In this document: positions 1 to 25,526 of the stretch, in pieces
How positions within the stretch are numbered: the first letter of the stretch is position 1
Layout of the letters: the number at the start of each line of letters is the position of its first letter
From: a virus
Taxonomy: Duplodnaviria; Heunggongvirae; Uroviricota; Caudoviricetes
Virus record (IMG/VR): IMGVR_UViG_2571042636_000011
Reading direction: 5' to 3' (one strand)
DNA length: 25,526 nt
Position numbers and translations under genes: made by a program
The notes under the pieces: model-generated
Seen by the model: the letters and a program-made list of their open reading frames with translations, nothing else
The model's database searches: none
What the model was told of the DNA's origin: nothing

Positions 1-1053
1 TTACGGGGTAATGCCAACCGCTGCCGCCACTTTGTCGCCACTTGGCAGCGTTGCCAGAGGATTGAAACGAAGCGCCGTTTCCAGATGATCCGGTGCCAGA
101 TGTGCGTAACGCATAGTCATTTTTATATCGTGGTGTCCGAGAATTTTTTGTAAGGCCAGAATGTTTCCACCCGACATCATGAAGTGCGCCGCAAACGTAT
201 GGCGCAGAACGTGTGTGAGTTGACCGCGAGGGAGCACGATAGACGTTTTTTCCATCACGGATAAAAATTGAAAATAACAGTCTGTGAAGAAATTGAACCC
301 ATCAAGCGCCATGATCTCTTCGTAAAGCTCTTTACTGATAGGGATGCTTCTGTTTTTCTTCCCCTTCGTTCTTACAAAGGTAATTCGGTATTTGGTCACC
401 TGTGAGCGGGTAAGATTTACGGCTTCACGCCAGCGTGCGCCAGTGCTTAAGCATATCTTAACTACCAGTGCCAGAATTGGGTCCTGACGTTTACAATCAG
501 CCAGCAATTCAACAATCTGCTCATGGGTAAGCCATGCCATCTCTTTTTCTGCGATGGTGAATTTTCGCATGTTCTCCAGTGGGTTCGGATACGACCATTC
601 GCCCAGGCGGGATAGTTCGCTAAAAACACTACTAAGATAGCTTTGCTCCAGGTTAATAGTGACTGGGCTTGCTCCTTTTTTCCATTTCTCGCTGAAGTAG
701 ATCTCACCCGTCAGGCGTTTATCTCGATAGTGGGCAAACATTTTAGATGTGAGATCGGTTGCAAGGGGATTGCCCAGAGCGTCAACCATCAACAGCAATT
801 TGTCATAGACATGCTGCCCAGCGGTTAGAGATTTACCATGTAGTTTGAACCATAGCTCAACTACGTCTTTCAGTGTTCGACGATCCACTGATTCACCCAG
901 CCAGGGCTTTGCTTCGGTTTCTTCCATCGTGTGGCGCTCAAAAGCCAGAGCTTCGCCTTTGGTGGCGAATTGTTTACGCACACGACGCCCACTACGTCCG
1001 GCGGGGTAACATTCGCAAAGCCATTTCCCTGTGGTGAGTTTTCGTACTGCCAT
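1..1053 (-). CDS. int: Tyrosine site-specific integrase (phage 186/P2 Int family), about 350 aa
   Basis: ORF 1..1209(-). From the internal Met the protein begins MAVRKLTTGKWLCECYPAG..., which matches my recollection of the 186 Int N-terminus, so the start is placed at ATG 1053..1051 with GGAGGG about 10 nt upstream. C-terminal tyrosine-recombinase signature ...THVLRHTFAAHFMMSGGNILALQKILGHHDIKMTMRYAHL. Stop TAA at 3..1. Confidence 0.9.
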   Translation of the reverse strand: MAVRKLTTGKWLCECYPAGRSGRRVRKQFATKGEALAFERHTMEETEAKPWLGESVDRRTLKDVVELWFKLHGKSLTAGQHVYDKLLLMVDALGNPLATDLTSKMFAHYRDKRLTGEIYFSEKWKKGASPVTINLEQSYLSSVFSELSRLGEWSYPNPLENMRKFTIAEKEMAWLTHEQIVELLADCKRQDPILALVVKICLSTGARWREAVNLTRSQVTKYRITFVRTKGKKNRSIPISKELYEEIMALDGFNFFTDCYFQFLSVMEKTSIVLPRGQLTHVLRHTFAAHFMMSGGNILALQKILGHHDIKMTMRYAHLAPDHLETALRFNPLATLPSGDKVAAAVGITP

Positions 1054-1241
1054 AAAAAATGCCCTCCAGTAGAGAGCATTTTTACTGTATGTATAACCAG
1101 TGTCAATGTATGAAATCCTACGACCATACATCTCACTGAAGCCATAATGAAGTTGGCTATTCTTTTTGCTATGTGAGCATGTAACTTTTGCGGTTAACCT
1201 GCGGCTCATTTTTATTTTAGACGCAGATATAAAAGCAAAAG

Positions 1242-1433
1242 TTATCGTGAGTTTTTAGTACAGATTTTTTTGGATTTACTAATAGTTCCATCATTGCAAA
1301 CGAATTTGCCATCTGAGGTACAGTGAGAAACACCTCCCTTTTTCCCTGAGCAGGGATAATTTCTAGCATAGGTAGTTAGTGGGTTTAATAACAAAGAACA
1401 TGACAAAACCACAAAAAATACCTTACCAAGCAT
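1242..1433 (-). CDS. Small secreted cysteine-rich peptide (63-aa precursor, predicted about 40-aa mature peptide with 4 Cys); function unknown
   Basis: ATG 1433..1431 preceded by GGGAGG about 5 nt upstream on the minus strand. N-terminus [23 protein letters not shown] looks like a Sec signal peptide (basic n-region, hydrophobic core, TYA cleavage motif). Mature part [40 protein letters not shown]. Sits between cI and int in the lysogenic transcription unit. Confidence 0.5.
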
Positions 1434-1448
1434 AGTTTCCTCCCGGTA

Positions 1449-2105
1449 CTATTTAACATACTTGACTGTTAAACTTATAATTTTACCAATTATTTCAATG
1501 TCTTCTATCTTGCATTCGAAGGCTCTGTTTCCACCCTCGACGAAGATTCTTCCACCGGGTAAACGAGTAATGTCACGGATCGTTATTTCGCCATCAATAC
1601 TTATTACCCATTTACCATCACGTATATCATCAAATTCTTTATCACAAATAAATTCAGAATTGTTATCTGTGATGACAAAAGGTTTTTTAAACGTAGAGGG
1701 TAGAAATTCCTTATCAAAAATATAAAAACCGTCTTTCTGCAATGCTCCATCAGACAATAAATATTTTTCTACTTCTATAGTATTTGTATTTGCTGATGCT
1801 TGCTTTGAACCATGCCCTGTTGTTAGCCAATTAAGCGAGGTGCCGGTTTCAAGGGCGCACTGGATTACCCAATCTGCTGGAAAAATATCACGCATATAGC
1901 GCGTTGCCATGGTGCTCTTAGAAACACCTAAATGATCACAGAGAGCCTGACGGGTACCGAACCCATATGCTTCAACTAAACGTTCTATGGCTTTCTTACC
2001 GCCGCTATTGAAATCCACAAGTCCTCCAAAGAAATCCAAAATTCGTTGACAGATTCCAAAAGCGATCTTAAAGTTGAACCAGAAGTGTTCTTTTGGAGCC
2101 TTCAC
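1449..2105 (-). CDS. cI: Immunity repressor CI (phage 186 CI type)
   Basis: 218-aa ORF. Segment ...ERLVEAYGFGTRQALCDHLGVSKSTMATRYMRD...CALETGTSLNWLTTG resembles the 186 CI N-terminal helix-turn-helix region as I remember it. Transcribed divergently from apl/cII as in 186. Start in the ORF track is GTG 2105 with no clear SD, so the exact start is uncertain. Confidence 0.8.
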   Translation of the reverse strand: MKAPKEHFWFNFKIAFGICQRILDFFGGLVDFNSGGKKAIERLVEAYGFGTRQALCDHLGVSKSTMATRYMRDIFPADWVIQCALETGTSLNWLTTGHGSKQASANTNTIEVEKYLLSDGALQKDGFYIFDKEFLPSTFKKPFVITDNNSEFICDKEFDDIRDGKWVISIDGEITIRDITRLPGGRIFVEGGNRAFECKIEDIEIIGKIISLTVKYVK

Positions 2106-2163
2106 TACTAATCACGACAAACAACGGCTCGCCACAAGCCATATCTAGAAGGAATGTTGCCTT

Positions 2164-2367
2164 ATGACACCTAACATTTCAATTACTCTGAATACACCAC
2201 ATGTCACAATCGAACGTTATAGCGAACTGACTGGCCTTTCTATTGATACGATTAACGACATGTTGGCTGATGGCCGACTACCTCGTCATCGTCTTCGTAA
2301 AGACAAAAAACGTGAAAAGGTAATGATTAACCTGGCTGCTCTGACTGTTGATGCTTTGTCTGCTTAA
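2164..2367 (+). CDS. apl: Apl/Cox-like small DNA-binding excisionase and switch regulator
   Basis: 67-aa ORF, ATG 2164, first gene of the rightward early operon opposite cI, basic C-terminus ([15 protein letters not shown]). Assignment rests on position and size by analogy to 186 apl / P2 cox, not on recognised sequence identity. Confidence 0.55.
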
Positions 2368-2431
2368 TAGACGTCTATTTTCGCAATAAGACGCTGAGTT
2401 CGATTTTGCGATAAGTTCGGAGTTGAAAACC

Positions 2432-2941
2432 ATGTTTGATTACCAAGTTTCCAAACATCCACATTTTGATGAAGCCTGTCGTGCATTCGCACTGCGCCAC
2501 AATCTGGTGCAACTGGCAGAACGTGCGGGCATGAATGTGCAGATTCTGCGGAACAAGCTGAACCCAGCTCAACCTCATTTATTAACCGCACCAGAAATCT
2601 GGCTGCTTACCGATCTGACTGAAGATTCAACGTTGGTAGATGGTTTTCTGGCACAGATTCACTGCCTGCCATGCGTACCAATTAATGAGGTGGCAAAAGA
2701 GAAACTGCCACATTACGTCATGAGTGCAACCGCAGAGATCGGGCGTGTTGCTGCAGGTGCGGTATCTGGCGATGTAAAAACCAGTGCAGGTCGTCGTGAT
2801 GCTATCAGCAGCATTAACTCTGTAACACGACTGATGGCGTTGGCTGCTGTTTCATTGCAGGCCCGTTTACAGGCTAACCCTGCGATGGCGAGTGCAGTTG
2901 ATACCGTGACTGGCCTCGGTGCTTCATTCGGTTTGCTGTGA
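2432..2941 (+). CDS. cII: CII-like lysogeny-establishment transcriptional activator (phage 186 CII type)
   Basis: Protein [49 protein letters not shown]...[25 protein letters not shown]...[21 protein letters not shown] matches my recollection of 186 CII closely. ATG at 2432 with GGAG 9 nt upstream; the ORF track begins at an upstream TTG 2423. Confidence 0.8.
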
Positions 2942-2948
2942 GGTGCTT

Positions 2949-3245
2949 ATGCTGACGAAAGAACCATCATTTGCATCGCTGCTGGTAAAACAAAGCCCGG
3001 CAATGCACTACGGTCACGGCTGGATCACGGGTGAGGATGGAAAACGCTGGCATCCATGTCATTCACAAGATGAATTGCTGTCTGAATTGACCACGAGGAA
3101 ACGGAGAAAGTCCAAATGTATGCGGCAGAAAGTGAAGTGGTTTATCAGTTTCGTTACAGAGGGGAGAGTTATTCAGTACCTGAAGATGATTTGCTCTGTT
3201 GCTATCCGTCATTGTCGGGCGATGGCAGTTACTTTTTCGCGTTAA
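2949..3245 (+). CDS. Hypothetical early protein (position of 186 fil / P2 orf78)
   Basis: ATG 2949 (MLTKEPSFASLLVKQSPAMHYGHGWITGEDGKRWHPC...) with AGGTG upstream. The N-terminal about 55 aa look protein-like; the C-terminal part (KRRKSK...) overlaps the next ORF in another frame and looks low-complexity, so the true extent is uncertain. Confidence 0.35.
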   Translation: MLTKEPSFASLLVKQSPAMHYGHGWITGEDGKRWHPCHSQDELLSELTTRKRRKSKCMRQKVKWFISFVTEGRVIQYLKMICSVAIRHCRAMAVTFSR

Positions 3246-3340
3246 AGGATGGGACGTTTTTACGGGGAGAGCAGGTTAAAGAGACGATACGAAAAAATGT
3301 ATCTCCTCTTGAGCGTTACCGTAAGAACAAAGAACGATAG
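3116..3340 (+). CDS. Hypothetical early protein, 74 aa
   Basis: ATG 3116 preceded by GGAGAAAG. Translation MYAAESEVVYQFRYRGESYSVPEDDLLCCYPSLSGDGSYFFALKDGTFLRGEQVKETIRKNVSPLERYRKNKER has normal composition. Overlaps the upstream ORF by about 130 nt in a different frame. Confidence 0.4.
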   Translation: MYAAESEVVYQFRYRGESYSVPEDDLLCCYPSLSGDGSYFFALKDGTFLRGEQVKETIRKNVSPLERYRKNKER

Positions 3341-3362
3341 CTGCGTTTGGGGGATATGAAGT

Positions 3363-3704
3363 ATGGCAATTAATGGCGCTGCAGCAACTGTTCCATTAAG
3401 CCCCGGTGAACGCCTGAATGGACTTAATCACATTGCGGAGTTAAGGGCGAAAGTATTTGGCCTGAATATTGAGTCAGAGCTTGAGCGGTTTATTAAAGAT
3501 ATGCGTGATCCACGGGATATCAATAACGAACAGAATAAACGAGCACTGGCTGCCATATTCTTTATGGCAAAAATTCCAGCTGAACGTCATAGCATCAGCA
3601 TTAATGAGCTGACCACTGACGAAAAGCGGGAGTTGATTAAAGCAATGAATCATTTTCGTGCAGTGGTGAGCTTATTTCCCAGACGGCTAACCATGCCGAA
3701 TTAA
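3363..3704 (+). CDS. Hypothetical early-operon protein, 113 aa
   Basis: ATG 3363, same orientation and tight spacing as the other early genes. No family recognised from sequence. Confidence 0.5.
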   Translation: MAINGAAATVPLSPGERLNGLNHIAELRAKVFGLNIESELERFIKDMRDPRDINNEQNKRALAAIFFMAKIPAERHSISINELTTDEKRELIKAMNHFRAVVSLFPRRLTMPN

Positions 3705-3771
3705 CCAACTAATGAAATTAATGGCGTAAACCCGCCGGGTATCCCTTTATCTAAATTCAGGAGAATTGATT

Positions 3772-4005
3772 ATGCGTAATATTGAAACCCTCAAGACTAA
3801 AACCGGACCGGATGATGCAGGGCTTAATATTTTACTGACAGAGGCTCGTCTGGAAGAACGCCGGGCAAGGGCTGAAGCAATGGCAGCTCGCCTTGATAGC
3901 CTGGCGTGTCATATCACATCCCGCCAGCTAAACCACGTCGAAGCAGCAGAACTACTGCGTGTAACTGCTGAAGCAATCCAGAACGAAGCGCAGGAGATCC
4001 ACTAA
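3772..4005 (+). CDS. Hypothetical early-operon protein, about 77 aa, predicted helical
   Basis: ATG 3772 with CAGGAG 8 nt upstream (the ORF track starts at TTG 3766). Stop overlaps the start of the next gene (TAATG at 4003..4007). Charged, helical composition (EERRARAEAMAARLDSL...). Confidence 0.5.
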   Translation: MRNIETLKTKTGPDDAGLNILLTEARLEERRARAEAMAARLDSLACHITSRQLNHVEAAELLRVTAEAIQNEAQEIH

Positions 4006-4232
4006 TGGCTGATGCAATGGATCTCGTACAGCAGCGCGTTGAAGAAGAACGCCAGCGCCATATCCGTGCTGCCCGTGCCAAAACGCCGGGCGTGTCCCGC
4101 GTGCTTTGCATTGAGTGTGAAGCGCCAATTCCGCCAGCACGCCGCCGCGCCATTCCAGGTGTGCAGCTTTGCATTACCTGTCAGGAAATCGCAGAGCTGA
4201 AAGGCAAACATTACAACGGAGGTGCTGTATGA
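4005..4232 (+). CDS. TraR/DksA-family C4 zinc-finger protein (P2 orf82-like)
   Basis: 75 aa with CxxC...CxxC (CIECEAPIPPARRRAIPGVQLCITCQ), typical of phage and plasmid TraR/DksA-like proteins. AGGAG 7 nt upstream of ATG 4005. Stop TGA overlaps the dam start (ATGA at 4229..4232). Confidence 0.7.
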   Translation: MADAMDLVQQRVEEERQRHIRAARAKTPGVSRVLCIECEAPIPPARRRAIPGVQLCITCQEIAELKGKHYNGGAV

Positions 4233-5086
4233 GCACCATCCTGAAATGGGCGGGAAATAAAACCGCCGTAATGTCCGAACTGAAAAAACATCTTCCAGCT
4301 GGCCCGCGACTGGTTGAACCTTTCGCGGGTTCCTGTGCTGTGATGATGGAGACGGATTATCCCAGCTATCTGGTTGCGGATATTAATCCTGATTTAATCA
4401 ACCTCTATAAAAAGGTTGCCGCTGATTGTGAATCGTTTATATCTCGCGCCAGAGTTTTATTTAAGGAAGCAAACAGGGAGGTGGCTTATTACAACATAAG
4501 GCAGGAGTTTAATTACTCAACTGAAATTACTGATTTCATGAAAGCGGTATATTTCCTGTATCTCAATCGTCACGGTTACCGTGGGTTATGTCGCTATAAC
4601 AAGAGCGGGCATTTCAACATTCCCTACGGTAATTATAAAAATCCGTATTTCCCTGAAAAAGAAATTCGCGCATTTGCAGAGAAAGCCCAACGAGCAACGT
4701 TTATCTGCGCCAGCTTTGATGAAACGCTGGCGATGTTGAAGGCGGGGGATGTGGTGTATTGCGATCCGCCGTATGACGGTACGTTTTCCAGCTATCACAC
4801 TGATGGTTTCACTGAAGATGACCAGTATCACCTGGCATCCGTTCTTGAACATCGGTCATCAGAAGGACATCCGGTCATTGTTTCTAACAGTGACACATCC
4901 CTGATCCGTTCGCTGTATCGCAATTTTACTCACCACTACATCAAGGCAAAACGCAGCATCGGCGTAGCAGCTGGTGAGAGTAAATCTGCAACAGAAATCA
5001 TCGCTGTTTCTGGGGCGCGCTGCTGGGTGGGATTTGATCCTTCGCGTGGCGTGGATAGTTCTGCCGTGTACGGAGTACGTGCATGA
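4229..5086 (+). CDS. dam: DNA adenine (N6) methyltransferase, Dam family
   Basis: Start [11 protein letters not shown] (Dam motif I, KWAGGK-like) with GGAGG upstream of ATG 4229. Catalytic motif DPPY present ([10 protein letters not shown]). Length about 285 aa. Stop overlaps the start of the A gene (ATGA). Confidence 0.85.
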
Positions 5087-7497
5087 GACATGCTGATATG
5101 AACAACTGCAGCGGCTTTAACGAGGCCGCCGCAGCATTCTCATGGAACAGCCCGAAAAAGGCGATTAACCCTTATCTGGACCCGGCGGAAGTTGCGCCGG
5201 TTTCTGCGCTTTCAAACCTGATCACTCTGTACGCTGCCGATAACAAGCAGGAACAACTGCGCCGCGAGGCACTGAGTGATCAGGTCTGGGAGCGTTATTT
5301 CTTTAATGAATCCCGTGATCCTGTCCAGCGCGAAATGGAGCAGGATAAGCTCATTAGCCGGGCAAAGCTGGTGCATGAGCAGCAGCGTTTTAATCCGGAC
5401 ATGGTCATACTGGCGGACGTTAACGCCCAGCCTTCCCATATCAGCAAGCCGCTGATGCAACGTATTGAATACTTCAGCAGCCTGGGCAGGCCAAAGGCTT
5501 ATTCCCGCTATTTGCGTGAGACGATTAAACCATGTCTGGAACGACTAGAGCATGTACGCGACAGCCAGCTATCTGCATCTTTTCGTTTTATGGCAAGCCA
5601 TGAAGGGCTGGACGGCCTGCTGATCTTGCCTGAAATGAGTCAGGATCAGGTGAAGCGCCTGTCTACCCTTGTTGCCGCGCATATGAGCATGTGCCTTGAT
5701 GCAGCTTGTGGTGATTTGTATGCCACCGATGACGTTAAGCCAGAAGAAATCCGCAAGACATGGGAAAGGGTGGCGGCGGAAACCCTGCGTCTGGATGTCA
5801 TCCCTCCTGCGTTTGAGCAACTCCGCCGGAAAAGAAACCGCCGTAAACCCGTACCCTATGAACTCATTCCGGGTTCGCTGGCGCGTATGTTGTGCGCCGA
5901 CTGGTGGTATCGGAAATTATGGAAGATGCGTTTCGAATGGCGGGAAGAGCAGTTGCGTGCTGTTTGCCTGGTCAGCAAAAAAGCATCTCCCTATGTCAGC
6001 TATGAAGCCGTGATGCATAAACGTGAGCAGCGCCGTAAGTCGCTGGAGTTTTTCCGTTCTCATGAACTGGTGAACGAAGACGGCGACACGCTGGATATGG
6101 AGGACGTGGTAAACGCCAGTAGTAGCAACCCGGCGCATCGCCGCAATGAGATGATGGCATGTGTTAAAGGTCTGGAGCTTATCGCGGAAATGCGCGGTGA
6201 CTGCGCCGTTTTCTACACCATCACCTGTCCGTCACGTTTCCATTCCACGCTAAATAACGGCAGGCCCAACCCGAACTGGACAAATGCGACGGTAAGACAA
6301 AGCAGTGATTATCTGGTCGGCATGTTTGCTGCATTTCGTAAGGCGATGTACAAAGCCGGATTGCGCTGGTATGGCGTGCGGGTGGCTGAGCCGCATCATG
6401 ACGGTACAGTTCACTGGCACCTGTTGTGTTTTATGCGCAAAAAAGATCGCCGCGCCATTACTGCTTTGTTGCGTAAGTTTGCCATTCGTGAAGACCGCGA
6501 GGAGCTGGGTAATAACACAGGACCACGCTTTAAGTCTGAGCTGATAAACCCGCGCAAAGGTACACCAACAAGCTACATCGCGAAATACATCAGTAAGAAC
6601 ATTGACGGGCGTGGTCTGGCTGGCGAGATCAGCAAGGAAACGGGTAAATCTCTGCGTGATAACGCTGAATACGTTAATGCCTGGGCGTCTCTGCATCGTG
6701 TTCAGCAATTCCGCTTCTTTGGCATTCCGGGGCGTCAGGCTTACCGTGAACTGCGATTGCTGGCTGGTCAGGCGGCAAGGCAACAGGGTGACAAAAAAGC
6801 AGGTGCGCCGGTACTGGATAACCCGCGCCTTGATGCCATTCTGGCTGCAGCTGATGCTGGTTGCTTTGCCACCTACATCATGAAGCAGGGCGGCGTACTG
6901 GTTCCCCGTAAATATCACCTCATCAGAACCGCTTATGAAATCAACGAAGAGCCGACCGCCTATGGCGATCACGGTATTCGTATTTATGGCATCTGGTCAC
7001 CCATTGCAGAGGGCAAGATCTGCACTCATGCAGTGAAGTGGAAAATGGTCCGTAAAGCCGTTGACGTTCAGGAGGCGGCAGCCGACCAGGGCGCTTGCGC
7101 CCCTTGGACTCGTGGCAATAACTGTCCCCTTGCTGAAAATTTGTACCAACAAGGGAAAGACAAATCAGCTGATGGAGATACCAGAACGGATATCACCCGT
7201 ATGGATGACAAGGAGTTGCACGATTACCTGCACAGTATGAGCAAAAAAGAGCGCCGGGAACTGGCAGCAAGGTTACGCCTGGTGAAACCGAAACGGCGTA
7301 AAGACTACAAACAGCGAATTACAGATCATCAGCGACAGCAGCTCGTGTATGAACTGAAGTCCAGGGGATTTGATGGCAGCGAGAAAGAGGTCGATTTACT
7401 CCTTCGCGGCGGCAGTATTCCGTCAGGAGCAGGCCTGCGTATCTTCTATCGGAACCAGCGTTTGCAGGAAGATGATAAGTGGCGGAACCTGTATTAA
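5083..7497 (+). CDS. A: Rolling-circle replication initiator endonuclease (P2 gpA / 186 RepA family)
   Basis: 804-aa ORF after the early genes. Contains an HxH metal-binding motif ([11 protein letters not shown]) and a tyrosine-containing region ([17 protein letters not shown]), as in P2 A-type nickases. GGAG 7 nt upstream of ATG 5083. Confidence 0.9.
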
Positions 7498-7589
7498 TTA
7501 CGCGGGTTAACAATTCGTGCTCTTAATAATACCAGGCATTTCTGGCTGATGAACGTAAAAAAACGTTTTACATCAGTAAGATTATTATA

Positions 7590-7609
7590 TACTGTAAATA
7601 TAAACAGTG
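7590..7609. promoter_or_regulatory. LexA (SOS) box overlapping the promoter of the tum/dinI-like operon
   Basis: tACTGTaaatataaACAGtg is a perfect CTGT-N8-ACAG with an AT-rich spacer, a close match to the E. coli LexA consensus TACTGTATATATATACAGTA. It lies about 40 nt upstream of the GGAGG/ATG at 7641..7652; -35-like TTTACA at 7567..7572. Confidence 0.6.
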
Positions 7610-7649
7610 GTTATGTATACAGTATCGCTTTGGTGTCATAGGAGGAAAG

Positions 7650-7838
7650 ATGCAGGACTATTTTTTGGAGTCTTTGAAGCTCCAGCGCATTGATTTTTTT
7701 CTTAAGCTTGTAGCGGCTAGTGAGTGTAGTGATGAAGAGAAGGGGCTGGCTCTGCAGTGGGTTTCTGAATTGACTGATGAACTCATGGCAAAAATCAGAA
7801 CCCACGAATACAACCGCTCAATGGATGTCATCAGTTGA
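7650..7838 (+). CDS. Small SOS-controlled protein, candidate Tum-like antirepressor
   Basis: 62-aa ORF directly downstream of the LexA box, GGAGG 4 nt upstream of ATG 7650. Position corresponds to the LexA-regulated tum operon of phage 186. The sequence itself is not recognised, so the function is inferred from context. Confidence 0.4.
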   Translation: MQDYFLESLKLQRIDFFLKLVAASECSDEEKGLALQWVSELTDELMAKIRTHEYNRSMDVIS

Positions 7839-7848
7839 GGTGACTTTT

Positions 7849-8082
7849 ATGCGCATTGAAATAATGATCGATAAAGAGCAGAAGATTAGCCAGTCTACCC
7901 TGGACGCCCTTGAATCCGAGCTTTACCGCAATCTGCGCCCCCTGTATCCCAAAACGGTAATTCGTATCCGCAAAGGTAGCTCTAACGGTGTGGAACTGAC
8001 CGGACTGCAACTGGATGAAGAAAGAAAACAAGTGATGAAAATTATGCAGAAAGTGTGGGAAGACGACAGCTGGCTGCATTAA
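7849..8082 (+). CDS. dinI: DinI-family protein (SOS-response modulator)
   Basis: From ATG 7849 (GAGG 8 nt upstream): MRIEIMIDKEQKISQSTLDALESELYRNLRPLYPKTVIRIRKGSSNGVELTGLQLDEERKQVMKIMQKVWEDDSWLH. This aligns along its length with E. coli DinI as I remember it (MRIEVTIAK...DALAGEL...ETWESADDW). The ORF track gives a longer ORF from 7777. Confidence 0.75.
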   Translation: MRIEIMIDKEQKISQSTLDALESELYRNLRPLYPKTVIRIRKGSSNGVELTGLQLDEERKQVMKIMQKVWEDDSWLH

Positions 8083-8193
8083 GAAACGTTGCCTCCAGGA
8101 GGATTCATTCTGATGGGGGCTAGTTTGGGCAACGAGTGAAACGAGGCGTAAGGTGGGCGGGCATTTTGATAAGTGATCGTCCGCTTTGTGCTA

Positions 8194-8213
8194 GAAGCGG
8201 TCGTTACCGCTTC
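8194..8213. terminator. Hairpin between the convergent dinI-like and HerA-like genes (possible bidirectional terminator)
   Basis: GAAGCGGT-cgtt-ACCGCTTC, a perfect 8-bp stem with 4-nt loop. Only a weak T-run follows, so intrinsic terminator function is uncertain. Confidence 0.3.
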
Positions 8214-8226
8214 AGCACTTTGTTAA

Positions 8227-10086
8227 TTAGTGAGGGCTGGTTATTACGTAGTCGCTCTGGTCATCCTCTCCCAGCCTCTCAGGTATTAAATCGTTGAAGG
8301 AAATAGTATTACTCTTAGGTTTTTCTTCAATTGGAAGTTCAGCTACCCTTAATTTGAGCGGCATGGGGCAGACGATACCACTAAAAATACAGGTTCCTGT
8401 AGATAGCGTTGGAATCGACTCTTCAGTCAGTCGATCTATATATGATACTGATTTTTCAATTGCGTACAGATCATTCTGATTAATAAGGCGATGAATAAAA
8501 TAATTGTGTGCTTGGGATATGATTGTCGACGATATATCATTAGGGCGTTGACTGGAAATTGTGATAAAAACTCCAAATTTTCTCCCCTCCTTTATGATTT
8601 CCTCAAAAGTTTCCAGACGATAATCTCTCCAACTTTCCGTTTCCCGAAAAGAAGTATTAGACAAAATATTGTGGGCTTCATCTATAATGATGTGCAGTGT
8701 AGATTTCTCTGTAGACATTTTCTTCATATTGTAAGCCCACTTGGCTATCAAAAGAGGAAGCGTTTTTTTCATGGTTATATTAACCATATTTAGATTCACA
8801 ACCGTGAAATTATGTTCACCCCAAAAGTCAGACTGTCCGGAAGTATCAAATATTTTGGCTATATCTTTACGGTTAGCACTCATTCTATTTATAACTGGTG
8901 AAATATGTTCAGGGTTAGACTTGTTAGATAAATATTCCTGTATTAACTGTAAGTACATAAAGTCCAACAGTTCTTCAATCATATCAGTTTTAAATGAAAA
9001 ATTGCTTGCAAGACTGAATAGATAGGAGCGCTCAGTATCAGCTTCTGTATTGAAAATACTACCACCCCTCAATTTCCATTTATATGCAGTTGAATGATAC
9101 TCAAGATCAGATATAAGTTCTGGGTCATCTTTGAAAATTGGGCTAAGAAACTGATTTATAGTATCGCATTTGGGTTTGTCGCTACTAAAGAGATTTTGTC
9201 TGACTTTTTTCTTCAGGATATTGCGCATAAACTCAAGAGGATTATCAGCAGTCATCACTTTCTTGCGAAACTCAAGAACTCTCTTCAGGAAAGGTTTCTG
9301 TGTTTTGTCTGTTGCATCGGTTAGAACTGAGAGCATATCATGCTCAAGTAGAACCTCTCTGGGTAGAGGAAGTTTGTCACCATTTGCATGGTGCGTGTTG
9401 AGATTATAAACCGTCTTCTCGTCAGTAATACAGCGTGGGGCAGTATATTCTCCATTAAAGTCGAATAGAATAAATTTGCATCTTTCACTAAAGTGGTTGC
9501 CGAGAATATGTTTAACTTGGGCAATACCTGCTTTGTATAGCGCGGCTAGGGTATTTGACTTTCCGCTGCCTGTATTACCGAAAATGGCAATGTGGGAATT
9601 AATAAGACCATTGATTGGTAGTGCAATTTCAATATCTTCAAGATCTGTACGAGTAAACCTCATTACAGTTTCGTCTGCATCAGCTATCTGATGAACCGTC
9701 TGTATCATCTCTTCAGTTACCACGAAGACTTCATTGCCGATGAGAGGTAGTTCACGCGAACCACCAATGAAGCAACCAGTACGATCAATGTAACCCGTAA
9801 GAGTAGAGGTCAGGTATCGCCGATATCGCCAGGCATCACTGCCGCTCCCAGCGAGATGTTTTTCCTCAATGATTCGTTCCGCTTCAACCTTGCCGATCAG
9901 GCTCATGAAACCTTTTTTGATCTCAATGAAGCTACCCACTGATACATTTCTTAGAACTTTTCCCTGATAAAACAAGTCACTGAGATTTTTGTTTTTATCG
10001 ACCAAAATTGTCACAGCGCGTCCAGAAACCTCACAGACTTCGCCTATACGGAGCACCGCTTCCTCTTCAGTAAAATGCCTGCTCAT
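8227..10086 (-). CDS. herA: HerA-like ATPase (HAS-barrel plus RecA-like P-loop NTPase), predicted partner of the upstream SIR2-like protein
   Basis: About 619 aa from ATG 10086..10084, which overlaps the SIR2 stop (ATGA); GGGAGG upstream. Walker A AIFGNTGSGKSNT and Walker B LHIIIDEAHN. N-terminal beta-rich segment (RIGEVCEVSGRAVTILVDK...GSFIEIKKGFMSLIGKVEAERI) is consistent with a HerA HAS barrel. AT-rich codon usage unlike the phage core. Confidence 0.75.
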   Translation of the reverse strand: MSRHFTEEEAVLRIGEVCEVSGRAVTILVDKNKNLSDLFYQGKVLRNVSVGSFIEIKKGFMSLIGKVEAERIIEEKHLAGSGSDAWRYRRYLTSTLTGYIDRTGCFIGGSRELPLIGNEVFVVTEEMIQTVHQIADADETVMRFTRTDLEDIEIALPINGLINSHIAIFGNTGSGKSNTLAALYKAGIAQVKHILGNHFSERCKFILFDFNGEYTAPRCITDEKTVYNLNTHHANGDKLPLPREVLLEHDMLSVLTDATDKTQKPFLKRVLEFRKKVMTADNPLEFMRNILKKKVRQNLFSSDKPKCDTINQFLSPIFKDDPELISDLEYHSTAYKWKLRGGSIFNTEADTERSYLFSLASNFSFKTDMIEELLDFMYLQLIQEYLSNKSNPEHISPVINRMSANRKDIAKIFDTSGQSDFWGEHNFTVVNLNMVNITMKKTLPLLIAKWAYNMKKMSTEKSTLHIIIDEAHNILSNTSFRETESWRDYRLETFEEIIKEGRKFGVFITISSQRPNDISSTIISQAHNYFIHRLINQNDLYAIEKSVSYIDRLTEESIPTLSTGTCIFSGIVCPMPLKLRVAELPIEEKPKSNTISFNDLIPERLGEDDQSDYVITSPH

Positions 10087-11126
10087 CTCGAGCCTCCCAG
10101 ATAGCACGTGATAATGTTATTCATTACCGGAAAATCAACATTTCTTCCCGGCCGATAAATAATCTCTACGTTTGAGTAATCCCGAAATTTCTCCATAAAG
10201 CCGTTAACACTGGCCTCATCGAAAGCAAAGATCAGTAGCTTCAGGGTGGCGTTGCGCAGGGCTTTTTTAGTTATCGTTTCAATGTGCTCATCAGCAAACG
10301 AGAACCCAAAGACAATTAGTAAAGTTGCTTCTTTATCAAGCTCGTTGGAATAGGTTCTCAGTAAATCATAATAAACGTTCTGTAGTAGAGTCTCTTTAAA
10401 CTTCTCCTTACGTGGAAGAATAAGTGCATGAGCAAGTACCCATCCTTTCATTTCGGCTAGGGTGGGAAAGTCAAGCGGCTTAATATCTGCAATACGATAA
10501 ATGATTTTCCCTTTAGAATGCTGCCAAGAGAGCGAACCATGAAGTTTTATAAGGTTAACAGTAGGAAGCTCAACTTTATAATTATACAGATTTCCGGTTG
10601 CACTTACAGAATGATTAAAGCTACCCGCATCAAATTCCGCATCTCCCAAAATACTTGCTCTTCTATTGAATCCATCATTAAAAAGAATATTGTTATTACG
10701 TGTGGCAGCTTCTTCGATGAATAAATCATAATTAGTTGTAAAAACGTTAATACGCCTCGGAAGTAGGCCAGTTCGGCGGCGGGTCAGTATCTTTTCCAGT
10801 GAAGACATAAATGCATCATAATTTGCACGGGTACATTCCAAATCGGTGATCACCTGAGGTGCGAAGGGGGTGCCGTAGCCGCGCTTCAACATGCATTCAT
10901 GAGGTAGCCAAACATCTGACAAAAAGTCAGCTGCCATCCTTAAGTATTCATCTTCCTGTTCATCATTAATAAGCTGCTGAAGATCCGTTTCGATTGTCCC
11001 CAGTACTTTAATCGCTGGGAGGGATGCACCTGATCCGATGAGAAAGTTAATGTTAGCTGACTGAAATATCCGCTCTAAGTAGTCTCGGTCACTATCGTTA
11101 CCGTAGTATGCGCGCTTGACTGCCAT
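10083..11126 (-). CDS. SIR2-like (sirtuin-fold, predicted NAD+-consuming) defence effector protein
   Basis: About 347 aa from ATG 11126..11124 (AAGGA SD; the ORF track starts at TTG 11141). Gly-rich NAD-binding loop FLIGSGASLP, the TTNYD motif (VFTTNYDLFIEEA) and a candidate catalytic His in KLHGSLSW, as in defence-associated SIR2 domains. Coupled to the HerA-like gene. Confidence 0.75.
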   Translation of the reverse strand: MAVKRAYYGNDSDRDYLERIFQSANINFLIGSGASLPAIKVLGTIETDLQQLINDEQEDEYLRMAADFLSDVWLPHECMLKRGYGTPFAPQVITDLECTRANYDAFMSSLEKILTRRRTGLLPRRINVFTTNYDLFIEEAATRNNNILFNDGFNRRASILGDAEFDAGSFNHSVSATGNLYNYKVELPTVNLIKLHGSLSWQHSKGKIIYRIADIKPLDFPTLAEMKGWVLAHALILPRKEKFKETLLQNVYYDLLRTYSNELDKEATLLIVFGFSFADEHIETITKKALRNATLKLLIFAFDEASVNGFMEKFRDYSNVEIIYRPGRNVDFPVMNNIITCYLGGSR

Positions 11127-11426
11127 CTTATCCTTCCACAAAACATTGGATTAGTCTGTAATTTATTTAATCTTAACGCCGAGCTCAATACTTTAACATC
11201 ACTTCTTCTGGCGATTGCTATGAGCCCTTCTTGATAAAAAGTTCGATCGGGAAACTGATCCTTTATGCCACAAGTTTTCTAGCTATCCTCAAAAAATTGG
11301 TGTTAAAACTGTGCCAACAAAGTTGCAAGGTTCGCTTCTCGCTCACAGCGAACTTTCATCTTTGTAAACCCGTATGATTCGCTTTTCAGCAGTCATTCAG
11401 ATACGGATTTACGCTTCCCTTGGCAG

Positions 11427-11456
11427 CGCATGACTATGACGCATGAGATCGCATGA
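11427..11456. repeat. Three direct repeats of CGCATGA at 13- and 10-nt spacing
   Basis: cgcatgactatgacgcatgagatcgcatga. Copies start at 11427, 11440 and 11450, in the non-coding region about 100 bp left of the candidate cos sequence. Function unknown. Confidence 0.4.
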
Positions 11457-11551
11457 TCGTTTAAGGATCGTTTTTGCTGAAGTCAGCCAGAACTGGCGTG
11501 CTTTTGCTTATGTCATGCAGGTGCATGAAAACCACTACATAAAGCGGGCAG

Positions 11552-11570
11552 GCGTGGCGGGGATACGAGC
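11552..11570. other. Candidate cohesive-end (cos) site of the P2/186 type
   Basis: GGCGTGGCGGGGATACGAG followed by GC-rich CGCGCGC. The first 13 nt match the start of the 19-nt P2/186 cos overhang as I remember it (P2 GGCGAGGCGGGGAAAGCAC). It lies in the prophage position between the right-end accessory genes and Q. Identification is from memory and unverified. Confidence 0.3.
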
Positions 11571-11650
11571 GCGCGCAATGCTATGATCTGGCTCTTTCAA
11601 AACTGTTAACGGTTCTTCACATTCTTAAATGATCATGGTAGCTTAAGCAT

Positions 11651-11781
11651 GCACATGTAGGCAGATTTGTTGGTTGTGGTATCGCAATCAGTGATCTAAA
11701 TGTTAGATGGATTCGCCTTCTGACATCCTTGTAGCCATTCTTGGGCTGTCCTATGCTTTGCGTAAGAGTGCCTACATGTGC
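11651..11781 (+). ncRNA. msr-msd: Retron msr-msd non-coding RNA (template for msDNA), bounded by a1/a2 inverted repeats
   Basis: 13-bp inverted repeat GCACATGTAGGCA (11651..11663) and TGCCTACATGTGC (11769..11781) flanks about 105 nt, immediately upstream of the RT gene (starts 11817), which is the canonical a1-msr-msd-a2-RT arrangement. The 5' part (CATGTAGGCAGATTTGTTGGTTGTG..ATCGCAA.CAGTG) resembles an enterobacterial retron msr that I recall. Exact ends are approximate. Confidence 0.5.
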
Positions 11782-11816
11782 CTACCCTAACTGATAATCA
11801 AGGTTGATTTTTAGAT

Positions 11817-13574
11817 ATGGCACCCCTATCAATTTTAGAACGTTTACAAAACGCTGCTAACAGGCAAGATTTGGCTAGTATCTTGAATCTTAAAACTGCT
11901 TTTCTTACGGATGTTATTTATCGTTTAAAAGCTGAAACGCAGTATACACAATTTACTATCCCTAAAAAAAACGGAGCGCCGAGAGTCATATCAGCACCTA
12001 CCACTAAGCTCAAAGATATTCAACGTAGATTAGCTGATGTTTTATATTTATGTCGTGCAGAAATTTATAAAAAATATAATATTAATCCAGTTTTATCTCA
12101 TGGGTTTGAAAAAGAAAAGTCAATTATTACGAATGCTGAACGGCATAGAGGTAAAACGCTACTACTAAATATAGACCTTGAGGATTATTTTGATAGTTTT
12201 AATTTTGGACGTGTTAGAGGTTTTTTCTTATCAAACAGAGATTTTAGATTAAATAATACTGTTGCTACAACGATCGCACAAATTGCATGTTTTCAGAATG
12301 GACTTCCTCAAGGAAGCCCATGCTCTCCAATTATAAGTAACTTAATCAGTGGAATTCTTGATATAAGATTATCAAAGTTAGCAAAGAAATACGGATGCAA
12401 TTATTCACGGTATGCTGATGATCTTACATTTTCAACTAATAAAAAAACATTTCCAAAAGAGATTGCTGATGTTGGCGGAGAGTCTGTAACCCTAAGTCCA
12501 ACTTTAATTAAAGAGATTATAAAGGCTGGCTTTAAAATAAATGATAAAAAGACAAGGGTTTGTTATAAAACATCACGACAAGATGTTACTGGGTTGACTG
12601 TTAATAAAAAAGTGAATGTTGGCAAAGAATATGCAAAAGTAACGCGTGCCATGGCTCATTCTCTTTATAAAGATGGTTCTTTTGTTATTGTTACTGAATC
12701 AGGAAAGATTGAAAAAGGTACATGTGCTAAATTAGAAGGCCGTTTTGGATTTATTGACTCAATAGATAAATATAATAATTTAAAACTAAAGAACGCAAGA
12801 CAGTTGGAAAAGTACCAAAGTGTAAATCATGGATTAAACTACACTGCAAAATTGAATTCGAGAGAAAAAGCCTACAGTTATTTTCTATACTATAAAAATT
12901 TTCATGGAATGGAAATGCCAACAATACTCACTGAGGGTAAAACAGACCGTGTATATTTAAAGTGTGCTTTGAAGTCATTGGCGAATTCATATCCTTTATT
13001 GTTTAATTCTTCTGATGATAGCTCTAAAAATGAGTATCGTGTTAATTTTTTTAAAGCAACTGAAAAAACAAGCTATTTTCTTGACATTTCTGGCGGTGCT
13101 ACAGACTTCAAAAGATTTATATTAAGATACCAAGAACAAAAAAAGAGGTTCGAGAAATTTAAACCAAAGCACCCTGTTATTATGCTTCTTGATAATGACT
13201 CAGGCCCTAAAGATTTATTAAATCACTTAAAGGATAAAGTAAAAAATTGTCCAAATGATGTTGATACTATTCGTAAGGCAAGGTATACCCACATATTTGA
13301 CAATCTCTATTTGTTATTAACACCATTGCTTCCTGGAGGGAAAGAGTCTTGTATGGAGGATTTATTTGATAGCACGGTACTATCAACGGTGCTTGATGGA
13401 AAGACATTTAATAAATCTAATGATACGGATACAAAAACAGAATATGGTAAGCATGTGTTTTCAACAAAGGTTATAAAGGCAAATTGTAAAACAATTAGTT
13501 TTGAAAAGTTTAAAGTTATTTTTGATGGTATTGAGGAAATTATTGCAGATTATTCAAAGAGGTGCAAAGTATAA
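11817..13574 (+). CDS. ret: Retron-type reverse transcriptase with a C-terminal TOPRIM-like (OLD-family-like) domain, 585 aa
   Basis: RT motifs seen in the translation: motif A LLLNIDLEDYFDSF, motif B QGLPQGSPCSPIISNL, motif C YSRYADDLTFS (YADD). C-terminal about 250 aa contain a conserved Glu motif (ILTEGKTDRVYLK) and a DxD motif (MLLDNDSGP), consistent with a TOPRIM fold. Very AT-rich codon usage. Confidence 0.9.
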   Translation: MAPLSILERLQNAANRQDLASILNLKTAFLTDVIYRLKAETQYTQFTIPKKNGAPRVISAPTTKLKDIQRRLADVLYLCRAEIYKKYNINPVLSHGFEKEKSIITNAERHRGKTLLLNIDLEDYFDSFNFGRVRGFFLSNRDFRLNNTVATTIAQIACFQNGLPQGSPCSPIISNLISGILDIRLSKLAKKYGCNYSRYADDLTFSTNKKTFPKEIADVGGESVTLSPTLIKEIIKAGFKINDKKTRVCYKTSRQDVTGLTVNKKVNVGKEYAKVTRAMAHSLYKDGSFVIVTESGKIEKGTCAKLEGRFGFIDSIDKYNNLKLKNARQLEKYQSVNHGLNYTAKLNSREKAYSYFLYYKNFHGMEMPTILTEGKTDRVYLKCALKSLANSYPLLFNSSDDSSKNEYRVNFFKATEKTSYFLDISGGATDFKRFILRYQEQKKRFEKFKPKHPVIMLLDNDSGPKDLLNHLKDKVKNCPNDVDTIRKARYTHIFDNLYLLLTPLLPGGKESCMEDLFDSTVLSTVLDGKTFNKSNDTDTKTEYGKHVFSTKVIKANCKTISFEKFKVIFDGIEEIIADYSKRCKV

Positions 13575-13585
13575 CTGTAATCACA

Positions 13586-13607
13586 GGCAAAGAGTATGCT
13601 CTTTGCC
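13586..13607 (+). terminator. Hairpin terminator between the convergent RT and Q genes
   Basis: GGCAAAGAG-tatg-CTCTTTGCC, a perfect 9-bp stem, followed by TTGTATTGT. Located 12 nt after the RT stop and 17 nt before the Q stop on the other strand. Confidence 0.5.
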
Positions 13608-13623
13608 TTGTATTGTGGGACGA

Positions 13624-14655
13624 TTACATATCTAAGTTATATTCTGTAAATGCGATAATATCTGTACCTAACCAGACATTAATCTCCTTGATCCGTTTTT
13701 GCATTGATATCAATTCGTTTCTTACGAATACTTTACTAGCCTTTTCCACATCCCCAAATCCCCCGACATTATTTGGCATTATCCCCATCATCTGTGGCGG
13801 AACGCGATGTGCTGCCATCATGTCATCCCGGCTCACGTTCTTGATATTTAGAAACTCATCCTTCGCCGCAACTTCTGACAAAGGGATGATCTGAAGGCCG
13901 TCCTTTTTGCCGTTAGGCGAGTACATAAACAGGTTGCGGAAGTTACCCGGACCTTTGGCACTTTTCATTGCATTGCGGAGGTTGTTCACGTCCTCCTGGT
14001 TCTGCGCAGCATCGGTCATGTACATGATGAAGCCTGCATGACTACCGTTAATGTAATACTTGCGGCGGAACAGCGTGGCGGACTCATTGAGCAGGGCGGA
14101 CGGAATGGCAGAAAGATAGCCGGGTAGGCCGTAGATCTCCTGGTTAATGTCCGGTTCCATCAGATGAAAAATGCTACCTTTCGTGAACTGATACGGCTGG
14201 GTTGTCATACCATATTGCACAAACCAGTAGGTATCCAGGTCTAACCCGCGTCGGGTGTATTTTGCCAGAGCAGGCTCAAGGGCGATAACTTCACCGAAGC
14301 GGTTCGTGCGTTTCTCCAGGTAGGCGTTACCAAATACCAGATAGTCCTGCACAAAACGTGAAAAAGCCTGCTGGCTGAGCAGCGGGTGAGGGATGTAGGT
14401 ACTGGTCAGAATGTTGCATTTTACTGCAATCGGTGAGCTGTGATGCACGGCAGCGCGGAAGGTTCGTGCCAGTCCGTCAAAGCTGACGGGCGGCTCATAC
14501 CAGCGGTCCATCTGTACGCATTCCATATAGTCCAGCAGTTCACGGCGGTCCAGAACAGGAACGGGATCGCCAAAGCTGAATGCTTCGGCTGAAGTCTGGC
14601 TTTTATGCTTGAGCTGATTCGTCGCCGCAGCGCGGTTTTTCTTACTCTTTCCCAT
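13624..14655 (-). CDS. Q: Portal (capsid portal vertex) protein, P2 gpQ family
   Basis: About 343 aa, the size and position of P2 Q (first packaging gene beside the cos region, transcribed leftward with P). ATG at 14655..14653; the ORF track starts at TTG 14658. Start overlaps the P stop. Confidence 0.85.
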   Translation of the reverse strand: MGKSKKNRAAATNQLKHKSQTSAEAFSFGDPVPVLDRRELLDYMECVQMDRWYEPPVSFDGLARTFRAAVHHSSPIAVKCNILTSTYIPHPLLSQQAFSRFVQDYLVFGNAYLEKRTNRFGEVIALEPALAKYTRRGLDLDTYWFVQYGMTTQPYQFTKGSIFHLMEPDINQEIYGLPGYLSAIPSALLNESATLFRRKYYINGSHAGFIMYMTDAAQNQEDVNNLRNAMKSAKGPGNFRNLFMYSPNGKKDGLQIIPLSEVAAKDEFLNIKNVSRDDMMAAHRVPPQMMGIMPNNVGGFGDVEKASKVFVRNELISMQKRIKEINVWLGTDIIAFTEYNLDM

Positions 14656-16421
14656 CAAAAAATCTCCACAATATTGCTGGTATTGGCGGATTCGCCCTGC
14701 AGCGGTTCGTTAAACAGTGCGTGCATCGTTGCCCAGGCCAGATCGGCGTGGCTGGCTTCTTCGCTGCGGCTGGCTTCATAGGTCGGGCGGTTGCCGCTGG
14801 CGGTGGTGGCGCGACGGATTGCCATGAATGACTGCGCAATGTCGGTGTGCCCGGCGTCAAACTCCAGACGGCGGTGGCTGATAATGTCGTAGGCCTTGAG
14901 TACCAGGGCGTTTTTAACATTGGGGTTGTAGACAAACTCCCGGACGGCAGGAAAGAACGCTTTCACGTTCTCATAAACCCCGTGACCAACGCCGGTTGAG
15001 TCGATACCGATATAGGTCACGTTGTACTGTTCGGTGAGTTTTTTGATGGCGTCAGCCTGGGCGCGGAAGTCCATCCCGCGCCACTGGTGACGCTCAAGAA
15101 TGCGGAACTTACCACCCGGCACGGCTGGCGGAGCCACCACCACGCATCCGGCACTGTCGCCGTTCTGCGTACCTTTTGCCGGGTCATAACCGATCCACAC
15201 TTCGCGCCAGCCAAACGGGCGTAGGGCCAGTGCATGAAAGTCGGTCCAGACTTCCCAGCTGTCCACCATGCACGCCTGCAGTTCGCTGAGCGGGAACACG
15301 GACGCGAGATCGTCCACGAACTCGCACATCAACAGGTTCTGGTATTCGTCCGGGCTGTACTCCATGCGTAGCTGGTCGAGGTCGAACAGGTTACAGCCGC
15401 CGCGCACCGCATCTTCCACGGTGACTATCTGGCGGTATTGCCCATCTGCGCACAGCAGGCCGGGGGCCAGATTGCTGTGGGACAGGTCGATGTCCACCTT
15501 GTCAGCTTTGTTGCGTCCACGGTTGAACAGCGCACCGGACCAGAACGGATAAGCACTGTGGGTCAGGCTGGATGGCGTGGAAAAATAGGTTTGTCGCCAT
15601 TTTTTGTGAATAGCCATCCCGGAAGCCACTTTGCGCAGCTCCTGGAATTTCGGTATCCAGAAATATTCATCCAGATACAGGTTGCCGTGATAACTCTGGG
15701 CCGTGCGGGCATTGGTGCCGAGGAAGTAAAGCGTGGCTCCGTTAGGAAGCACCATCGGATCGCCTTTTAGCTCCACCTCGACTTCTTTGGCGAAGTCGAT
15801 GATGTATTGTTTAAAGACGTGGGCCTGAGCCTTACTGGCAGAAAGGAAAATCTGGTTACGTCCGGTAAGCAGGGCGTCAATCAGGGCTTCACGGGCAAAA
15901 TAGAAGGTCGCGCCGATCTGGCGTGACTTCAGCAGGTTGCGGATGCGGTTGGTTTTTCCGGCTTCCCACCAGTGGCGCTGGTAGTTGAACATGGAGGAAT
16001 GGAAGATTTCTTCCAGCTTCTCAATCTGCTCATCGGTGAAAACATTCTTTTCCGGCTGACGGCGTGGGCCTTTATTGCGGTTGGCGACGTTAGGGTTTAA
16101 GTCGGCTTCGTTGCCGCCATTGTTAAACTTGCCGATCCGCGCGTGGCGCTCAGACTGGCGCGCCAGCAGGTCAATCTCTTTGAAATCTTTCCCTTCTTTG
16201 TGCTCCTTCATAATGAGCTGGCAGTAGCGTGCGGCGGTGGTGAGCTGCATCTGATCCAGCGGCCCATAGTCACCCCACTTGTCGCGTTTTTTCCAGCTGT
16301 GAACGGTTGCAACTTTCTCGCCCAGCATTTCAGCAATGCGGGCTACGCGGTATCCCTGAAAGTACAGCAGCATGGCCTGCCGACGGGGATCGAGATCTGC
16401 GGGTGTCAGTGTGGTGTTCAT
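14655..16421 (-). CDS. P: Terminase large (ATPase) subunit, P2 gpP family
   Basis: 588 aa, between Q and the divergent O gene as in P2. N-terminal HTH-like MLLYFQGYRVARIAEMLGEKVATVHSWKKR and a large nuclease/ATPase body. Confidence 0.9.
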   Translation of the reverse strand: MNTTLTPADLDPRRQAMLLYFQGYRVARIAEMLGEKVATVHSWKKRDKWGDYGPLDQMQLTTAARYCQLIMKEHKEGKDFKEIDLLARQSERHARIGKFNNGGNEADLNPNVANRNKGPRRQPEKNVFTDEQIEKLEEIFHSSMFNYQRHWWEAGKTNRIRNLLKSRQIGATFYFAREALIDALLTGRNQIFLSASKAQAHVFKQYIIDFAKEVEVELKGDPMVLPNGATLYFLGTNARTAQSYHGNLYLDEYFWIPKFQELRKVASGMAIHKKWRQTYFSTPSSLTHSAYPFWSGALFNRGRNKADKVDIDLSHSNLAPGLLCADGQYRQIVTVEDAVRGGCNLFDLDQLRMEYSPDEYQNLLMCEFVDDLASVFPLSELQACMVDSWEVWTDFHALALRPFGWREVWIGYDPAKGTQNGDSAGCVVVAPPAVPGGKFRILERHQWRGMDFRAQADAIKKLTEQYNVTYIGIDSTGVGHGVYENVKAFFPAVREFVYNPNVKNALVLKAYDIISHRRLEFDAGHTDIAQSFMAIRRATTASGNRPTYEASRSEEASHADLAWATMHALFNEPLQGESANTSNIVEIF

Positions 16422-16467
16422 GGCACAAACCTACAGCCTTGAATGACGGCTTTCCCCGCCTGCGGTT

Positions 16468-16485
16468 TGTGTGGTTGTCGGTACA
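16468..16485. promoter_or_regulatory. TGT-N12-ACA element in the divergent P/O late promoter region (candidate Ogr/Delta-type activator site)
   Basis: TGTgtggttgtcggtACA in the 142-bp P-O intergenic region. P2-family late promoters carry TGT-N12-ACA activator sites around -55. Which of the two promoters it serves is unresolved. Confidence 0.35.
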
Positions 16486-16563
16486 AATACCGCGCATTGT
16501 TTCACTGCCCCCATCACCGCAACCATAAGGCTCCAGTAAGTTTTTTCTAACGGAGCACGGCTC

Positions 16564-17397
16564 ATGACAGTGAAAGCAAAGCGTTTTCGCATCGGGGTGG
16601 AAGGTGCCACCACCGACGGACGCGAAATCCAGCGTGAATGGCTGGAACAGATGGCAGCCAGCTACAACCCGGCGGTGTATACCGCGCTGATTAACCTTGA
16701 GCACATCAAGTCTTATCTGCCGGACAGCACCTTTAACCGCTACGGCAAGGTGACGGCGCTGTTTGCTGAAGAAATCACGGAAGGTCCGCTGGCAGGCAAG
16801 ATGGCGCTGTATGCCGACGTTGAGCCAACGGAGTCCCTGGTGGAACTGGTGAAAAAAGGCCAGAAATTATTCACCTCTATGGAAGTCAGCCCGAAGTTCG
16901 CTGATACGGGCAAAGCCTACCTGGTCGGCCTGGCTGCCACTGATGACCCTGCCAGTCTGGGCACTGAAATGCTGACATTCAGCGCCAGTGCAGCCCATAA
17001 CCCGCTGGCAAACCGCAAGCAGAATCCCGCCAATCTTTTTACCGCTGCAGAGGAAACGGTGATCGAACTGGAAGAAATCCAGGATGACAAACCGTCCCTG
17101 TTTGCCCGTGTCACGGCGCTGTTCACCAAAAAAGAGCAGTCCGATGACGCCCGGTTCTCTGATGTGCATAAGGCCGTGGAGCTGGTCGCCACTGAGCAGC
17201 AGAACCTGAGTGCGCGCACCGAAAAATCCCTGTCTGAGCAGGAAGAACGTCTGTCTGAGCTGGAGACTGCCCTGCAGGCACAGCAGACCGCCTTTAACGA
17301 ACTGGTGGACAAGCTGAGCCATGAAGACAGCCGCCAGGACTACCGCCAGCGTGCAACAGGCGGTAACGCCCCCGCTGACACTCTGACCAATTGCTGA
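16564..17397 (+). CDS. O: Capsid scaffolding protein, P2 gpO family
   Basis: 277 aa, first gene of the rightward head operon. GGAG 8 nt upstream of ATG 16564. Coiled-coil-like central region (EQQNLSARTEKSLSEQEERLSELETALQAQQTAF). Confidence 0.85.
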   Translation: MTVKAKRFRIGVEGATTDGREIQREWLEQMAASYNPAVYTALINLEHIKSYLPDSTFNRYGKVTALFAEEITEGPLAGKMALYADVEPTESLVELVKKGQKLFTSMEVSPKFADTGKAYLVGLAATDDPASLGTEMLTFSASAAHNPLANRKQNPANLFTAAEETVIELEEIQDDKPSLFARVTALFTKKEQSDDARFSDVHKAVELVATEQQNLSARTEKSLSEQEERLSELETALQAQQTAFNELVDKLSHEDSRQDYRQRATGGNAPADTLTNC

Positions 17398-17413
17398 TGG
17401 AGCACAAAACCTG

Positions 17414-18472
17414 ATGAAGAAGAATACCCGCTTTGCTTTTAACGCTTACCTGCAGCAACTGGCGCGTCTGAACGGTGTGGCAGTTGAAGAACTGTCCAGC
17501 AAGTTCACCGTAGAGCCGTCCGTGCAGCAGACATTGGAAGACCAGATCCAGCAGTCCGCCGCTTTCCTGACGCTGATTAACGTCACGCCAGTGACTGAGC
17601 AGTCCGGTCAGCTGCTGGGGTTGGGAGTTGGCAGCACCATTGCCGGAACCACTGACACCACCGCGAAAGAGCGTGAACCTGTCGATCCGACGCTGATGGT
17701 CGATGTGGAATATAAATGCGAGCAGACCAACTTTGACACGGTGCTGACCTACGCGAAGCTGGACCTGTGGGCGAAGTTTCAGGATTTCCAGGTGCGTATC
17801 CGTGACGCCATCGTGAAACGTCAGGCACTGGACCGCATCATGATCGGCTTTAACGGCGTGAAGCGTGCAAAAACCTCCAACCGTAGTGAAAACCCGCTGC
17901 TGCAGGATGTGAACAAAGGCTGGCTGCAGAAAATCCGTGAGGATGCACCGGATCACGTCATGGGCAGCACCACCACGGGCGGCGAAACCACACCGGGTGC
18001 GGTGAAAGTCGGGAAAGGTGGCGAATATGCCAACCTGGACGCTGTGGTGATGGATGCGGTCAATGAGCTTATCGACGTGGTCTACCAGGACGATGACGAT
18101 CTGGTGGTGATTTGTGGTCGTGAACTGCTGTCTGACAAGTATTTCCCGCTGGTCAACAAAGAGCAGGAAAACAGTGAAAAACTGGCTGCCGACATGATCA
18201 TCAGTCAGAAACGCATGGGTGGCCTGCAGGCCGTGCGTGCGCCGTTCTTCCCGCCGAATGCGCTGCTGATCACCCGTCTGGATAACCTGTCCATCTACTG
18301 GCAGGAAGACACCCGCCGTCGTTCAGTTATCGACAACCCGAAACGTGACCGGATTGAAAACTTTGAATCCGTTAACGAAGCCTATGTGGTTGAGGACTAC
18401 CGCTGCGCCGCACTGGTGGAAAACATCCAGATTGGTGATTTCAGCGCCGCCGCAGCCGAAACCGGAGCGTAA
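17414..18472 (+). CDS. N: Major capsid protein, P2 gpN family
   Basis: 352 aa. N-terminus M..TRFAFNAYLQQLARLNGV...KFTVEPSVQQTL resembles P2 gpN as I remember it. Follows O directly. Confidence 0.9.
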   Translation: MKKNTRFAFNAYLQQLARLNGVAVEELSSKFTVEPSVQQTLEDQIQQSAAFLTLINVTPVTEQSGQLLGLGVGSTIAGTTDTTAKEREPVDPTLMVDVEYKCEQTNFDTVLTYAKLDLWAKFQDFQVRIRDAIVKRQALDRIMIGFNGVKRAKTSNRSENPLLQDVNKGWLQKIREDAPDHVMGSTTTGGETTPGAVKVGKGGEYANLDAVVMDAVNELIDVVYQDDDDLVVICGRELLSDKYFPLVNKEQENSEKLAADMIISQKRMGGLQAVRAPFFPPNALLITRLDNLSIYWQEDTRRRSVIDNPKRDRIENFESVNEAYVVEDYRCAALVENIQIGDFSAAAAETGA

Positions 18473-18475
18473 TCC

Positions 18476-19126
18476 ATGAGCCTGAGTCCCGCACGGCAGC
18501 ATCGCCTGCGCGTTCAGGCTGAACAGGCCGCCCGCGAGGGCGGCAGTGTTCGCCACGCATCGGGCTATGACCTGATGCTGCTGCAACTGGCGGAAGACCG
18601 CCGCCGTCTCAAGGGCGTTCAGTCCACGGTCAAAAAAGCGGAAATCAAGGTGGAGCTGCTGCCGAAGTACGCCGCCTGGGCAGAGGGTGTCCTGGCTGCC
18701 GGAGGCGCTCAACAGGATGACGTGCTGATGTACGTGATGCTGTGGCGCATTGATGCCGGAGATTATGCCGGAGCGCTGGAGATCGGGCGTCATGCCCTGC
18801 GTCATGGCTGGGTGATGCCGCTGGGTAACCGCAACGTGCAGACCGTGCTGGCAGAGGAAATGGCAGACGCCGCGCAGAGCGCAATGCTTGCCGCCACCGG
18901 CTTTGATGCCGATCTGTTGTTGCAGACGCTGGAGCTGACAGACGGTCTGGATATGCCGGACCAGTCACGGGCGCGTCTGCATAAAGCGATTGGCGCTGTC
19001 CTGAGTGAAAGCAATCCGGCTTCCGCCCTTAATCATCTCAACCATGCGTTACAGCTCGATCCCCGCTGTGGCGTGAAAAAAGACAAACAGCAGCTGGAGC
19101 GCAGACTGCGCAATGACAGCCGCTGA
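18476..19126 (+). CDS. M: Terminase small (endonuclease) subunit, P2 gpM family
   Basis: 216 aa, immediately after N as in P2. CCGGAG 8 nt upstream of ATG 18476. Confidence 0.8.
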   Translation: MSLSPARQHRLRVQAEQAAREGGSVRHASGYDLMLLQLAEDRRRLKGVQSTVKKAEIKVELLPKYAAWAEGVLAAGGAQQDDVLMYVMLWRIDAGDYAGALEIGRHALRHGWVMPLGNRNVQTVLAEEMADAAQSAMLAATGFDADLLLQTLELTDGLDMPDQSRARLHKAIGAVLSESNPASALNHLNHALQLDPRCGVKKDKQQLERRLRNDSR

Positions 19127-19221
19127 CAGAACGTGCCCCCGCGCACGGGCGGCACGGGGTGGCGAAAGGCACCGCCACATCAAAACCCCGTCCACCGCCC
19201 TCTATTTCAGGAGAAAGCAGC

Positions 19222-19686
19222 ATGAAGTTTGTTGCGCCAGAACAGGCACCGGAACAGGCGGAAATCATCAGAAATACGCCGTTCTGGCCTGATGTGGACC
19301 TGTCGGAGTTTCGCAGTGTCATGCGCACTGACGGCACGGTGACGCAGCCGCGTTTAAAGCAGGTTGCGCTGTCGGCAATTTCGGAGGTCAACGCAGAGCT
19401 GTATGAGTTTCGCAGACGCCAGCAGATGCTGGGATATTCCTCGCTGGCAGAGGTTCCGGCTGAACAGCTGGACGGCAAAAGTGAGTGCATTCATCACTAT
19501 TTCAACGCGGTTTACTGCTGGGCACGCGCCATGCTCAACGAACGTTACCAGGACTATGACGCCACGGCATCCGGTGTGAAGCGGGGCGAGGAACTGGCGG
19601 AAGCAAGCGGTGATTTGTGGCGTGACGCCCGCTGGGCCATCAGCCGGGTGCAGGATGCGCCGCACTGCACAGTGGAGCTTATTTGA
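19222..19686 (+). CDS. L: Head completion/stabilisation protein, P2 gpL family
   Basis: ATG 19222 with AGGAG upstream (the ORF track begins earlier at 19159). About 154 aa. Position after M. Confidence 0.8.
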   Translation: MKFVAPEQAPEQAEIIRNTPFWPDVDLSEFRSVMRTDGTVTQPRLKQVALSAISEVNAELYEFRRRQQMLGYSSLAEVPAEQLDGKSECIHHYFNAVYCWARAMLNERYQDYDATASGVKRGEELAEASGDLWRDARWAISRVQDAPHCTVELI

Positions 19687-19889
19687 TGAAAGTGCGTGCG
19701 TATCAGTATGACACGGTGGACGCGCTTTGCTGGCGTCATTACGGGCGCACGCAGGGTGTCACGGAGCAGGTACTGAAGGCAAATCCGGGGCTTGCCGAAT
19801 ACGGCCCCTTTTTACCTCACGGGCTGCTGGTGGAGCTGCCGGACATTCCGACCACCACCACCGTGCAGACCGTCCAGCTATGGGACTGA
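19683..19889 (+). CDS. X: Tail protein X (LysM-like), P2 gpX family
   Basis: 68 aa. ...YDTVDALCWRHYGRTQGVTEQVLKANPGLAEYGPFLPHGLLVELPD matches the P2 gpX pattern (...GDTLDAICVRYYGRTEGVVE..LAANPGLAE...LPHGT.VELPD) as I remember it. Confidence 0.8.
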   Translation: MMKVRAYQYDTVDALCWRHYGRTQGVTEQVLKANPGLAEYGPFLPHGLLVELPDIPTTTTVQTVQLWD

Positions 19890-19892
19890 ATT

Positions 19893-20108
19893 ATGACGCT
19901 TGAGCGAATCAGCGCCTTTATCACGTATTGCATCGCCGTCGTGCTGGCCTGGCTGGGCGATTTGTCCATCAAGGATGCCTCAACGCTGGGCGGCCTGATG
20001 ATTGGTGTGCTGATGCTGGCTATCAACTGGTACTACAAACACAAAGCCTACCAGCTTCTGCGCGACGGGCAGATCTCGCGGGAGGACTATGAATCCATCA
20101 ATCGTTAA
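19893..20108 (+). CDS. Holin (two predicted transmembrane helices, charged C-terminus)
   Basis: 71 aa. Hydrophobic segments AFITYCIAVVLAWL and LGGLMIGVLMLAINWYY, then a charged tail. Located directly before the endolysin. Confidence 0.55.
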   Translation: MTLERISAFITYCIAVVLAWLGDLSIKDASTLGGLMIGVLMLAINWYYKHKAYQLLRDGQISREDYESINR

Positions 20109-20601
20109 ACGCTGCCTTGTCGGGGCCGTGCTGGCTATTGCTGCCACGCTGCCGGGTTTTCAGCAGCTTCACACCTCCGTGGAGGGGCTGAAACTGATTG
20201 CTGATTACGAAGGCTGTCGTCTGCAGCCGTATCAGTGCAGCGCGGGTGTCTGGACTGACGGCATTGGTAATACATCGGGCGTTATTCCCGGCAAAACAAT
20301 CACGGAACGACAGGCAGCAGAAGGGCTGATCTCCAACGTGCTGCGTGTGGAGCGGGCACTGGAAAGGTGTGTGAAGCAACAGCCACCGCAGAAGGTGTAT
20401 GACGCTGCGGTGTCGTTTGCCTTCAACGTGGGGACGGGCAATGCCTGCAGCTCCACGCTGGTGAAATTGCTCAATCAGCGGCGCTGGGCGGATGCGTGCC
20501 GACAGTTGCAGCGCTGGGTTTATGTAAAAGGTGTGTTTAATCAGGGGCTGGATAACCGCCGTGCGCGGGAGATGGCCTGGTGTTTACAGGGAGCAAACTG
20601 A
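20089..20601 (+). CDS. K: Endolysin, lysozyme-like, with N-terminal signal-anchor-release (SAR)-like segment
   Basis: 170 aa. N-terminal weakly hydrophobic Gly/Ala-rich stretch CLVGAVLAIAATLPGF, then a catalytic region with the E-x8-[CD]-x5-T pattern (DYEGCRLQPYQCSAGVWTDGIGNT). Confidence 0.8.
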   Translation: MNPSIVKRCLVGAVLAIAATLPGFQQLHTSVEGLKLIADYEGCRLQPYQCSAGVWTDGIGNTSGVIPGKTITERQAAEGLISNVLRVERALERCVKQQPPQKVYDAAVSFAFNVGTGNACSSTLVKLLNQRRWADACRQLQRWVYVKGVFNQGLDNRRAREMAWCLQGAN

Positions 20602-20602
20602 A

Positions 20603-20980
20603 ATGAAAAAGAAATTAATCAGCGGACTGTTTCTGATGTTATGGATGGCGCTGTTAATCGCAGCAATGGTGTATCCGCAGGGGATTTTTCCGGTACTGGC
20701 AGCGTCCGGCGTTTGGGTAGCCTGTTTGCTGACATGGGCGGTAATTCCGGTAGCACTGGCTGCGTTAATTAAGAATGGCCCGCTCTGGCAGGAGTTAAGG
20801 GCATCTTTACTGAAGACAATTACCCGAAAAGAAAACGTATTTATCAGTTGGGTGATGCGATTGCTGATTGTTGTAAGTCTCGCCTGGACGGGGTGGGCTA
20901 TTACCCTGGTCTTTTATCTACTGACCGTTATTGCCTTCTGGATCACCCGTAATCAGATGGCGCAACAGGTAGCAGCATGA
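20603..20980 (+). CDS. lysA: LysA-like membrane protein (lysis timing)
   Basis: ATG 20603 (MKKKLISGLFLMLWMALLIAAMV...), several predicted TM helices, AGGGA SD. Position after the endolysin as in P2. Confidence 0.6.
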   Translation: MKKKLISGLFLMLWMALLIAAMVYPQGIFPVLAASGVWVACLLTWAVIPVALAALIKNGPLWQELRASLLKTITRKENVFISWVMRLLIVVSLAWTGWAITLVFYLLTVIAFWITRNQMAQQVAA

Positions 20981-21405
20981 ACCGATTGCTGCTGGTTGTG
21001 CTGGCGTTATTACTGGCGGCGCTGGGCTGGCAGACGTGGCGGCTGGCTGATGCCAGCCAGACCATTAGCACACAGGCAGACGAGCTGCAGAGCAAAAGCC
21101 AGGCACTGGCAAAGAGCAACAGCCAGCTTATCAGCCTGTCCATTCTGACTGAAACCAATAACCGGGAGCAGGCGCGGCTCTATGCCGAAGCAGAACAGAC
21201 CAGCGCGCTGCTGAGACAACGACAACACCGGATCGAGGAACTGAAACGTGAGAACAAGGATTTACGCCGCTGGGCTGATACTCCTTTGCCTGCTGACATT
21301 ATCCGGCTGCGGGAACGTCCGACGCTCACCGGAGGTGCAGCTTACCGTCAGTGGTTGTCCGCGAGTGACGCCGTGTTGGCTGGATCAGGCAGCGCCGCGC
21401 ACTAA
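20977..21405 (+). CDS. lysB: LysB, Rz-like inner-membrane spanin
   Basis: 142 aa. N-terminal TM segment LLLVVLALLLAALGW then coiled-coil-like sequence. ATGA overlap with lysA. Confidence 0.7.
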   Translation: MNRLLLVVLALLLAALGWQTWRLADASQTISTQADELQSKSQALAKSNSQLISLSILTETNNREQARLYAEAEQTSALLRQRQHRIEELKRENKDLRRWADTPLPADIIRLRERPTLTGGAAYRQWLSASDAVLAGSGSAAH

Positions 21406-21538
21406 CGGTGATCTGAACGCGTTGCTGGATGAAACGGAGGCCGCCTGGGCGGTCTGTGCAGACAAAGTGGACATGATTATTGCGTGTCAGGAGCGAAACA
21501 GTGAACAAACCACAATCCCTGCGCCACGCCCTCAATAA
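21248..21538 (+). CDS. lysC: LysC, Rz1-like outer-membrane lipoprotein spanin, embedded in another frame within lysB
   Basis: Lipobox LTLSGC after a hydrophobic signal (AAGLILLCLLTLSGCG). Begins inside lysB in a different frame, as for P2 lysC/Rz1. Start codon (GTG 21248) is uncertain. Confidence 0.55.
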   Translation: MRTRIYAAGLILLCLLTLSGCGNVRRSPEVQLTVSGCPRVTPCWLDQAAPRTNGDLNALLDETEAAWAVCADKVDMIIACQERNSEQTTIPAPRPQ

Positions 21539-21932
21539 AGCGGTGCCTTATGTCCGCAATAACCCGGACAAACTGCATCTGTTTGTGGATAACGGTTCGC
21601 TGGTTGCCACGGGGGCCAGCTCCATGTCGTGGGAGTACCGTTACACCCTGAACGCGGTGATTGAGGATTTCAGCGGCGACCAGAATCTGCTGATGGCCCC
21701 GGTTTTGCTGTGGCTGAGGGATAACCAGCCCGATGCCATCAATAACCCGGCGTTACGGGAAAAACTATTCACCTTTGAGGTGGATATTCTGCGCAACGAT
21801 GTCTGTGATATCAGCCTGAACCTGCAACTGACGGAGCGTGTGCTGGTCAGCACTGACGGCAGTGTGTCGAGCGTTGAAGCTGTAGCAGAACCCGATGAAC
21901 CTGAAGAAATGTGGACGGTGAAACGTGGCTGA
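21501..21932 (+). CDS. R: Tail completion protein, P2 gpR family
   Basis: GTG 21501 with AGGAG 9 nt upstream. Sequence NKPQSLRHALNKAVPYVRNNPDKLHLFVDNGSLVATGASSMSWEYRYTLNAVIEDFSGD resembles P2 gpR (MLKPDSLRRAL...NPDMLRIFVDNGSI...) as I remember it. Confidence 0.75.
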   Translation: MNKPQSLRHALNKAVPYVRNNPDKLHLFVDNGSLVATGASSMSWEYRYTLNAVIEDFSGDQNLLMAPVLLWLRDNQPDAINNPALREKLFTFEVDILRNDVCDISLNLQLTERVLVSTDGSVSSVEAVAEPDEPEEMWTVKRG

Positions 21933-22371
21933 ACTGCAGAAGGTGGACGACTGGCTGAGTGCCTTGCTGGAGAATCTGGAACCAGCCACGAGAAGCCGCA
22001 TGATGCGCCAGCTGGCGCAGGAACTGCGCCGGACACAGCAGCAGAATATCAGGATGCAGCGCAATCCAGATGGCAGCAGTTATGAACCGCGCAGGGTAAC
22101 AGCACGCAGCAAGAAGGGGCGCATCAAACGTCAGATGTTTGCAAAGCTGCGCACCACAAAATACCTGAAAACTGCCGCCAGCGCCGACTCTGCCAGCGTA
22201 CAGTTTGAAGGCAAGGTGCAGCGTATTGCCCGTGTTCACCATTACGGCCTGCGTGATCGCGTCAGTCGCAAAGGAACGGAGGTCCGTTACGCAGAACGTC
22301 GCCTTCTGGGCGTAAATGATGATGTTGAGGCAATGACCCGCGACATGATTCTGCAATGGTTGGCGGGGTGA
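21925..22371 (+). CDS. S: Tail completion protein, P2 gpS family
   Basis: 148 aa following R with overlapping start and stop (GTG 21925). Position and size as P2 S. Confidence 0.75.
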   Translation: MAELQKVDDWLSALLENLEPATRSRMMRQLAQELRRTQQQNIRMQRNPDGSSYEPRRVTARSKKGRIKRQMFAKLRTTKYLKTAASADSASVQFEGKVQRIARVHHYGLRDRVSRKGTEVRYAERRLLGVNDDVEAMTRDMILQWLAG

Positions 22372-22375
22372 TTTT

Positions 22376-22393
22376 TGTATCAGCACTGATACA
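22376..22393. promoter_or_regulatory. Dyad TGT-N12-ACA element upstream of V (candidate late-activator site)
   Basis: TGTATCAGcaCTGATACA: a perfect 8-bp inverted repeat that also fits TGT-N12-ACA, in the 68-bp S-V gap. Loop too short for a stable hairpin, so protein binding is favoured. Confidence 0.45.
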
Positions 22394-22439
22394 AGTTGCA
22401 GCACTGCCGCCTTTCTTCCCCTGATGGCAACCTTTCCCT

Positions 22440-23018
22440 ATGAACGCACAATTAACCGAAATCATGCGCCTTATCACCAATCTGATCCGCACTGGTGTAG
22501 TCACCGAAGTGGACCGGGAACACTGGCTTTGTCGGGTGAAAACGGGCGACCTTGAAACCAACTGGATTAACTGGCTGACGCTGCGCGCGGGTAATGCCCG
22601 CACATGGTGGAAACCATCGGAAGGTGAGCAGGTGGTGCTGCTGAGTCTGGGCGGCAATCTGGAAACTGCCTTTGCGCTGCCCGCAGTCTATTCGAATCAG
22701 TTCGCACCACCGTCGACGTCGGCAGACGCCTGCGTGACAGAACATCCTGACGGTGGCTGGTTTGAATACGAACCCGCCACCGGGCGCTGGTATGTCAGGG
22801 GCATCAAATCAATGGTCATTGAGGCCGCTGACAACATCACCATGAAAACCAGTGAGTTTGTACTGGAGGCTGACCGTACGCGCATTAACAGCGAAGTGGT
22901 GATCAATGGTGGCGTTACCCAGGGCGGCGGAGCGATGAGTTCTAACGGGATCGTGGTTGATGCGCATCAGCATACTGGCGTCCTGAAAGGCGGCGATACA
23001 ACCGGAGGCCCGGTATGA
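22440..23018 (+). CDS. V: Baseplate spike/assembly protein V, P2 gpV family
   Basis: 192 aa. ...LIRTGVVTEVDREHWLCRVKTGDLETNWINWLTLRAGNARTWWKPSEGEQVVLL...GIVVDAHQHTG resembles P2 gpV as I remember it. Confidence 0.85.
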   Translation: MNAQLTEIMRLITNLIRTGVVTEVDREHWLCRVKTGDLETNWINWLTLRAGNARTWWKPSEGEQVVLLSLGGNLETAFALPAVYSNQFAPPSTSADACVTEHPDGGWFEYEPATGRWYVRGIKSMVIEAADNITMKTSEFVLEADRTRINSEVVINGGVTQGGGAMSSNGIVVDAHQHTGVLKGGDTTGGPV

Positions 23019-23374
23019 CGCTTTATAGCGGGATGAACAATACCAGCGGCAAAGTCATTACTGATATTGACCATCTCCGCCAGTCGGTGCGGGACATTCT
23101 GCTGACGCCGCAGGGTAGCCGCATTGCTCGTCGTGAATATGGTTCCCTGCTGTCGGCACTGGTAGACCAGCCACAAAATCCGGCATTACGTCTGCAGGTC
23201 ATGTCGGCAGTGTATGTGGCGCTGAGTCGCTGGGAGCCACGGCTGACGCTGGATTCCATCACTATTAACAGCAATTTTGACGGTTCAATGGTGGTGGAGC
23301 TGACCGGGCGGCGTAATAACGGTGTGCCTGCTTCCCTTTCCGTATCAATAGGAGCAGAGAATGGCAGTGATTGA
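23015..23374 (+). CDS. W: Baseplate wedge protein W (gp25-like), P2 gpW family
   Basis: 119 aa. ATGA overlap with V. Conserved IRDILLTPQGSRIARREYGS motif typical of GPW/gp25 proteins. Confidence 0.85.
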   Translation: MTLYSGMNNTSGKVITDIDHLRQSVRDILLTPQGSRIARREYGSLLSALVDQPQNPALRLQVMSAVYVALSRWEPRLTLDSITINSNFDGSMVVELTGRRNNGVPASLSVSIGAENGSD

Positions 23375-24269
23375 CCTTTCGCAGTTGCCTGCGCCGCAGA
23401 TAGTGGATGTGCCGGACTTTGAGACGCTGCTTGCCGAACGCAAGGCAGAATTTGTGGCGCTTCATCCGAAAGATGAACAAGAGGCTGTGATGCGTACGCT
23501 GGAACTGGAATCTGAACCCGTCACCAAATTGTTGCAGGAGAACGCTTATCGTGAGCTGCTTCTGCGCCAGCGCATTAACGAAGCCGCGCAGGCGGTGATG
23601 GTGGCTTATGCGATGGGCGGCGATCTGGACCAGCTCGCCGCCAATTACAACGTGAAACGCCTGACGGTGATACCTGCTGATGATGACGCTGTGCCGCCCG
23701 TTGCGGCTGTGATGGAAAGCGATGAAGCGTTACGCCTGCGTGTGCCTGCAGCCTTTGAGGGGCTTTCAGTTGCGGGGCCAACTGCAGCTTATGAATTTCA
23801 TGCCCGAAGCGCCGACGGTCGGGTGGCGGATGCCAGTGCAACCAGTCCGGCCCCTGCAGAGGTGGTGCTGACTGTCCTGAGTCGCGAAGGCGACGGAACA
23901 GCAGAAAAAGACTTGCTGGATGTGGTGGAGAACGCCCTGAACAGTGAGAACGTCCGCCCGGTGGCTGACCGTCTGACGGTTCGCAGCGCAGAAATCATCC
24001 CGTACCGCGTGGAAGCCACCATTTTTCTCTACCCGGGGCCGGAAGCAGAGCCGGTAATGGCAGCGGCAAAAGCCAGCCTGCAGAAGTACATCGCCAGTCA
24101 GACGCGTCTTGGTCGGGATATTCGCCGTAGCGCCATCTTTGCCGCCCTGCATGTTGAGGGTGTGCAGCGTGTGGAGCTGGCTTCTCCTCTGGCGGATGTG
24201 GTCCTGAACAAAACACAGGCGGCATCATGTACGCAGTGGAGCGTAACCAACGGAGGAACGGATGAATAG
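23361..24269 (+). CDS. J: Baseplate assembly protein J, P2 gpJ family
   Basis: 302 aa, the size I recall for P2 gpJ. AGGAG upstream of ATG 23361. Follows W with overlap. Confidence 0.9.
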   Translation: MAVIDLSQLPAPQIVDVPDFETLLAERKAEFVALHPKDEQEAVMRTLELESEPVTKLLQENAYRELLLRQRINEAAQAVMVAYAMGGDLDQLAANYNVKRLTVIPADDDAVPPVAAVMESDEALRLRVPAAFEGLSVAGPTAAYEFHARSADGRVADASATSPAPAEVVLTVLSREGDGTAEKDLLDVVENALNSENVRPVADRLTVRSAEIIPYRVEATIFLYPGPEAEPVMAAAKASLQKYIASQTRLGRDIRRSAIFAALHVEGVQRVELASPLADVVLNKTQAASCTQWSVTNGGTDE

Positions 24270-24867
24270 TCTGCTGCCACCGGGTTCAACACCACTGGAG
24301 CGCCGACTGGCGCAAACCTGCAGCGGGATTTCTGATCTGCAGGTGCCGCTGCGTGACTTGTGGAATCCGGCGACCTGTCCGGTCAGCTTCCTGCCTTATC
24401 TCGCATGGGCGTTCTCTGTGGATCGCTGGGATGAGGGCTGGACTGAAAGCGTCAAACGTCAGGTGGTGAAGGATGCTTTTTATATTCATCAGCATAAAGG
24501 AACCACCAGTGCCGTGCGGCGGGTAGTGGAACCGTTCGGCTTCCTGATCCGCATTATTGAGTGGTGGCAGACCGGAGAAACACCGGGCACGTTTCGCCTG
24601 GATATCGGCGTGCAGGACCAGGGCATTACTGAAGATACCTATCAGGAACTTGAGCGACTGATAAGCGATGCCAAACCATGTAGCCGTCACATGATCGGCA
24701 TGTCCATTAACCTGCAGACCAGCGGCCCGCATTGGGTGGGAGTCGCCAGCTATCTTGGCGAAGAAATCACGATCTATCCGTATATCAACGAAACGATTAT
24801 TTCCGGTGGCACCGCGCATGAAGGCGGGGCGGTCCATGTTATTGATACAATGAGAGTGAATCCATGA
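24262..24867 (+). CDS. I: Baseplate/tail protein I, P2 gpI family
   Basis: 201 aa. GGAGG upstream of ATG 24262. Between J and the tail fibre gene. Confidence 0.85.
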   Translation: MNSLLPPGSTPLERRLAQTCSGISDLQVPLRDLWNPATCPVSFLPYLAWAFSVDRWDEGWTESVKRQVVKDAFYIHQHKGTTSAVRRVVEPFGFLIRIIEWWQTGETPGTFRLDIGVQDQGITEDTYQELERLISDAKPCSRHMIGMSINLQTSGPHWVGVASYLGEEITIYPYINETIISGGTAHEGGAVHVIDTMRVNP

Positions 24868-25526
24868 GCACAAAATTTTATACCCTGCTGACGGATATTG
24901 GCGCGGCGAAACTTGCCAGCGCCGCCGCGCTCGGTGTGCCTTTAAAAATTACCCATATGGCGGTCGGCGATGGCGGCGGAACATTGCCAACGCCGGACGC
25001 AAAGCAGACTGGGCTGGTGAATGAGAAACGCCGGGCTGCGCTGAATATGCTGTACATCGACCCGCAGAACAGCAGCCAGATTATTGCTGAACAGGTGATC
25101 CCAGAAAACGAGGGTGGTTGGTGGATACGTGAAGTGGGCCTGTTTGATGAGTCCGGAGCATTGATTGCCGTGGGCAACTGCCCGGAAAGCTATAAGCCGC
25201 AACTGGCTGAAGGCAGCGGGCGTACCCAGACCGTGCGTATGGTGTTGATTACCAGCAGCACGGACAATATCACCCTGAAAATCGACCCTGCTGTAGTACT
25301 GGCAACCCGCAAGTATGTGGATGACAAAATATCAGAGCACGAACAGTCACGACGTCACCCGGACGCCTCGCTGACCGCAAAAGGTTTTACTCAGTTAAGC
25401 AGTGCGACCAACAGTGAATCCGAAATACTGGCCGCAACACCGAAGGCTGTGAAGGCTGCATATGATCTTGCAGCAGGTAAGGCACCTGTCAGTCACACGC
25501 ACCCGTGGAGCCAGATAACGGATGTG
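24864..25526 (+). CDS. H: Tail fibre protein H, N-terminal part (truncated by window end)
   Basis: Open frame from ATG 24864 to the window end (221 codons): MSTKFYTLLTDIGAAKLASAAALGVPLKITHMAVGDGGG...AESYKPQLAEGSGRTQTVRMV...EHEQSRRHPDASLTAKGFTQLSSATNS...ATPKAVKAAYDLA matches the P2 gpH N-terminus as I remember it. Not in the ORF track because no stop is reached. Confidence 0.85.
   Translation, partial: MSTKFYTLLTDIGAAKLASAAALGVPLKITHMAVGDGGGTLPTPDAKQTGLVNEKRRAALNMLYIDPQNSSQIIAEQVIPENEGGWWIREVGLFDESGALIAVGNCPESYKPQLAEGSGRTQTVRMVLITSSTDNITLKIDPAVVLATRKYVDDKISEHEQSRRHPDASLTAKGFTQLSSATNSESEILAATPKAVKAAYDLAAGKAPVSHTHPWSQITDV

What the first reader, a model, noticed from the sequence alone, without database searches (positions are those of the whole stretch)
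1242..1433. Secreted cysteine-rich mini-protein encoded between cI and int (candidate lysogenic-conversion factor)
A strong SD and ATG sit just 15 nt downstream of the cI stop, on the lysogenic transcript. The product has a clear signal peptide and a roughly 40-aa mature peptide with four cysteines (two possible disulfides) and many lysines. It would therefore be expressed in the lysogen and exported. Small exported peptides at this position could act in superinfection exclusion, as a bacteriocin or toxin-like factor, or as an envelope modifier. I do not recognise the family.
Basis: partly seen in the sequence, partly recalled or inferred. Interest (0 to 1): 0.6.

Follow-up and report, generated by a model that had tools for sequence, protein, structure and literature searches.

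The report
Prophage YdcA-family periplasmic mini-protein gene

Summary
Window 1242-1433 (- strand) encodes a 63-aa protein. It starts 15 nt after the stop codon of a 186-type cI repressor and 5 nt after a GGGAGG Shine-Dalgarno sequence. It has a Sec-type signal peptide and a 40-aa mature part with four cysteines and a net charge of about +7.

The gene is real. Four E. coli alleles give pN/pS of 0.03-0.09. The family is known: NCBIfam NF007463 scores above its cut-off, the precomputed Pfam family is PF27300 "YdcA", and RefSeq names this locus "YdcA family protein". The segment occurs in 742 of 5426 complete E. coli genomes.

Phage 186 has nothing between cI and int, so this is an accessory gene. 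The same order, repressor then YdcA then variable cargo then int, recurs in Klebsiella, Hafnia and Yersinia prophages. It also occurs, unannotated, in Haemophilus phage HP2.

New leads:
- The domain resembles each lobe of Legionella Dis2, a type IV secretion outer-membrane-cap protein.
- It is fused to three kinds of secreted nuclease.
- A subfamily sits inside type VI secretion clusters.

The function is untested. My best guess, at about 30%, is a periplasmic binding module that gives envelope-level exclusion. A toxin or lipoprotein role is unlikely.

The parts
1242..1433 (-). CDS for the 63-aa YdcA-family pre-protein (stop codon at 1242-1244)
   Evidence: The ORF appears. NCBIfam NF007463 scores 115.8 bits against a cut-off of 93. 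phrog_6000 matches. PGAP names WP_000900883.1 'YdcA family protein' at the identical locus. pN/pS is 0.03-0.09.
1365..1433 (-). Predicted Sec signal peptide (residues 1-23, predicted cleavage after T-Y-A)
   Evidence: Hydrophobicity profile. Ala at -1 keeps a fixed distance from the mature domain across the family (invariant in A1, at least 90% in A2), while the h-region sequence varies freely. A heuristic was used; no SignalP run was possible.
1245..1364 (-). Mature 40-aa domain: [40 protein letters not shown], 4 Cys, net charge about +7
   Evidence: In alignment A3, P, C, S, GG, C, F, C, G, S, S and C are invariant. The AlphaFold core has pLDDT of about 90 for residues 31-55. The top PDB match is Dis2, chain 7muc_AN.
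1439..1444 (-). Shine-Dalgarno sequence GGGAGG, 5 nt upstream of the ATG
   Evidence: Read directly from the sequence. It is conserved in the E. coli B and W5-6 alleles.
1449..2018 (-). 186-type cI repressor gene, immediately upstream on the same strand (stop TAG at 1449-1451)
   Evidence: Pfam Phage_CI_repr and Phage_CI_C match. PGAP annotates it. It is 32% identical to HP2 cI.
1182..1244 (-). Long imperfect hairpin that begins at the stop codon of the ORF
   Evidence: Folding energy is -20.5 kcal/mol with z = -4.8. No U-run follows on this strand, so its role is unknown. On the + strand it is terminator-like.
1055..1083 (-). Terminator-shaped hairpin plus U-run that contains the int Shine-Dalgarno sequence and ends just before the int ATG (1053)
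   Evidence: Folding energy is -17.5 kcal/mol with z = -6.0. It is conserved, with a stem change that keeps pairing, in relatives that carry different cargo. This would make cI plus the YdcA-like gene a transcription unit insulated from int, but that is an inference.
1..1053 (-). Phage integrase gene downstream
   Evidence: Pfam Int_N and Phage_integrase match. The PGAP start is at 1053. It is 96% identical to the int of Klebsiella and Escherichia P2-like phages.

Best explanation
Shown:
- This is a real, purifying-selected gene of the YdcA family, carried as an accessory gene directly after the cI repressor gene of a 186/P2-like E. coli prophage.

Inferred from anatomy:
- It is transcribed with cI from the lysogenic promoter and translated from its own strong Shine-Dalgarno sequence.
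- It is exported by Sec and cleaved after Ala23.
- Periplasmic oxidation into two disulfides folds it into a 40-residue, strongly cationic mini-domain.

Inferred from relatives:
- The domain behaves as a small binding or adaptor module that works close to the outer membrane, next to envelope-spanning machines.
- The same fold forms each lobe of Legionella Dis2, which sits in the Dot/Icm outer-membrane cap.
- A subfamily is encoded between tssJ/tssE and vasL in type VI secretion clusters.
- The domain is fused to the N-terminus of secreted nucleases of three unrelated folds.

My commitment: in the lysogen, the free domain occupies or masks a periplasmic, outer-membrane-proximal site. This hampers entry of foreign DNA or contractile devices. 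That amounts to superinfection or entry exclusion, as with the unrelated periplasmic Glo protein in the same slot of phage K139.

Confidence by step: identity and family at least 0.95; periplasmic soluble protein about 0.8; lysogen expression about 0.75; exclusion-type function about 0.3.
For: Identity:
- NF007463 scores 115.8 against a cut-off of 93. PF27300:YdcA is precomputed for the homologues. PGAP gives the family name.
- The protein is 51% identical to E. coli K-12 YdcA.

Selection:
- pS is 0.26-0.36 and pN 0.007-0.03 against the window allele.
- The ORF is intact even in the decayed E. coli B prophage, where cII and the replication gene are truncated.

Accessory status and position:
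- Phage 186 has cI abutting int.
- The order cI, YdcA, then nothing, a KAP NTPase or a 347-aa ORF, then int occurs in E. coli, Klebsiella, Hafnia and Yersinia.
- In Haemophilus HP2, an unannotated 60-aa homologue overlaps the cI stop (ATGA). It is 54% identical, while the two cI proteins are only 32% identical.
- In 7 further species loci, an HTH_3 plus S24 repressor lies upstream on the same strand.

Fold:
- The AlphaFold core has pLDDT of about 90.
- Dis2 is the top PDB hit by profile (E 8.4e-6 for the full length, 5.6e-3 for the mature part only, with both lobes matched) and by Foldseek (probability 0.99, 39% identity).
- Dis2 sits near the outer membrane, is held by disulfides, and contacts DotC, DotD and DotK (PMC8486379, PMC12716638).

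Context:
- Type VI secretion clusters hold a subfamily in about 16 of 80 species loci.
- Fusions to Endonuclease_NS, SNase and PLDc_2 nucleases are found.

Precedent:
- K139 Glo lies between cI and int and is annotated as a periplasmic protein involved in phage exclusion.
- The slot between cI and int is a known defence hotspot (PMC9122126). Neighbouring cargo genes match PADLOC PDC-S20 and PD-Lambda-1.
Against: - No expression, localisation or phenotype data exist for this gene or any prophage copy.
- The protein is absent from PADLOC.
- Most family members (about 50 of 80 species loci) are neither in prophages nor in secretion clusters, so the domain may have a general envelope role.
- Loss of Dis2 in Legionella has only subtle effects (PMC12716638).
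- The only phenotypes reported for chromosomal ydcA concern acid and 3-hydroxypropionate tolerance (PMC7642389).
- Glo is not homologous, so the analogy is positional only.
Confidence: 0.5

Rival explanations
1. It is an envelope or acid-stress fitness factor. The prophage copy would do what chromosomal YdcA does, stabilising or protecting the periplasm or outer membrane under acid or organic-acid stress. It would benefit the lysogen without acting on phages.
For: The protein is 51% identical to E. coli K-12 YdcA. The ydcA gene is reported to be induced at pH 5 under YdcI, and its deletion makes E. coli W sensitive to 3-hydroxypropionate (PMC7642389). Most family members are chromosomal and outside mobile elements.
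Against: The acid link is one study with no mechanism. It does not explain the repeated recruitment behind phage repressor genes, into type VI secretion clusters, onto a 3.9-kb mobilisable plasmid, or onto nucleases.
Confidence: 0.2
2. It is a periplasmic nucleic-acid-binding module. The cationic domain would bind DNA in the periplasm or outside the cell, as it would do for the nucleases it is fused to. The free phage-encoded copy would sequester or block incoming DNA from transformation, conjugation or injection.
For: N-terminal YdcA domains are fused to Endonuclease_NS (P0182, P0173, P0193), SNase (P0112) and PLDc_2 (P0176), with a weak HNH match in P0201. Some members also carry a C-terminal PBCV_basic_adap motif (P0218, P0146). 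The mature part has a net charge of +7 with invariant or nearly invariant Lys residues. Phage and plasmid copies are common in naturally competent Haemophilus, Moraxella and Acinetobacter.
Against: Fusion to nucleases fits a localisation or anchoring domain equally well. Dis2 binds proteins, not DNA, in the solved complex (PMC12716638). No known DNA-binding fold was matched.
Confidence: 0.15
3. It is a secreted bacteriocin, toxin or antimicrobial peptide acting on neighbouring cells.
For: It is small, cationic, cysteine-rich and exported.
Against: A Sec signal peptide takes it only as far as the periplasm. No immunity gene, dedicated exporter or lysis gene is adjacent; the neighbours are cI and int. 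Single-copy chromosomal paralogues exist without partners. Some members lie among the core structural genes of type VI secretion clusters. There are no hits to toxin families.
Confidence: 0.03
4. It is an outer-membrane lipoprotein, processed at Cys12 (VVLS|C), acting like the phage exclusion lipoproteins Cor or Llp.
For: V-L-S-C loosely fits a lipobox. One homologue carries the UniRef name 'Lipoprotein'.
Against: Cys12 is too close to the N-terminus, with only about 6 hydrophobic residues after K4. It is not conserved: homologues have F, I or V at -1, or no Cys at all. The A-x-A type site before the mature domain is conserved.
Confidence: 0.03
5. It is a chance ORF or a decaying remnant with no function.
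For: The ORF is very short, and a second 50-aa ORF overlaps it in another frame.
Against: pN/pS is 0.03-0.09. The representative library holds 457 family clusters. The curated HMM scores above its cut-off. The gene is more conserved than the neighbouring cI.
Confidence: 0.01

Closest known systems
E. coli K-12 YdcA (b1419) and the YdcA family (Pfam PF27300; NCBIfam PRK10040 group, NF007462/NF007463)
   Same: Both have a signal peptide plus a mature domain of about 37-40 aa with the motif PCSGxKGG[VI]SHC...[17 protein letters not shown] and four cysteines. The window protein is 51% identical to K-12 YdcA overall. It passes the NF007463 cut-off.
   Different: It belongs to the NF007463 subgroup, not the K-12 equivalog NF007462 (68.5 bits against a cut-off of 118). 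It is prophage-borne and sits behind cI, whereas K-12 ydcA lies between rydC and hokB. The function of the family is unknown (PMC11340327).
[quoted passage not shown]
   Same: Dis2 is the best and only meaningful PDB match by both profile and Foldseek. Its segment CCSKMGGINYC..GRLVCNNGFYS aligns with [22 protein letters not shown], and three of the four Cys positions align. Both are periplasmic and disulfide-stabilised (PMC8486379).
   Different: Dis2 has two lobes pinned by five disulfides and is part of a 13-fold secretion complex. The window protein has one lobe and no secretion-system neighbours. Statistical support is modest without the signal peptide. The two Dis2 papers read here call Dis2 Legionella-specific and report no structural relatives.
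Glo of Vibrio phage K139
   Same: Glo is encoded between cI and int on the lysogenic strand of a P2/HP1-related phage. It has a signal peptide and is annotated as a periplasmic protein involved in phage exclusion.
   Different: Glo is 137 aa and shows no sequence similarity (E 0.16 in a pairwise comparison). The relationship is an analogy of position and compartment only.
Defence cargo hotspots of P2-like prophages
   Same: The interval between cI and int is variable. It holds a KAP NTPase (PADLOC PDC-S20, 570 bits) or a PD-Lambda-1-like ATPase in close relatives. A hotspot between cI and int has been described for K139-like phages, and one between int and the primase for P2 (PMC9122126, PMC13586616).
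   Different: The YdcA gene is not itself variable cargo. It stays fixed next to cI while the cargo changes downstream of it. It matches no PADLOC model.

Membership tests
YdcA family (NCBIfam NF007463 / Pfam PF27300) | Score above the curated HMM cut-off | tested here: met
   NF007463 scores 115.8 bits against a cut-off of 93 and covers residues 5-63 of the protein and positions 1-58 of the 58-position profile. PF27300 is precomputed for the cluster representative. PF27300 is not in the local Pfam copy.
YdcA family (NCBIfam NF007463 / Pfam PF27300) | Conserved mature motif with four cysteines (P-C-S-G-x-K-G-G ... C ... F-x-C-x-D-G-x-x-S-x-S-K ... C) | tested here: met
   All invariant columns of alignments A1, A2 and A3 are present in the window protein.
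YdcA family (NCBIfam NF007463 / Pfam PF27300) | N-terminal Sec signal peptide with a small residue at -1 directly before the domain | tested here: met
   The n, h and c regions and the T-Y-A site are present. Ala at -1 is invariant in A1 and at least 90% conserved in A2. This is a heuristic; no dedicated predictor was available.
E. coli K-12 YdcA equivalog (NF007462) | Score above the equivalog cut-off | tested here: not met
   The score is 68.5 bits against a cut-off of 118. The window protein is a paralogous subgroup, not the K-12 orthologue.
[quoted passage not shown] | Sequence and fold similarity of the lobe | tested here: inconclusive
   [not shown]
[quoted passage not shown] | Two-lobe architecture and association with Dot/Icm genes | tested here: not met
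   The window protein has a single domain, and its neighbours are cI and int.
Phage superinfection-exclusion proteins (K139 Glo type) | Homology to Glo | tested here: not met
   Pairwise BLASTP gives E 0.16 over 30 residues.
Phage superinfection-exclusion proteins (K139 Glo type) | Encoded on the lysogenic operon between cI and int, and exported | tested here: met
   Position and strand are confirmed. Export is predicted only.
Phage superinfection-exclusion proteins (K139 Glo type) | Reduces infection by a superinfecting phage | not testable with these tools
   This needs plating and adsorption assays.
Bacterial lipoproteins | Conserved lipobox with Cys at +1 after a complete signal peptide | tested here: not met
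   Cys12 follows only about 6 hydrophobic residues and is not conserved in homologues.
Known anti-phage defence systems (PADLOC-DB 2.0) | Match to a defence-protein model | tested here: not met
   The window protein matches no family at E <= 0.01, whereas the neighbouring cargo genes of relatives do match.

The most novel reading that the evidence does not exclude
The YdcA domain may be a previously unrecognised, widespread proteobacterial periplasmic adaptor that docks at the outer-membrane-proximal part of envelope-spanning injection and transfer machines. Evidence for this range: the Dis2 lobes in the type IVB secretion cap; a subfamily inside type VI secretion clusters next to tssJ and vasL; copies on mobilisable plasmids; and N-terminal tags on secreted nucleases. 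On this reading, P2/186-like and HP2-like prophages keep a free copy welded to their repressor gene. The lysogen would use it to block superinfecting contractile-tailed phages or incoming type VI or conjugative attack.
Probability: 0.15. Interest if true: 0.65.

Novelty: already known. Interest (0 to 1): 0.38.

Why it matters
About one in eight complete E. coli genomes carries this gene directly behind a prophage repressor (742 of 5426 with the segment, 590 with at least 80% of it). The same arrangement spans Enterobacterales and Haemophilus. It is therefore probably one of the most commonly expressed prophage accessory proteins whose function is unknown.

If it is an exclusion or envelope-remodelling factor, it would add a very small, easily testable player to prophage-mediated defence.

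The apparent kinship with the lobes of Legionella Dis2 and with a protein encoded in type VI secretion clusters would also give a first functional handle on the whole YdcA family and on Dis2. The two Dis2 papers read here describe Dis2 as Legionella-specific. As a sequence feature, however, it is an ordinary, already annotated family member.

Tried and rejected
- **Local Pfam scan.** It gave only a sub-threshold chance hit (GULLO2-like, 13 bits), because PF27300 is not in the local copy.
- **LDL-receptor class A repeats.** These were the next hits to the mature-domain profile (E 0.013-0.09). I rejected them as similarity of cysteine spacing and composition: only 21 residues align and the CSGKKGG half is not matched. 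This similarity may explain the 'Neurogenic locus notch' label on Dis2.
- **Names given by sources.** The UniRef name 'Conjugal transfer protein' and the 'ydcA' genes of the gonococcal island and of F-like plasmids were judged uninformative. They appear to be positional gene names or propagated labels, though I did not check this directly.
- **Conserved partner gene downstream.** I compared HP2 orf1(S), the Moraxella phage and chromosomal neighbours, the Herbaspirillum neighbour and the Hafnia 347-aa ORF. Only the two Moraxella proteins are related, so there is no universal two-gene module.
- **Lipoprotein reading.** Rejected, because the lipobox is not conserved.
- **Rfam.** No matches in the window.
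- **Literature.** Searches on the HP2 region returned nothing useful.

Full report
**1.

On the - strand, the 186-type cI gene ends with TAG at 1451-1449. Fifteen nucleotides later an ATG (1433-1431) is preceded by GGGAGG (1444-1439) with a 5-nt spacing. It opens a 63-codon frame that ends at 1244-1242. The product is [23 protein letters not shown]|[40 protein letters not shown].

Residues 1-23 have the layout of a Sec signal peptide: Lys4, a hydrophobic core with 9-residue Kyte-Doolittle means of 2.2-2.7, and T-Y-A at positions -3 to -1. The 40-aa remainder has 4 Cys, 9 Lys or Arg against 2 Asp, and a pI of 9.7. No dedicated signal-peptide predictor was available.

Support for the cleavage site comes from the family alignments. 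The Ala at -1 is invariant in A1 and at least 90% conserved in A2. It keeps a fixed distance from the mature domain while the hydrophobic region varies freely.

The long ORF is an upstream extension, and PGAP annotates 351 codons. A spacer of 188 nt therefore lies between this gene and int.

**2. It is a real gene**

Four E. coli alleles differ at 16-36% of synonymous sites but at only 0.7-3% of non-synonymous sites. The window, E. coli B C2566, W5-6 and FDAARGOS_1251 were compared.

The exact protein is on at least 1000 contigs in E. coli, Salmonella Typhi and Klebsiella. The 395-nt segment between cI and int is found in 742 of 5426 complete E. coli genomes, 590 of them with at least 80% coverage. 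The ORF is intact even in the decayed E. coli B prophage, whose cII and replication genes are truncated.

**3. The family is known**

- NCBIfam NF007463 (PRK10040.1-2, equivalog) scores 115.8 bits against a cut-off of 93.
- PHROGs phrog_6000 gives E 1.9e-34.
- The precomputed Pfam family of the homologues is PF27300, labelled 'YdcA'.
- RefSeq annotates the identical locus in strain N196 as 'YdcA family protein' WP_000900883.1.
- E. coli K-12 YdcA (b1419, 57 aa) is 51% identical.

The window protein does not reach the K-12 equivalog cut-off (NF007462, 68.5 against 118), so it is a paralogous subgroup.

The literature describes ydcA as a 57-aa predicted periplasmic protein of unknown function (PMC11340327). 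One study links it to acid induction through YdcI and to 3-hydroxypropionate tolerance (PMC7642389).

The invariant core of the family is P-C-S-G-x-K-G-G-[VI]-x-x-C ... F-[VI]-C-x-D-G-x-x-S-x-S-K ... C. Cys12 in the signal peptide is not conserved and does not form a usable lipobox, so a lipoprotein is unlikely.

**4. Genomic setting**

The window is a 186/P2-like prophage integrated next to rcdA. It carries cI (Phage_CI_repr plus Phage_CI_C), an Apl/Cox-like gene, cII (Phage_CP76) and downstream P2-type genes.

In phage 186 itself, cI and int abut with nothing between them. The YdcA gene is therefore an accessory insertion in the lysogenic operon. However, it is not random cargo:

- With the YdcA protein diverged to 61-69% identity, prophages of E. 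coli, Klebsiella and Hafnia keep the order cI, YdcA, variable gene, int. The variable gene is a KAP NTPase or a 347-aa ORF.
- Yersinia and Buttiauxella prophages, whose cI is only 36-38% identical, also have YdcA right after cI.
- In Haemophilus phages HP2 and S2, an unannotated 60-aa ORF (L001:2920-3102) overlaps the cI stop codon (ATGA) and is 54% identical to the window protein. The two cI proteins are only 32% identical.
- In seven beta-proteobacterial species loci, an HTH_3 plus Peptidase_S24 repressor lies upstream on the same strand. In two of them it is within 120 nt, and in two a P2 GpA homologue is nearby.

The variable gene downstream is defence-like. The KAP NTPase matches PADLOC PDC-S20 (570 bits). 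Phage vB_EcoM-813R9 has the same int and integration site but carries a PD-Lambda-1-like ATPase and no YdcA gene. A defence hotspot between cI and int has been described for K139-like phages, and one between int and the primase for P2 (PMC9122126, PMC13586616).

**5. Transcription logic (inferred)**

Nothing terminator-like lies between cI and the ORF. After the ORF come a long hairpin (1182-1244, z = -4.8) and, just before the int ATG, a terminator-shaped hairpin followed by a U-run (1055-1083, -17.5 kcal/mol, z = -6.0). This second hairpin contains the int Shine-Dalgarno sequence.

The second hairpin and a promoter-like TTGACA-17-AAAAAT site (1106-1078) are conserved upstream of int in relatives with different cargo. 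One stem change preserves pairing: GCUCUC/GAGGGC becomes GCCCUC/GAGGGC.

The simplest reading has two parts. The lysogenic transcript carries cI and the YdcA gene and is stopped or occluded before int. The int gene has its own start site inside the 5' arm of the hairpin. None of this has been tested.

**6. What the domain is**

An exhaustive profile search found 457 clusters at 50% identity (E <= 1e-3). Some contain two or three tandem copies of the domain (P0079-P0081).

AlphaFold gives a confident core, with pLDDT of about 90 for residues 31-55 and a small beta-hairpin.

The only meaningful match among solved structures is chain AN of 7MUC/7MUD. [quoted passage not shown]
- The profile E-value is 8.4e-6 for the full length and 5.6e-3 for the mature domain alone. 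Both Dis2 lobes are matched, and three Cys positions align.
- Foldseek ranks it first, with probability 0.99, 39% identity over 38 columns, and TM 0.42.

**7. Functional clues from relatives**

- **Nuclease fusions.** An N-terminal YdcA domain plus a linker precedes Endonuclease_NS (P0182, P0173, P0193), SNase (P0112) and a PLD-type nuclease domain (P0176). All score above the Pfam cut-offs. An HNH match in P0201 is weak. Other members add a C-terminal PBCV_basic_adap motif (P0218, P0146) or a VasL domain (P0113).
- **Type VI secretion clusters.** Among 80 species-representative loci, about 16 Enterobacterales encode a 132-aa protein inside a type VI secretion cluster in the order tssG, tssJ, tssE, this protein, vasL. 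The protein consists of a YdcA domain, a basic linker and a short Cys motif. Pfam confirmed T6SS_TssG, T6SS-SciN, GPW_gp25, and ImpA_N plus VasL.
- **Other mobile elements.** Moraxella and Acinetobacter phages carry the gene inside the head-tail module. Fifty-eight plasmids carry it, including a 3.9-kb MOBQ plasmid where it follows traD.

The common denominator is the outer-membrane-proximal periplasm, near machines that move DNA or protein across the envelope, or near enzymes that cut DNA there.

**8. Mechanism**

Identity, selection, position and family are shown. Export, disulfide formation and co-expression with cI are inferred.

For function, I commit to a small cationic adaptor or binding domain. 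As a free protein in the lysogen, it would occupy a periplasmic, outer-membrane-proximal site and hinder entry of foreign DNA or contractile devices. The probability is about 0.3.

The precedent is positional. Vibrio phage K139 encodes Glo in the same slot, and Glo is annotated as a periplasmic protein involved in phage exclusion. Glo is unrelated in sequence.

Rivals:
- a stress or envelope fitness factor like chromosomal YdcA (0.2);
- a periplasmic DNA-binding module (0.15);
- a toxin or bacteriocin (0.03), given that there is no partner gene and Sec export reaches only the periplasm;
- a lipoprotein (0.03);
- a non-functional ORF (0.01).

**9. Novelty and verdict**

The feature is an already annotated member of a known family whose function is unknown, so its distance from known kinds is small. 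Four points may be new:
- the fixed association with prophage repressor genes, including the unannotated HP2 gene;
- the probable kinship with the Dis2 lobes;
- the type VI secretion subfamily;
- the nuclease fusions.

Interest is moderate.

Noticed in passing
[not shown]
   Followed up: partly
window 1055-1110 (- strand): The int leader holds a promoter-like TTGACA-17-AAAAAT site followed by a terminator-shaped hairpin (-17.5 kcal/mol, z = -6) that buries the int Shine-Dalgarno sequence and ends at the int ATG. It is conserved, with a pairing-preserving stem change, in relatives that carry different upstream cargo. It may insulate int from the lysogenic transcript.
   Followed up: partly
window 1182-1244 (- strand): A long imperfect hairpin starts at the stop codon of the YdcA-like gene (-20.5 kcal/mol, z = -4.8). 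No U-run follows on this strand. On the + strand the inner stem reads as a terminator-like site (1188-1204).
   Followed up: no
L010:1142-2473, L012:5198-6529, L019:5247-6290, L008:3636-5312: The slot between the YdcA gene and int holds variable cargo in relatives. Three variants were seen: a 443-aa KAP NTPase (PADLOC PDC-S20, 570 bits); a 347-aa unknown membrane-like ORF in Hafnia; and a 558-aa PD-Lambda-1-like ATPase in phage vB_EcoM-813R9, which lacks the YdcA gene. This looks like a defence hotspot.
   Followed up: partly
window 8227-13574: The classic P2 hotspot between the replication gene (5083-7497) and the portal gene holds three defence genes. They are HerA (8227-10107, -; 885 bits), SIR2 (10083-11141, -; 698 bits) and a retron type I-C RT-Toprim gene (11817-13574, +; 741 bits), all by PADLOC.
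   Followed up: partly
L058, L065, L070, L072, L074, L075, L090, L099, L103 and others, around position 4001: In about 16 Enterobacterales species, a 132-136-aa protein is encoded inside a type VI secretion cluster between tssJ/tssE and vasL. It consists of a signal peptide, a YdcA domain, a Lys/Thr-rich linker and a C-terminal QPTCAPLYMA.KPGYTHLPICSGNQY motif. In some loci a T5orf172/MUG113 gene is inserted after it.
   Followed up: partly
P0182, P0173, P0193, P0112, P0176, P0201 (representative library): Secreted nucleases of three unrelated folds (Endonuclease_NS, SNase, PLD-like), and possibly HNH, carry an N-terminal YdcA domain. Other members end in a PBCV_basic_adap-like CxC...CTGPRGGxYC motif.
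   Followed up: partly
L026:728-904 (Acinetobacter pittii plasmid pApiMCR53a, 3916 bp): A YdcA homologue is one of only five genes on a MOBQ mobilisable plasmid and lies directly after a small 'TraD' gene. Similar copies occur on many Acinetobacter and Rhizobium plasmids.
   Followed up: no
L005:3438-4264 and L022:5001-5884: In Moraxella, the YdcA gene and the following gene travel together as a two-gene cassette, found in phage Mcat15 and on the M. bovoculi chromosome. The following gene encodes a 212-232-aa membrane-anchored protein, and the two copies are 37% identical.
   Followed up: no
window 1217-1369 (- strand): A 50-aa ORF overlaps the YdcA-like gene in another frame. It has no support and is regarded as chance.
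   Followed up: no

Follow-up and report, generated by a model that had tools for sequence, protein, structure and literature searches.

The dam gene of Fels-2-type P2-like prophages and its possible link to GATC avoidance

P2-like phages that carry their own Dam-type methyltransferase show no strong depletion of GATC in any case examined, whereas many of those that lack the gene do. Among 69 P2-like phages and prophages, judged by their core genes, a GATC avoidance index below 0.5 was found in none of the 29 with dam and in 22 of the 40 without it (Fisher 2e-7, Mann-Whitney 7e-8, both uncorrected for phylogeny, and with the Fels-2-like dam-bearing genomes forming a single clade). This contrast is what is new here. 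The gene is not: the dam gene of the window (the whole stretch of 25,526 nucleotides of viral DNA that was analysed) is, going by its sequence, the long-known GATC adenine methylase gene of P2-like prophages of the Fels-2/retron-Ec67 type, already known, ordinary, and automatically annotated. I propose that its product probably acts as an early-lytic self-methylase, shielding replicating phage DNA from some GATC-directed hazard, and this seems the best reading of what follows. I suggest more tentatively that by carrying dam a P2-like phage may escape the avoidance of GATC seen in enterobacterial phages.

The gene and its neighbours lie as follows, in positions of the window:

3772 to 4005, plus strand: DUF2732 gene, homologue of P2 Orf80 and 186 Orf79 (PF10809, E 1.5e-29)
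4005 to 4232, plus strand: TraR/DksA-family C4 zinc-finger protein, 75 aa, homologue of P2 Orf82 (PF01258, 3.1e-11)
4218 to 4232, plus strand: TraR/dam junction, with GGAGG at 4218-4222, a 6-nt spacer, and ATGA at 4229-4232
4229 to 5086, plus strand: orphan Dam-family N6-adenine DNA methyltransferase, 285 aa, predicted GATC specificity (PF02086, TIGR00571)
5072 to 5086, plus strand: dam/A junction, with GGAG at 5072-5075, a 7-nt spacer, and ATGA at 5083-5086
5083 to 7497, plus strand: replication initiator/nickase gpA, 804 aa (PF05840, Phage_GPA, 1.5e-126)

The DUF2732 gene is the first member of a chain of overlapping genes that ends at A. Its stop (TAA, 4003-4005) shares a TAATG, as read from the sequence, with the ATG of the TraR-like gene (4005-4007). 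The ATG of dam (4229-4231) lies within an ATGA whose TGA is the TraR stop, and the TGA that ends dam (5084-5086) is overlapped in the same manner by the ATG of A (5083-5085), so both of the ATGA overlaps claimed in an earlier note on this DNA are there. Shine-Dalgarno-like sequences precede the three starts (AGGAG at 3992-3996 in the case of the TraR-like gene), and those at the 4-nt overlaps fall within the upstream ORFs. A longer ORF beginning with TTG (4169-5086) was considered for the start of dam and dropped; the homologues and the PGAP annotations all start at the ATG. The TraR-like protein scores 65.8 bits against TIGR02419, the NCBIfam TraR family (cutoff 59.7), and identical copies are labelled by PGAP "TraR/DksA family transcriptional regulator".

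The same chain with the same overlaps is found in RE2010, Fels-2, SopEPhi, Cartapus, 813R9, and Klebsiella phages. The TraR/dam junction is unchanged in RE2010, Fels-2, ST11phi8.4, and Cartapus, the dam/A overlap is retained as ATGA or GTGA in five relatives, and DUF2732 keeps its place in the gene order in RE2010, Fels-2, P2, and 186. P2 itself has no methylase here, just as the note had said, having instead Orf83 (DUF5405) between the zinc-finger gene and A. Between the genes of the chain there is no plus-strand promoter-like site and no convincing terminator. Nor is there a restriction endonuclease gene near dam, whose neighbours are DUF2732, TraR, gpA, and DinI, and the methyltransferase may therefore be called an orphan within the window, where every large ORF has been assigned to phage, SIR2-HerA, or retron genes.

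The gene is a complete member of the Dam family with KWAGNK and DPPY motifs, a claim of the note that ORF reading, Pfam, and NCBIfam all bear out. The protein matches PF02086 (D12 N6-adenine methyltransferase) over the whole of the profile (positions 1-253 of 253, E 1e-76, 258.4 bits against a cutoff of 22) and TIGR00571, the NCBIfam Dam family, over positions 1-266 of 267 (323.8 bits, cutoff 114.85). Against NF008152, the equivalog of host Dam, it scores 291.4 bits, below the cutoff of 441, and by its sequence it is a member of a phage subfamily, not an orthologue of chromosomal dam. The homology placement that the note had called for falls within the Dam family, nearest to phage genes of the Fels-2/RE2010 type (73-98% identical). 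The match to E. coli Dam structures has an E-value of 7e-74; 48% of 255 aligned residues are identical, or 122 of the 285 residues of the window protein (43%).

KWAGNK takes up residues 6-11, and the DPPY of catalytic motif IV (D179-Y182) aligns with D181-Y184 of E. coli Dam. DPPY is retained in five of six homologues compared, and ST11phi8.4 likewise has it. Six residues with which E. coli Dam contacts GATC (K9, Y119, L122, R124, P134, and Y138, their roles taken from PMC4417163) are present in the window protein as K6, Y117, L120, R122, P132, and Y136, while two other DNA contacts have changed, N120 to R118 and R137 to N135. The AdoMet-binding motif I reads EPFAGSC in place of the EPFVGAG of E. 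coli, keeping the Phe and the first Gly but with Cys for the last Gly. That Cys is fixed in all clade members examined, which suggests that the change is tolerated. The catalytic and GATC-contact residues are retained also in ST15phi14.1 and in Fels-2 Dam, which is 73% identical to the window protein once the two are realigned around a compensating pair of indels. dN/dS between dam homologues is 0.12-0.19, and purifying selection runs along the whole protein. As for recognition sites, homologues more than 65% identical to M.EcoMIV had none determined, according to the account in PMC4659465.

The dam block is present in 1241 of 5426 complete E. coli genomes (roughly 23%) and the A allele of the window in 1288 genomes of that set. 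Salmonella phage RE2010 and many Klebsiella peduoviruses have the TraR-Dam block at about 97% identity, and it occurs also in Fels-2 (STM2730) and SopEPhi. On such grounds dam appears to be a backbone gene of the Fels-2/RE2010-type (186-like) peduovirus prophage. A cluster-mate of the window protein, at least 90% identical, bears the name "retron EC67 DNA adenine methylase", and Hsu, Inouye and Inouye (PNAS 87:9454) are said to have described the Dam methylase of the retron-Ec67 element in 1990. The arrangement that caught the attention of the note is real, then, but nothing out of the ordinary: a very common prophage lineage has it as its standard backbone, and it has been known from the literature since 1990.

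The contrast in GATC frequency is plain in whole genomes. The ratio of observed to expected GATC is 0.74-0.78 in the window, Fels-2, ST15phi14.1, RE2010, and the E189 prophage, all of them dam-bearing, and 0.56 (ESSI-2), 0.94, and 0.89 in three distant dam-bearing genera; a sampled flank of E. coli chromosome gives 0.81. In five dam-less relatives (P2, 186, pro483, MDG45, and YenM_201.16) the ratio is 0.11-0.25, and in each of these no other palindromic tetramer of the 16 is as depleted as GATC. Codon choice tells the same story. In the dam-less phages, 5-12% of Asp codons are GAT where the following codon begins with C, versus 54-60% otherwise, and 4-11% of Ile codons are ATC where the codon before ends in G, versus 44-53% otherwise. 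There is nearly no such bias in the dam-bearing genomes.

The association of dam with GATC goes one way only. Thirteen dam-less loci show little avoidance (index of at least 0.65), among them three loci closely related to the window (L031, L032, and L034), where TraR lies directly against A. ORFs with (D/N)PPY that might encode other methyltransferases occur in only two of the thirteen (L085 and L109). The remaining 11 contain no (D/N)PPY candidate within the roughly 20 kb that each locus spans, a length at which a methylase elsewhere in the prophage would be missed.

Avoidance of GATC by phages has precedent in the literature. The tetramer is described in PMC5014478 (citing McClelland 1984, and Deschavanne and Radman 1991) as counter-selected in enterobacteriophages, whose DNA is under-methylated by host Dam, and MutH is named there as a proposed agent of the counter-selection. 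Endogenous Dam is described as rate-limiting for high-copy DNA in bioRxiv 10.1101/2020.06.22.160242. A search of the open literature, with older subscription literature outside it, found no paper linking GATC frequency to carriage of dam in P2-like phages. Of the three roles that the note had offered for a phage Dam, protection of progeny DNA gains indirect support from the comparison of GATC frequencies.

The mechanism I propose runs as follows. The slot that dam occupies is a variable one, set between the conserved TraR-like zinc-finger gene and gene A in the CI-repressed early lytic operon. By virtue of that position dam would be expected to stay unexpressed during lysogeny and to be switched on along with A once lytic growth starts. 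M.EcoMIV, a Dam homologue of an ST131 prophage that may differ from the window protein, is described as not transcribed in the lysogen (PMC4659465). The 4-nt overlaps of start and stop would probably couple translation of Dam to that of its neighbours; according to the record of phage 186, translation of A appears to need translation to the end of the preceding gene. The extra Dam would supplement a limiting host enzyme, so that fast-replicating phage DNA would reach full GATC methylation before it is packaged. Full methylation would in turn remove the hazard, be it MutH cutting at unmethylated or hemimethylated GATC, restriction directed at unmethylated GATC, or binding by SeqA, all three being equally compatible with the GATC data. 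Since every known host already has Dam, the benefit of a second one would have to be quantitative.

One might ask whether the methylase matters at all. Any translated ORF that ends at the start of A would bring ribosomes to A, and dam may be no more than a filler of the slot, its product contributing little. In P2 the slot contains DUF5405, in 186 an exonuclease, DUF5405, and a PAPS-reductase-like gene, and in the three close relatives of the window nothing; moreover, the 186 record calls the slot genes non-essential, while translation to the end of orf84 appears needed for A. But such a filler is unlikely in view of the purifying selection over the whole of Dam, the retention of all its catalytic and recognition residues, and the association of the gene with GATC frequency, and four divergent Dam subtypes (38-50% identical to the window Dam) recur at the same place in separate genera. 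The idea that Dam is inactive, or methylates a sequence other than GATC, would draw on the N120R, R137N, and Gly-to-Cys changes relative to E. coli Dam, on the score below the equivalog cutoff (291 versus 441 bits), and on an unverified type IIA label that REBASE had on the ST131 homologue. I give it very little credence: the substitutions are fixed across the clade under purifying selection, R124, L122, P134, Y119, and K9 are retained, and it is GATC specifically whose avoidance vanishes in dam-bearing genomes. It is just as hard to believe that dam is a lysogenic-conversion function, altering the methylome, mutation rate, or gene expression of the host in ways that help the lysogen. Reprogramming of hosts by prophage methyltransferases is known from other systems (for example from PMC12435837), but this one sits downstream of the cI/apl switch, in the early lytic operon and not with the lysogenically expressed cargo, its ST131 homologue is described as silent in the lysogen (PMC4659465), and nearly all GATC sites are already methylated by the host.

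Other alternatives turn on features at some distance from dam:

11551 to 11569, plus strand: predicted 19-nt cos cohesive-end sequence, GGCGTGGCGGGGATACGAG, aligned to annotated P2 cosR and the 186 right end
11650 to 13574, plus strand: retron Ec67/Eco2, with the ncRNA at about 11650-11782 and the RT-TOPRIM gene at 11817-13574
13624 to 14658, minus strand: portal gene, the retron sitting between it and cos

The predicted cos divides the cargo of the right end (SIR2-HerA) from that of the left end (the retron). The RT-TOPRIM protein scores 722.7 bits against NF038237 (cutoff 450). Rfam gives no match in the window at gathering thresholds, and only chance-level matches in 11100-11900, and the retron ncRNA was therefore placed by its a1/a2 inverted repeat of 13 nt (11651-11663 and 11769-11781), next to which is the CAGA with its branching G at 11664. 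The CAGA branch motif of Ec67 is taken from PMC6868368 and the limits of the msDNA from PMC6868368 and PMC12916289. PMC6868368 and PMC7826664 place Ec67 in a prophage related to 186, between cos and the terminator of the packaging genes, and the retron of the window has that same position.

It is doubtful that Dam is mainly a regulator, with methylation of specific GATCs timing the recognition of cos by terminase, replication from ori, or the switch between lysis and lysogeny. There is the example of P1, whose packaging depends, as PMC12707154 describes it, on Dam methylation of GATC in pac. GATC does lie at 11447, 11455, and 11466, 85-105 bp from the predicted cos within a block of GCATGA repeats, and two of these cos-proximal sites are invariant in 9 of 9 aligned Fels-2-like dam-bearing sequences, P2, 186, and pro483 having none there. 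However, the nine are close relatives in that block, which makes their agreement weak evidence. GATC is absent within 150 bp of cos in Kp4873-2, a peduovirus that belongs to another genus and carries dam, and at the place of the GCATGATC of the Fels-2 clade the dam-less YenM_201.16 reads GCATGATT and GCATGATG. With GCATGAT repeated in that phage and followed by T or G, the GATCs at cos seem to arise incidentally from a GCATGA(T) repeat after which a C may freely follow. By a rough estimate, about 0.24 such triplets would be expected by chance in the window. Dam-dependent recognition of cos was downgraded on the strength of these two phages, and the cos-proximal GATCs are probably incidental. 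Action at the replication origin was rejected: the nick site, predicted near 7106-7108 inside A from an alignment of the window with the annotated ori of P2 and of 186, lacks GATC in its conserved core, and the nearest are at 7017 and 6967. A site-specific role would also leave the genome-wide release from GATC avoidance unexplained. Then there is the retron. [quoted passage not shown] Dam and retron might be a functional pair, Dam modifying msDNA, for example, or controlling expression of the retron; retron Sen2 is triggered by over-expression of Dam through GATC in its msDNA, and GATC sites crowd the stretch 11245-11693, which runs from upstream of the retron ncRNA into it. Yet such a pair is scarcely credible. 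A full-length Ec67 reverse transcriptase is found in only 14 genomes, against 1241 with the dam block, and identical dam backbones have AIPR or other cargo at the place of the retron, AIPR in the case of a prophage whose dam block is 100% identical. The msDNA template (about 11702-11768) is without GATC, the single one, at 11693, falling in the RNA-only part, while the upstream GATCs belong to the cos region of the phage and are conserved in relatives that have no retron. Eco2 is, moreover, reportedly triggered by phage nucleases, not methylases (PMC12916289). The functional link was rejected on prevalence, interchangeable cargo, and the GATC-less template. The note was right to invoke retron-Ec67, but dam and the retron occur together by a coincidence of cargo. 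"Retron plus Dam" is to be read as prophage backbone plus interchangeable cargo, and this should caution anyone inferring functional links from co-location on P2-like elements.

What phage-borne Dam does is, according to PMC7556043, still poorly understood, and PMC5014478 calls it unclear why enterophages avoid GATC. The difference between phages with and without dam points to a way of testing this directly in a tractable family of temperate phages, one in which GATC is four- to ten-fold depleted in P2, 186, and many other members without dam. If carriage of dam does free phages from avoidance, then dam-bearing and dam-less lineages of one syntenic family constitute a natural experiment in an easy genetic system, which could settle both why enterophages avoid GATC (MutH acting on under-methylated DNA, restriction, or SeqA) and what phage Dam is for. 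The repeated gain or loss of four divergent Dam subtypes upstream of A would then be a recurrent adaptive switch.

How does the window stand beside known systems? The retron-Ec67 element is closest: like the window, it combines a Dam homologue of 285 aa with the Ec67 retron on a prophage related to 186, the retron lying between cos and the terminator of the portal gene. The likeness of the Dam proteins is suggested by the name of the cluster-mate (at least 90% identical). The window prophage carries a SIR2-HerA pair as well. The abstract of Hsu and colleagues reportedly puts the identity to Dam at 44% and notes three GATC sites close to the promoter of the retron; the 43% identity (122 of 285) and the GATC triplet at 11447-11466 would fit it. 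Fels-2 STM2730, SopEPhi orf8, RE2010 gp10, and the Dam genes of Klebsiella peduoviruses are one and the same gene as the window dam, and slot and overlaps agree too; the proteins are 73% (Fels-2) to 98% (RE2010) identical, and the genes of Fels-2 and SopEPhi are annotated as similar to the retron EC67 methylase. They all differ from the window in alleles only, and in having other cargo at the two hotspots that flank cos. E. coli K-12 Dam (PDB 2G1P and others) shares the fold family, DPPY, and GATC-reading residues of the window protein but not its C-terminal extension of 25 residues, and it is constitutive, whereas the window Dam, in a phage lytic operon, is predicted to be expressed from there. 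P1 Dmt and the Dam of T4 and T2 are, as the window protein is predicted to be, orphan GATC methyltransferases encoded by phages, though only 36% (P1) and 23% (T2/T4) identical to it, and the P1 enzyme is described as required for packaging in dam-negative hosts (PMC12707154). Finally, the slot of 186 orf82-84 and P2 Orf83 has the same early-operon position and the same chain of 4-nt overlaps as the window dam, and the 186 record notes that translation of A appears to depend on the ORF before it, but the contents of the slot (exonuclease, DUF5405, and PAPS-reductase-like) are unrelated to Dam: there is no methylase, and GATC is strongly depleted.

The window is a chromosomally integrated, 186-like prophage of the P2 family (Peduoviridae), in which 4005-5086 holds two genes just upstream of the replication initiator gene A:

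4005-4232, plus strand: TraR/DksA-type C4 zinc-finger protein, 75 aa (PF01258, E 3.1e-11; TIGR02419, 65.8 bits, cutoff 59.7)
4229-5086, plus strand: Dam-family N6-adenine methyltransferase, 285 aa (PF02086, E 1e-76, whole profile; TIGR00571, 323.8 bits)
8227-11141, minus strand: apparent SIR2-HerA pair
11551-11569: cos, predicted
11650-13574: Ec67/Eco2-type retron (ncRNA at about 11650-11782; RT-TOPRIM at 11817-13574)

The gene order is integrase, 186-type CI repressor, CII, DUF5347, DUF2732, TraR, Dam, gpA and a DinI-like gene, with portal, terminase, capsid, lysis and tail genes following the retron. The same order is found in an E. coli chromosome that matches the retron region at 100%. Between DinI and cos, the old/tin position in P2, a SIR2-like gene (10083-11141) overlaps a HerA/DUF87 ATPase gene (8227-10107), both on the minus strand. 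They look like a SIR2-HerA defence pair, seemingly a divergent one because their matches to the NCBIfam anti-phage models fall far below the cutoffs (SIR2 99.8 vs 500 bits; HerA 138.6 vs 800 bits).

The junctions can be read directly from the sequence. The ATG of dam (4229-4231) lies within an ATGA whose TGA stops the zinc-finger gene, the ATG of gene A (5083-5085) lies within an ATGA whose TGA stops dam, and one step upstream a TAATG joins the end of the DUF2732 gene to the start of the zinc-finger gene. The Shine-Dalgarno-like sequences (AGGAG 3992-3996, GGAGG 4218-4222, GGAG 5072-5075) each lie within the preceding ORF. Residues 6-11 of Dam read KWAGNK and residues 179-182 read DPPY. The earlier note had described a complete Dam-family gene with these two motifs, tied by ATGA overlaps to a TraR-like gene upstream and to A downstream, and since both genes, the overlaps and the motifs are all present, that observation stands as written. 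Two GATC sites, at 3996 and 4020, flank the TraR start codon (window 3992-4023), and the first overlaps the Shine-Dalgarno (AGGAGATC).

P2 and 186 resemble the window in that short overlaps chain the genes from DUF2732 through A. According to the 186 record, translation of A apparently needs translation to the end of the preceding gene, and a terminator within A is active if A is untranslated. The ATGA/GTGA junction with A is retained in five relatives of the window, and a scan of the window found neither a promoter-like site on the plus strand nor a convincing terminator between the chained genes. From the overlaps, the 186 record, the retained junction and that scan, it is a well-founded inference that dam is co-transcribed from the early lytic promoter and translationally coupled.

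The arrangement is real, its interpretation was right in outline, and it is already known. The TraR-Dam-A block is about 97% identical in DNA to Salmonella phage RE2010 (genus Felsduovirus) and to dozens of Klebsiella peduoviruses, and about 75% identical to Fels-2 itself, whose dam is annotated (STM2730) as "similar to retron EC67 DNA adenine methylase", a remark also attached to SopEPhi orf8. Since the block is found in 1241 of 5426 complete E. coli genomes in RefSeq (PGAP name "DNA adenine methylase") and the matching gene A allele in 1288, dam is a near-constant backbone gene of the lineage. The Dam protein cluster (at least 90% identity) holds 4038 sequences, one of them named "retron EC67 DNA adenine methylase".

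The earlier note also heard an echo of the retron-Ec67 element, and rightly: Hsu, Inouye and Inouye (1990; cited in PMC7826664 and PMC8989520) say in their title that this element encodes both a reverse transcriptase and a Dam methylase. The link with Dam did not survive. Of the 5426 genomes, only 14 carry the full-length Ec67-type reverse transcriptase. The retron's site, between cos and the portal-gene terminator, is a known hotspot (PMC6868368), and a prophage with a 100% identical 4005-5086 stretch has an AIPR gene there, as does RE2010. Retron Sen2 can be triggered by Dam over-expression through GATC in its msDNA (bioRxiv 10.1101/2020.06.22.160242), and for Eco2 the reported trigger is phage nucleases (PMC12916289). 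No GATC lies in the window's msDNA template (about 11702-11768, delimited by the a1/a2 repeat together with two published features, branching at G15 and termination opposite G52). A functional link between Dam and retron was thus rejected as incidental, given 14 genomes vs 1241, the interchangeable cargo and the GATC-free template. In the retron itself, a1 and a2 form a 13-nt inverted repeat (11651-11663 and 11769-11781), the branching G lies in a CAGA motif (11662-11665), and the RT-TOPRIM is 585 aa long; its ncRNA matched no Rfam family at any useful score.

The evidence points to an active, GATC-specific enzyme. Against E. coli Dam structures the window's Dam gives E 7e-74 with 48% identity, and the residues responsible for GATC recognition and base flipping (R124, L122, P134, Y119, K9 and Y138; roles from PMC4417163) are all kept. 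At three positions it departs from E. coli Dam (Arg for N120, Asn for R137, Cys for the final glycine of motif I), and RE2010, Cartapus, two Klebsiella phages and Fels-2 show these states without exception. Alignable homologues compared in pairs give a dN/dS of 0.12-0.19. Residues 261-285 (window 5009-5083) form a 25-residue C-terminal extension past the end of the E. coli alignment, partly conserved in the clade (W..G.D...G.D.S....VRA); it overlaps the Shine-Dalgarno of A, so the constraint may act on nucleotides.

What does such an enzyme do for its phage? The window contains 92 GATC sites (3.6 per kb), an observed/expected ratio of 0.77, where the expectation is GAT x ATC / AT; its late genes alone give 0.71. 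The ratio is similar in dam-bearing relatives (Fels-2 0.76, ST15-OXA48phi14.1 0.75, the RE2010 fragment 0.75, the E189 prophage 0.78), near the level of the sampled flanking E. coli chromosome (0.81). In P2 (0.20), 186 (0.13), pro483 (0.11), MDG45 (0.15) and YenM_201.16 (0.25), none of which has a tblastn match to Dam, no other of the 16 palindromic tetramers is as depleted as GATC. A within-genome synonymous-codon control removes the effects of codon usage. Dam-less phages write Asp as GAT 5-12% of the time before a codon starting with C vs 54-60% otherwise, and Ile as ATC 4-11% of the time after a codon ending in G vs 44-53% otherwise; the corresponding values in dam-bearing genomes are 48-52% vs 53-58% and 37-44% vs 38-48%.

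The Fels-2-like dam-bearing genomes are a single clade, and therefore independent cases were sought. Three other genera have a divergent Dam homologue ahead of A, represented by ESSI-2 (50% identical, overlapping A by 4 nt), Kp4867-1 (42%) and Kp4873-2 (38%), with genome-wide ratios of 0.56, 0.94 and 0.89. A scan by gpA alignment, one genome per species across Enterobacterales, gave 80 P2-like prophage loci. I define an avoidance index as observed/expected GATC-forming synonymous choices in six core genes (A, Q, P, O, N, M). Its median is 0.92 (minimum 0.53) in 29 dam-bearing phages and prophages and 0.46 (minimum 0.07) in 40 dam-less ones; it falls below 0.5 in 22 of the 40 vs none of the 29 (Fisher 2e-7, Mann-Whitney 7e-8, both ignoring shared ancestry). 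The association runs in one direction, for 13 dam-less loci show little avoidance (index at least 0.65). In three of these (L031, Silvania confinis; L032, Enterobacteriaceae RIT714; L034, Raoultella planticola) TraR abuts A, gpA is 82-83% identical to the window's, marking them as near kin of it, and GATC is not depleted (0.87-0.97); this points to a recent loss of dam or to a methylase in another part of the prophage. Another (D/N)PPY ORF occurs in only 2 of the 13; about eleven (among them L110, L070, L086, L079, L038, L050, L040 and L056) have none within 10 kb of A. Protective methylation does not explain these eleven, unless a methylase lies outside the roughly 20 kb covered per prophage.

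A long-standing view is that enterobacteriophages avoid GATC, that the limiting host Dam leaves phage DNA under-methylated, and that MutH may select against GATC by attacking unmethylated sites, though the cause is called unresolved (PMC5014478, citing McClelland 1984 and Deschavanne and Radman 1991). According to the retron study, too, endogenous Dam is rate-limiting for high-copy DNA (bioRxiv 10.1101/2020.06.22.160242). I propose that phage Dam, produced together with the replication initiator, would fully methylate progeny genomes at GATC, removing the selection against the site, and would also shield them from enzymes that cut only unmethylated GATC. This seems the most likely mechanism, and it fits the pattern of protective methylation expressed only on exit (reviewed in PMC12707154). 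The searchable literature yielded no description of a GATC contrast by dam carriage in P2-like phages, and the contrast offers a direct experimental route into an old question.

Other roles fare less well. A regulatory or packaging function could be read from three GATCs (11447, 11455, 11466) that lie 85-105 bp from cos, in a GCATGA repeat region by a terminator-like hairpin, within the stretch 11425-11578 that holds cos and its conserved flanking block; two are invariant in nine Fels-2-like sequences (the window and eight relatives), and none is found in P2, 186 or pro483. However, no GATC lies near cos in a dam-bearing phage from another genus, and in a dam-less phage the GCATGAT repeat is present but continues with T or G, so the sites are probably an incidental by-product of the repeat, a part in terminase recognition being the less likely reading. 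They may be the "three GATC" reportedly ascribed to the retron promoter in a 1990 abstract. The predicted ori core contains no GATC. That Dam serves to convert the host is unlikely, given its place within the lytic operon and the report that a Dam homologue in an ST131 prophage, perhaps the same protein, is untranscribed in the lysogen (PMC4659465). That the gene merely fills a slot is contradicted by purifying selection across the whole enzyme.

All Dam matches in the scanned loci lie upstream of A on the same strand. Among these and the other-genus phages, four divergent subtypes that share 38-50% identity with the window's Dam recur directly or a short way upstream of A in different Peduoviridae genera. 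Such a recurrence implies that the gene is either ancient and often lost or has been captured repeatedly at the slot. Yersinia phage vB_YpM_MLG42 (L018 1490-2338; PP599993.1 25989-26837) has an intact dam of 285 codons, 74% identical to the window's, in an unannotated gap of the deposited record just upstream of A, with an extra ORF separating it from TraR. By its score against the chromosomal Dam orthologue model (291 bits, below the cutoff of 441) and its identity to P1 Dmt (36%) and T2/T4 Dam (23%), the window's enzyme belongs to a phage subfamily nearer to host Dam than to either of these. Canonical P2 indeed lacks a methylase here, as had been claimed: Orf83 (DUF5405) fills the interval between the zinc-finger gene and A where the window has dam, and in 186 the slot holds three non-essential genes, an exonuclease, a DUF5405 gene and a PAPS-reductase-like gene.

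What the first reader, a model, noticed from the sequence alone, without database searches (positions are those of the whole stretch)
7567..8082. LexA-controlled SOS module: near-consensus LexA box driving a small ORF plus a DinI-like gene
A perfect CTGT-N8-ACAG box (7590..7609) overlaps the promoter of a two-gene unit. The second gene is clearly DinI-like. The first, 62 aa, occupies the position of the 186 antirepressor tum but is far shorter than 186 Tum (about 146 aa as I remember it) and is not recognisable to me. The antirepressor function may be split, or carried by a novel small protein, or by the DinI-like protein itself. Either way the prophage is wired for SOS induction through LexA rather than through CI autocleavage.
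Basis: partly seen in the sequence, partly recalled or inferred. Interest (0 to 1): 0.55.

Follow-up and report, generated by a model that had tools for sequence, protein, structure and literature searches.

The report
Fels-2-type split tum SOS operon
This is the already described LexA-repressed induction operon of a Fels-2/186-like prophage, in which the 186 antirepressor gene tum is split into a small antirepressor gene and a DinI-like gene; it is ordinary, although its operator is a double, colicin-style LexA site.

Summary
A LexA box (7590-7609, 17/20 to consensus) overlaps the -10 of a promoter for two genes: a 62-aa ORF (7650-7838) and a DinI-family gene (7849-8082). The region is 97.5% identical in DNA to Salmonella phage Fels-2, and the proteins are 98% and 100% identical. 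The 62-aa protein is not a novel kind. A profile of its family matches residues 5-48 of 186 Tum (p = 6e-13), so it is the N-terminal half of Tum. The DinI-like gene is the C-terminal half (41% identity). A split tum in Fels-2 and PSP3 (tumA/tumB), with the upstream gene as antirepressor in PSP3, is in the literature (Lemire 2011, citing Bunny 2002). The repressor is 186-type, with no S24 protease domain.

I add three points:
- The operator is two overlapping LexA boxes with ColE1 geometry, conserved in 20 of 30 related loci.
- TumA is nearly invariant while the linked CI falls into 19 sequence types, which suggests a generalist antirepressor.
- A second strong LexA box lies in a promoter directly upstream of int.

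None of the protein-DNA or protein-protein interactions were tested.

The parts
7567..7572 (+). -35 hexamer TTTACA of the tum promoter, the counterpart of 186 p95
   Evidence: It lies 17 nt upstream of TACTGT. The geometry matches the annotated 186 p95. TTTACA is conserved in most of the related loci while the spacer sequence diverges. The generic promoter scan did not call it.
7590..7595 (+). -10 hexamer TACTGT, which is the first six bases of LexA box 1
   Evidence: This is by analogy with the 186 annotation, where the -10 (29044-29049) is the start of the LexA site (29044-29063).
7590..7609 (.). LexA box 1, TACTGTAAATATAAACAGTG
   Evidence: It matches the consensus at 17 of 20 positions, and no shuffle out of 100 had such a site. 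PWM score is 23.3 bits. A box is conserved at this place in 28 of 30 genome loci.
7605..7624 (.). LexA box 2, CAGTGGTTATGTATACAGTA. Its 16-bp core GTG-N10-CAG (7607-7622) shares one G with the core of box 1.
   Evidence: PWM score is 16.6 bits. The combined pattern occurs once in the window, and 1 of 100 shuffles had it. The operator matches the ColE1 cea operator at 29 of 35 positions with identical spacing. The offset of +15 nt is conserved in 20 of 30 loci.
7640..7645 (+). Shine-Dalgarno AGGAGG of tumA
   Evidence: Read directly from the sequence. AGGAGG(G) is conserved before the ATG in relatives.
7650..7838 (+). tumA-type gene, 62 aa: homologue of the N-terminal (antirepressor) half of 186 Tum, equal to Fels-2 STM2728
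   Evidence: It is 98% identical to the Fels-2 protein and matches phrog_698 at E = 3.6e-38. The family profile hits 186 Tum residues 5-48 at p = 6e-13. Median dN/dS is 0.07 at dS of about 1. AlphaFold predicts a helical hairpin with pLDDT 88.6. pI is 4.6.
7849..8082 (+). tumB-type DinI-like gene, 77 aa, with its own SD (GAGGTG, 7837-7842) 6 nt upstream
   Evidence: Pfam DinI E = 6.6e-23. It is 41% identical to 186 Tum residues 71-145, 77% to PSP3 TumB and 100% to Fels-2 STM2726.1.
8188..8224 (+). Putative intrinsic terminator: a GC-rich hairpin followed by TTTGTT, ending the operon
   Evidence: Found in the fold of 8075-8235 (z = -4.9). It lies outside the stretch shared with Fels-2, whose similarity ends at 8080, so it may belong to the neighbouring cargo.
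1449..2105 (-). 186-type CI repressor, the inferred target of TumA
   Evidence: Pfam Phage_CI_repr and Phage_CI_C match, and Peptidase_S24 is below threshold. PDB 2FJR (186 CI) matches at E = 6e-32 over both domains.
1083..1102 (.). Probable second LexA operator, lying in the spacer of a TTGACA/17 nt/AAAAAT promoter on the minus strand, 30 nt upstream of the int start codon (ATG at 1053)
   Evidence: PWM score is 23.7 bits, the best in the window. The sequence context is shown. The promoter-plus-box block is conserved in four other loci with this int type, while the DNA upstream of it is unrelated in three of them.

Best explanation
The region is the SOS operon of a Fels-2/186-like (Peduoviridae) prophage. 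In an undamaged lysogen, LexA occupies two overlapping boxes that cover the -10 and the start region of the promoter, and this silences it. DNA damage leads to LexA cleavage and to transcription of two cistrons.

The first product, TumA (62 aa, an acidic helical hairpin), is the homologue of the N-terminal half of 186 Tum. It is inferred to bind the 186-type CI repressor and stop it binding its operators, which releases the lytic promoter. The second product is a DinI-family protein, the homologue of the C-terminal half of Tum. It is inferred to act on RecA filaments and so modulate the strength or duration of the SOS signal. It is accessory, not essential.

Shown here: the sequence features, the homologies, their conservation, and the repressor type. 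Taken from the literature: LexA control of Fels-2 induction, and the antirepressor role of Tum and of PSP3 TumA. Inferred only: LexA occupancy of both boxes, TumA-CI binding, and the role of the DinI-like protein.
For: - The DNA is 97.5% identical to Fels-2 over 7480-8080. Gene order is the same: gpA, small ORF, DinI-like.
- The LexA box is significant and conserved.
- In 20-kb related loci, boxes of at least 18 bits occur almost only upstream of tumA.
- The ORF62 family profile matches 186 Tum residues 5-48 (34.8 bits, p = 6e-13). It also matches stand-alone Tum-N-like proteins of Yersinia and Erwinia phages (p = 3e-19 to 9e-11).
- The DinI-like product aligns to Tum residues 71-145.
- PSP3 is annotated with tumA ('UV induction of prophage') and tumB.
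- Lemire et al. 2011 (PMC3121763) state that Fels-2 and PSP3 have tum split by a stop codon, and that in PSP3 the upstream gene carries the antirepressor activity.
- The CI is 186-type with no S24 protease domain.
- tumA is under strong purifying selection (dN/dS 0.07).
Against: - No experiment on the Fels-2-type TumA itself was accessible. The PSP3 evidence is a personal communication cited second-hand, and PSP3 TumA is only marginally similar to ORF62 (p = 0.003).
- Pairwise BLASTP finds nothing between ORF62 and 186 Tum or PSP3 TumA.
- TumA does not co-vary with CI. Identical TumA proteins sit beside CIs that are only 36-47% identical. This is unexpected for a specific protein-protein inhibitor unless the contact surface is conserved.
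- The -10 hexamer is weak (3 of 6) and no promoter passed the generic scan.
Confidence: 0.78

Rival explanations
1. The small ORF is SOS-induced but is not the antirepressor. It has another role, for example as a partner of the DinI-like protein or as a host-directed factor. Induction, if it happens, then goes by another route.
For: TumA sequence tracks the neighbouring gpA (Spearman 0.82), not CI (0.39). In 110 of 145 locus pairs with at least 90% identical TumA, the CIs are under 50% identical. Pfam, NCBIfam and PDB have no entry for the protein. RefSeq calls it hypothetical.
Against: Its homology is to exactly the part of 186 Tum that is not DinI-like. Its position and LexA control are the same. 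It persists without the DinI-like gene in 12 of 30 loci, so it is not merely a DinI partner. Literature statements on PSP3 TumA and on Fels-2 lexA-null lethality also argue against this rival.
Confidence: 0.12
2. The DinI-like protein is the effector of induction, and the small ORF is a leader or accessory peptide.
For: In 186 the DinI-like half is part of Tum. In Gifsy prophages a dinI homologue heads the LexA-regulated antirepressor operon.
Against: The DinI-like gene is absent in 12 and disrupted in 4 of 30 loci that retain tumA; most of them also retain a LexA box. The 186 record describes the DinI-only truncated Tum products as modulators, and ascribes inhibition of CI binding only to full-length Tum. 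The ENT90 and Yersinia phages carry only a Tum-N-like gene behind the LexA box.
Confidence: 0.05
3. The two ORFs are expressed as one Tum-like fusion protein by stop-codon readthrough or frameshifting.
For: In PSP3 tumA and tumB are in the same frame, separated by one stop codon and one sense codon. In the window, the DinI frame stays open for 25 codons upstream of its ATG.
Against: Across 19 loci the two genes stand in all three relative frames (offsets 0, 1 and 2). The gap is 9-12 nt and always holds a Shine-Dalgarno sequence. The open upstream stretch varies from 1 to 25 codons. No recoding signal is conserved.
Confidence: 0.03

Closest known systems
Salmonella phage Fels-2 STM2728 / STM2726.1 (split tum region)
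   Same: DNA is 97.5% identical. The proteins are 98% and 100% identical. Neighbours upstream are the same (gpA), and the double LexA operator is the same.
   Different: Downstream cargo differs. Fels-2 has STM2726, which has the same length (732 bp) and position as 186 orf97 (homology not tested). The window has a SIR2-HerA pair and a retron-type RT instead. The CI and int regions are also of a different type: neither gave a match to the Fels-2 record at megablast level.
Coliphage 186 SOS operon (p95-tum-orf97)
   Same: The position right of gene A is the same. A LexA box forms the -10 of the promoter. There is an N-terminal antirepressor domain plus a DinI-like domain. The CI target is 186-type. 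186 also makes the DinI-like part separately from an internal GTG start.
   Different: 186 Tum is one 146-aa polypeptide, whereas here there are two cistrons. 186 has a single, stronger LexA box (27 bits), whereas here there are two overlapping boxes. TumA and Tum-N are too diverged for BLASTP.
Phage PSP3 tumA / tumB
   Same: The arrangement is split in the same way. TumB is 77% identical to the window's DinI-like protein.
   Different: PSP3 TumA is only marginally similar to ORF62 (p = 0.003). PSP3 has a single LexA box. Its two genes are in the same frame.
Colicin operators (ColE1 cea) with two overlapping SOS boxes
   Same: The geometry is identical: two 16-bp cores sharing one base pair. 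The match to the ColE1 operator is 29 of 35 positions. Such operators are reported to bind two LexA dimers and prevent untimely expression (PMC2994835).
   Different: The downstream genes are unrelated. Cooperative LexA binding here has not been tested.
Gifsy prophage dinI-gfoA/gftA operons
   Same: A LexA-repressed operon pairs a DinI homologue with a small antirepressor.
   Different: The gene order is reversed, and the antirepressor and repressor families are unrelated.

Membership tests
186 Tum-type SOS antirepressor module | LexA box overlapping the promoter -10 | tested here: met
   7590-7609 matches the consensus at 17 of 20 positions, and no shuffle out of 100 had such a site. The geometry is the same as annotated 186 p95. 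LexA binding itself was not tested.
186 Tum-type SOS antirepressor module | Homology to the N-terminal (non-DinI) half of Tum | tested here: met
   The family HMM matches 186 Tum residues 5-48 at 34.8 bits, p = 6e-13. Pairwise BLASTP was negative.
186 Tum-type SOS antirepressor module | DinI-like C-terminal part | tested here: met
   41% identity, E = 3e-24, to Tum residues 71-145. Here it is a separate cistron.
186 Tum-type SOS antirepressor module | Single 146-aa polypeptide | tested here: not met
   There are two ORFs with a 10-nt gap in different frames. This is the Fels-2/PSP3 split variant.
186 Tum-type SOS antirepressor module | Binds CI and blocks operator binding | not testable with these tools
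   This needs a gel shift or pull-down. Only the single-chain structure was predicted.
186 Tum-type SOS antirepressor module | Cognate 186-type, non-autocleaving CI in the same prophage | tested here: met
   Pfam Phage_CI_repr and Phage_CI_C match. PDB 2FJR matches at E = 6e-32.
Fels-2/PSP3 split tumA-tumB | Two adjacent cistrons behind one LexA-controlled promoter, right of gene A | tested here: met
   The proteins are 98% and 100% identical to the Fels-2 products.
DinI family (Pfam PF06183) | Score above the Pfam gathering threshold | tested here: met
   81.3 bits against a cutoff of 24.2.
Chromosomal DinI equivalog (NCBIfam NF007893) | Score above the curated cutoff | tested here: not met
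   42.7 bits against a cutoff of 111. It is a phage DinI-like paralogue, not DinI proper.
Colicin-type double SOS operator | Two LexA cores overlapping by one base pair | tested here: met
   CTGT-N9-CAGTG-N10-CAG lies at 7592-7622. It matches ColE1 at 29 of 35 positions.
Colicin-type double SOS operator | Simultaneous binding of two LexA dimers | not testable with these tools
   This needs footprinting.
Lambda-type autocleavable repressor (Peptidase S24) | S24 protease domain above threshold | tested here: not met
   16.1 bits against a cutoff of 23.3, with no stretch passing on its own.

The most novel reading that the evidence does not exclude
The Fels-2-type TumA may be a generalist antirepressor. 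One nearly invariant 62-aa acidic hairpin would inactivate many sequence types of 186-family CI by contacting a conserved surface, most likely the conserved N-terminal DNA-binding domain. SOS induction of one such prophage could then cross-induce co-resident P2/186-like prophages of other immunity types. It would sit in a three-part LexA circuit: a high-threshold colicin-style double operator on tumA, a DinI-like modulator, and a separate LexA-repressed int promoter.
Probability: 0.3. Interest if true: 0.5.

Novelty: already known. Interest (0 to 1): 0.22.

Why it matters
The module decides when a very common family of prophages leaves the chromosome. Matches to it occur in 1125 of 5426 complete E. 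coli genomes. Its small gene is still labelled 'hypothetical protein' in RefSeq and has no Pfam or NCBIfam family. The practical value here is an annotation: it is the TumA half of the 186 Tum antirepressor.

Two side observations could be tested cheaply. One is that a single TumA sequence is paired with many CI types. The other is that tumA, and in this int type also int, carry LexA operators. Both bear on cross-induction between co-resident prophages and on how the induction threshold is set. As it stands, the finding confirms known biology.

Tried and rejected
- **Pairwise BLASTP.** ORF62 against 186 Tum and against PSP3 TumA gave no alignment. Homology appeared only with a family profile.
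- **Family libraries.** Pfam and NCBIfam have no family for ORF62. PHROGs gives only an 'unknown function' family.
- **Structure.** The PDB sequence search with the family profile found nothing. Foldseek on the confident hairpin model returned only generic helical hairpins and designed proteins, all with E of at least 1, which is uninformative.
- **Promoter and RNA scans.** The generic promoter scan called no promoter. Rfam and tRNA scans of the window found nothing.
- **Locus search.** The search for related loci with the divergent alignment A1 failed for lack of a conserved stretch. A closer alignment, A2, worked.
- **Co-variation with CI.** I expected TumA to co-vary with CI as support for a specific antirepressor. 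It did not.
- **Fusion by recoding.** Readthrough or frameshift fusion of the two ORFs is rejected, because the frame relation is not conserved.
- **Literature access.** Bunny et al. 2002, the primary paper on Fels-2 tum, is not held. I could not check whether it already describes the double LexA box.
- **'Levan regulatory protein' label.** Some records give this name to ORF62 homologues. I did not test it, and nothing found here supports it.

Full report
**Context**

The window is a P2/186-like (Peduoviridae) prophage. Reading left to right it carries:
- int (true start ATG at 1053, minus strand);
- a 63-aa ORF;
- a 186-type cI (1449-2105, minus strand);
- a Cox/Apl-position ORF;
- cII (Pfam Phage_CP76);
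- DUF5347 and DUF2732 genes;
- a DksA-like zinc-finger gene;
- a Dam methylase;
- the replication gene A (5083-7497).

The finding lies directly right of gene A, where coliphage 186 has its SOS operon p95-tum-orf97.

**Observation**

The bare pattern CTGT-N8-ACAG occurs once, at 7592-7607. It is not rare by itself: 0.47 are expected, and 39 of 100 shuffles have one.

The full 20-mer TACTGTAAATATAAACAGTG (7590-7609) matches the LexA consensus at 17 of 20 positions. It is the only such site in the window, and no shuffle out of 100 had one. A PWM built from 16 E. coli operators, recalled from my own knowledge, scores it at 23.3 bits. The maximum in 200 shuffles was 19.5.

Both ORFs are as described. 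The second is a DinI-family protein (Pfam E = 6.6e-23). It falls below the cutoff for the chromosomal DinI equivalog.

The generic promoter scan found nothing. However, TTTACA (7567-7572), 17 nt and TACTGT (7590-7595) reproduce the annotated 186 p95 architecture, in which the -10 is the first six bases of the LexA site.

Immediately after box 1 lies a second box, CAGTGGTTATGTATACAGTA (7605-7624, 16.6 bits). Its 16-bp core GTG-N10-CAG shares one G with the core of box 1.

This is the geometry of colicin operators. I recalled the ColE1 sequence TGCTGTATATAAAACCAGTGGTTATATGTACAGTA from memory. It matched plasmid ColE1 exactly, about 45 nt upstream of the colicin E1 start codon. The window's operator matches it at 29 of 35 positions.

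Overlapping colicin SOS boxes are reported to bind two LexA dimers and to prevent untimely expression (PMC2994835).

In 30 related loci from other Enterobacterales species, 20 have both boxes at an offset of exactly 15 nt, although the promoter spacer and the 5' UTR have diverged. Seven have a single, usually stronger box. 186 and PSP3 each have a single box.

**Identity of the module**

The stretch 7480-8080 is 97.5% identical to Salmonella phage Fels-2. There the two genes are STM2728 ('hypothetical') and STM2726.1 ('DinI family; similar to TumB of PSP3'). The proteins are 98% and 100% identical.

PSP3 is annotated with tumA ('similar to 5' end 186 tum; UV induction of prophage') and tumB ('similar to dinI and 3' end of 186 tum').

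Lemire et al. 2011 (PMC3121763) make three statements. 186 Tum looks like an antirepressor fused to DinI. Fels-2 and PSP3 have tum split in two by a stop codon (citing Bunny et al. 2002). [quoted passage not shown] Christie, cited there).

[quoted passage not shown] I could not obtain Bunny et al. 2002 itself.

**Is the 62-aa ORF really the Tum N-terminal half?**

Pairwise BLASTP says nothing, and Pfam and NCBIfam have no family.

A phmmer search of 1.84 billion representatives found 66 relatives. Nearly all are stand-alone proteins of 50-100 aa. A profile built from 32 of them hit:
- 186 Tum residues 5-48 at 34.8 bits (per-sequence p = 6e-13);
- Yersinia phage YenM_324 (p = 3e-19);
- Yersinia phage YenM_201.16 (p = 6e-14);
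- Erwinia phage ENT90 (p = 9e-11);
- PSP3 TumA, only marginally (p = 0.003).

The three phage proteins are stand-alone Tum-N-like proteins. Each sits behind a strong LexA box and has no DinI-like gene.

The shared core is (L/I)-(Q/E)-R-(I/V)-x-(L/M)-x2-R-(L/M)-x-A-x3-C-x3-D-(K/R)-x-(L/I)-A-x2-(W/L)-x2-E-(L/I).

The gene is real. Median dN/dS is 0.07 at dS of about 1. Third codon positions are the most variable (59, against 37 and 23). The antisense ORF is interrupted in 16 of 30 relatives.

AlphaFold predicts a confident two-helix hairpin (pLDDT 88.6). The protein is acidic (pI 4.6). Fold search gave only generic hairpins.

**The DinI-like gene**

It aligns to Tum residues 71-145 (41% identity, E = 3e-24). 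It has its own Shine-Dalgarno sequence 6 nt upstream.

Across 19 loci the two genes are 9-12 nt apart and stand in all three relative frames, so there is no conserved recoding into a fusion protein.

The gene is absent in 12 and disrupted in 4 of the 30 loci. This marks it as accessory. One caveat applies: the loci were ascertained on tumA.

The 186 record likewise describes the DinI-only internal-start products as modulators of SOS induction.

**The repressor**

The window's CI has the 186 CI N- and C-terminal Pfam domains. It matches the 186 CI crystal structure 2FJR at E = 6e-32. The S24 protease match is below threshold. Induction through an antirepressor, and not through RecA-stimulated autocleavage, is the consistent reading.

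**An unexpected result**

If TumA were a specific inhibitor of its cognate CI, the two should co-vary. They do not.
- Among 27 loci, CI falls into 19 types at 70% identity.
- In 110 of 145 locus pairs with at least 90% identical TumA, the CIs are under 50% identical.
- TumA identity tracks the adjacent gpA (Spearman 0.82) much more than CI (0.39).
- Identical TumA proteins sit beside CIs that are 36-47% identical.
- A Pantoea locus (L026) pairs a 186-like CI sequence with a Fels-2-type TumA.
- YenM_201.16 has a CI 80% identical to 186 CI, but its Tum-N is only 46% identical to that of 186.

Within these CIs, the N-terminal DNA-binding domain is the most conserved part (mean top-residue frequency 0.74). 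The linker region scores 0.38 and the C-terminal end 0.62.

There are two readings. TumA may recognise a conserved CI surface, making it a generalist antirepressor. Or many of these mosaics may be mismatched. I favour the first weakly. It is untested, and it lowers my confidence in the main model only a little.

**Mechanism, with status of each step**

1. LexA represses the promoter through two overlapping boxes. The sequence and its conservation are shown; binding is inferred.
2. SOS derepresses tumA and the DinI-like gene. This rests on literature for Fels-2 and 186 and is inferred here.
3. TumA binds CI and prevents operator binding. This is shown for 186 Tum (Shearwin et al. 1998, as cited) and inferred here by homology.
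4. The DinI-like protein modulates RecA and the SOS response. This is inferred from family membership and the 186 annotation.

**Boundaries**

Similarity to Fels-2 ends at the DinI-like stop codon (8080-8082). Downstream, in place of Fels-2 STM2726 (same length and position as 186 orf97), the window carries a SIR2-HerA pair and a retron-type RT-Toprim. A strongly folding intergenic stretch contains a terminator-like hairpin at 8188-8224.

**Verdict**

The thing is already known: it is the Fels-2-type split tum operon. It is very common, with matches in 1125 of 5426 complete E. coli genomes. The modest additions are the double LexA operator, the decoupling of TumA from CI type, and a LexA box at the int promoter.

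Noticed in passing
window 1040-1110 (minus strand): The best LexA-box score in the window (23.7 bits, 1083-1102) lies in the 17-nt spacer of a promoter with a perfect -35 (TTGACA, 1106-1101) and an AAAAAT -10. It is 30 nt upstream of the real int start (ATG at 1053). The promoter-plus-box block is conserved in L007, L016, L036 and L030, which have the same int type. In L016, L036 and L030 the DNA upstream of it is unrelated. Other int types abut cI directly and have no box. In those relatives a GC-rich hairpin followed by a T-run sits between the box and the ATG. This suggests an SOS-inducible int that is uncoupled from cI.
   Followed up: partly
window 8227-11141 (minus strand): A SIR2 (10083-11141) and HerA (8227-10107) gene pair matches PADLOC models at E = 6e-211 and 6e-267. 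It is a known anti-phage defence pair. It sits in the variable slot right of the tum operon, where Fels-2 has STM2726 (same length and position as 186 orf97).
   Followed up: partly
window 11817-13574 (+): A 585-aa reverse transcriptase matches the PADLOC retron type I-C RT-Toprim model (E = 3e-223). The expected msr/msd RNA upstream (about 11150-11816) was not looked for, and Rfam found nothing in the window.
   Followed up: no
window 1242-1433 (minus strand): A 63-aa ORF lies between cI and int. It has a hydrophobic N-terminus and several cysteines ([34 protein letters not shown]...). It has no Pfam or PADLOC match and looks like a small secreted moron. Its insertion is what separates int from cI.
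   Followed up: no
loci L007-L036, regions 2000-9000: The cI gene of these prophages falls into at least 19 sequence types, while cII, gpA and tumA stay 80-100% identical. This points to frequent exchange of the immunity gene alone. L026 (Pantoea stewartii) carries a 186-like CI in an otherwise Fels-2-like early region.
   Followed up: partly
window 7827-7844 (+): A weak hairpin (GTCATC...GGTGAC followed by TTTT) spans the tumA stop codon and the Shine-Dalgarno sequence of the DinI-like gene. It could couple or limit translation of the second cistron. The junction sequence is not conserved in relatives.
   Followed up: partly
window 7650-7838 and database entries: Many database versions of this protein are 84-106 aa long because gene callers chose upstream starts. 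A few records name it 'levan regulatory protein'. RefSeq calls it 'hypothetical protein' in E. coli genomes.
   Followed up: no

Follow-up and report, generated by a model that had tools for sequence, protein, structure and literature searches.

We consider it very probable that the DNA between the DinI/Tum-like gene and the portal gene Q of this prophage is a known cos-proximal hotspot holding two separately acquired cassettes that flank cos, and that their pairing is a product of shuffling and not a functional unit. In this model the right-end slot (DinI/Tum to cos, occupied by tin/old in P2 and by orf97 in 186) carries sir2 and herA as an operon of two genes on the minus strand, and the left-end slot (cos to Q) an Ec67-family type I-C retron, made up of the ncRNA, the gene for RT-Toprim and a terminator of its own. 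An earlier sequence-only reading had proposed two modules in opposite orientation, SIR2/HerA on the minus and a retron on the plus strand, within a prophage-borne defence hotspot of a P2/186-type genome. This part of the reading is borne out, as both modules were recovered by PADLOC at near full length and also by Pfam, and aligned relatives show conserved flanks with varying cargo.

The window, i.e. the whole stretch of 25,526 nucleotides that was analyzed, comes from a P2/186-like (Peduoviridae) E. coli prophage of approximately 35.0 kb, which has rcdA and ybjL on either side and in which the P2-like genes are complete from int through ogr. The gene order around the interval is fully P2-like in RefSeq, and the Pfam families Phage_GPA, DinI and Phage_portal were matched in the window. 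The hotspot is located between replication gene A (together with DinI/Tum) on one side and Q on the other. The conserved flank of the right-end slot on its left is the DinI/Tum-like gene (7849..8082, plus strand; Pfam DinI E=1e-22; “DinI-like family protein” in RefSeq), which is kept in every comparator prophage; the conserved flank of the left-end slot on its right is Q itself (13624..14655, minus strand; Pfam Phage_portal and RefSeq). These ends at 8082 and 13624, and the resulting interval of about 5.5 kb, had been given in the sequence-only reading and agree with our coordinates. A LexA-box-like palindrome, CTGTAAATATAAACAG (7592..7607, plus strand), matches CTGT-N8-ACAG perfectly and lies 5' of a small ORF and the DinI/Tum-like operon, at a position equivalent to the annotated LexA site and p95 of phage 186. 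The DNA of the interval is already present in RefSeq exactly as here, with matching annotation.

The locus has been published before, as have the two defence families and the way they act, and a retron position between cos and the portal gene has been on record since 1996 (Dodd & Egan). The cos-proximal gpA-gpQ hotspot of P2-like phages was reported by Rousset et al. 2022 (PMC9122126), who also cite the tin/old “TO region” of P2 (Odegrip 2006). The published list of systems at this hotspot includes both SIR2+HerA and type-IC retrons, and loci with multiple systems are reported there as well (PMC9122126). Our interval shares with the published hotspot the cos-adjacent position, the conserved flanks, the highly variable cargo of low GC content and the small defence systems. 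In the passages considered from these surveys the hotspot is treated as one locus, whereas here cos (11551-11569) sits between the modules and splits the interval into two independently assorting slots; the view of a single island with cos outside the cargo, as in the sequence-only reading, is thereby not upheld. The size of the interval also differs. From the DinI/Tum-like stop to the Q stop it measures 5.5 kb here, compared to a published mean of 3.2 kb for gpA-gpQ (PMC9122126), to 1.3 kb from DinI/Tum stop to portal stop in 186, and to 3.4 kb from A stop to Q stop in P2, which has tin/old and no DinI gene at this place. The statement that such genomes normally carry only a short segment was therefore too strong.

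The segment dividing the slots is a conserved cos core (11327..11577), common to prophages whatever the cargo on either side. Its left breakpoint falls at 11327-11338 and its right breakpoint at 11575-11577. The core was matched in 1,277 of 5,426 complete E. coli genomes, always with a match end at 11575-11577, and it is the sole part of the interval present in deposited phage genomes (Fels-2, SopEPhi and Klebsiella, Yersinia and Erwinia phages, covering five genera). Positions 11512-11576 align ungapped and in register with the circularised cos junction of 186 (52 of 65 positions, and 15 of 19 in the annotated 19-nt end), and the corresponding alignment to the circularised junction of P2 yields 45 of 58. 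From this alignment the putative cohesive-end sequence with the terminase cut site is GGCGTGGCGGGGATACGAG (11551..11569), and the interval is judged to adjoin a cos site of functional type. At the left edge of the core a boundary hairpin was found, GGTTCGCT...AGCGAACT(T), followed by TTCATCTTTGT (11329..11356; z=−3.0). It occurs in all P2 contexts irrespective of the cargo and likewise at the border of a cassette copy outside phages, and its stem shows a compensatory change from GTTCGC/GCGAAC to GTCCGC/GCGGAC. By position it is the analogue of terminator t95b of 186, and a similar function may be assumed.

In more than 1,200 genomes the left-end cargo starts invariably 7-8 nt beyond the terminase cut. 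This regularity raises the idea that the gpA-gpQ “hotspot” consists of two mechanistically distinct exchange sites set by the packaging site, with cos cleavage or hairpins promoting the swapping, which we regard as rather unlikely. If cos cleavage (e.g. recombination at the virion DNA ends) or hairpins did drive the exchange, this would represent a dedicated route for the shuffling of immune genes, and active swapping would explain why defence cargo clusters at cos in P2 and in the satellite P4.

A further hint towards separate acquisition arises from the base composition. The AT-richness of the cargo noted before is confirmed, since GC content is not uniform across the window: positions 8227-13607 have 37.9% GC compared to 52.5% in the remainder, which makes them the lowest-GC 5.4-kb stretch of the window, and GC3 is 0.22-0.40 in the cargo genes compared to 0.56-0.70 in gpA, Q and P. 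The low-GC interval is broken mid-way by the 251-bp conserved segment at 11327-11577 with cos inside, which has 49.8% GC. Both cargoes look AT-rich and foreign, and they differ from each other in composition (40.0% vs 33.2% GC; GC3 0.37-0.40 vs 0.22).

The right-end cassette encodes a HerA-family ATPase of 619 aa (8227..10086, minus strand; RefSeq CDS) and a candidate SIR2-family NADase of 347 aa (10083..11126, minus strand). The open reading frames extend over 8227-10107(−) and 10083-11141(−), and the true starts at 10086 and 11126 were assigned by RefSeq and profile register. As sir2 and herA share a 4-nt ATGA overlap at 10083-10086, they form one operon. The HerA protein matches PADLOC HerA PDLC04097 (E=6e-267, profile positions 3-616 of 618) and Pfam DUF87/HerA, with intact Walker A (GNTGSGKS at residue 170) and Walker B (IIIDEAH at 466) motifs and distant matches to the HerA chains of the solved SIR2-HerA complexes 8yho, 8j4u and 9c1m. 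The SIR2 protein matches PADLOC SIR2 PDLC04080 (E=6e-211, positions 1-347 of 347) and Pfam SIR2_2; its motifs GSGAS31, TTNYD130 and KLHGS194 line up with those of the solved SIR2 chains 8yhx and 8j4u, and the catalytic Asn/Asp and His of the SIR2 NADase fold are present in TTNYD (130) and KLHGS (194).

Compared to solved or named SIR2-HerA/Nezha systems (Gao 2020; 8j4u, 8su9, 8yhx), the adjacent and translationally coupled sir2-herA genes, the SIR2 Rossmann loop, the catalytic N/H motifs and the HerA Walker A and B motifs are the same, and the dedicated PADLOC SIR2-HerA profiles are matched over their full length. The pair is nevertheless very divergent from these systems (partial alignments, E=1e-11 to 1e-27), alignments of SIR2 and HerA to PDB entries are of partial length only (E=1e-21 to 1e-27), and this SIR2 is about 70-80 aa shorter than the named ones (347 vs 415-428 aa). 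The NCBIfam anti-phage equivalogs NF042942, NF042943 and NF042944 reached 99.8, 138.7 and 117.5 bits, below their cutoffs of 500, 800 and 850, which indicates a divergent subfamily and not an equivalog of the validated proteins. It also differs in subfamily from the published P2 SIR2+HerA (system #14) of PMC9122126. Sir2-HerA systems of E. coli fall into types I-III with eight clusters and act by abortive infection (PMC13434337). Given the distance of the present proteins from all solved or named systems, their trigger and exact activities may differ. The tin/old genes of P2 and orf97 of 186 occupy the same right-end slot between replication/SOS genes and cos with unrelated proteins and mechanisms, and tin/old have the same orientation as the SIR2-HerA cassette, on the minus strand and transcribed away from cos.

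The region upstream of the operon (11127..11326, minus strand) is specific to the cassette, without counterpart in prophages with other cargo, and has 91% identity to the copy outside phages; it is the presumed promoter region, in which the consensus promoter scan called no strong sigma-70 consensus. On the other side, homology to prophages with other cargo stops at 8190-8206, and a left border hairpin (8188..8217; −20.4 kcal/mol, z=−6.5) with the core stem GAAGCGGT/ACCGCTTC at 8193-8212 marks the junction of backbone and cassette, 10 nt past the HerA stop. It lacks a T-run and was for this reason not called by the terminator scan. The core hairpin is present in loci with this SIR2-HerA cassette and is not kept in the copy outside phages. 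We also note that the right-end cargo is bracketed by the junction hairpins at 8193-8212 and 11329-11356.

The left-end slot spans only about 150-180 bp from cos to Q in P2 and 186. Here it begins with a leader between cos and a1 (11578..11650, plus strand), which is common only to prophages with this retron and is the presumed promoter; the consensus promoter scan identified no promoters for the cassettes. In other Ec67-family loci the similarity to this locus begins only at a1. The msr-msd ncRNA (11651..11781, plus strand) has a1 at 11651-11663 and a2 at 11769-11781, which form a 13-nt perfect inverted repeat, and a predicted priming G at 11664 in CAGA, the priming context reported for Eco2 (PMC6868368). 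It folds at −54.8 kcal/mol (z=−5.0). Aligned with genuine Ec67 and two other lineages, it shows an invariant msr hairpin, and four a1/a2 pairs are kept by compensatory changes across the four lineages. A search of the ncRNA against Rfam matched no family.

The following gene encodes an RT-Toprim fusion protein of 585 aa (11817..13574, plus strand), assigned to retron type I-C of the Ec67 family by NCBIfam (retron_Ec67_fus, 722.7 bits compared to a cutoff of 450), PADLOC (RT-Toprim_I-C, E=3e-223) and PDB (Ec67 chains 9lm3 and 9i2f, E=5e-217 with full-length alignment), together with Pfam RVT_1. Its residues YADD 199-202, E373, D377, D459 and D461 correspond to YADD, E374, D378, D460 and D462 of Eco2 (PMC12916289). 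There is no separate effector gene: directly downstream of the RT gene lie a terminator hairpin and Q, which is convergent, and only cos lies upstream of leader and ncRNA. The terminator hairpin (13585..13608, with a 10-bp stem) is the core of a border structure at 13583-13611 that scored terminator-like (z=−5.4). Hairpins at both borders had been noticed before, and both are confirmed. The terminator is part of the retron cassette and is identical, or altered by one flanking base, in loci with this retron; other cargoes each have their own, different strong hairpin beside the portal stop codon. Homology to prophages with other cargo picks up again at 13635-13696.

Retron-Eco2 (Ec67, type I-C1) has the same architecture and location, with a1/a2, the priming G in CAGA, a near-identical msr, and a lone gene for RT-Toprim in which YADD and the E/D/DxD Toprim residues are present; an additional effector is missing there too. 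Its position is likewise immediately right of cos, converging on the portal gene, and we found genuine Ec67 (L014) in the same slot. This is in agreement with the report that Ec67 and Ec86 in a 186-related prophage replace about 180 bp from cos to the packaging-gene terminator (Dodd & Egan 1996, via PMC6868368). The msd (template) region, the leader and the terminator of the present retron are in contrast unrelated to those of Eco2, and with only 57% identity of the RT to Ec67 it represents a new lineage of a known kind.

By analogy to characterized relatives, each cassette, probably with its own transcription signals, would be expressed on its own in the lysogen and shield host and prophage by abortive infection. 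Phage proteins could release the NADase of the SIR2-HerA complex (with HerA ATPase and nuclease activities), leading to NAD+ depletion. The msDNA produced by the retron RT would bring RT-Toprim into oligomers and keep the Toprim nuclease caged; after degradation of the msDNA by DenB- or A1-type phage nucleases, as described for Eco2 (PMC12916289), the freed Toprim could cleave tRNA and stop translation. Cutting of cos by the terminase would place the two cassettes at opposite ends of the virion DNA.

The cassettes might instead serve conflicts of the prophage itself, either by excluding P2-like rivals or P4-type satellites with the same cos or as prophage-stabilising addiction. Both adjoin cos, the one sequence common to P4 satellites, the hotspots of P2 and P4 are both cos-adjacent (PMC9122126), abortive-infection systems are toxin-like, and orf97 of 186 in the same slot is annotated to block 186 infection when expressed from a plasmid. 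We still regard this as quite unlikely, as the relative Eco2 protects against T2, T4, T5 and many BASEL phages, Sir2-HerA types protect against unrelated lytic phages (110-phage panel), and the sequence holds no specific tie of either system to P2 or P4.

A further argument for separate cassettes comes from their distribution in the set of 5,426 complete E. coli genomes, in which SIR2-HerA carriers were counted at ≥99% identity. This SIR2-HerA occurs in 13 genomes, whose left-end cargo is of about six or seven kinds: this retron (two), HipA/HIRAN (three), AIPR (three), hypotheticals (two) and ParA+RelA/SpoT, a GTP pyrophosphokinase and an St85-family retron (one each). Prophages sharing it lose homology 7-8 nt past cos. 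This retron occurs in 14 genomes with five right-end cargoes, four besides SIR2-HerA (two): a hypothetical protein, DUF8087 where annotated (seven), other hypotheticals (three), ASCH+REase and HEPN. Altogether at least ten different cargoes were seen between identical or near-identical flanks, and of six unrelated P2-like prophages sampled via the cos core, five carry cargo both to its left and to its right. The two slots flanking cos, each with its own sharp breakpoints, thus assort independently, and the exchange could proceed by recombination through the conserved cos core and the backbone.

A single co-selected defence island, inherited as a unit and providing layered or synergistic immunity, is by these data very unlikely. 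It is true that both modules lie within one low-GC interval of about 5.5 kb, that the pair is found identically in two of the 5,426 genomes, and that a 2026 survey reports multiple systems, spread over different hotspots, in 10% of defence-carrying P2 elements (PMC13586616). Over all cos-core loci the pair is also nominally enriched (2 observed vs 0.14 expected, P=0.008). This enrichment vanishes if the two 100%-identical loci are counted as one event or if the related phage lineage is taken as the universe; in the closely related lineage it is, if anything, rarer than expected (2 observed vs 5.1 expected). Since the two loci with both modules share 100% identity over 6.3 kb and similar positions in the chromosome, they probably go back to one event, and co-occurrence above chance is not robustly supported. 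Moreover, cos and its conserved core of 250 bp part the modules, these differ in GC and GC3, the partner is absent or replaced by another in 11 of 13 SIR2-HerA and 12 of 14 retron genomes, and each cassette also occurs alone outside P2 prophages. The coordinated action suggested by the sequence-only reading is thus unsupported. That the retron came by its own mobility (“retronphage” or retrotransposition) and not as ordinary hotspot cargo is extremely improbable: it encodes a reverse transcriptase and Ec67-family retrons are found at several unrelated chromosomal sites, but the same slot with the same breakpoint 7-8 nt past cos also takes non-RT cargo (HipA/HIRAN, AIPR, DUF262, KAP NTPase, DprA), neither a target-site duplication nor an msDNA-derived junction is visible at the locus, and the leader and terminator DNA of the cassette do not stem from the msd template.

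As a discovery the locus matters little given what is published. It provides a short-SIR2 variant of SIR2-HerA as a candidate defence system, and a natural lineage of Ec67-family retrons that shares 57% identity with Eco2 and has a conserved msr but a different msd, which could interest retron engineers. For P2-like phages it represents a clean example of why “gpA-gpQ hotspot” loci are better divided at cos in surveys, since a locus scored as a single “arrangement” merges two independently assorting cassettes, leading to inflated arrangement diversity and spurious pairings of systems.

Matches of 100% DNA identity in RefSeq genomes place the window within a complete P2/186-like E. coli prophage of ~35.0 kb, with rcdA and ybjL as its chromosomal neighbors and an imperfect direct repeat of ~26 nt at its ends. 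The gene order in these genomes is int, CI, CII, fil, Dam methylase, gpA, a small ORF, a DinI-like gene, the interval under study and portal Q, with terminase P, capsid, lysis and tail genes, D and ogr downstream of Q. The ORFs within 8083-13623 agree with the sequence-only reading: a HerA-like gene (8227-10086, minus strand; ORF and RefSeq annotation) and a SIR2-like gene (10083-11126, minus strand) share an ATGA overlap, and a non-coding gap of 675 bp separates the latter from the gene of a 585-aa reverse transcriptase (RT; 11817-13574, plus strand). PADLOC profiles were matched over approximately their full length (HerA E=6e-267, SIR2 E=6e-211, RT-Toprim_I-C E=3e-223), and Pfam reports DUF87/HerA, SIR2_2 and RVT_1 for the cargo genes and Phage_GPA, DinI and Phage_portal for the flanks. 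The GC content is not uniform: 8227-13607 has 37.9% compared to 52.5% elsewhere in the window, and is its lowest-GC stretch at the 5.4-kb scale. HerA and SIR2 have a GC3 of 0.37-0.40 and RT has one of 0.22, compared to 0.56-0.70 for gpA, Q and P. Hairpins are present at both borders (8188-8217, z=-6.5; 13583-13611, z=-5.4), the second being additionally called terminator-like. Family scans, composition and folding confirm what had been observed before as a whole, i.e. the genes, the low GC and the border hairpins. The interpretation stands only in part: the region is a defense hotspot but not a single island, as cos lies inside it, and a coordinated unit finds no support.

The cohesive-end sequence of cos, GGCGTGGCGGGGATACGAG, is located in the non-coding gap at 11551-11569. 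A pattern search of the window for 186 cos with up to three mismatches gave no match because the site differs at four positions; it was resolved by alignment to the circular junctions of 186 and P2, rebuilt from linear records in which the first 19 nt are annotated as cohesive end. The stretch 11512-11576 aligns ungapped and in register with the cohesive end to both junctions, with 52/65 identical positions for 186 (15/19 inside the cohesive end) and 45/58 for P2. The sequence-only reading had left cos outside the cargo island; it falls inside, between the modules. In the cos core the GC content climbs back to 49.8%. A cos block of ~150-250 bp is the only part of the interval matching deposited phage genomes (n=50,697 searched), among them Fels-2, SopEPhi and RE2010 as well as Klebsiella, Yersinia and Erwinia phages; neither the SIR2-HerA cassette nor the retron cassette was found in this collection. 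Among 5,426 complete E. coli genomes, 1,277 have a match to the block, which stops at 11575-11577 every time. To the left of the cos cut ~150 nt are conserved, while to the right P2, 186 and the window's phage have only the heptamer (T/C)GCGCGC in common. The sharp left-end boundary 7-8 nt past cos would most simply represent the limit of purifying selection on cos.

From gpA to 11575-11577, prophages with the same SIR2-HerA match the window at 99.3-99.95% identity; their homology ends 6-8 nt beyond the cohesive end, and the DNA from there to the 3' end of Q is unrelated. In prophages with the same retron, homology is lost at 8190-8206 and is back at 11327-11338. The alignments thus define two slots, one at the right end (~8201-11326) and one at the left end (11578-13623), with the cos core (11327-11577) between them. 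The single island proposed before therefore gives way to two slots, each with its own breakpoints. The right-end slot holds tin/old in P2 and orf97 in 186, whereas the window has SIR2-HerA there; the left-end slot is “empty” in P2 and 186 (~145-165 bp from cos to the tQ/tW terminator), whereas the window carries the retron.

The left-end cargo of the 13 genomes carrying SIR2-HerA at at least 99% identity is the window's retron (2), HipA/HIRAN (3), AIPR (3), hypotheticals (2), ParA+RelA/SpoT (1), a GTP pyrophosphokinase (1) or a St85-family retron (1). The right-end cargo of the 14 genomes with the window's retron is SIR2-HerA (2), a hypothetical protein (7; DUF8087 in other records), other hypotheticals (3), ASCH+restriction endonuclease (1) or a HEPN protein (1). 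Across both sets the flanks are conserved and the cargo is variable, the point that the alignment to related prophages was meant to check, and the left and right cargoes assort freely. Among six unrelated P2-like prophages sampled via cos-core matches, five carry cargo on both sides of cos, including that of an E. coli B derivative, which has the Ec86-type retron, and one has an empty left end. Judged by these comparisons, the slot architecture is general for P2-like prophages.

The suggestion that both systems form a coordinated unit finds no support. SIR2-HerA and the retron occur together in only 2 out of 5,426 complete E. coli genomes. Both loci lie at similar chromosomal positions and match each other over 6.3 kb with 100% identity, and therefore probably reflect one event. 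If all 1,323 cos-core loci are taken as the reference, the pair shows nominal enrichment (0.14 expected, 2 observed, P=0.008), but preferential co-occurrence is not robust: P becomes 0.11 if the pair is scored as one event, and among 36 loci with a cos core at least 95% identical the pair is under-represented (5.1 expected, 2 observed). The base composition differs between the two cassettes, and outside P2 prophages SIR2-HerA and Ec67-family retrons are each found without the other.

The SIR2 protein contains the glycine-rich loop GSGAS31, TTNYD130 and KLHGS194, which align with their counterparts in SIR2 of two solved complexes, 8yhx and 8j4u; HerA contains Walker A GNTGSGKS170 and Walker B IIIDEAH466. 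Both proteins are remote from the solved representatives (PDB E=1e-11 to 1e-27, partial lengths) and stay below the NCBIfam equivalog cutoffs for SIR2-HerA, and SIR2 of solved or curated representatives is ~70-80 aa longer than that of the window. The window's SIR2-HerA is a divergent subfamily. According to a 2026 study, Sir2-HerA of E. coli falls into eight clusters, and four of these (Nezha, types I-III) were validated as defenses that act by abortive infection (PMC13434337). We further report that the entire cassette (window 8187/8204-11357) recurs with 91% identity in comparator locus L017 (4001-7150; NZ_CP061754.1), a non-prophage chromosomal island next to ypjA with a restriction endonuclease, a TPR protein and an ankyrin-repeat protein as neighbors. 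This non-prophage copy is present in 3 genomes. Its recurrence implies that cassettes are exchanged between a P2 hotspot and a chromosomal defense island.

The RT scores 722.7 bits against a curated NCBIfam Ec67-family threshold of 450, and aligns end-to-end to the solved Ec67/Eco2 chains 9lm3 and 9i2f (E=5e-217, 57% identity). All residues essential in Eco2 (YADD 199-202, Toprim E374, D378, D460, D462; PMC12916289) are kept as YADD 199-202, E373, D377, D459 and D461. An Rfam scan of the whole window (E<=1) matched no family, and the retron ncRNA was therefore identified via repeats, folding and comparison to Ec67. A perfect 13-nt inverted repeat (a1 11651-11663, a2 11769-11781) lies upstream of the RT, the enclosed RNA folds with -54.8 kcal/mol (z=-5.0), and G11664 immediately 3' of a1 stands in a CAGA context, the reported priming context of Eco2 (PMC6868368). 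The Ec67 ncRNA reference was taken from the L014 genome, in which the RT matches the PDB Ec67 chain at 99.8% identity; this genuine Ec67 locus lies within the cos-to-Q slot of a different P2-like prophage. In a four-lineage ncRNA alignment the msr is nearly invariant and the msd divergent, and compensatory changes preserve four a1/a2 pairs. The retron is a distinct lineage of type I-C.

Two side observations concern this retron family. The RefSeq Ec67 RT (L014 1486-3426) has 646 aa, and its first ~60 codons overlap the msr-msd ncRNA. Both the alignment and the PDB protein indicate a start ~180 nt downstream, so the RefSeq start codon is mis-annotated. Another Ec67-family lineage (RT 50-55% identical), with an ncRNA msr part almost identical to the window's, is present in about 530 complete E. 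coli genomes, most of them from human isolates. The two loci examined (L015 and L016, e.g. NZ_CP030337.1 950178-952095) are non-P2 chromosomal sites, one adjoining dhaR and an “ABC-three component system” gene.

A strong hairpin occurs ~5-25 nt from the portal stop codon in nearly every P2-like locus compared (L006-L023, L001, L003), and its sequence varies with the left-end cargo. We considered the 13585-13608 hairpin as conserved phage backbone (tQ/tW terminator) and rejected this, since the sequence differs with each cargo; it is common to loci with the window's retron and belongs to the retron cassette. A portal-side terminator is always present but moves with the cassette. At 11329-11356, on the left border of the cos core, lies a hairpin that is kept in every P2 context regardless of right-end cargo (L010 ~3002-3030, L012 ~1571-1598, L014 ~1189-1216), with a compensatory stem change from GTTCGC/GCGAAC to GTCCGC/GCGGAC. 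It is also kept at the edge of the non-phage SIR2-HerA copy (L017 ~7124-7150), where homology ends directly after it. Its positional counterpart in 186 is terminator t95b, and it could represent a junction or recombination motif, or merely a terminator. Its loop motif is not a dispersed repeat, as it occurs once per locus and always at the junction.

Further observations concern the flanks. A perfect LexA-box palindrome, CTGTAAATATAAACAG, at 7592-7607 precedes a 62-aa ORF (7650-7838) and the DinI/Tum-like gene, an arrangement corresponding to the SOS-controlled p95/tum operon of 186. Transcription reading through from this box would be antisense to HerA unless the 8193-8212 hairpin stops it. 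From the DinI/Tum stop codon to the slot boundary (8083-8190), ~105 nt are conserved across all comparators and carry no annotated feature; 186 has terminator t95a 23 nt past tum. A D12-class DNA adenine methylase gene (4229-5086, Pfam E=1e-76) lies directly upstream of gpA; a Dam methylase was also reported for the original Ec67 element, 34 kb at ~19 min, and rcdA/ybjL, where the present prophage sits, maps to about 19 min in K-12. GC is low (35-42%) in a second stretch at ~1000-2250, which spans the integrase 5' end, a small ORF and the CI repressor gene; this is the immunity region, typically a mosaic part of P2-like phages. A 240-aa hypothetical protein is encoded inside the prophage between attL and the integrase gene (partial at window 1-297, complete at comparator L005 11876-12598, minus strand) with only sub-threshold Pfam matches (HEPN_RiboL-PSP E=0.004). 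It occupies the “integrase-att” site, a minor cargo site of P2 elements (PMC13586616), and may be a third accessory or defense gene.

With respect to mechanism, both cassettes appear self-contained, with intact catalytic motifs, on either side of cos. By analogy to characterized systems, SIR2-HerA would assemble as a complex in the lysogen and be activated by phage proteins, and NAD+ depletion and DNA damage could then arrest the infected cell (PMC13434337, PMC11514289, PMC11472057). The retron RT would copy msd into msDNA, which may scaffold RT-Toprim oligomers and cage the Toprim nuclease; degradation of msDNA by phage nucleases such as DenB or A1 would free Toprim to cleave tRNAs and halt translation (PMC12916289, PMC12405507). 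Left and right cargo might be reshuffled independently through recombination in the conserved cos core and backbone.

The cos-proximal gpA-gpQ region was defined as a P2 defense hotspot from 18,150 loci, with “SIR2 + HerA” and “putative type-IC retron” in its catalogue and more than one system in many hotspots (PMC9122126), and was confirmed by a 2026 survey (PMC13586616). In a 186-related prophage, Ec67 and Ec86 take the place of ~180 bp that otherwise lie between cos and the terminator of the packaging genes, as Dodd & Egan (1996) showed (summarized in PMC6868368). The SIR2-HerA/retron locus is therefore a new allele combination of a known kind and is ordinary for this phage family. The split in two slots is implicit in the older P2/186 literature and absent from the portions of the hotspot surveys considered here (PMC9122126, PMC13586616). 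What is added is the explicit demonstration that cos divides the “hotspot” into two slots, which assort independently and have defined breakpoints.

Follow-up and report, generated by a model that had tools for sequence, protein, structure and literature searches.

Two adjacent minus-strand genes in a DNA stretch of 25,526 nucleotides from a virus (IMG/VR record IMGVR_UViG_2571042636_000011; this whole stretch is referred to as the window) raise the question of whether they form an anti-phage defence system, or whether the pairing of their products has a different meaning. A first-pass annotation had claimed a two-gene operon of the SIR2-HerA type. This claim is supported by PADLOC profiles, Pfam, the fold matches of AlphaFold models and the conserved pairing of both genes, and it is very probable that the locus represents a complete and intact SIR2-HerA (Nezha-family) abortive-infection defence system, encoded on a self-contained 3.2-kb cassette in a prophage hotspot. 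The positions of the individual features are compiled in Table 1.

Table 1. Features of the SIR2-HerA locus (positions within the window).
Feature	Position	Strand	Remarks
SIR2-HerA cassette, whole	8187..11357	minus	3.17 kb, 40% G+C; from blastn against E. coli island locus L010
Upstream region	11127..11357	minus	231 bp; travels with both genes; inside the stretch shared with the E. coli island
SIR2 gene	10083..11126	minus	347 aa; ATG at 11126, TGA at 10085..10083
GSGAS NAD-binding loop	11036..11022	minus	SIR2, by translation
TTNYD (N132)	10739..10725	minus	SIR2, by translation
KLHGS (H196)	10547..10533	minus	SIR2, by translation
GGGAGG Shine-Dalgarno for HerA	10093..10098	minus	within the 3′ end of the SIR2 gene; contained in CTGGGAGGCTCGAGATGA
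ATGA stop/start overlap, SIR2/HerA	10083..10086	minus	read directly from the sequence
HerA gene	8227..10086	minus	619 aa; ATG at 10086, TAA at 8229..8227
Walker A GNTGSGKS (K176)	9579..9556	minus	HerA, by translation
D209-x-x-G-E213-Y motif			HerA protein
Walker B IIIDE (D469/E470)	8691..8677	minus	HerA, by translation
Stem-loop, possible transcript-end hairpin	8188..8218	minus	13-bp stem, 8 nt past the HerA stop, without T-run

The ATGA overlap, which had been claimed at 10083..10086, could be confirmed as SIR2 stop and HerA start, with the minus strand across the junction reading CTGGGAGGCTCGAGATGA. The Shine-Dalgarno sequence GGGAGG (10098..10093) is located 6 nt 5′ of the HerA ATG, and by its arrangement the overlap is expected to couple the translation of SIR2 and HerA. 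The RefSeq annotation of a locus with 100% identity across 8100..11300 contains the identical two CDSs with the identical 4-nt overlap, and a 4-nt overlap was also found in the homologous SIR2/HerA pairs from Steroidobacter and Klebsiella. Longer versions of the two ORFs with TTG or GTG starts (352 and 626 aa) were dropped for the ATG starts, as both the PADLOC profiles and RefSeq begin at the ATG versions; the previously given lengths of 347 and 619 aa agree with these profile starts. In RefSeq the pair is named only 'SIR2 family protein' and 'ATP-binding protein'. The stem-loop behind the HerA gene has a predicted RNA fold of -21.2 kcal/mol (z = -4.5 versus shuffles) and was missed by the terminator scan because it carries no T tail. 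The promoter of the pair presumably lies within 11127..11357. A minus-strand match to the sigma-70 consensus of at least 9/12 could not be found in this region, and overall counts were not above those of shuffles.

The 347-aa protein matches Pfam SIR2_2 (PF13289) with 48.3 bits (cut-off 24.5) and the PADLOC SIR2 profile PDLC04080 over profile positions 1-347 of 347 (E = 6.3e-211). All SIR2 hallmarks that had been claimed (GSGAS, TTNYD, KLHGS) are present by translation and recur among the homologues as invariant G-x-G-A-S, TTNYD and K-x-HGS: in 36 SIR2 homologues, with identities down to 40%, residues G31, G33, A34, S35, T130-D134, K194 and H196-S198 do not vary. As the motifs of SIR2 and likewise those of HerA form invariant columns in the homologue alignments, they are not chance matches. 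A sequence search of the PDB returned for this protein exclusively Sir2 from SIR2-HerA complexes. In the alignment with S. aureus Sir2 from this search, the candidate catalytic Asn and His correspond to N226 (N132) and H287 (H196), and T131 corresponds to T225. N226 and H287 are the proposed catalytic dyad of the S. aureus enzyme, and its H287A variant has lost NADase activity (PMC11514289). With the AF2 model of the protein (pLDDT 86.4), the best 39 Foldseek matches were SIR2 chains of solved SIR2-HerA complexes, the best of them being 8yhx, 8sub, 8j4u and 8wld (E. coli Nezha, S. aureus and Paenibacillus complexes). The next structural neighbours after SIR2-HerA were KomBC, DSR2 and ThsA, all of them solved phage-defence complexes. 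A placement outside the SIR2 fold, which had been named as evidence against the claimed operon, was thus checked by Pfam and Foldseek, and the protein falls inside this fold.

As a Rossmann-type SIR2 fold and an Asn/His catalytic pair are common to deacetylase sirtuins too, the protein might be a CobB-like housekeeping sirtuin, which would regulate proteins of the phage or host as an NAD+-dependent deacylase, instead of an effector that depletes NAD+. This appears highly improbable, because Pfam assigns it to SIR2_2, the branch that occurs in defence systems, rather than to canonical SIR2. A match to the latter family (PF02146) was absent from the 347-aa protein at E<=0.01. Furthermore, the protein contains only three cysteines, which are scattered (78, 98, 341), and so cannot form the Cys4 zinc module found in true sirtuins. 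As neither a PF02146 match nor a zinc module is present, a canonical sirtuin deacylase was rejected, and the structural neighbourhood, which lies entirely within phage-defence complexes, as well as the obligate pairing with HerA also speak against it.

For the 619-aa protein, Pfam DUF87 'Helicase HerA central domain' (PF01935) was found with 70.1 bits (cut-off 23.2), and PADLOC HerA PDLC04097 gave an end-to-end match (E = 6.1e-267). Translation also confirms the claimed motifs Walker A and Walker B, and neither varies among 30 HerA homologues with identities down to 50%. The HAS-barrel-like N-terminus, which had also been claimed, is consistent with the AF2 model (pLDDT 81.3), in which residues 13-122 are predicted to be almost all beta strand. 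Sequence matches in the PDB comprised HerA of SIR2-HerA and DUF4297-HerA complexes and archaeal HerA. The alignment of the model with solved HerA proteins spans about its entire length. The profile and structure searches which the first-pass annotation had proposed as a check were run for both proteins, and the best matches of the models were solely SIR2 and HerA chains of solved anti-phage complexes.

HerA belongs to the same superfamily as FtsK, and the 619-aa protein shows weak Pfam matches to FtsK_SpoIIIE (20.6 bits, cut-off 24), TrwB_AAD_bind (17.5 bits, cut-off 20.5) and AAA_10 (16.0 bits, cut-off 27.5). These matches could point to a DNA-translocating ATPase of a mobile element (a coupling protein or a VirB4/TraG-like, FtsK-like or partition ATPase) whose pairing with SIR2 would be incidental. 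All three matches are, however, below threshold, and those to FtsK_SpoIIIE and TrwB reach no further than the P-loop stretch (about residues 168-223), whereas the HerA central domain scores far over its cut-off and the PADLOC HerA profile is matched from end to end. The fold search points in the same direction, as the best 50 Foldseek matches were all HerA chains, led by the HerAs of defence complexes. A conjugation or partition ATPase family, which the first-pass annotation had named as a contrary outcome, was not found at threshold. Pfam, PADLOC and the fold search effectively refute this reading, to which we assign hardly any probability at all.

The genomic distribution of the pair fits with the assignment as SIR2 and HerA of one defence system. 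The cassette is 91% identical (blastn over 8187..11357) to a locus in E. coli 873.10 (L010), a non-prophage island which adjoins ypjA and is otherwise unrelated. In Steroidobacter, Klebsiella and a metagenome, with SIR2 identities of 42-62% and a different mobile context in each case, the SIR2 gene likewise has a DUF87/HerA gene behind it, and the pair is also present on plasmids of Pantoea, Yersinia and Enterobacter. Thirteen complete E. coli genomes contain the cassette with at least 99% identity. These sequence comparisons show the SIR2-HerA pair to be mobile, as a 3.2-kb cassette with precise boundaries that passes between a prophage, chromosomal islands and plasmids. The presence of the cassette on conjugative and mobilizable plasmids could again be taken as a hint of a translocating ATPase, but the order of SIR2 and then HerA with the 4-nt overlap is kept across distant taxa and varied contexts, and no other transfer genes are consistently adjacent. 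In sequenced phage genomes the cassette had no megablast match, and tblastn yielded only distant SIR2 genes (~30% identity) of Streptococcus phages. As a close match is absent there, the cassette is one that is seen in prophages and not in deposited phage records.

The claimed prophage context is real, as judged by a RefSeq-annotated P2-family relative, a prophage which is 98% identical over 22 kb to the one carrying the locus. Its gene order is replication endonuclease, hypothetical gene, DinI-like gene, the cargo (HerA, SIR2 and retron Ec67 RT), portal, terminase and P2-family capsid. In P2-family prophages, the region between the replication-side (gpA) and portal genes is known as a defence hotspot (Rousset et al., 2022; PMC9122126). 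The base composition of the hotspot cargo is foreign, with a G+C of 0.33-0.40 (0.40 for the cassette) versus 0.50-0.56 for the phage backbone. In this P2/186-like E. coli prophage, the cassette is cargo of the known, variable defence hotspot, where the SIR2-HerA pair lies back to back with an adjoining defence gene of the retron Ec67 family (RT-Toprim). An Rfam search for the RNA of this neighbouring retron gave nothing at the gathering score and only chance-level matches at E<=10.

Among the characterised systems, E. coli Nezha (PDB 8J4U, 8SU9, 8SUB, 8UAE) has the same two-gene layout of SIR2 then HerA and, for SIR2 as for HerA, belongs to the best structural matches. Common to both are the SIR2_2-type NADase fold with G-x-G, TTNYD-type Asn and catalytic His, and the HerA plan, in which a HAS-barrel-like N-terminus is combined with a RecA-like core that carries Walker A/B. 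Their sequences are nevertheless far apart, with identities in structural alignments of ~17-19% for SIR2 and 15-18% for HerA and a weak sequence match of Nezha Sir2 (E = 1.5e-11, residues 109-300). The Nezha proteins have 415 aa (SIR2) and 610 aa (HerA). Nezha is a 12:6 oligomer gated by ATP, whereas the locus described here is known from sequence, fold and context. By sequence, the closest solved SIR2 is that of S. aureus Sir2-HerA (PDB 8YHO/8YHX; PMC11514289; E = 3.5e-21), of which the HerA chain is also among the best fold matches to the HerA of the locus. As residues 94-318 of the query align to 190-396 of this 428-aa target, the 347-aa SIR2 lacks ~95 residues in the segment that connects the GSGAS loop to TTNYD. 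The S. aureus system comes from a Gram-positive host and was not prophage-borne in that study (PMC11514289). The best solved HerA is that of Paenibacillus sp. 453MF (PDB 8W9L, 8WIV, 8WLD; PMC11472057; sequence E = 1.2e-27, fold E = 1.3e-28), which with 696 aa and a C-terminal extension is longer than the 619 aa found here; its SIR2 matches only weakly by sequence (E = 8.5e-05). Across all solved homologues the identity is ~16-21% in structural alignments, and by sequence only SIR2 residues 94-318 align confidently with S. aureus Sir2. The SIR2 is compact, with 347 aa compared to 381-428 aa in solved homologues. In DUF4297-HerA (PDB 8XAU, 8ZIQ, 9C1M) the HerA partner is homologous, but the effector is a DUF4297 nuclease, while that of the locus is clearly SIR2.

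The E. coli Sir2-HerA types I-III (Zhang et al., 2026; PMC13434337) are divergent lineages distinct from Nezha, which were found by the same criterion of sir2-herA adjacency. The catalytic Sir2 N238 and the HerA residues K188/D218 of type III correspond to N132, K176 and probably D209, and as these residue numbers differ, an assignment of the locus to type III was ruled out. Type III is gated by a trigger plus nickase. Searches of the literature with the RefSeq accessions of both proteins found no paper mentioning them.

By analogy with the characterised systems, we infer complex assembly, stoichiometry, the NADase, ATPase and nuclease activities, trigger and defence phenotype of this lineage. 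SIR2 and HerA would be made in a coupled fashion from one transcript, and HerA, as a hexameric ring ATPase, would dock a ring of SIR2 subunits to give a large complex. In healthy cells this complex would be inactive, in characterised systems via HerA-bound ATP. Upon phage infection, N132 and H196 of SIR2 would hydrolyse NAD+ to ADP-ribose and nicotinamide, and HerA may add ATPase and DNA-directed activities. The infected cell would stop growing and the superinfecting phage would fail, by which the lysogen population and the resident prophage would be protected. NAD+ depletion and abortive infection have been described as the mechanism of Nezha, the Paenibacillus system and E. coli types I-III (PMC11472057, PMC11514289, PMC13434337). 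Formation of the Paenibacillus complex activates NADase, nuclease, ATPase and helicase (PMC11472057), and at a high multiplicity of infection types I-III give a collapse that resembles abortive infection (PMC13434337).

A true SIR2-HerA homologue could, on the other hand, act mainly as an addiction or stabilisation module, or belong to a lineage without measurable anti-phage protection in the laboratory. In the E. coli survey, only four of eight clusters (Nezha and types I-III) protected against the 110-phage panel (PMC13434337), and stabilisation modules are common on mobile elements and plasmids such as those carrying the cassette. Yet failure on one phage panel does not show a lack of function. 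Both ORFs are intact, the catalytic residues are invariant with clear purifying selection down to 40-50% identity, and the cassette is not only nearly unchanged in the 13 complete E. coli genomes but also situated in a hotspot where anti-phage systems predominate. We therefore regard this possibility as improbable and favour an active defence system. Rather speculative, and in our view unlikely, is the idea that the compact lineage is a mechanistically distinct SIR2-HerA subtype with its own trigger, HerA activity and stoichiometry, as is type III, and that it might cooperate with the adjacent retron Ec67-family system.

Both the SIR2-HerA system type and its home in a P2-like prophage hotspot are already catalogued, and the system is an ordinary one. 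Given its distance from every solved structure, this lineage could be a useful reference as the subtype diversity of SIR2-HerA emerges, a use which would be incremental. The main gain is correct annotation, as the gene pair labelled in RefSeq is a recognisable SIR2-HerA defence system. Moreover, SIR2-HerA and the retron Ec67-family RT-Toprim illustrate clearly how two defence systems can be stacked in one prophage hotspot.

The interval 8227-11126, which the first-pass annotation had proposed to be a SIR2-HerA-type defence operon, is taken up by two minus-strand ORFs with SIR2 upstream and HerA downstream. The minus strand at their junction reads CTGGGAGGCTCGAGATGA, and therefore a single ATGA at 10086..10083 holds both the stop codon of SIR2 and the start codon of HerA. 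A GGGAGG ribosome-binding site lies 6 nt 5′ of the HerA ATG. RefSeq holds the identical two CDSs with the identical 4-nt overlap, the locus being 100% identical over 8100..11300. The proposed two-ORF layout and ATGA overlap (10083..10086) were matched exactly by the ORF listing, the read sequence and RefSeq, and all motifs that had been named for both proteins were found on translation.

Features of the window; prophage genes follow the RefSeq annotation of a near-identical prophage, not an ORF-by-ORF reading of the window
Feature	Position	Strand	Source
SIR2 ORF, 347 aa	ATG 11126 to TGA 10085..10083	-	ORF listing
SIR2 GSGAS	11036..11022	-	translation
SIR2 TTNYD	10739..10725	-	translation
SIR2 KLHGS	10547..10533	-	translation
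HerA ORF, 619 aa	ATG 10086 to TAA 8229..8227	-	ORF listing
HerA Walker A GNTGSGKS	9579..9556	-	translation
HerA Walker B IIIDE	8691..8677	-	translation
Retron Ec67 (Eco2)-family RT-Toprim gene, complete, 585 aa	11817..13574	+	PADLOC and PDB matches
Integrase; CI, CII, Fil regulators	left side of near-identical prophage		RefSeq annotation
Dam methylase	about 4169..5086		RefSeq annotation
Replication endonuclease	5083..7497		RefSeq annotation
DinI-like gene	ends 8082		RefSeq annotation
Portal, terminase, P2-family capsid, lysis, tail genes	after retron in near-identical prophage		RefSeq annotation

The 347-aa protein, predicted to adopt a SIR2 fold, was indeed placed there by profile and predicted-structure searches. 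It scored above threshold against Pfam SIR2_2 (48.3 bits, cut-off 24.5), did not match the canonical sirtuin family in the Pfam profile search, and was covered by the PADLOC SIR2 model PDLC04080 over 347/347 profile positions (E=6.3e-211). As its cysteines number just three and are scattered, it contains no zinc module. Every PDB sequence that it matched is the Sir2 subunit of a solved SIR2-HerA complex (S. aureus 8YHX; E. coli Nezha 8J4U/8SU9; Paenibacillus 8W9L). The AlphaFold2 model, built from an alignment of 36 homologues (lowest identity 40%), was confident (pLDDT 86.4, pTM 0.87), and its best 39 Foldseek matches in the PDB were without exception SIR2 chains of SIR2-HerA complexes, followed by chains of KomBC, DSR2 and ThsA, which are solved phage-defence complexes. 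In the same alignment G31, G33, A34, S35, T130-D134, K194 and H196-S198 are invariant, and the FGFSFADEH motif (from residue 273) is mostly so. Aligned to S. aureus Sir2, residues N132, T131 and H196 correspond to N226, T225 and H287. In the S. aureus protein N226/H287 are the proposed catalytic dyad, T225 and H287 contact ADP-ribose, and mutation of H287 abolishes NAD+ hydrolysis (PMC11514289).

For the 619-aa protein, the suggested HerA-like ATPase was likewise upheld by both kinds of search. The Pfam 'Helicase HerA central domain' was matched with 70.1 bits (cut-off 23.2), and the PADLOC HerA model PDLC04097 spans the protein end to end (E=6.1e-267). PDB sequence matches comprised HerA of SIR2-HerA and DUF4297-HerA defence complexes and archaeal HerA; a single further hit, to TdpA, was weak (E=1.9e-4). 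The best 50 Foldseek matches of its AlphaFold2 model (pLDDT 81.3) were all HerA chains, headed by the Paenibacillus, S. aureus and E. coli SIR2-HerA complexes. In this model residues 13-122, forming the N-terminal domain ahead of a RecA-like core, are almost all beta, which is consistent with the HAS barrel suspected from the sequence. Across 30 homologues there is no variation in Walker A (G170-T179), in a D209-F-N-G-E213-Y motif or in Walker B (D469/E470). That this protein might be a conjugation or partition ATPase was considered and rejected, since profile, PDB and fold matches place it in HerA; the FtsK_SpoIIIE, TrwB and AAA_10 profiles all scored below their Pfam cut-offs, with the matches of the first two restricted to the P-loop stretch.

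The pair is conserved well beyond this prophage. On the contigs of three distant SIR2 homologues, from Klebsiella (62% SIR2 identity; contig bearing IS1 and Rep3), Steroidobacter (44%; island with integrase and relaxase) and a metagenome (42%; island with integrase), the gene directly behind SIR2 is in all three a DUF87/HerA gene, about 600-620 aa long, and the 4-nt overlap recurs in the Klebsiella and Steroidobacter loci. Plasmids of Pantoea, Yersinia, Enterobacter and other enterobacteria carry the pair at 68-76% DNA identity. Among 5426 complete E. coli genomes 18 contain it at full length, thirteen at ≥99% identity including the P2-backbone flank; in others, e.g., 873.10, a copy of 91% identity lies beside ypjA in a different island, with a restriction endonuclease gene adjoining. 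This non-prophage island of 873.10 (NZ_CP061754.1 1191079-1206174), a probable defence island, additionally holds genes for a TPR protein and an ankyrin-repeat protein and IS1/IS3 elements. Aligning the prophage and 873.10 contexts set the limits of the mobile cassette to 8187..11357, i.e., the two genes flanked by 231 bp on the upstream and 40 bp on the downstream side. Within those 40 bp a minus-strand hairpin (8188..8218; 13-bp stem, -21.2 kcal/mol, z=-4.5) lies 8 nt past the HerA stop codon, and its position coincides precisely with the left end of the cassette. Lacking a T-run, it does not qualify as a canonical intrinsic terminator.

Every sequence-level and context-level defining feature of the SIR2-HerA family is present, and the first-pass observation is fully confirmed. 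The lineage is divergent, being about 16-21% identical to the solved homologues, and its SIR2 is shorter (347 aa versus 381-428 aa), lacking roughly 95 residues that S. aureus Sir2 has between the glycine loop and TTNYD. Assignment to the E. coli type III lineage was rejected, as the type III catalytic residues are Sir2 N238 and HerA K188/D218 (Zhang et al., PMC13434337). The lineage may belong to type I, to type II or to one of the four E. coli Sir2-HerA clusters for which that study saw no protection. Near-identical full-length models of both proteins are included in a public defence-annotation library, and the system type, mechanism and prophage-hotspot habitat have been published. It appears rather unlikely that the lineage has a distinct gating logic or cooperates with the adjacent retron.

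The tests made here covered domain identities and catalytic residues, and the mechanism is drawn from homology. In Paenibacillus, the assembly of SIR2 rings with a HerA hexamer reaches about 1.1 MDa (PMC11472057), and in S. aureus a helix lying over the Sir2 active site opens when HerA binds (PMC11514289). Cellular ATP masks the activities of Nezha (as summarised in PMC13434337). In E. coli type III the HerA nickase is triggered by phage SSB (Gp2.5) or Gp5.9, and DNA ends then lead to ATP consumption, which lifts the NADase block (PMC13434337). By analogy, the locus most likely follows this general logic: the complex would be inactive before infection, would hydrolyse NAD+ via N132 and H196 upon infection, and would thereby arrest the infected cell.

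The window is a P2/186-like prophage over 1..8082 and 13624..25526. Over 22 kb (3363..25526) it shares 98% identity with a prophage that RefSeq annotates next to rcdA in E. coli PS3Tanimalfeces2. The integrase and immunity region (50..3080) shares just 89-93% identity with it, which suggests a mosaic left arm. The order there is DinI-like gene, HerA, SIR2 and retron Ec67-family RT. The RT-Toprim gene, divergent from the cassette, matches PADLOC RT-Toprim_I-C (E=2.7e-223) and the PDB 'Retron Ec67 protein' 9LM3/9I2F (E=5e-217), and as it adjoins the cassette, the hotspot holds a stack of two defence systems. Just 5′ of the gene, a perfect inverted repeat of 13 bp (GCACATGTAGGCA at 11652..11664, TGCCTACATGTGC at 11769..11781) encloses about 130 nt of structured sequence (about 11651..11782; -55.1 kcal/mol, z=-4.0), which resembles the msr/msd non-coding RNA but was matched by no Rfam family. 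The spacer of about 290 bp between cassette end and putative retron RNA (11358..11650) has no ORF of at least 60 aa, just ORFs of 47-48 aa and several short hairpins; it may represent a retron promoter or a recombination scar, or have another role. G+C contents of 40% in the cassette, 33% in the retron region and 50-56% in flanking phage genes delimit a low-G+C island (8187..13600), which fits two cargo modules acquired independently. The site corresponds to the variable locus that P2-like phages use as a reservoir of anti-phage systems, and at the analogous P4 hotspot SIR2+HerA is one of the cargo systems listed (Rousset et al., PMC9122126). Protection of the lysogen by a prophage-borne SIR2-HerA system would fit this hotspot picture.

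Follow-up and report, generated by a model that had tools for sequence, protein, structure and literature searches.

Dodd & Egan 1996 (Virology 219:115), as summarised in PMC6868368, placed the retrons Ec67 and Ec86 in the slot between cos and the portal gene of 186-related prophages. A wider survey of 18,150 Escherichia coli loci described a cos-proximal defence hotspot between gpA and gpQ (Rousset et al. 2022; PMC9122126), the cargo of which includes retrons and many loci of which carry more than one system; SIR2+HerA is listed there for the analogous P4-satellite hotspot. PMC9594776 and PMC3931495 quote a '55-bp conserved cos' common to P2 and P4. The 19-mer described below has an identical published counterpart in Salmonella phage SEN8, assigned as cos during annotation only (PMC5427200), and related cos variants ending in ACGAG have been reported for Smp131 and SEN4/5.

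Here we present an analysis of a 25,526-nucleotide stretch of a 186/P2-like (Peduoviridae) prophage (hereafter referred to as the window) that carries predicted defence genes on either side of a cos-like sequence. We are highly confident that positions 11551–11569 are the cos of an apparently intact 34–35 kb 186/P2-like E. coli prophage located between ybjL and rcdA, with the packaging and two-slot arrangement set out below. The coordinates of all features are collected in Table 1.

Table 1 Coordinates, strand and supporting evidence of features in the window
Feature	Position	Strand	Evidence or remark
Integrase	1–1209	-	
CI repressor	1449–2105	-	
Dam methylase	4169–5086	+	
Replication protein gpA	5083–7497	+	
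DinI/Tum-like gene	7777–8082	+	
HerA	8227–10107	-	PADLOC PDLC04097 6e-267; Pfam DUF87
SIR2	10083–11141	-	PADLOC PDLC04080 6e-211; Pfam SIR2_2
Non-coding stretch	between SIR2 and RT-Toprim gene		675 bp
Right-end arm of cos	11425–11550	+	~126 bp; gap-free conservation in 45 loci; aligns with 186/P2 right ends
cos core	11551–11569	+	19 nt
CGCGCG(C/T)	11570–11576	+	Last conserved bases on left-end (portal) side; variable cargo begins right after
Retron msr-msd ncRNA gene	11651–11781	+	13-nt perfect inverted repeats a1 11651–11663, a2 11769–11781
Retron RT fused to Toprim (type I-C, Ec67 family), 585 aa	11817–13574	+	PADLOC RT-Toprim_I-C 2.7e-223; PGAP
Hairpin, 10-bp stem	13585–13608	.	-16 to -18 kcal/mol; z-scores -3.6 and -4.5 on the two strands
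Portal gene A+T-rich 3' end, last ~35–40 codons	13624–13750	-	Part of exchangeable portal-side module
Portal (Q/W homologue)	13624–14658	-	Pfam Phage_portal; PGAP annotation
Large terminase (P homologue), 588 aa	14655–16421	-	Pfam Terminase_6N/6C, Terminase_5; PGAP annotation
Terminase endonuclease subunit	18476–19126		

Prophage context

Positions 7400–14000 of the window are 100% identical to E. coli PS3Tanimalfeces2 (NZ_CP180597), in which the prophage is about 34–35 kb in size, lies between ybjL and rcdA, and has a full late-gene set annotated with zero pseudogene flags. Both a 'terminase endonuclease subunit' and a 'terminase ATPase subunit' are annotated in this host record, and the Pfam matches of terminase and portal are full-length. 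The portal and large terminase genes are transcribed toward cos, with the late genes beyond. The gene order (gpA, DinI, cargo, cos, cargo, portal on the minus strand, terminase on the minus strand) is the same in 186 and P2. The cos that the first-pass annotation had proposed between two cargo blocks is thus at the place expected from P2 and 186, with the accessory genes of the replication side to one side of it and the portal gene to the other.

The cos core and its match to 186 and P2

The G+C-rich 19-nt core, GGCGTGGCGGGGATACGAG, which is the predicted 5' cohesive end, occupies 11551–11569 of the plus strand. The first-pass annotation had reported GGCGTGGCGGGGA at 11552–11570; the sequence is present, but its start is at 11551. 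A search of both strands returned a single exact match to GGCGWGGCGGGGA in the window, against a chance expectation of ~0.0015 for an exact match in 2 x 25.5 kb.

The comparison was made against the actual 186 and P2 phage records. Bases 1–19 of 186 (NC_001317), labelled 'cos; cohesive end', read GGCGTGGCGGGGAAAGCAT and are identical to the window core at 15 of 19 positions, including all of the first 13; the differences fall at core positions 14, 16, 17 and 19. The P2 cosL/cosR sequence, GGCGAGGCGGGGAAAGCAC, which is present at both ends of the P2 genome (NC_001895), matches at 14 of 19. The proposed resemblance to the P2/186 cohesive end is thereby borne out; core positions 14–19 read TACGAG in the window and AAGCAT/AAGCAC in 186 and P2.

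When the circular end junctions of 186 and P2 were rebuilt and aligned with the window, the core and both flanks were in register. On the left, the window reads TGCATGAAAACCACTACATAAAGCGGGCA up to the core, where the 186 right end reads TGCATTAAAACCGACCCATAAAGTGGGCA; on the right, the bases following the core are CGCGCGC in the window and TGCGCGC in both 186 and P2. The upstream motif common to all three is TGCAT(G/T)AAAACC...(A/G)T(A/G)AAG(C/T)GGGC, and the downstream one is GCGCGC. As judged from these alignments, the resemblance of the core to 186 and P2 is homology, not chance. By analogy with 186, nicks are predicted on the top strand 5' of 11551 and on the bottom strand after 11569; because core positions 14–19 are unlike those of either phage, these nick positions and the length of the overhang are extrapolations.

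One-sided conservation around cos

A scan for the exact 25-mer, with one genome per species, returned 44 loci on 44 contigs of other species, mostly from Enterobacterales but also from Chitinimonas and Pasteurella testudinis. Across 45 unique loci, conservation is above background from about -126 relative to cos, stays at 0.8–1.0 through the sequence elements described below, and is back at background at +26. The 45 loci were selected only on positions 0 to 24 (the exact 25-mer), so that conservation within these positions is true by construction, whereas what is seen further out, conservation on the upstream side and its loss downstream, is independent of the selection. The core and 126-bp arm of the window fit the consensus of the 45 loci, and the right-end arm is 85–93% identical in 91 phage records.

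Within E. coli, the block at 11425–11576 is common to four prophages with different neighbours (UPEC132, RL465, A12 and the window), which diverge completely past cos+25/26. Seven further E. coli prophages with different cargo contain the identical 25–26-nt core, as do BL21 and SEN8, and the cos block is common to about 1800 E. coli records. Because conservation extends ~126 bp on the replication-gene side and only ~7 bp on the portal side, the packaging signal is strongly one-sided. From general cos biology and the cos sequence conserved between P2 and P4, we infer that terminase would bind the upstream arm.

The arm contains five GCATG/TGCAT elements, at about -124, -111, -100, -37 and -29 relative to cos, and a palindrome, GCCAGAACTGGC, at 11486–11497 (about -65 to -54). 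These elements are likely protein-binding sites, presumably putative terminase recognition sites; no existing annotation was found for them, and Rfam searches of the whole window at gathering thresholds and of 11400–11900 at E<=1 yielded no family for either the cos block or the retron RNA. In relatives, the outer positions of the palindrome are changed on both of its arms, to GCCCGCCAG..CTGGCGGGC where the window has GTCAGCCAG..CTGGCGTG. The elements are kept even in the Chitinimonas loci, though the rest of the arm there has diverged. The exact 25-nt core occurs on five contigs of Chitinimonas sp. BJB300, a member of the Betaproteobacteria (L015–L018 and L039), and on three contigs of C. taiwanensis (L021, L042 and L050). 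Most of these contigs lack a portal gene within reach, and in two the downstream sequence has only a weak gpA-like match (30% identity); the contigs could represent several P2-like prophages, or satellites borrowing the same cos.

On a 4.5-kb contig assigned to the metagenome-assembled genome 'Bacillota bacterium' (JAEYLX010000057; L052), cos is accompanied by a DinI fragment with 100% and a portal gene with 93% identity to the window; the contig is almost certainly a piece of an enterobacterial prophage that was mis-binned. The 774-kb replicon labelled 'plasmid unnamed6' of Klebsiella sp. WOUb02 (L028) contains a prophage with this type of cos.

About 90 bp to the left of the arm (11333–11424) recur at ~95% identity in over 130 further E. 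coli prophages lacking SIR2/HerA, and the segment is also present in A12, ECCTRSRTH03, 13E0780 and BL21; a subset of phages thus has a longer conserved cos-proximal segment. On the other side, the stretch just past the core, +27 to +45 in the window (11577–11595), was compared with L043, L048, L052, L053, L056 and L057. Relatives with an empty leader carry CAACGGGGTGAAATGGTGAA there, several cargo-bearing loci keep a GGTGAAA-like motif, and (A/C)GGTGG lies at roughly this position in 186 and P2. The element seems dispensable, since the window and most cargo-bearing loci are without it.

SIR2/HerA in the right-end slot

The SIR2 and HerA genes overlap at 10083–10107 and form a predicted defence pair transcribed away from cos. 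They occupy the right-end accessory slot, as the first-pass annotation had suggested, at the place where P2 has old/tin and in the same orientation. The distance from the DinI stop codon to cos is 207–208 nt when this slot is empty and 3468 nt in the window. The module, delimited at 8150–11420, is intact in 13 E. coli genomes.

The retron and the cos-to-portal slot

On the portal side of cos lies a retron with an intact RT reading frame. The RT matches the PDB entry 'Retron Ec67 protein' (5e-217) at 57% identity; with an identity of only this level, we rejected the retron being Ec67 itself. In the absence of an Rfam match, the msr-msd was assigned from its a1/a2 repeat, its fold (-54.8 kcal/mol, z-score -5.0) and its similarity to DNA upstream of Ec67-family RT genes: its 131 nt are 77–80% identical to the DNA preceding other such genes outside prophages. 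A CAGA lies directly 3' of a1, as in Ec67, in which this sequence is the context of the branch G (PMC6868368, a review). Approximately half of the retron-bearing genomes, at 99.5–99.6% identity, have the RT annotated as two pieces (a 500-aa protein and a 73-aa 'hypothetical protein'), among them E. coli 13E0780 (L011, 5218–6974), 13E0725, 2014C-3061 and several OkiPb strains, which suggests a frameshifted, possibly inactive Toprim end.

The first-pass annotation had the retron inserted into a leader of about 150 bp between cos and Q. The location stands, whereas the insertion does not: homology to relatives ends at cos+25/26 and resumes only within the final ~35 portal codons, so that the leader has been replaced by the retron. 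Measured from cos up to the stop codon of the portal gene, the leader has a length of 167 nt (P2), 176 nt (186) or 173–246 nt ('empty' relatives); the corresponding distance in the window is 2054 nt. Among the 28 species-level loci with a portal gene within reach, the slot is empty (173–246 nt) in five and occupied, by 0.63–3.0 kb of extra DNA, in the other 23. Its cargo includes a 469-aa hypothetical protein, a P-loop NTPase, an AAA ATPase, a hypothetical protein with HIRAN, a hypothetical protein with HNH (SEN8), retron Ec86 and the retron of the window.

The gap between the RT and portal genes is, as had been noted, 49 bp long (13575–13623) and filled by a hairpin. It was considered as an alternative location for cos and rejected, being this short and hairpin-filled and having zero similarity to cos. 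The hairpin stands in place of the tW/tQ terminator of 186 and P2 and has no good T-run on either strand. Its homology to tW/tQ was likewise rejected: the sequences are dissimilar, and every cargo type has a hairpin of its own.

The A+T-rich variable DNA runs ~125 nt into the portal gene, the 3' end of which has a G+C content of 32–36%, as opposed to ~50% upstream. Over the last ~35 codons, prophages that are 90–95% identical upstream show 40–50% DNA divergence; the protein pattern of the tail is kept, with the motif NELxPLQKRxxExNxWL. Loci with the same cargo have an identical portal 3' end. Each portal-side module thus brings its own portal C-terminal tail and hairpin, and this covariation with the slot cargo places the exchange boundary inside an essential gene.

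Separate histories of the two cargos

At >=99% identity, 14 E. coli genomes carry the retron of the window, and 13 carry its SIR2/HerA pair at >=99.8% identity, yet only two genomes, PS3Tanimalfeces2 and ES2, have both. The genes in the other slot differ: in ECCTRSRTH03 the retron lies to the right of cos and a HEPN protein to the left, in 13E0780 a frameshifted copy of the retron on the right is paired with a small ORF on the left, and in EC812A1 and 89-3156 SIR2/HerA is on the left, with other genes on the right. The gpA–gpQ interval as a whole is correspondingly variable, with ~1800 E. coli records having the flanks and cos block and only two having the whole interval. These distributions uphold the first-pass suggestion that the two cargos were acquired independently.

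The junction between the two histories was located by ungapped mismatch maps. Relative to ECCTRSRTH03, the window has 3 mismatches in the 2300 nt on the right side of cos; going left from cos, the first is met at -38. The comparison with EC812A1 and 89-3156 shows a single mismatch over 450 nt on the left side, and divergence sets in at +25/26. This places the meeting point of the two lineages within -37 to +24 of cos. The arms on either side follow the same division: the portal–terminase–capsid arm is 98.8% identical to ECCTRSRTH03 and 90.7–93.6% identical to the SIR2/HerA phages, whereas the early-gene arm is 98.0–98.5% identical to the SIR2/HerA phages and 96.7% identical to ECCTRSRTH03. On these sequence comparisons, the present combination looks like the product of a crossover at or near cos between two single-cargo phages, and not of two small cassette insertions; such a crossover is a more specific form of two independent acquisitions.

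We tentatively raise the possibility, which we regard as less likely than not, that the ~60-bp invariant cos core might be the preferred crossover joint, perhaps stimulated by the double-strand ends made by terminase, and that the two arms might reassort as two independent units with the slot usually occupied. If so, right-end cargo would move with the early-gene arm, and left-end cargo would move with the late-gene arm, including the swapped portal C-terminal tail and terminator. The cos-to-portal slot would then be a usually filled slot (23/28 loci) rather than an occasional retron site.

Packaging model and alternatives

In the model that we favour, the terminase encoded by 14655–16421 and 18476–19126 would recognise the ~126-bp arm at 11425–11550, by homology with P2 and 186, and would introduce nicks staggered by 19 nt. 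The left end of the virion DNA would begin with the core, followed by the 7 conserved bases and then the retron; the right end would carry SIR2/HerA and then the conserved arm. Since almost all of the conserved signal is on the right-end side, the DNA between cos+26 and the final ~35 portal codons is free to vary and constitutes a second cargo slot.

It is unlikely that the site is a relic in a defective prophage, no longer cut or used. Many P2-like prophages of E. coli are degraded, and truncated replication, portal or terminase genes are present in BL21, RL465 and EC812A1. However, the prophage in the host record is complete at 34–35 kb, with all late genes and no pseudogene flags; its core and 126-bp arm agree with the consensus of the 45 loci, and its terminase and portal genes match their Pfam families over the full length. 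Somewhat less probable still is a true cos at which the cut positions or overhang depart from the 186/P2 model, for example through a shifted nick. The 3' third of the 19-mer, which differs from 186 at positions 14, 16, 17 and 19, leaves room for this, as do the other P2-like variants ending in ACGAG, all of which were assigned by analogy (PMC3931495, PMC5261728). Among the records of the phage collection, none with experimentally defined ends at the TACGAG variant was found; only SEN8 is linearised at this variant, while Cartapus, Midge and others end near the block and are uninformative. Likewise, no virion end mapping for the TACGAG variant was found in the records or literature searched. 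Both flanks, AAAG(C/T)GGGCA before and GCGCGC after the core, nevertheless align without gaps to 186 and P2, and the spacing between the flanking conserved elements is thus unchanged, which speaks against this alternative.

That SIR2/HerA and the retron arrived as one block, with cos incidentally inside it, is very improbable and is already contradicted. The two cargos are adjacent, and in PS3Tanimalfeces2 and ES2 they occur together at 100% identity. Yet this SIR2/HerA pair is absent from 12 of the 14 retron genomes, and this retron from 11 of the 13 SIR2/HerA genomes. The other left partners of the retron are the HEPN protein or the small ORF, and the other right partners of SIR2/HerA are the 469-aa protein or the hypothetical protein with HIRAN. 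In addition, the cos block between the cargos is backbone, common to ~1800 E. coli records.

Under the favoured model of a cos at 11551–11569, the placement of cos fixes the map of the virion chromosome, with the defence cargos at its two physical ends; it is only on circularisation, or in the prophage, that the cargos come to lie side by side. The one-sided packaging signal explains how so much variable DNA is accommodated, the portal side being free from +26. For annotation, the 'gpA–gpQ hotspot' consists of two slots with cos between them.

Comparison with known systems

Both the type of cos site and the retron-behind-cos arrangement are already in the literature, and the finding restates known biology; its practical value is therefore the correct annotation of the element. 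Three points may go slightly beyond the published work consulted: most lineages with this type of cos have an occupied portal-side slot, the portal-side modules include the portal 3' end, and the junction between lineages lies inside the invariant cos core.

The cos of the window is like those of 186 and P2 in its TGCAT repeats, the AAAGYGGGC upstream and GCGCGC downstream of the core, and its map position. However, the 186/P2 leader and tW/tQ terminator past +26 are missing in the window. In Salmonella phage SEN8 (NC_047753, Felsduovirus), the first 26 nt, ggcgtggcggggatacgagcgcgcgc, are identical to the window and are annotated as 'putative cos site'. Between cos and the portal gene, SEN8 carries two genes, for a hypothetical protein and an HNH endonuclease, that are unlike the cargo of the window.

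The arrangement is shared with the Ec86 and Ec67 prophages, in which, according to the summary in PMC6868368, the retron also lies between cos and portal in place of a short leader. In BL21, a 19-mer identical to the window and the CGCGCGC that follows it (L058, position 3998) are succeeded by the Ec86 effector, msr-msd, RT and portal. The systems differ in composition, Ec86 having an upstream effector gene and a short RT where the window retron has an RT-Toprim. They also differ in extent: the replaced stretch in the window reaches into the portal 3' end, rather than stopping at a terminator. Finally, Rousset et al. 2022 treat the gpA–gpQ interval as a single locus, whereas the cos of the window splits this interval into two independently assorting slots.

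Follow-up and report, generated by a model that had tools for sequence, protein, structure and literature searches.

An intact Ec67/Eco2-family retron with an RT-TOPRIM fusion in a P2/186-like prophage of E. coli

A perfect 13-bp inverted repeat directly upstream of a reverse transcriptase (RT) gene raises the question of whether the two together form a retron and, if so, how closely it resembles Retron-Eco2 (Ec67). Both lie in a 25,526-nt stretch of viral DNA, the whole of which we call the window. They are carried by a P2/186-like prophage of E. coli that encodes a Dam methylase, the setting that a sequence-only reading of the window had named for Ec67. Our analysis showed the locus to be an intact single-gene retron of the Ec67/Eco2 anti-phage family, made up of an msr-msd RNA gene and an RT-TOPRIM fusion. 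We consider it very probable that this is a functional, self-contained, single-protein type I-C (Ec67/Eco2-family) anti-phage retron, carried as cargo between cos and the portal gene of the prophage.

The protein was examined through its gene and its two catalytic regions:

11817..13574, + strand: RT-TOPRIM fusion gene, 585 aa, product identical to RefSeq WP_023145585.1
12411..12422, + strand: RT catalytic motif YADD, residues 199-202, aligned with Ec67 YADD 199-202
12894..13571, + strand: TOPRIM nuclease domain, about residues 360-585, with E373, G374 and D377 (EGxxD), D459 and D461 (DxD) and E514

The RT motifs that had been picked out from the letters lie within a Pfam RVT_1 match to residues 48-262, and YADD is the catalytic motif of the Ec67 RT (PMC12916289). 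The best PDB, NCBIfam and PADLOC matches were all to retron RTs: the Retron Ec67 protein (9lm3/9i2f, E=5e-217, residues 4-579 on 4-580), NF038237 (retron_Ec67_fus; 722.7 bits, the cutoff being 450, with all 572 model positions covered) and RT-Toprim_I-C (PDLC02966; 740.6 bits), for which the best sub-models were the same as for Ec67. These scores agree with the RT-TOPRIM class of Ec67/Retron-Eco2 that had been proposed. Non-retron models fell below their cutoffs on the window RT (56 bits against 300 for group II, 41 against 390 for Drt2), placing it in the retron clade and not with group II. RefSeq already names the protein, and the databases recognise its family.

The C-terminal third had been described as carrying a conserved Glu and a DxD motif; the Glu is E373, within TEGKTD, and the DxD is D459-N-D461. 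The C-terminal 245 residues alone matched Ec67 residues 344-580 (E=1.4e-84), and the Ec67 C-terminal domain has a TOPRIM fold (PMC12405507). Pfam at E<=10 returned no TOPRIM or OLD match for the C-terminal domains of the window protein, of Ec67 or of the proteins from two related loci, L003 and L004; Pfam cannot assign the domain, in Ec67 included. A TOPRIM fold in the window protein is supported indirectly, by homology to the Ec67 domain of solved structure, to which it is 53% identical. Type I-C was defined by a C-terminal TOPRIM on the RT in which motif IV reads EGxxD and motif V reads DxD (Mestre et al. 2020), and the window protein has EGKTD at residues 373-377 and DND at 459-461, as in that definition. 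Subtype I-C2 is excluded because DxD and not DxE is present, which leaves I-C1, the type of Eco2 (PDB 9I2F, 9I2G, 9S1F, 9LM3), or I-C3. The Eco2 catalytic residues tested by mutation, E374, D378, D460, D462 and E515 (PMC12916289, PMC12405507), are all conserved as E373, D377, D459, D461 and E514, and by alignment the acidic catalytic residues of both RT and TOPRIM are complete in the window protein. A catalytic lysine has been named "K562" (PMC12405507); position 562 in native Ec67 numbering is Asp, and the conserved Lys of TEYGKH is present in the window protein.

The fused layout resembles that of retroviral RT-RNase H proteins, and in line with older speculation for Ec67 (PMC12916289) the TOPRIM domain might be not an effector but a maturation enzyme, similar to RNase H, that clears away the msd RNA template. 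Such a role is extremely unlikely: in Eco2, msDNA biogenesis does not involve the TOPRIM, defence is lost when the TOPRIM is mutated, and on its own the domain acts as a toxic RNase (PMC12916289, PMC12405507).

The RNA gene upstream of the fusion, with its flanking signals, was mapped as follows:

11650..11782, + strand: retron ncRNA (msr-msd), ~133 nt, from homology to the Ec67 ncRNA and covariance model R1; 5' end placed by analogy with Ec67 nt 1
11651..11663, + strand: a1 arm, GCACATGTAGGCA, the perfect 13-nt complement of 11769-11781
11769..11781, + strand: a2 arm, TGCCTACATGTGC, pairing with a1 at 13/13 positions, with compensatory changes in the family
11664, + strand: predicted branching (priming) guanosine, directly 3' of a1, context GGCA-G-ATTT as in Ec67, equivalent to rG15
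11669..11692, + strand: msr stem-loop, GTTGGTTGTG, loop GTAT, CGCAATCAGT, the counterpart of Ec67 rG20-rU42 (PMC12405507)
11702..11767, + strand: msd template, located through homology with Ec67; its reverse complement, 66 nt, gives the predicted msDNA, 5'-TCTTACGCAAAGCATAGGACAGCCCAAGAATGGCTACAAGGATGTCAGAAGGCGAATCCATCTAAC-3'
11616..11644, + strand: putative promoter, -35 TTCACA at 11616-11621, 17-nt spacer, extended -10 TGgTAGCTT at 11636-11644
13585..13608, + strand: terminator-like hairpin, AGGCAAAGAG-TATG-CTCTTTGCCT, 10 pairs then TGTATTGTGG (consensus scan), between the converging RT-TOPRIM and portal genes

The inverted repeat reported by the sequence-only reading proved exact: its arms are 100% complementary over 13 nt and 105 nt apart, and the RT-TOPRIM ORF starts 35 nt past a2. 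Taken alone, the repeat is only mildly unusual. Among windows simulated with a first-order Markov model, ~10% had one or more perfect 13-nt repeats of the same type, and the window itself has a second perfect 13-nt inverted repeat inside an AT-rich coding region. This chance rate, and the position of the repeat ~100 nt from cos, would suit a locus that is not a retron at all, in which a group II intron, DGR or other defence RT happens to follow a chance, cos-related or terminator repeat. The repeat is significant, however, because of its position, its homology to the Ec67 ncRNA, a unique 148-bit covariance-model match and family-wide covariation. Model R1, built in this analysis, scored 148.4 bits (E=7e-39) at this site, its sole match in the window, and of 80 homologous loci, drawn from many phyla and including non-phage contexts, about 76 had the modelled RNA upstream of their RT. 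The search with retron ncRNA covariance models that had been proposed was thus successful with our own model but not with Rfam, which gave no match for the whole window at gathering thresholds or for 11560-11860 at E<=10; this null says little because no Rfam model detected this ncRNA at either threshold.

Compensatory changes were seen at all 13 a1/a2 pairs (94.6% of cells paired in 81 sequences), and the modelled stems overall had 91% of cells paired, compared with 31-42% in slid controls, and double changes at 22 of 22 pairs. The pairing counts are somewhat inflated, since the alignment used for covariation had itself been fitted to R1. In five E. coli loci the arms differed by compensatory changes at 9 of 13 pairs, with no mismatches. 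The msr stem-loop was almost unchanged among the E. coli loci and showed compensatory changes at 9/9 modelled pairs across the family. The family model scores (723 bits for retron_Ec67_fus) and this covarying RNA refute a non-retron origin, to which we assign a negligible probability. Conservation of the inverted repeats in homologous loci, on which the earlier proposal of an msr-msd ncRNA with a1/a2 depended, was therefore found together with covariation, and homology to the Ec67 ncRNA and an invariant branching G point the same way.

The branching G, which is rG15 in Ec67 (PMC12405507), was invariant in 76/76 family ncRNAs, and the three positions of the msDNA start-site triplet G-A-G were conserved in 76, 76 and 75 of 76. 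As a control, the same mapping procedure was applied to L002, the true Ec67 locus (99.8% identical to the PDB chain). It recovered every published Ec67 landmark, returning the 67-nt msDNA, G15, G52 and dC at DenB sites 15, 17, 31 and 37. In the window it predicts an msDNA of 66 nt, whose termination point we infer, containing 16 dC residues. Judged from the aligned RNAs, the a1/a2 stem, the msr hairpin, the branching G and the msDNA start site have all been kept.

A TGnTAnnTT element stands at a constant distance from a1 in 4/4 E. coli family loci (alignment A1), suggesting that the sequence containing it may be the promoter of the retron transcript. When the region upstream of a1 was scanned for the sigma-70 consensus, no promoter was listed on the + strand, as only 8 of 12 consensus positions match in the proposed one. 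Downstream, 49 nt and a hairpin lie between the RT-TOPRIM stop codon and the converging portal gene; the hairpin is a putative terminator. No other gene intervenes, and with no separate effector the fusion is the only protein-coding gene of the retron.

The weak -10 hexamer and one substitution in the TOPRIM domain could be signs of an inactive relic, a retron that has lost msDNA or defence and is merely carried by the prophage. S513 is a metal-B ligand essential in Eco2, where its alanine substitution abolished defence (PMC12405507), and its counterpart in the window protein is Cys512. However, the position varies naturally, since L003 also has Cys and L005 has Asp. The 585-aa ORF is intact, the acidic catalytic residues are all present and the a1/a2 stem is perfect. 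The identical protein occurs on 510 public contigs, and its 90% cluster covers E. coli and Salmonella. A relic is very unlikely.

We compared the retron with known systems, beginning with Eco2, of which, by sequence comparison, the window RNA and protein are full-length homologues. Both loci have a single-gene layout with the ncRNA followed by the RT-TOPRIM fusion, and the proteins (585 aa in the window, 586 in Eco2) align end to end, with YADD and the TOPRIM E/D/DxD/E residues kept. They also share 13-nt a1/a2 arms 105 nt apart, the GGCA-G-AUUU branch context and msr hairpin, the msDNA 5' end (TCTTACGCA vs TCCTTCGCA), and a cos-proximal left junction with a cos-to-portal slot in a Dam-encoding 186-like prophage. 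In contrast, the window protein is only 57% identical to that of Eco2 (RT 63%, thumb/linker 48%, TOPRIM 53%), with a diverged trimer-contact loop that is 1 residue shorter and Cys512 for S513. The msd is 67% identical and the msr 83%, the predicted msDNA is 66 nt instead of 67, the msr loop is 1 nt longer, and neither the promoter region nor the terminator region is related in sequence to its Eco2 counterpart. On these identities and the msDNA length, the possibility that the window retron is Ec67 itself was rejected. The element had been thought to be that of Ec67 or a close relative; the relationship holds for the backbone, in which flanking prophage genes have roughly 90-99% DNA identity to the Ec67 prophage, but not for the retron.

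NCBI naming and PADLOC both put the L003 type (CP107720) and the L004 type (near dhaR) in the same family as the window retron. Their msr is closer to that of the window than the Ec67 msr is (GTGGTATCGCAATCAGTG is identical), and their a1/a2 arms show only compensatory differences from those of the window. Their proteins are 53-55% identical to the window protein, and they lie in a defence island or another prophage, whereas the window retron lies in the cos slot. The L004 type accounts for most of the ~530 diverged Ec67-family matches in 5,426 complete E. coli genomes. Retron-Eco1 (Ec86), of type II-A, is reported from the same site, cos to terminator, in a 186-related prophage (PMC6868368), and its RT domain is homologous to that of the window (E=6e-33). 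Unlike the window retron, it carries no TOPRIM fusion; its effector is a separate N-glycosidase, it assembles into filaments, and methylation of its msDNA is the trigger (PMC12916289). At the sequence level the window C-terminal domain did not match OLD-family, Gabija GajA, PARIS AriB TOPRIM or type I-B OLD (Eco8) effectors, from which the window protein also differs in having no ATPase domain. The I-C TOPRIM is a separate lineage (Mestre et al.), and the substrates differ, being RNA for the Eco2 TOPRIM and DNA for the OLD effector of Eco8 (PMC12916289).

The window retron is thus a diverged allele of the Ec67 family, for which family, RNA, structure and defence mechanism have been published. 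No mention of WP_023145585 was found in the literature, and the msd and protein N-terminus had no match in the retron census preprint supplements, a weak negative given their partial coverage. Evidence of earlier testing of this allele was likewise not found in the literature, which we also treat as a weak negative.

The left limit of the cargo slot was then located:

11551..11575, no strand assigned: cos-like sequence, GGCGTGGCGGGGATACGAGCGCGCG

We take this sequence to be cos, in keeping with the cohesive ends of P2/186. An identical cos-like 25-mer lies upstream of Ec67 in L002. The identification also leans on a statement in PMC6868368 that cites Dodd & Egan 1996. Sequence homologous to P2-like phages and the Ec67 prophage runs up to about 11577-11578, and the retron lies directly downstream of this cos-proximal junction, which is shared with Ec67, in a slot running from cos to the portal gene. 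The retron is acquired cargo, since its GC content is 31-33% compared with 51-62% in the phage genes. In a phage collection no record carried the window retron, and matches were confined to the portal gene and to 80-150 bp next to cos. A SIR2-HerA system lies on the opposite side of cos; it was rejected as part of the retron system because unrelated cargo is found there in other genomes with an identical retron. The identical retron protein is always in the same slot, and the slot across cos varies.

By homology to Eco2, the transcript would begin near 11650 and fold with a1 paired to a2. The RT would prime on the 2'-OH of G11664 and copy from 11767 back to about 11702, yielding a branched msDNA of ~66 nt. 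The msDNA and protein would form an oligomer with the active sites of the TOPRIM caged by the msDNA; the Eco2 oligomer is a 3:3 trimer with an msDNA cage over the TOPRIM (PMC12916289, PMC12405507). During infection, phage DNA endonucleases (DenB of T-even, A1 of T5-like phages) would nick the msDNA and degradation would follow. The freed TOPRIM RNase would nick tRNA acceptor stems and cut other RNAs, so that translation would halt and phage propagation would be blocked; in Eco2 the acceptor-stem nicks fall 6-7 nt from the CCA end. The earlier suggestion that the msDNA gates the nuclease matches what these structural papers of 2025-2026 showed for Eco2. The trimeric msDNA cage, DenB/A1 activation and tRNA acceptor-stem cleavage are established for Eco2 only (PMC12916289); the predicted msDNA production, oligomeric state, trigger and RNA targets of the window retron are extrapolated from Eco2, whose protein is 57% identical.

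A genuine type I-C retron could nevertheless differ from Eco2 in specificity, with another oligomeric architecture, other phage triggers or other RNA targets arising from the diverged msd, the trimer-contact loop and Cys512. Because the msd is only 67% identical, the three-way junction and trigger range may differ, and the only protein-protein trimer contact of Eco2 (residues 325-347) is diverged in the window protein, as is the thumb/linker. Eco2 blocks phages that have no DenB or A1 homologues, which implies that other triggers exist (PMC12916289), and the report of Ec67 and Ec86 at one site in 186-related prophages (PMC6868368) would fit a cos-to-portal slot that holds a series of retron alleles (Ec86, Ec67, window) with complementary ranges. 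On the other hand, the catalytic core and every RNA landmark are kept, DenB cuts 5' of dC in single-stranded DNA, so that with 16 dC in the predicted msDNA the same trigger is plausible, and no data point to another target. We hold a different specificity to be a tentative reading, somewhat doubtful on present evidence. It is likewise possible, though not probable, that the window allele is functionally distinct from Eco2 in trigger range or assembly and that exchangeable cos-to-portal retrons, together with the variable slot across cos, give each prophage a combinatorial defence repertoire.

As a discovery, an Ec67-family retron with a RefSeq-named protein adds little, and its value is modest. 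Its ncRNA is unannotated in genome records and escapes every Rfam model, whereas our small covariance model picks it up in loci across phyla. The window retron is also a possible alternative scaffold for retron-based DNA production. It is a natural Eco2 homologue at 57% identity in which the msr is conserved and the msd has diverged, and so lends itself to tests of how the msDNA cage and the trimer interface, part by part, set trigger specificity. For the biology of 186-like prophages, the locus shows two independent defence-cargo slots flanking cos.

The 585-aa ORF at 11817-13574 (+) starts 35 nt downstream of a perfect 13-nt inverted repeat, GCACATGTAGGCA (11651-11663) and TGCCTACATGTGC (11769-11781), with arms 105 nt apart, just as the sequence-only reading described. 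By itself this repeat is not strongly improbable. At least one perfect 13-nt repeat of this kind occurred in ~10% of simulated windows (first-order Markov), and the window contains a second, AGATTTATTAAAT and ATTTAATAAATCT (13211-13223 and 13406-13418; 182 nt apart), inside the TOPRIM coding region, which probably arose by chance at 31% GC. The case for a retron therefore rests on evidence beyond the repeat.

The RT motif YADD (residues 199-202), the conserved Glu (in TEGKTD) and the DxD motif (DND) in the C-terminal third, all noted previously, were present, and Pfam RVT_1 spans residues 48-262. The retron Ec67 protein (PDB 9LM3, 9I2F, 9I2G, 9S1F) aligned end to end with the window protein (residues 4-579 vs 4-580, E=5e-217). 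The next PDB matches were the retron RTs Ec86, Ec83 and Ec78, with group II intron and Drt2 RTs far behind. NCBIfam retron_Ec67_fus scored 722.7 bits (cutoff 450), compared to 56 bits for the group II model (cutoff 300), and PADLOC RT-Toprim_I-C scored 740.6 bits, its best two sub-models being those preferred by Ec67. The C-terminal 245 residues alone matched Ec67 residues 344-580 (E=1.4e-84). Pfam recognised no TOPRIM domain in either the window protein or Ec67, and the TOPRIM fold is accordingly assigned from the solved Ec67 structure, whose C-terminal domain is described as OLD/Gabija/PARIS-like (PMC12405507). The EGxxD and DxD motifs are those of the type I-C definition of Mestre et al. 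The full-length alignment, both family models and these motifs support the proposed RT-TOPRIM class (Ec67/Eco2 type). Subtype I-C2 was ruled out: I-C2 has DxE, the window protein DxD.

Mutation of E374, D378, D460, D462 or E515 in Retron-Eco2 (Ec67) abolishes RNase activity or defence; the equivalents E373, D377, D459, D461 and E514 are conserved in the window protein. At the site of the Eco2 metal-B ligand S513, reported essential for defence, the window protein has Cys512 (nt 13350-13352). This position is Cys in the window and in one other family lineage (L003), Ser in a second (L004) and Asp in a third (L005), and is naturally variable in the family. The Toprim section of PMC12405507 names a catalytic lysine "K562"; position 562 of native Ec67 is Asp, not Lys, and the paper may have taken this number from the OLD nuclease it used as a comparison.

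It had been suggested that the window might be the Ec67 element or a close relative. Identity with Ec67 was rejected: the window protein is 57% identical to the RT of the canonical Ec67 locus (L002, from an E. coli blood isolate), which is itself 99.8% identical to the PDB chain. A diverged Ec67-family allele fits the data. Domain by domain, the RT fingers and palm are 63% identical to Ec67, the thumb/linker 48% and the TOPRIM domain 53%, and the only protein-protein trimer contact of Eco2 (residues 325-347) has diverged. Two other E. coli lineages, L003 and L004, were 55% and 54% identical to the window protein, and the fourth, L005, 45%.

The retron locus was found at ≥99% identity in 14 of 5,426 complete E. 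coli genomes, and other Ec67-family alleles in ~530 of them. Most of these diverged matches resemble L004 (NZ_CP030337.1 944178-957485) in extent and identity; there the allele has dhaR and an ABC-three-component system as neighbours. L003 (NZ_CP107720.1) lies near a TIR-domain gene, and the surroundings of both look like defence islands. The exact window protein, RefSeq WP_023145585.1, is encoded by 510 contigs. At 90% it falls in a cluster of 886 proteins from Escherichia and Salmonella, of which those named by their source are mostly "retron Ec67 family RNA-directed DNA polymerase/endonuclease". No mention of WP_023145585 or of the window retron sequence was found in the papers and supplements searched.

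Alignment of the window with Ec67, L003 and L004 revealed an almost invariant msr, GGCAGATTTGTTGGTTGTG..ATCGCAA.CAGTG, a conserved stretch immediately 5' of a2, TGCGTAAGAGTGCC, and a diverged msd. Across five E. coli loci, 9 of 13 a1/a2 pairs showed compensatory double changes, with no mismatches. The sequence-only reading had called for a covariance-model search, and a model (R1) was built here with the a1/a2 and msr helices only. R1 gave one match in the window (11648-11785, 148 bits). Of 80 homologous loci, which represent Pseudomonadota, Bacillota, Campylobacterota, Acidobacteriota and other phyla, ~76 had a match on the RT strand whose end lies shortly before the RT gene. In the R1 alignment, 91% of cells were paired, compared to 31-42% with partners slid 1-3 columns; both-side changes occurred in 22 of 22 pairs, and the observed values were reached in 0 of 500 shuffles. 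Fitting this alignment to the model biases it somewhat towards structure, but the margin is wide. The G that follows a1 was invariant (76/76 family ncRNAs), and the three positions of the msDNA start-site triplet G-A-G were conserved in 76, 76 and 75 of 76. Lack of repeat conservation, named earlier as an argument against a retron, did not hold; together with Ec67 ncRNA homology, these data support an msr-msd ncRNA with a1/a2 arms.

Feature tables were available for three records (L002, L004 and L001, the record for the window's allele), and the ncRNA is annotated in none of them. In L002 (NZ_OZ547117.1, 5986-7926) RefSeq extends the Ec67 RT to 646 aa by placing its start 180 nt before the true Met, and the CDS consequently covers the entire msr-msd ncRNA.

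Published Ec67 landmarks are branch rG15, stem-loop rG20-rU42, termination rG52:dC67 and DenB cuts before dC15, 17, 31 and 37 (PMC12916289, PMC12405507). Applied to L002, they reproduced a 67-nt msDNA with C at exactly the four DenB positions, validating the mapping procedure. Transfer from Ec67 placed the following in the window:

11664 (+): predicted branch G
11669-11692 (+): msr hairpin
11702-11767 (+): msd template

The predicted window msDNA is 66 nt, with a termination point that we infer; msr and msd are 83% and 67% identical to those of Ec67. The predicted msDNA contains 16 dC residues and no GATC site; near its middle, a short self-complementary stretch (AGCC...GGCT) could form part of a hairpin or junction.

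Gene annotation bore out a P2/186-like element with a Dam methylase: integrase, CI, CII, Fil, Dam methylase, replication endonuclease A and DinI-like protein genes are followed by portal, terminase, capsid, lysis and tail genes.

4229-5086 (+): Dam-type DNA adenine methylase (PF02086), just upstream of replication gene A
8227-10107 (-): HerA, 626 aa (PADLOC PDLC04097, 885 bits)
10083-11141 (-): SIR2, 352 aa (PADLOC PDLC04080, 698 bits)
from 11551: cos-like sequence GGCGTGGCGGGGATACGAGCGCGCG, an identical 25-mer lying upstream of Ec67 in L002
13585-13608: hairpin between the converging RT-TOPRIM and portal genes

The original Ec67 element likewise has a Dam-type methylase gene directly before replication gene A. 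Homology to the L002 prophage and P2-like phages ends at ~11577, directly past the cos-like sequence, and the window retron therefore shares the left junction of Ec67 and occupies the matching cos-to-portal slot. To its right, the flank aligned poorly with L002. This position fits the report, cited in PMC6868368, that Ec67, like Ec86, takes the place of ~180 bp separating cos from the terminator of a packaging gene (Dodd & Egan 1996). GC content was 31-33% in the retron and 51-62% in the phage structural genes. An imperfect 28-nt inverted repeat (11441-11468 and 11621-11648; 75% complementary, 152 nt apart) brackets the cos-like sequence and may reflect terminase binding or chance.

The genes at 8227-11141 (-) constitute a SIR2-HerA defence pair against phages, located between the DinI-like gene and cos; with the retron, the prophage has one defence system on each side of cos. 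Among loci with an identical retron protein (L086-L093), the DinI-to-cos slot held SIR2-HerA, DUF8087, a HEPN_LA2681 protein, Mrr_cat + ASCH, or 372-aa and 260-aa proteins with no Pfam match. This slot is hypervariable, with the retron unchanged throughout; the retron and SIR2-HerA are independent cargo. Several of the slot genes are uncharacterised candidate defence genes.

In Eco2, the RT primes on the branching G to make msDNA, whose maturation does not need the TOPRIM domain; three RT-TOPRIM subunits are joined through their msDNAs, which meet in a DNA three-way junction and form the cage around the TOPRIM sites. DenB, an endonuclease of the phage, nicks msDNA before dC residues, decay follows, and T5 A1 is implicated through escaper mutations. 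Once uncaged, TOPRIM nicks tRNAs in their acceptor stems and also cuts other RNAs, and translation stops (PMC12916289, PMC12405507). The components and catalytic residues are present in the window retron. By analogy, its RT-TOPRIM and msDNA would assemble as in Eco2, msDNA nicking by a phage endonuclease would be the trigger, and tRNA acceptor stems and other RNAs would be the targets. The window retron could differ from Eco2 in specificity, given its diverged msd and trimer loop and its Cys512.

The original observation is confirmed. The retron interpretation is supported with one amendment: the window holds a diverged Ec67-family allele and not Ec67. The family is mechanistically solved and the window protein already correctly named in public annotation; what is new is one more family member.
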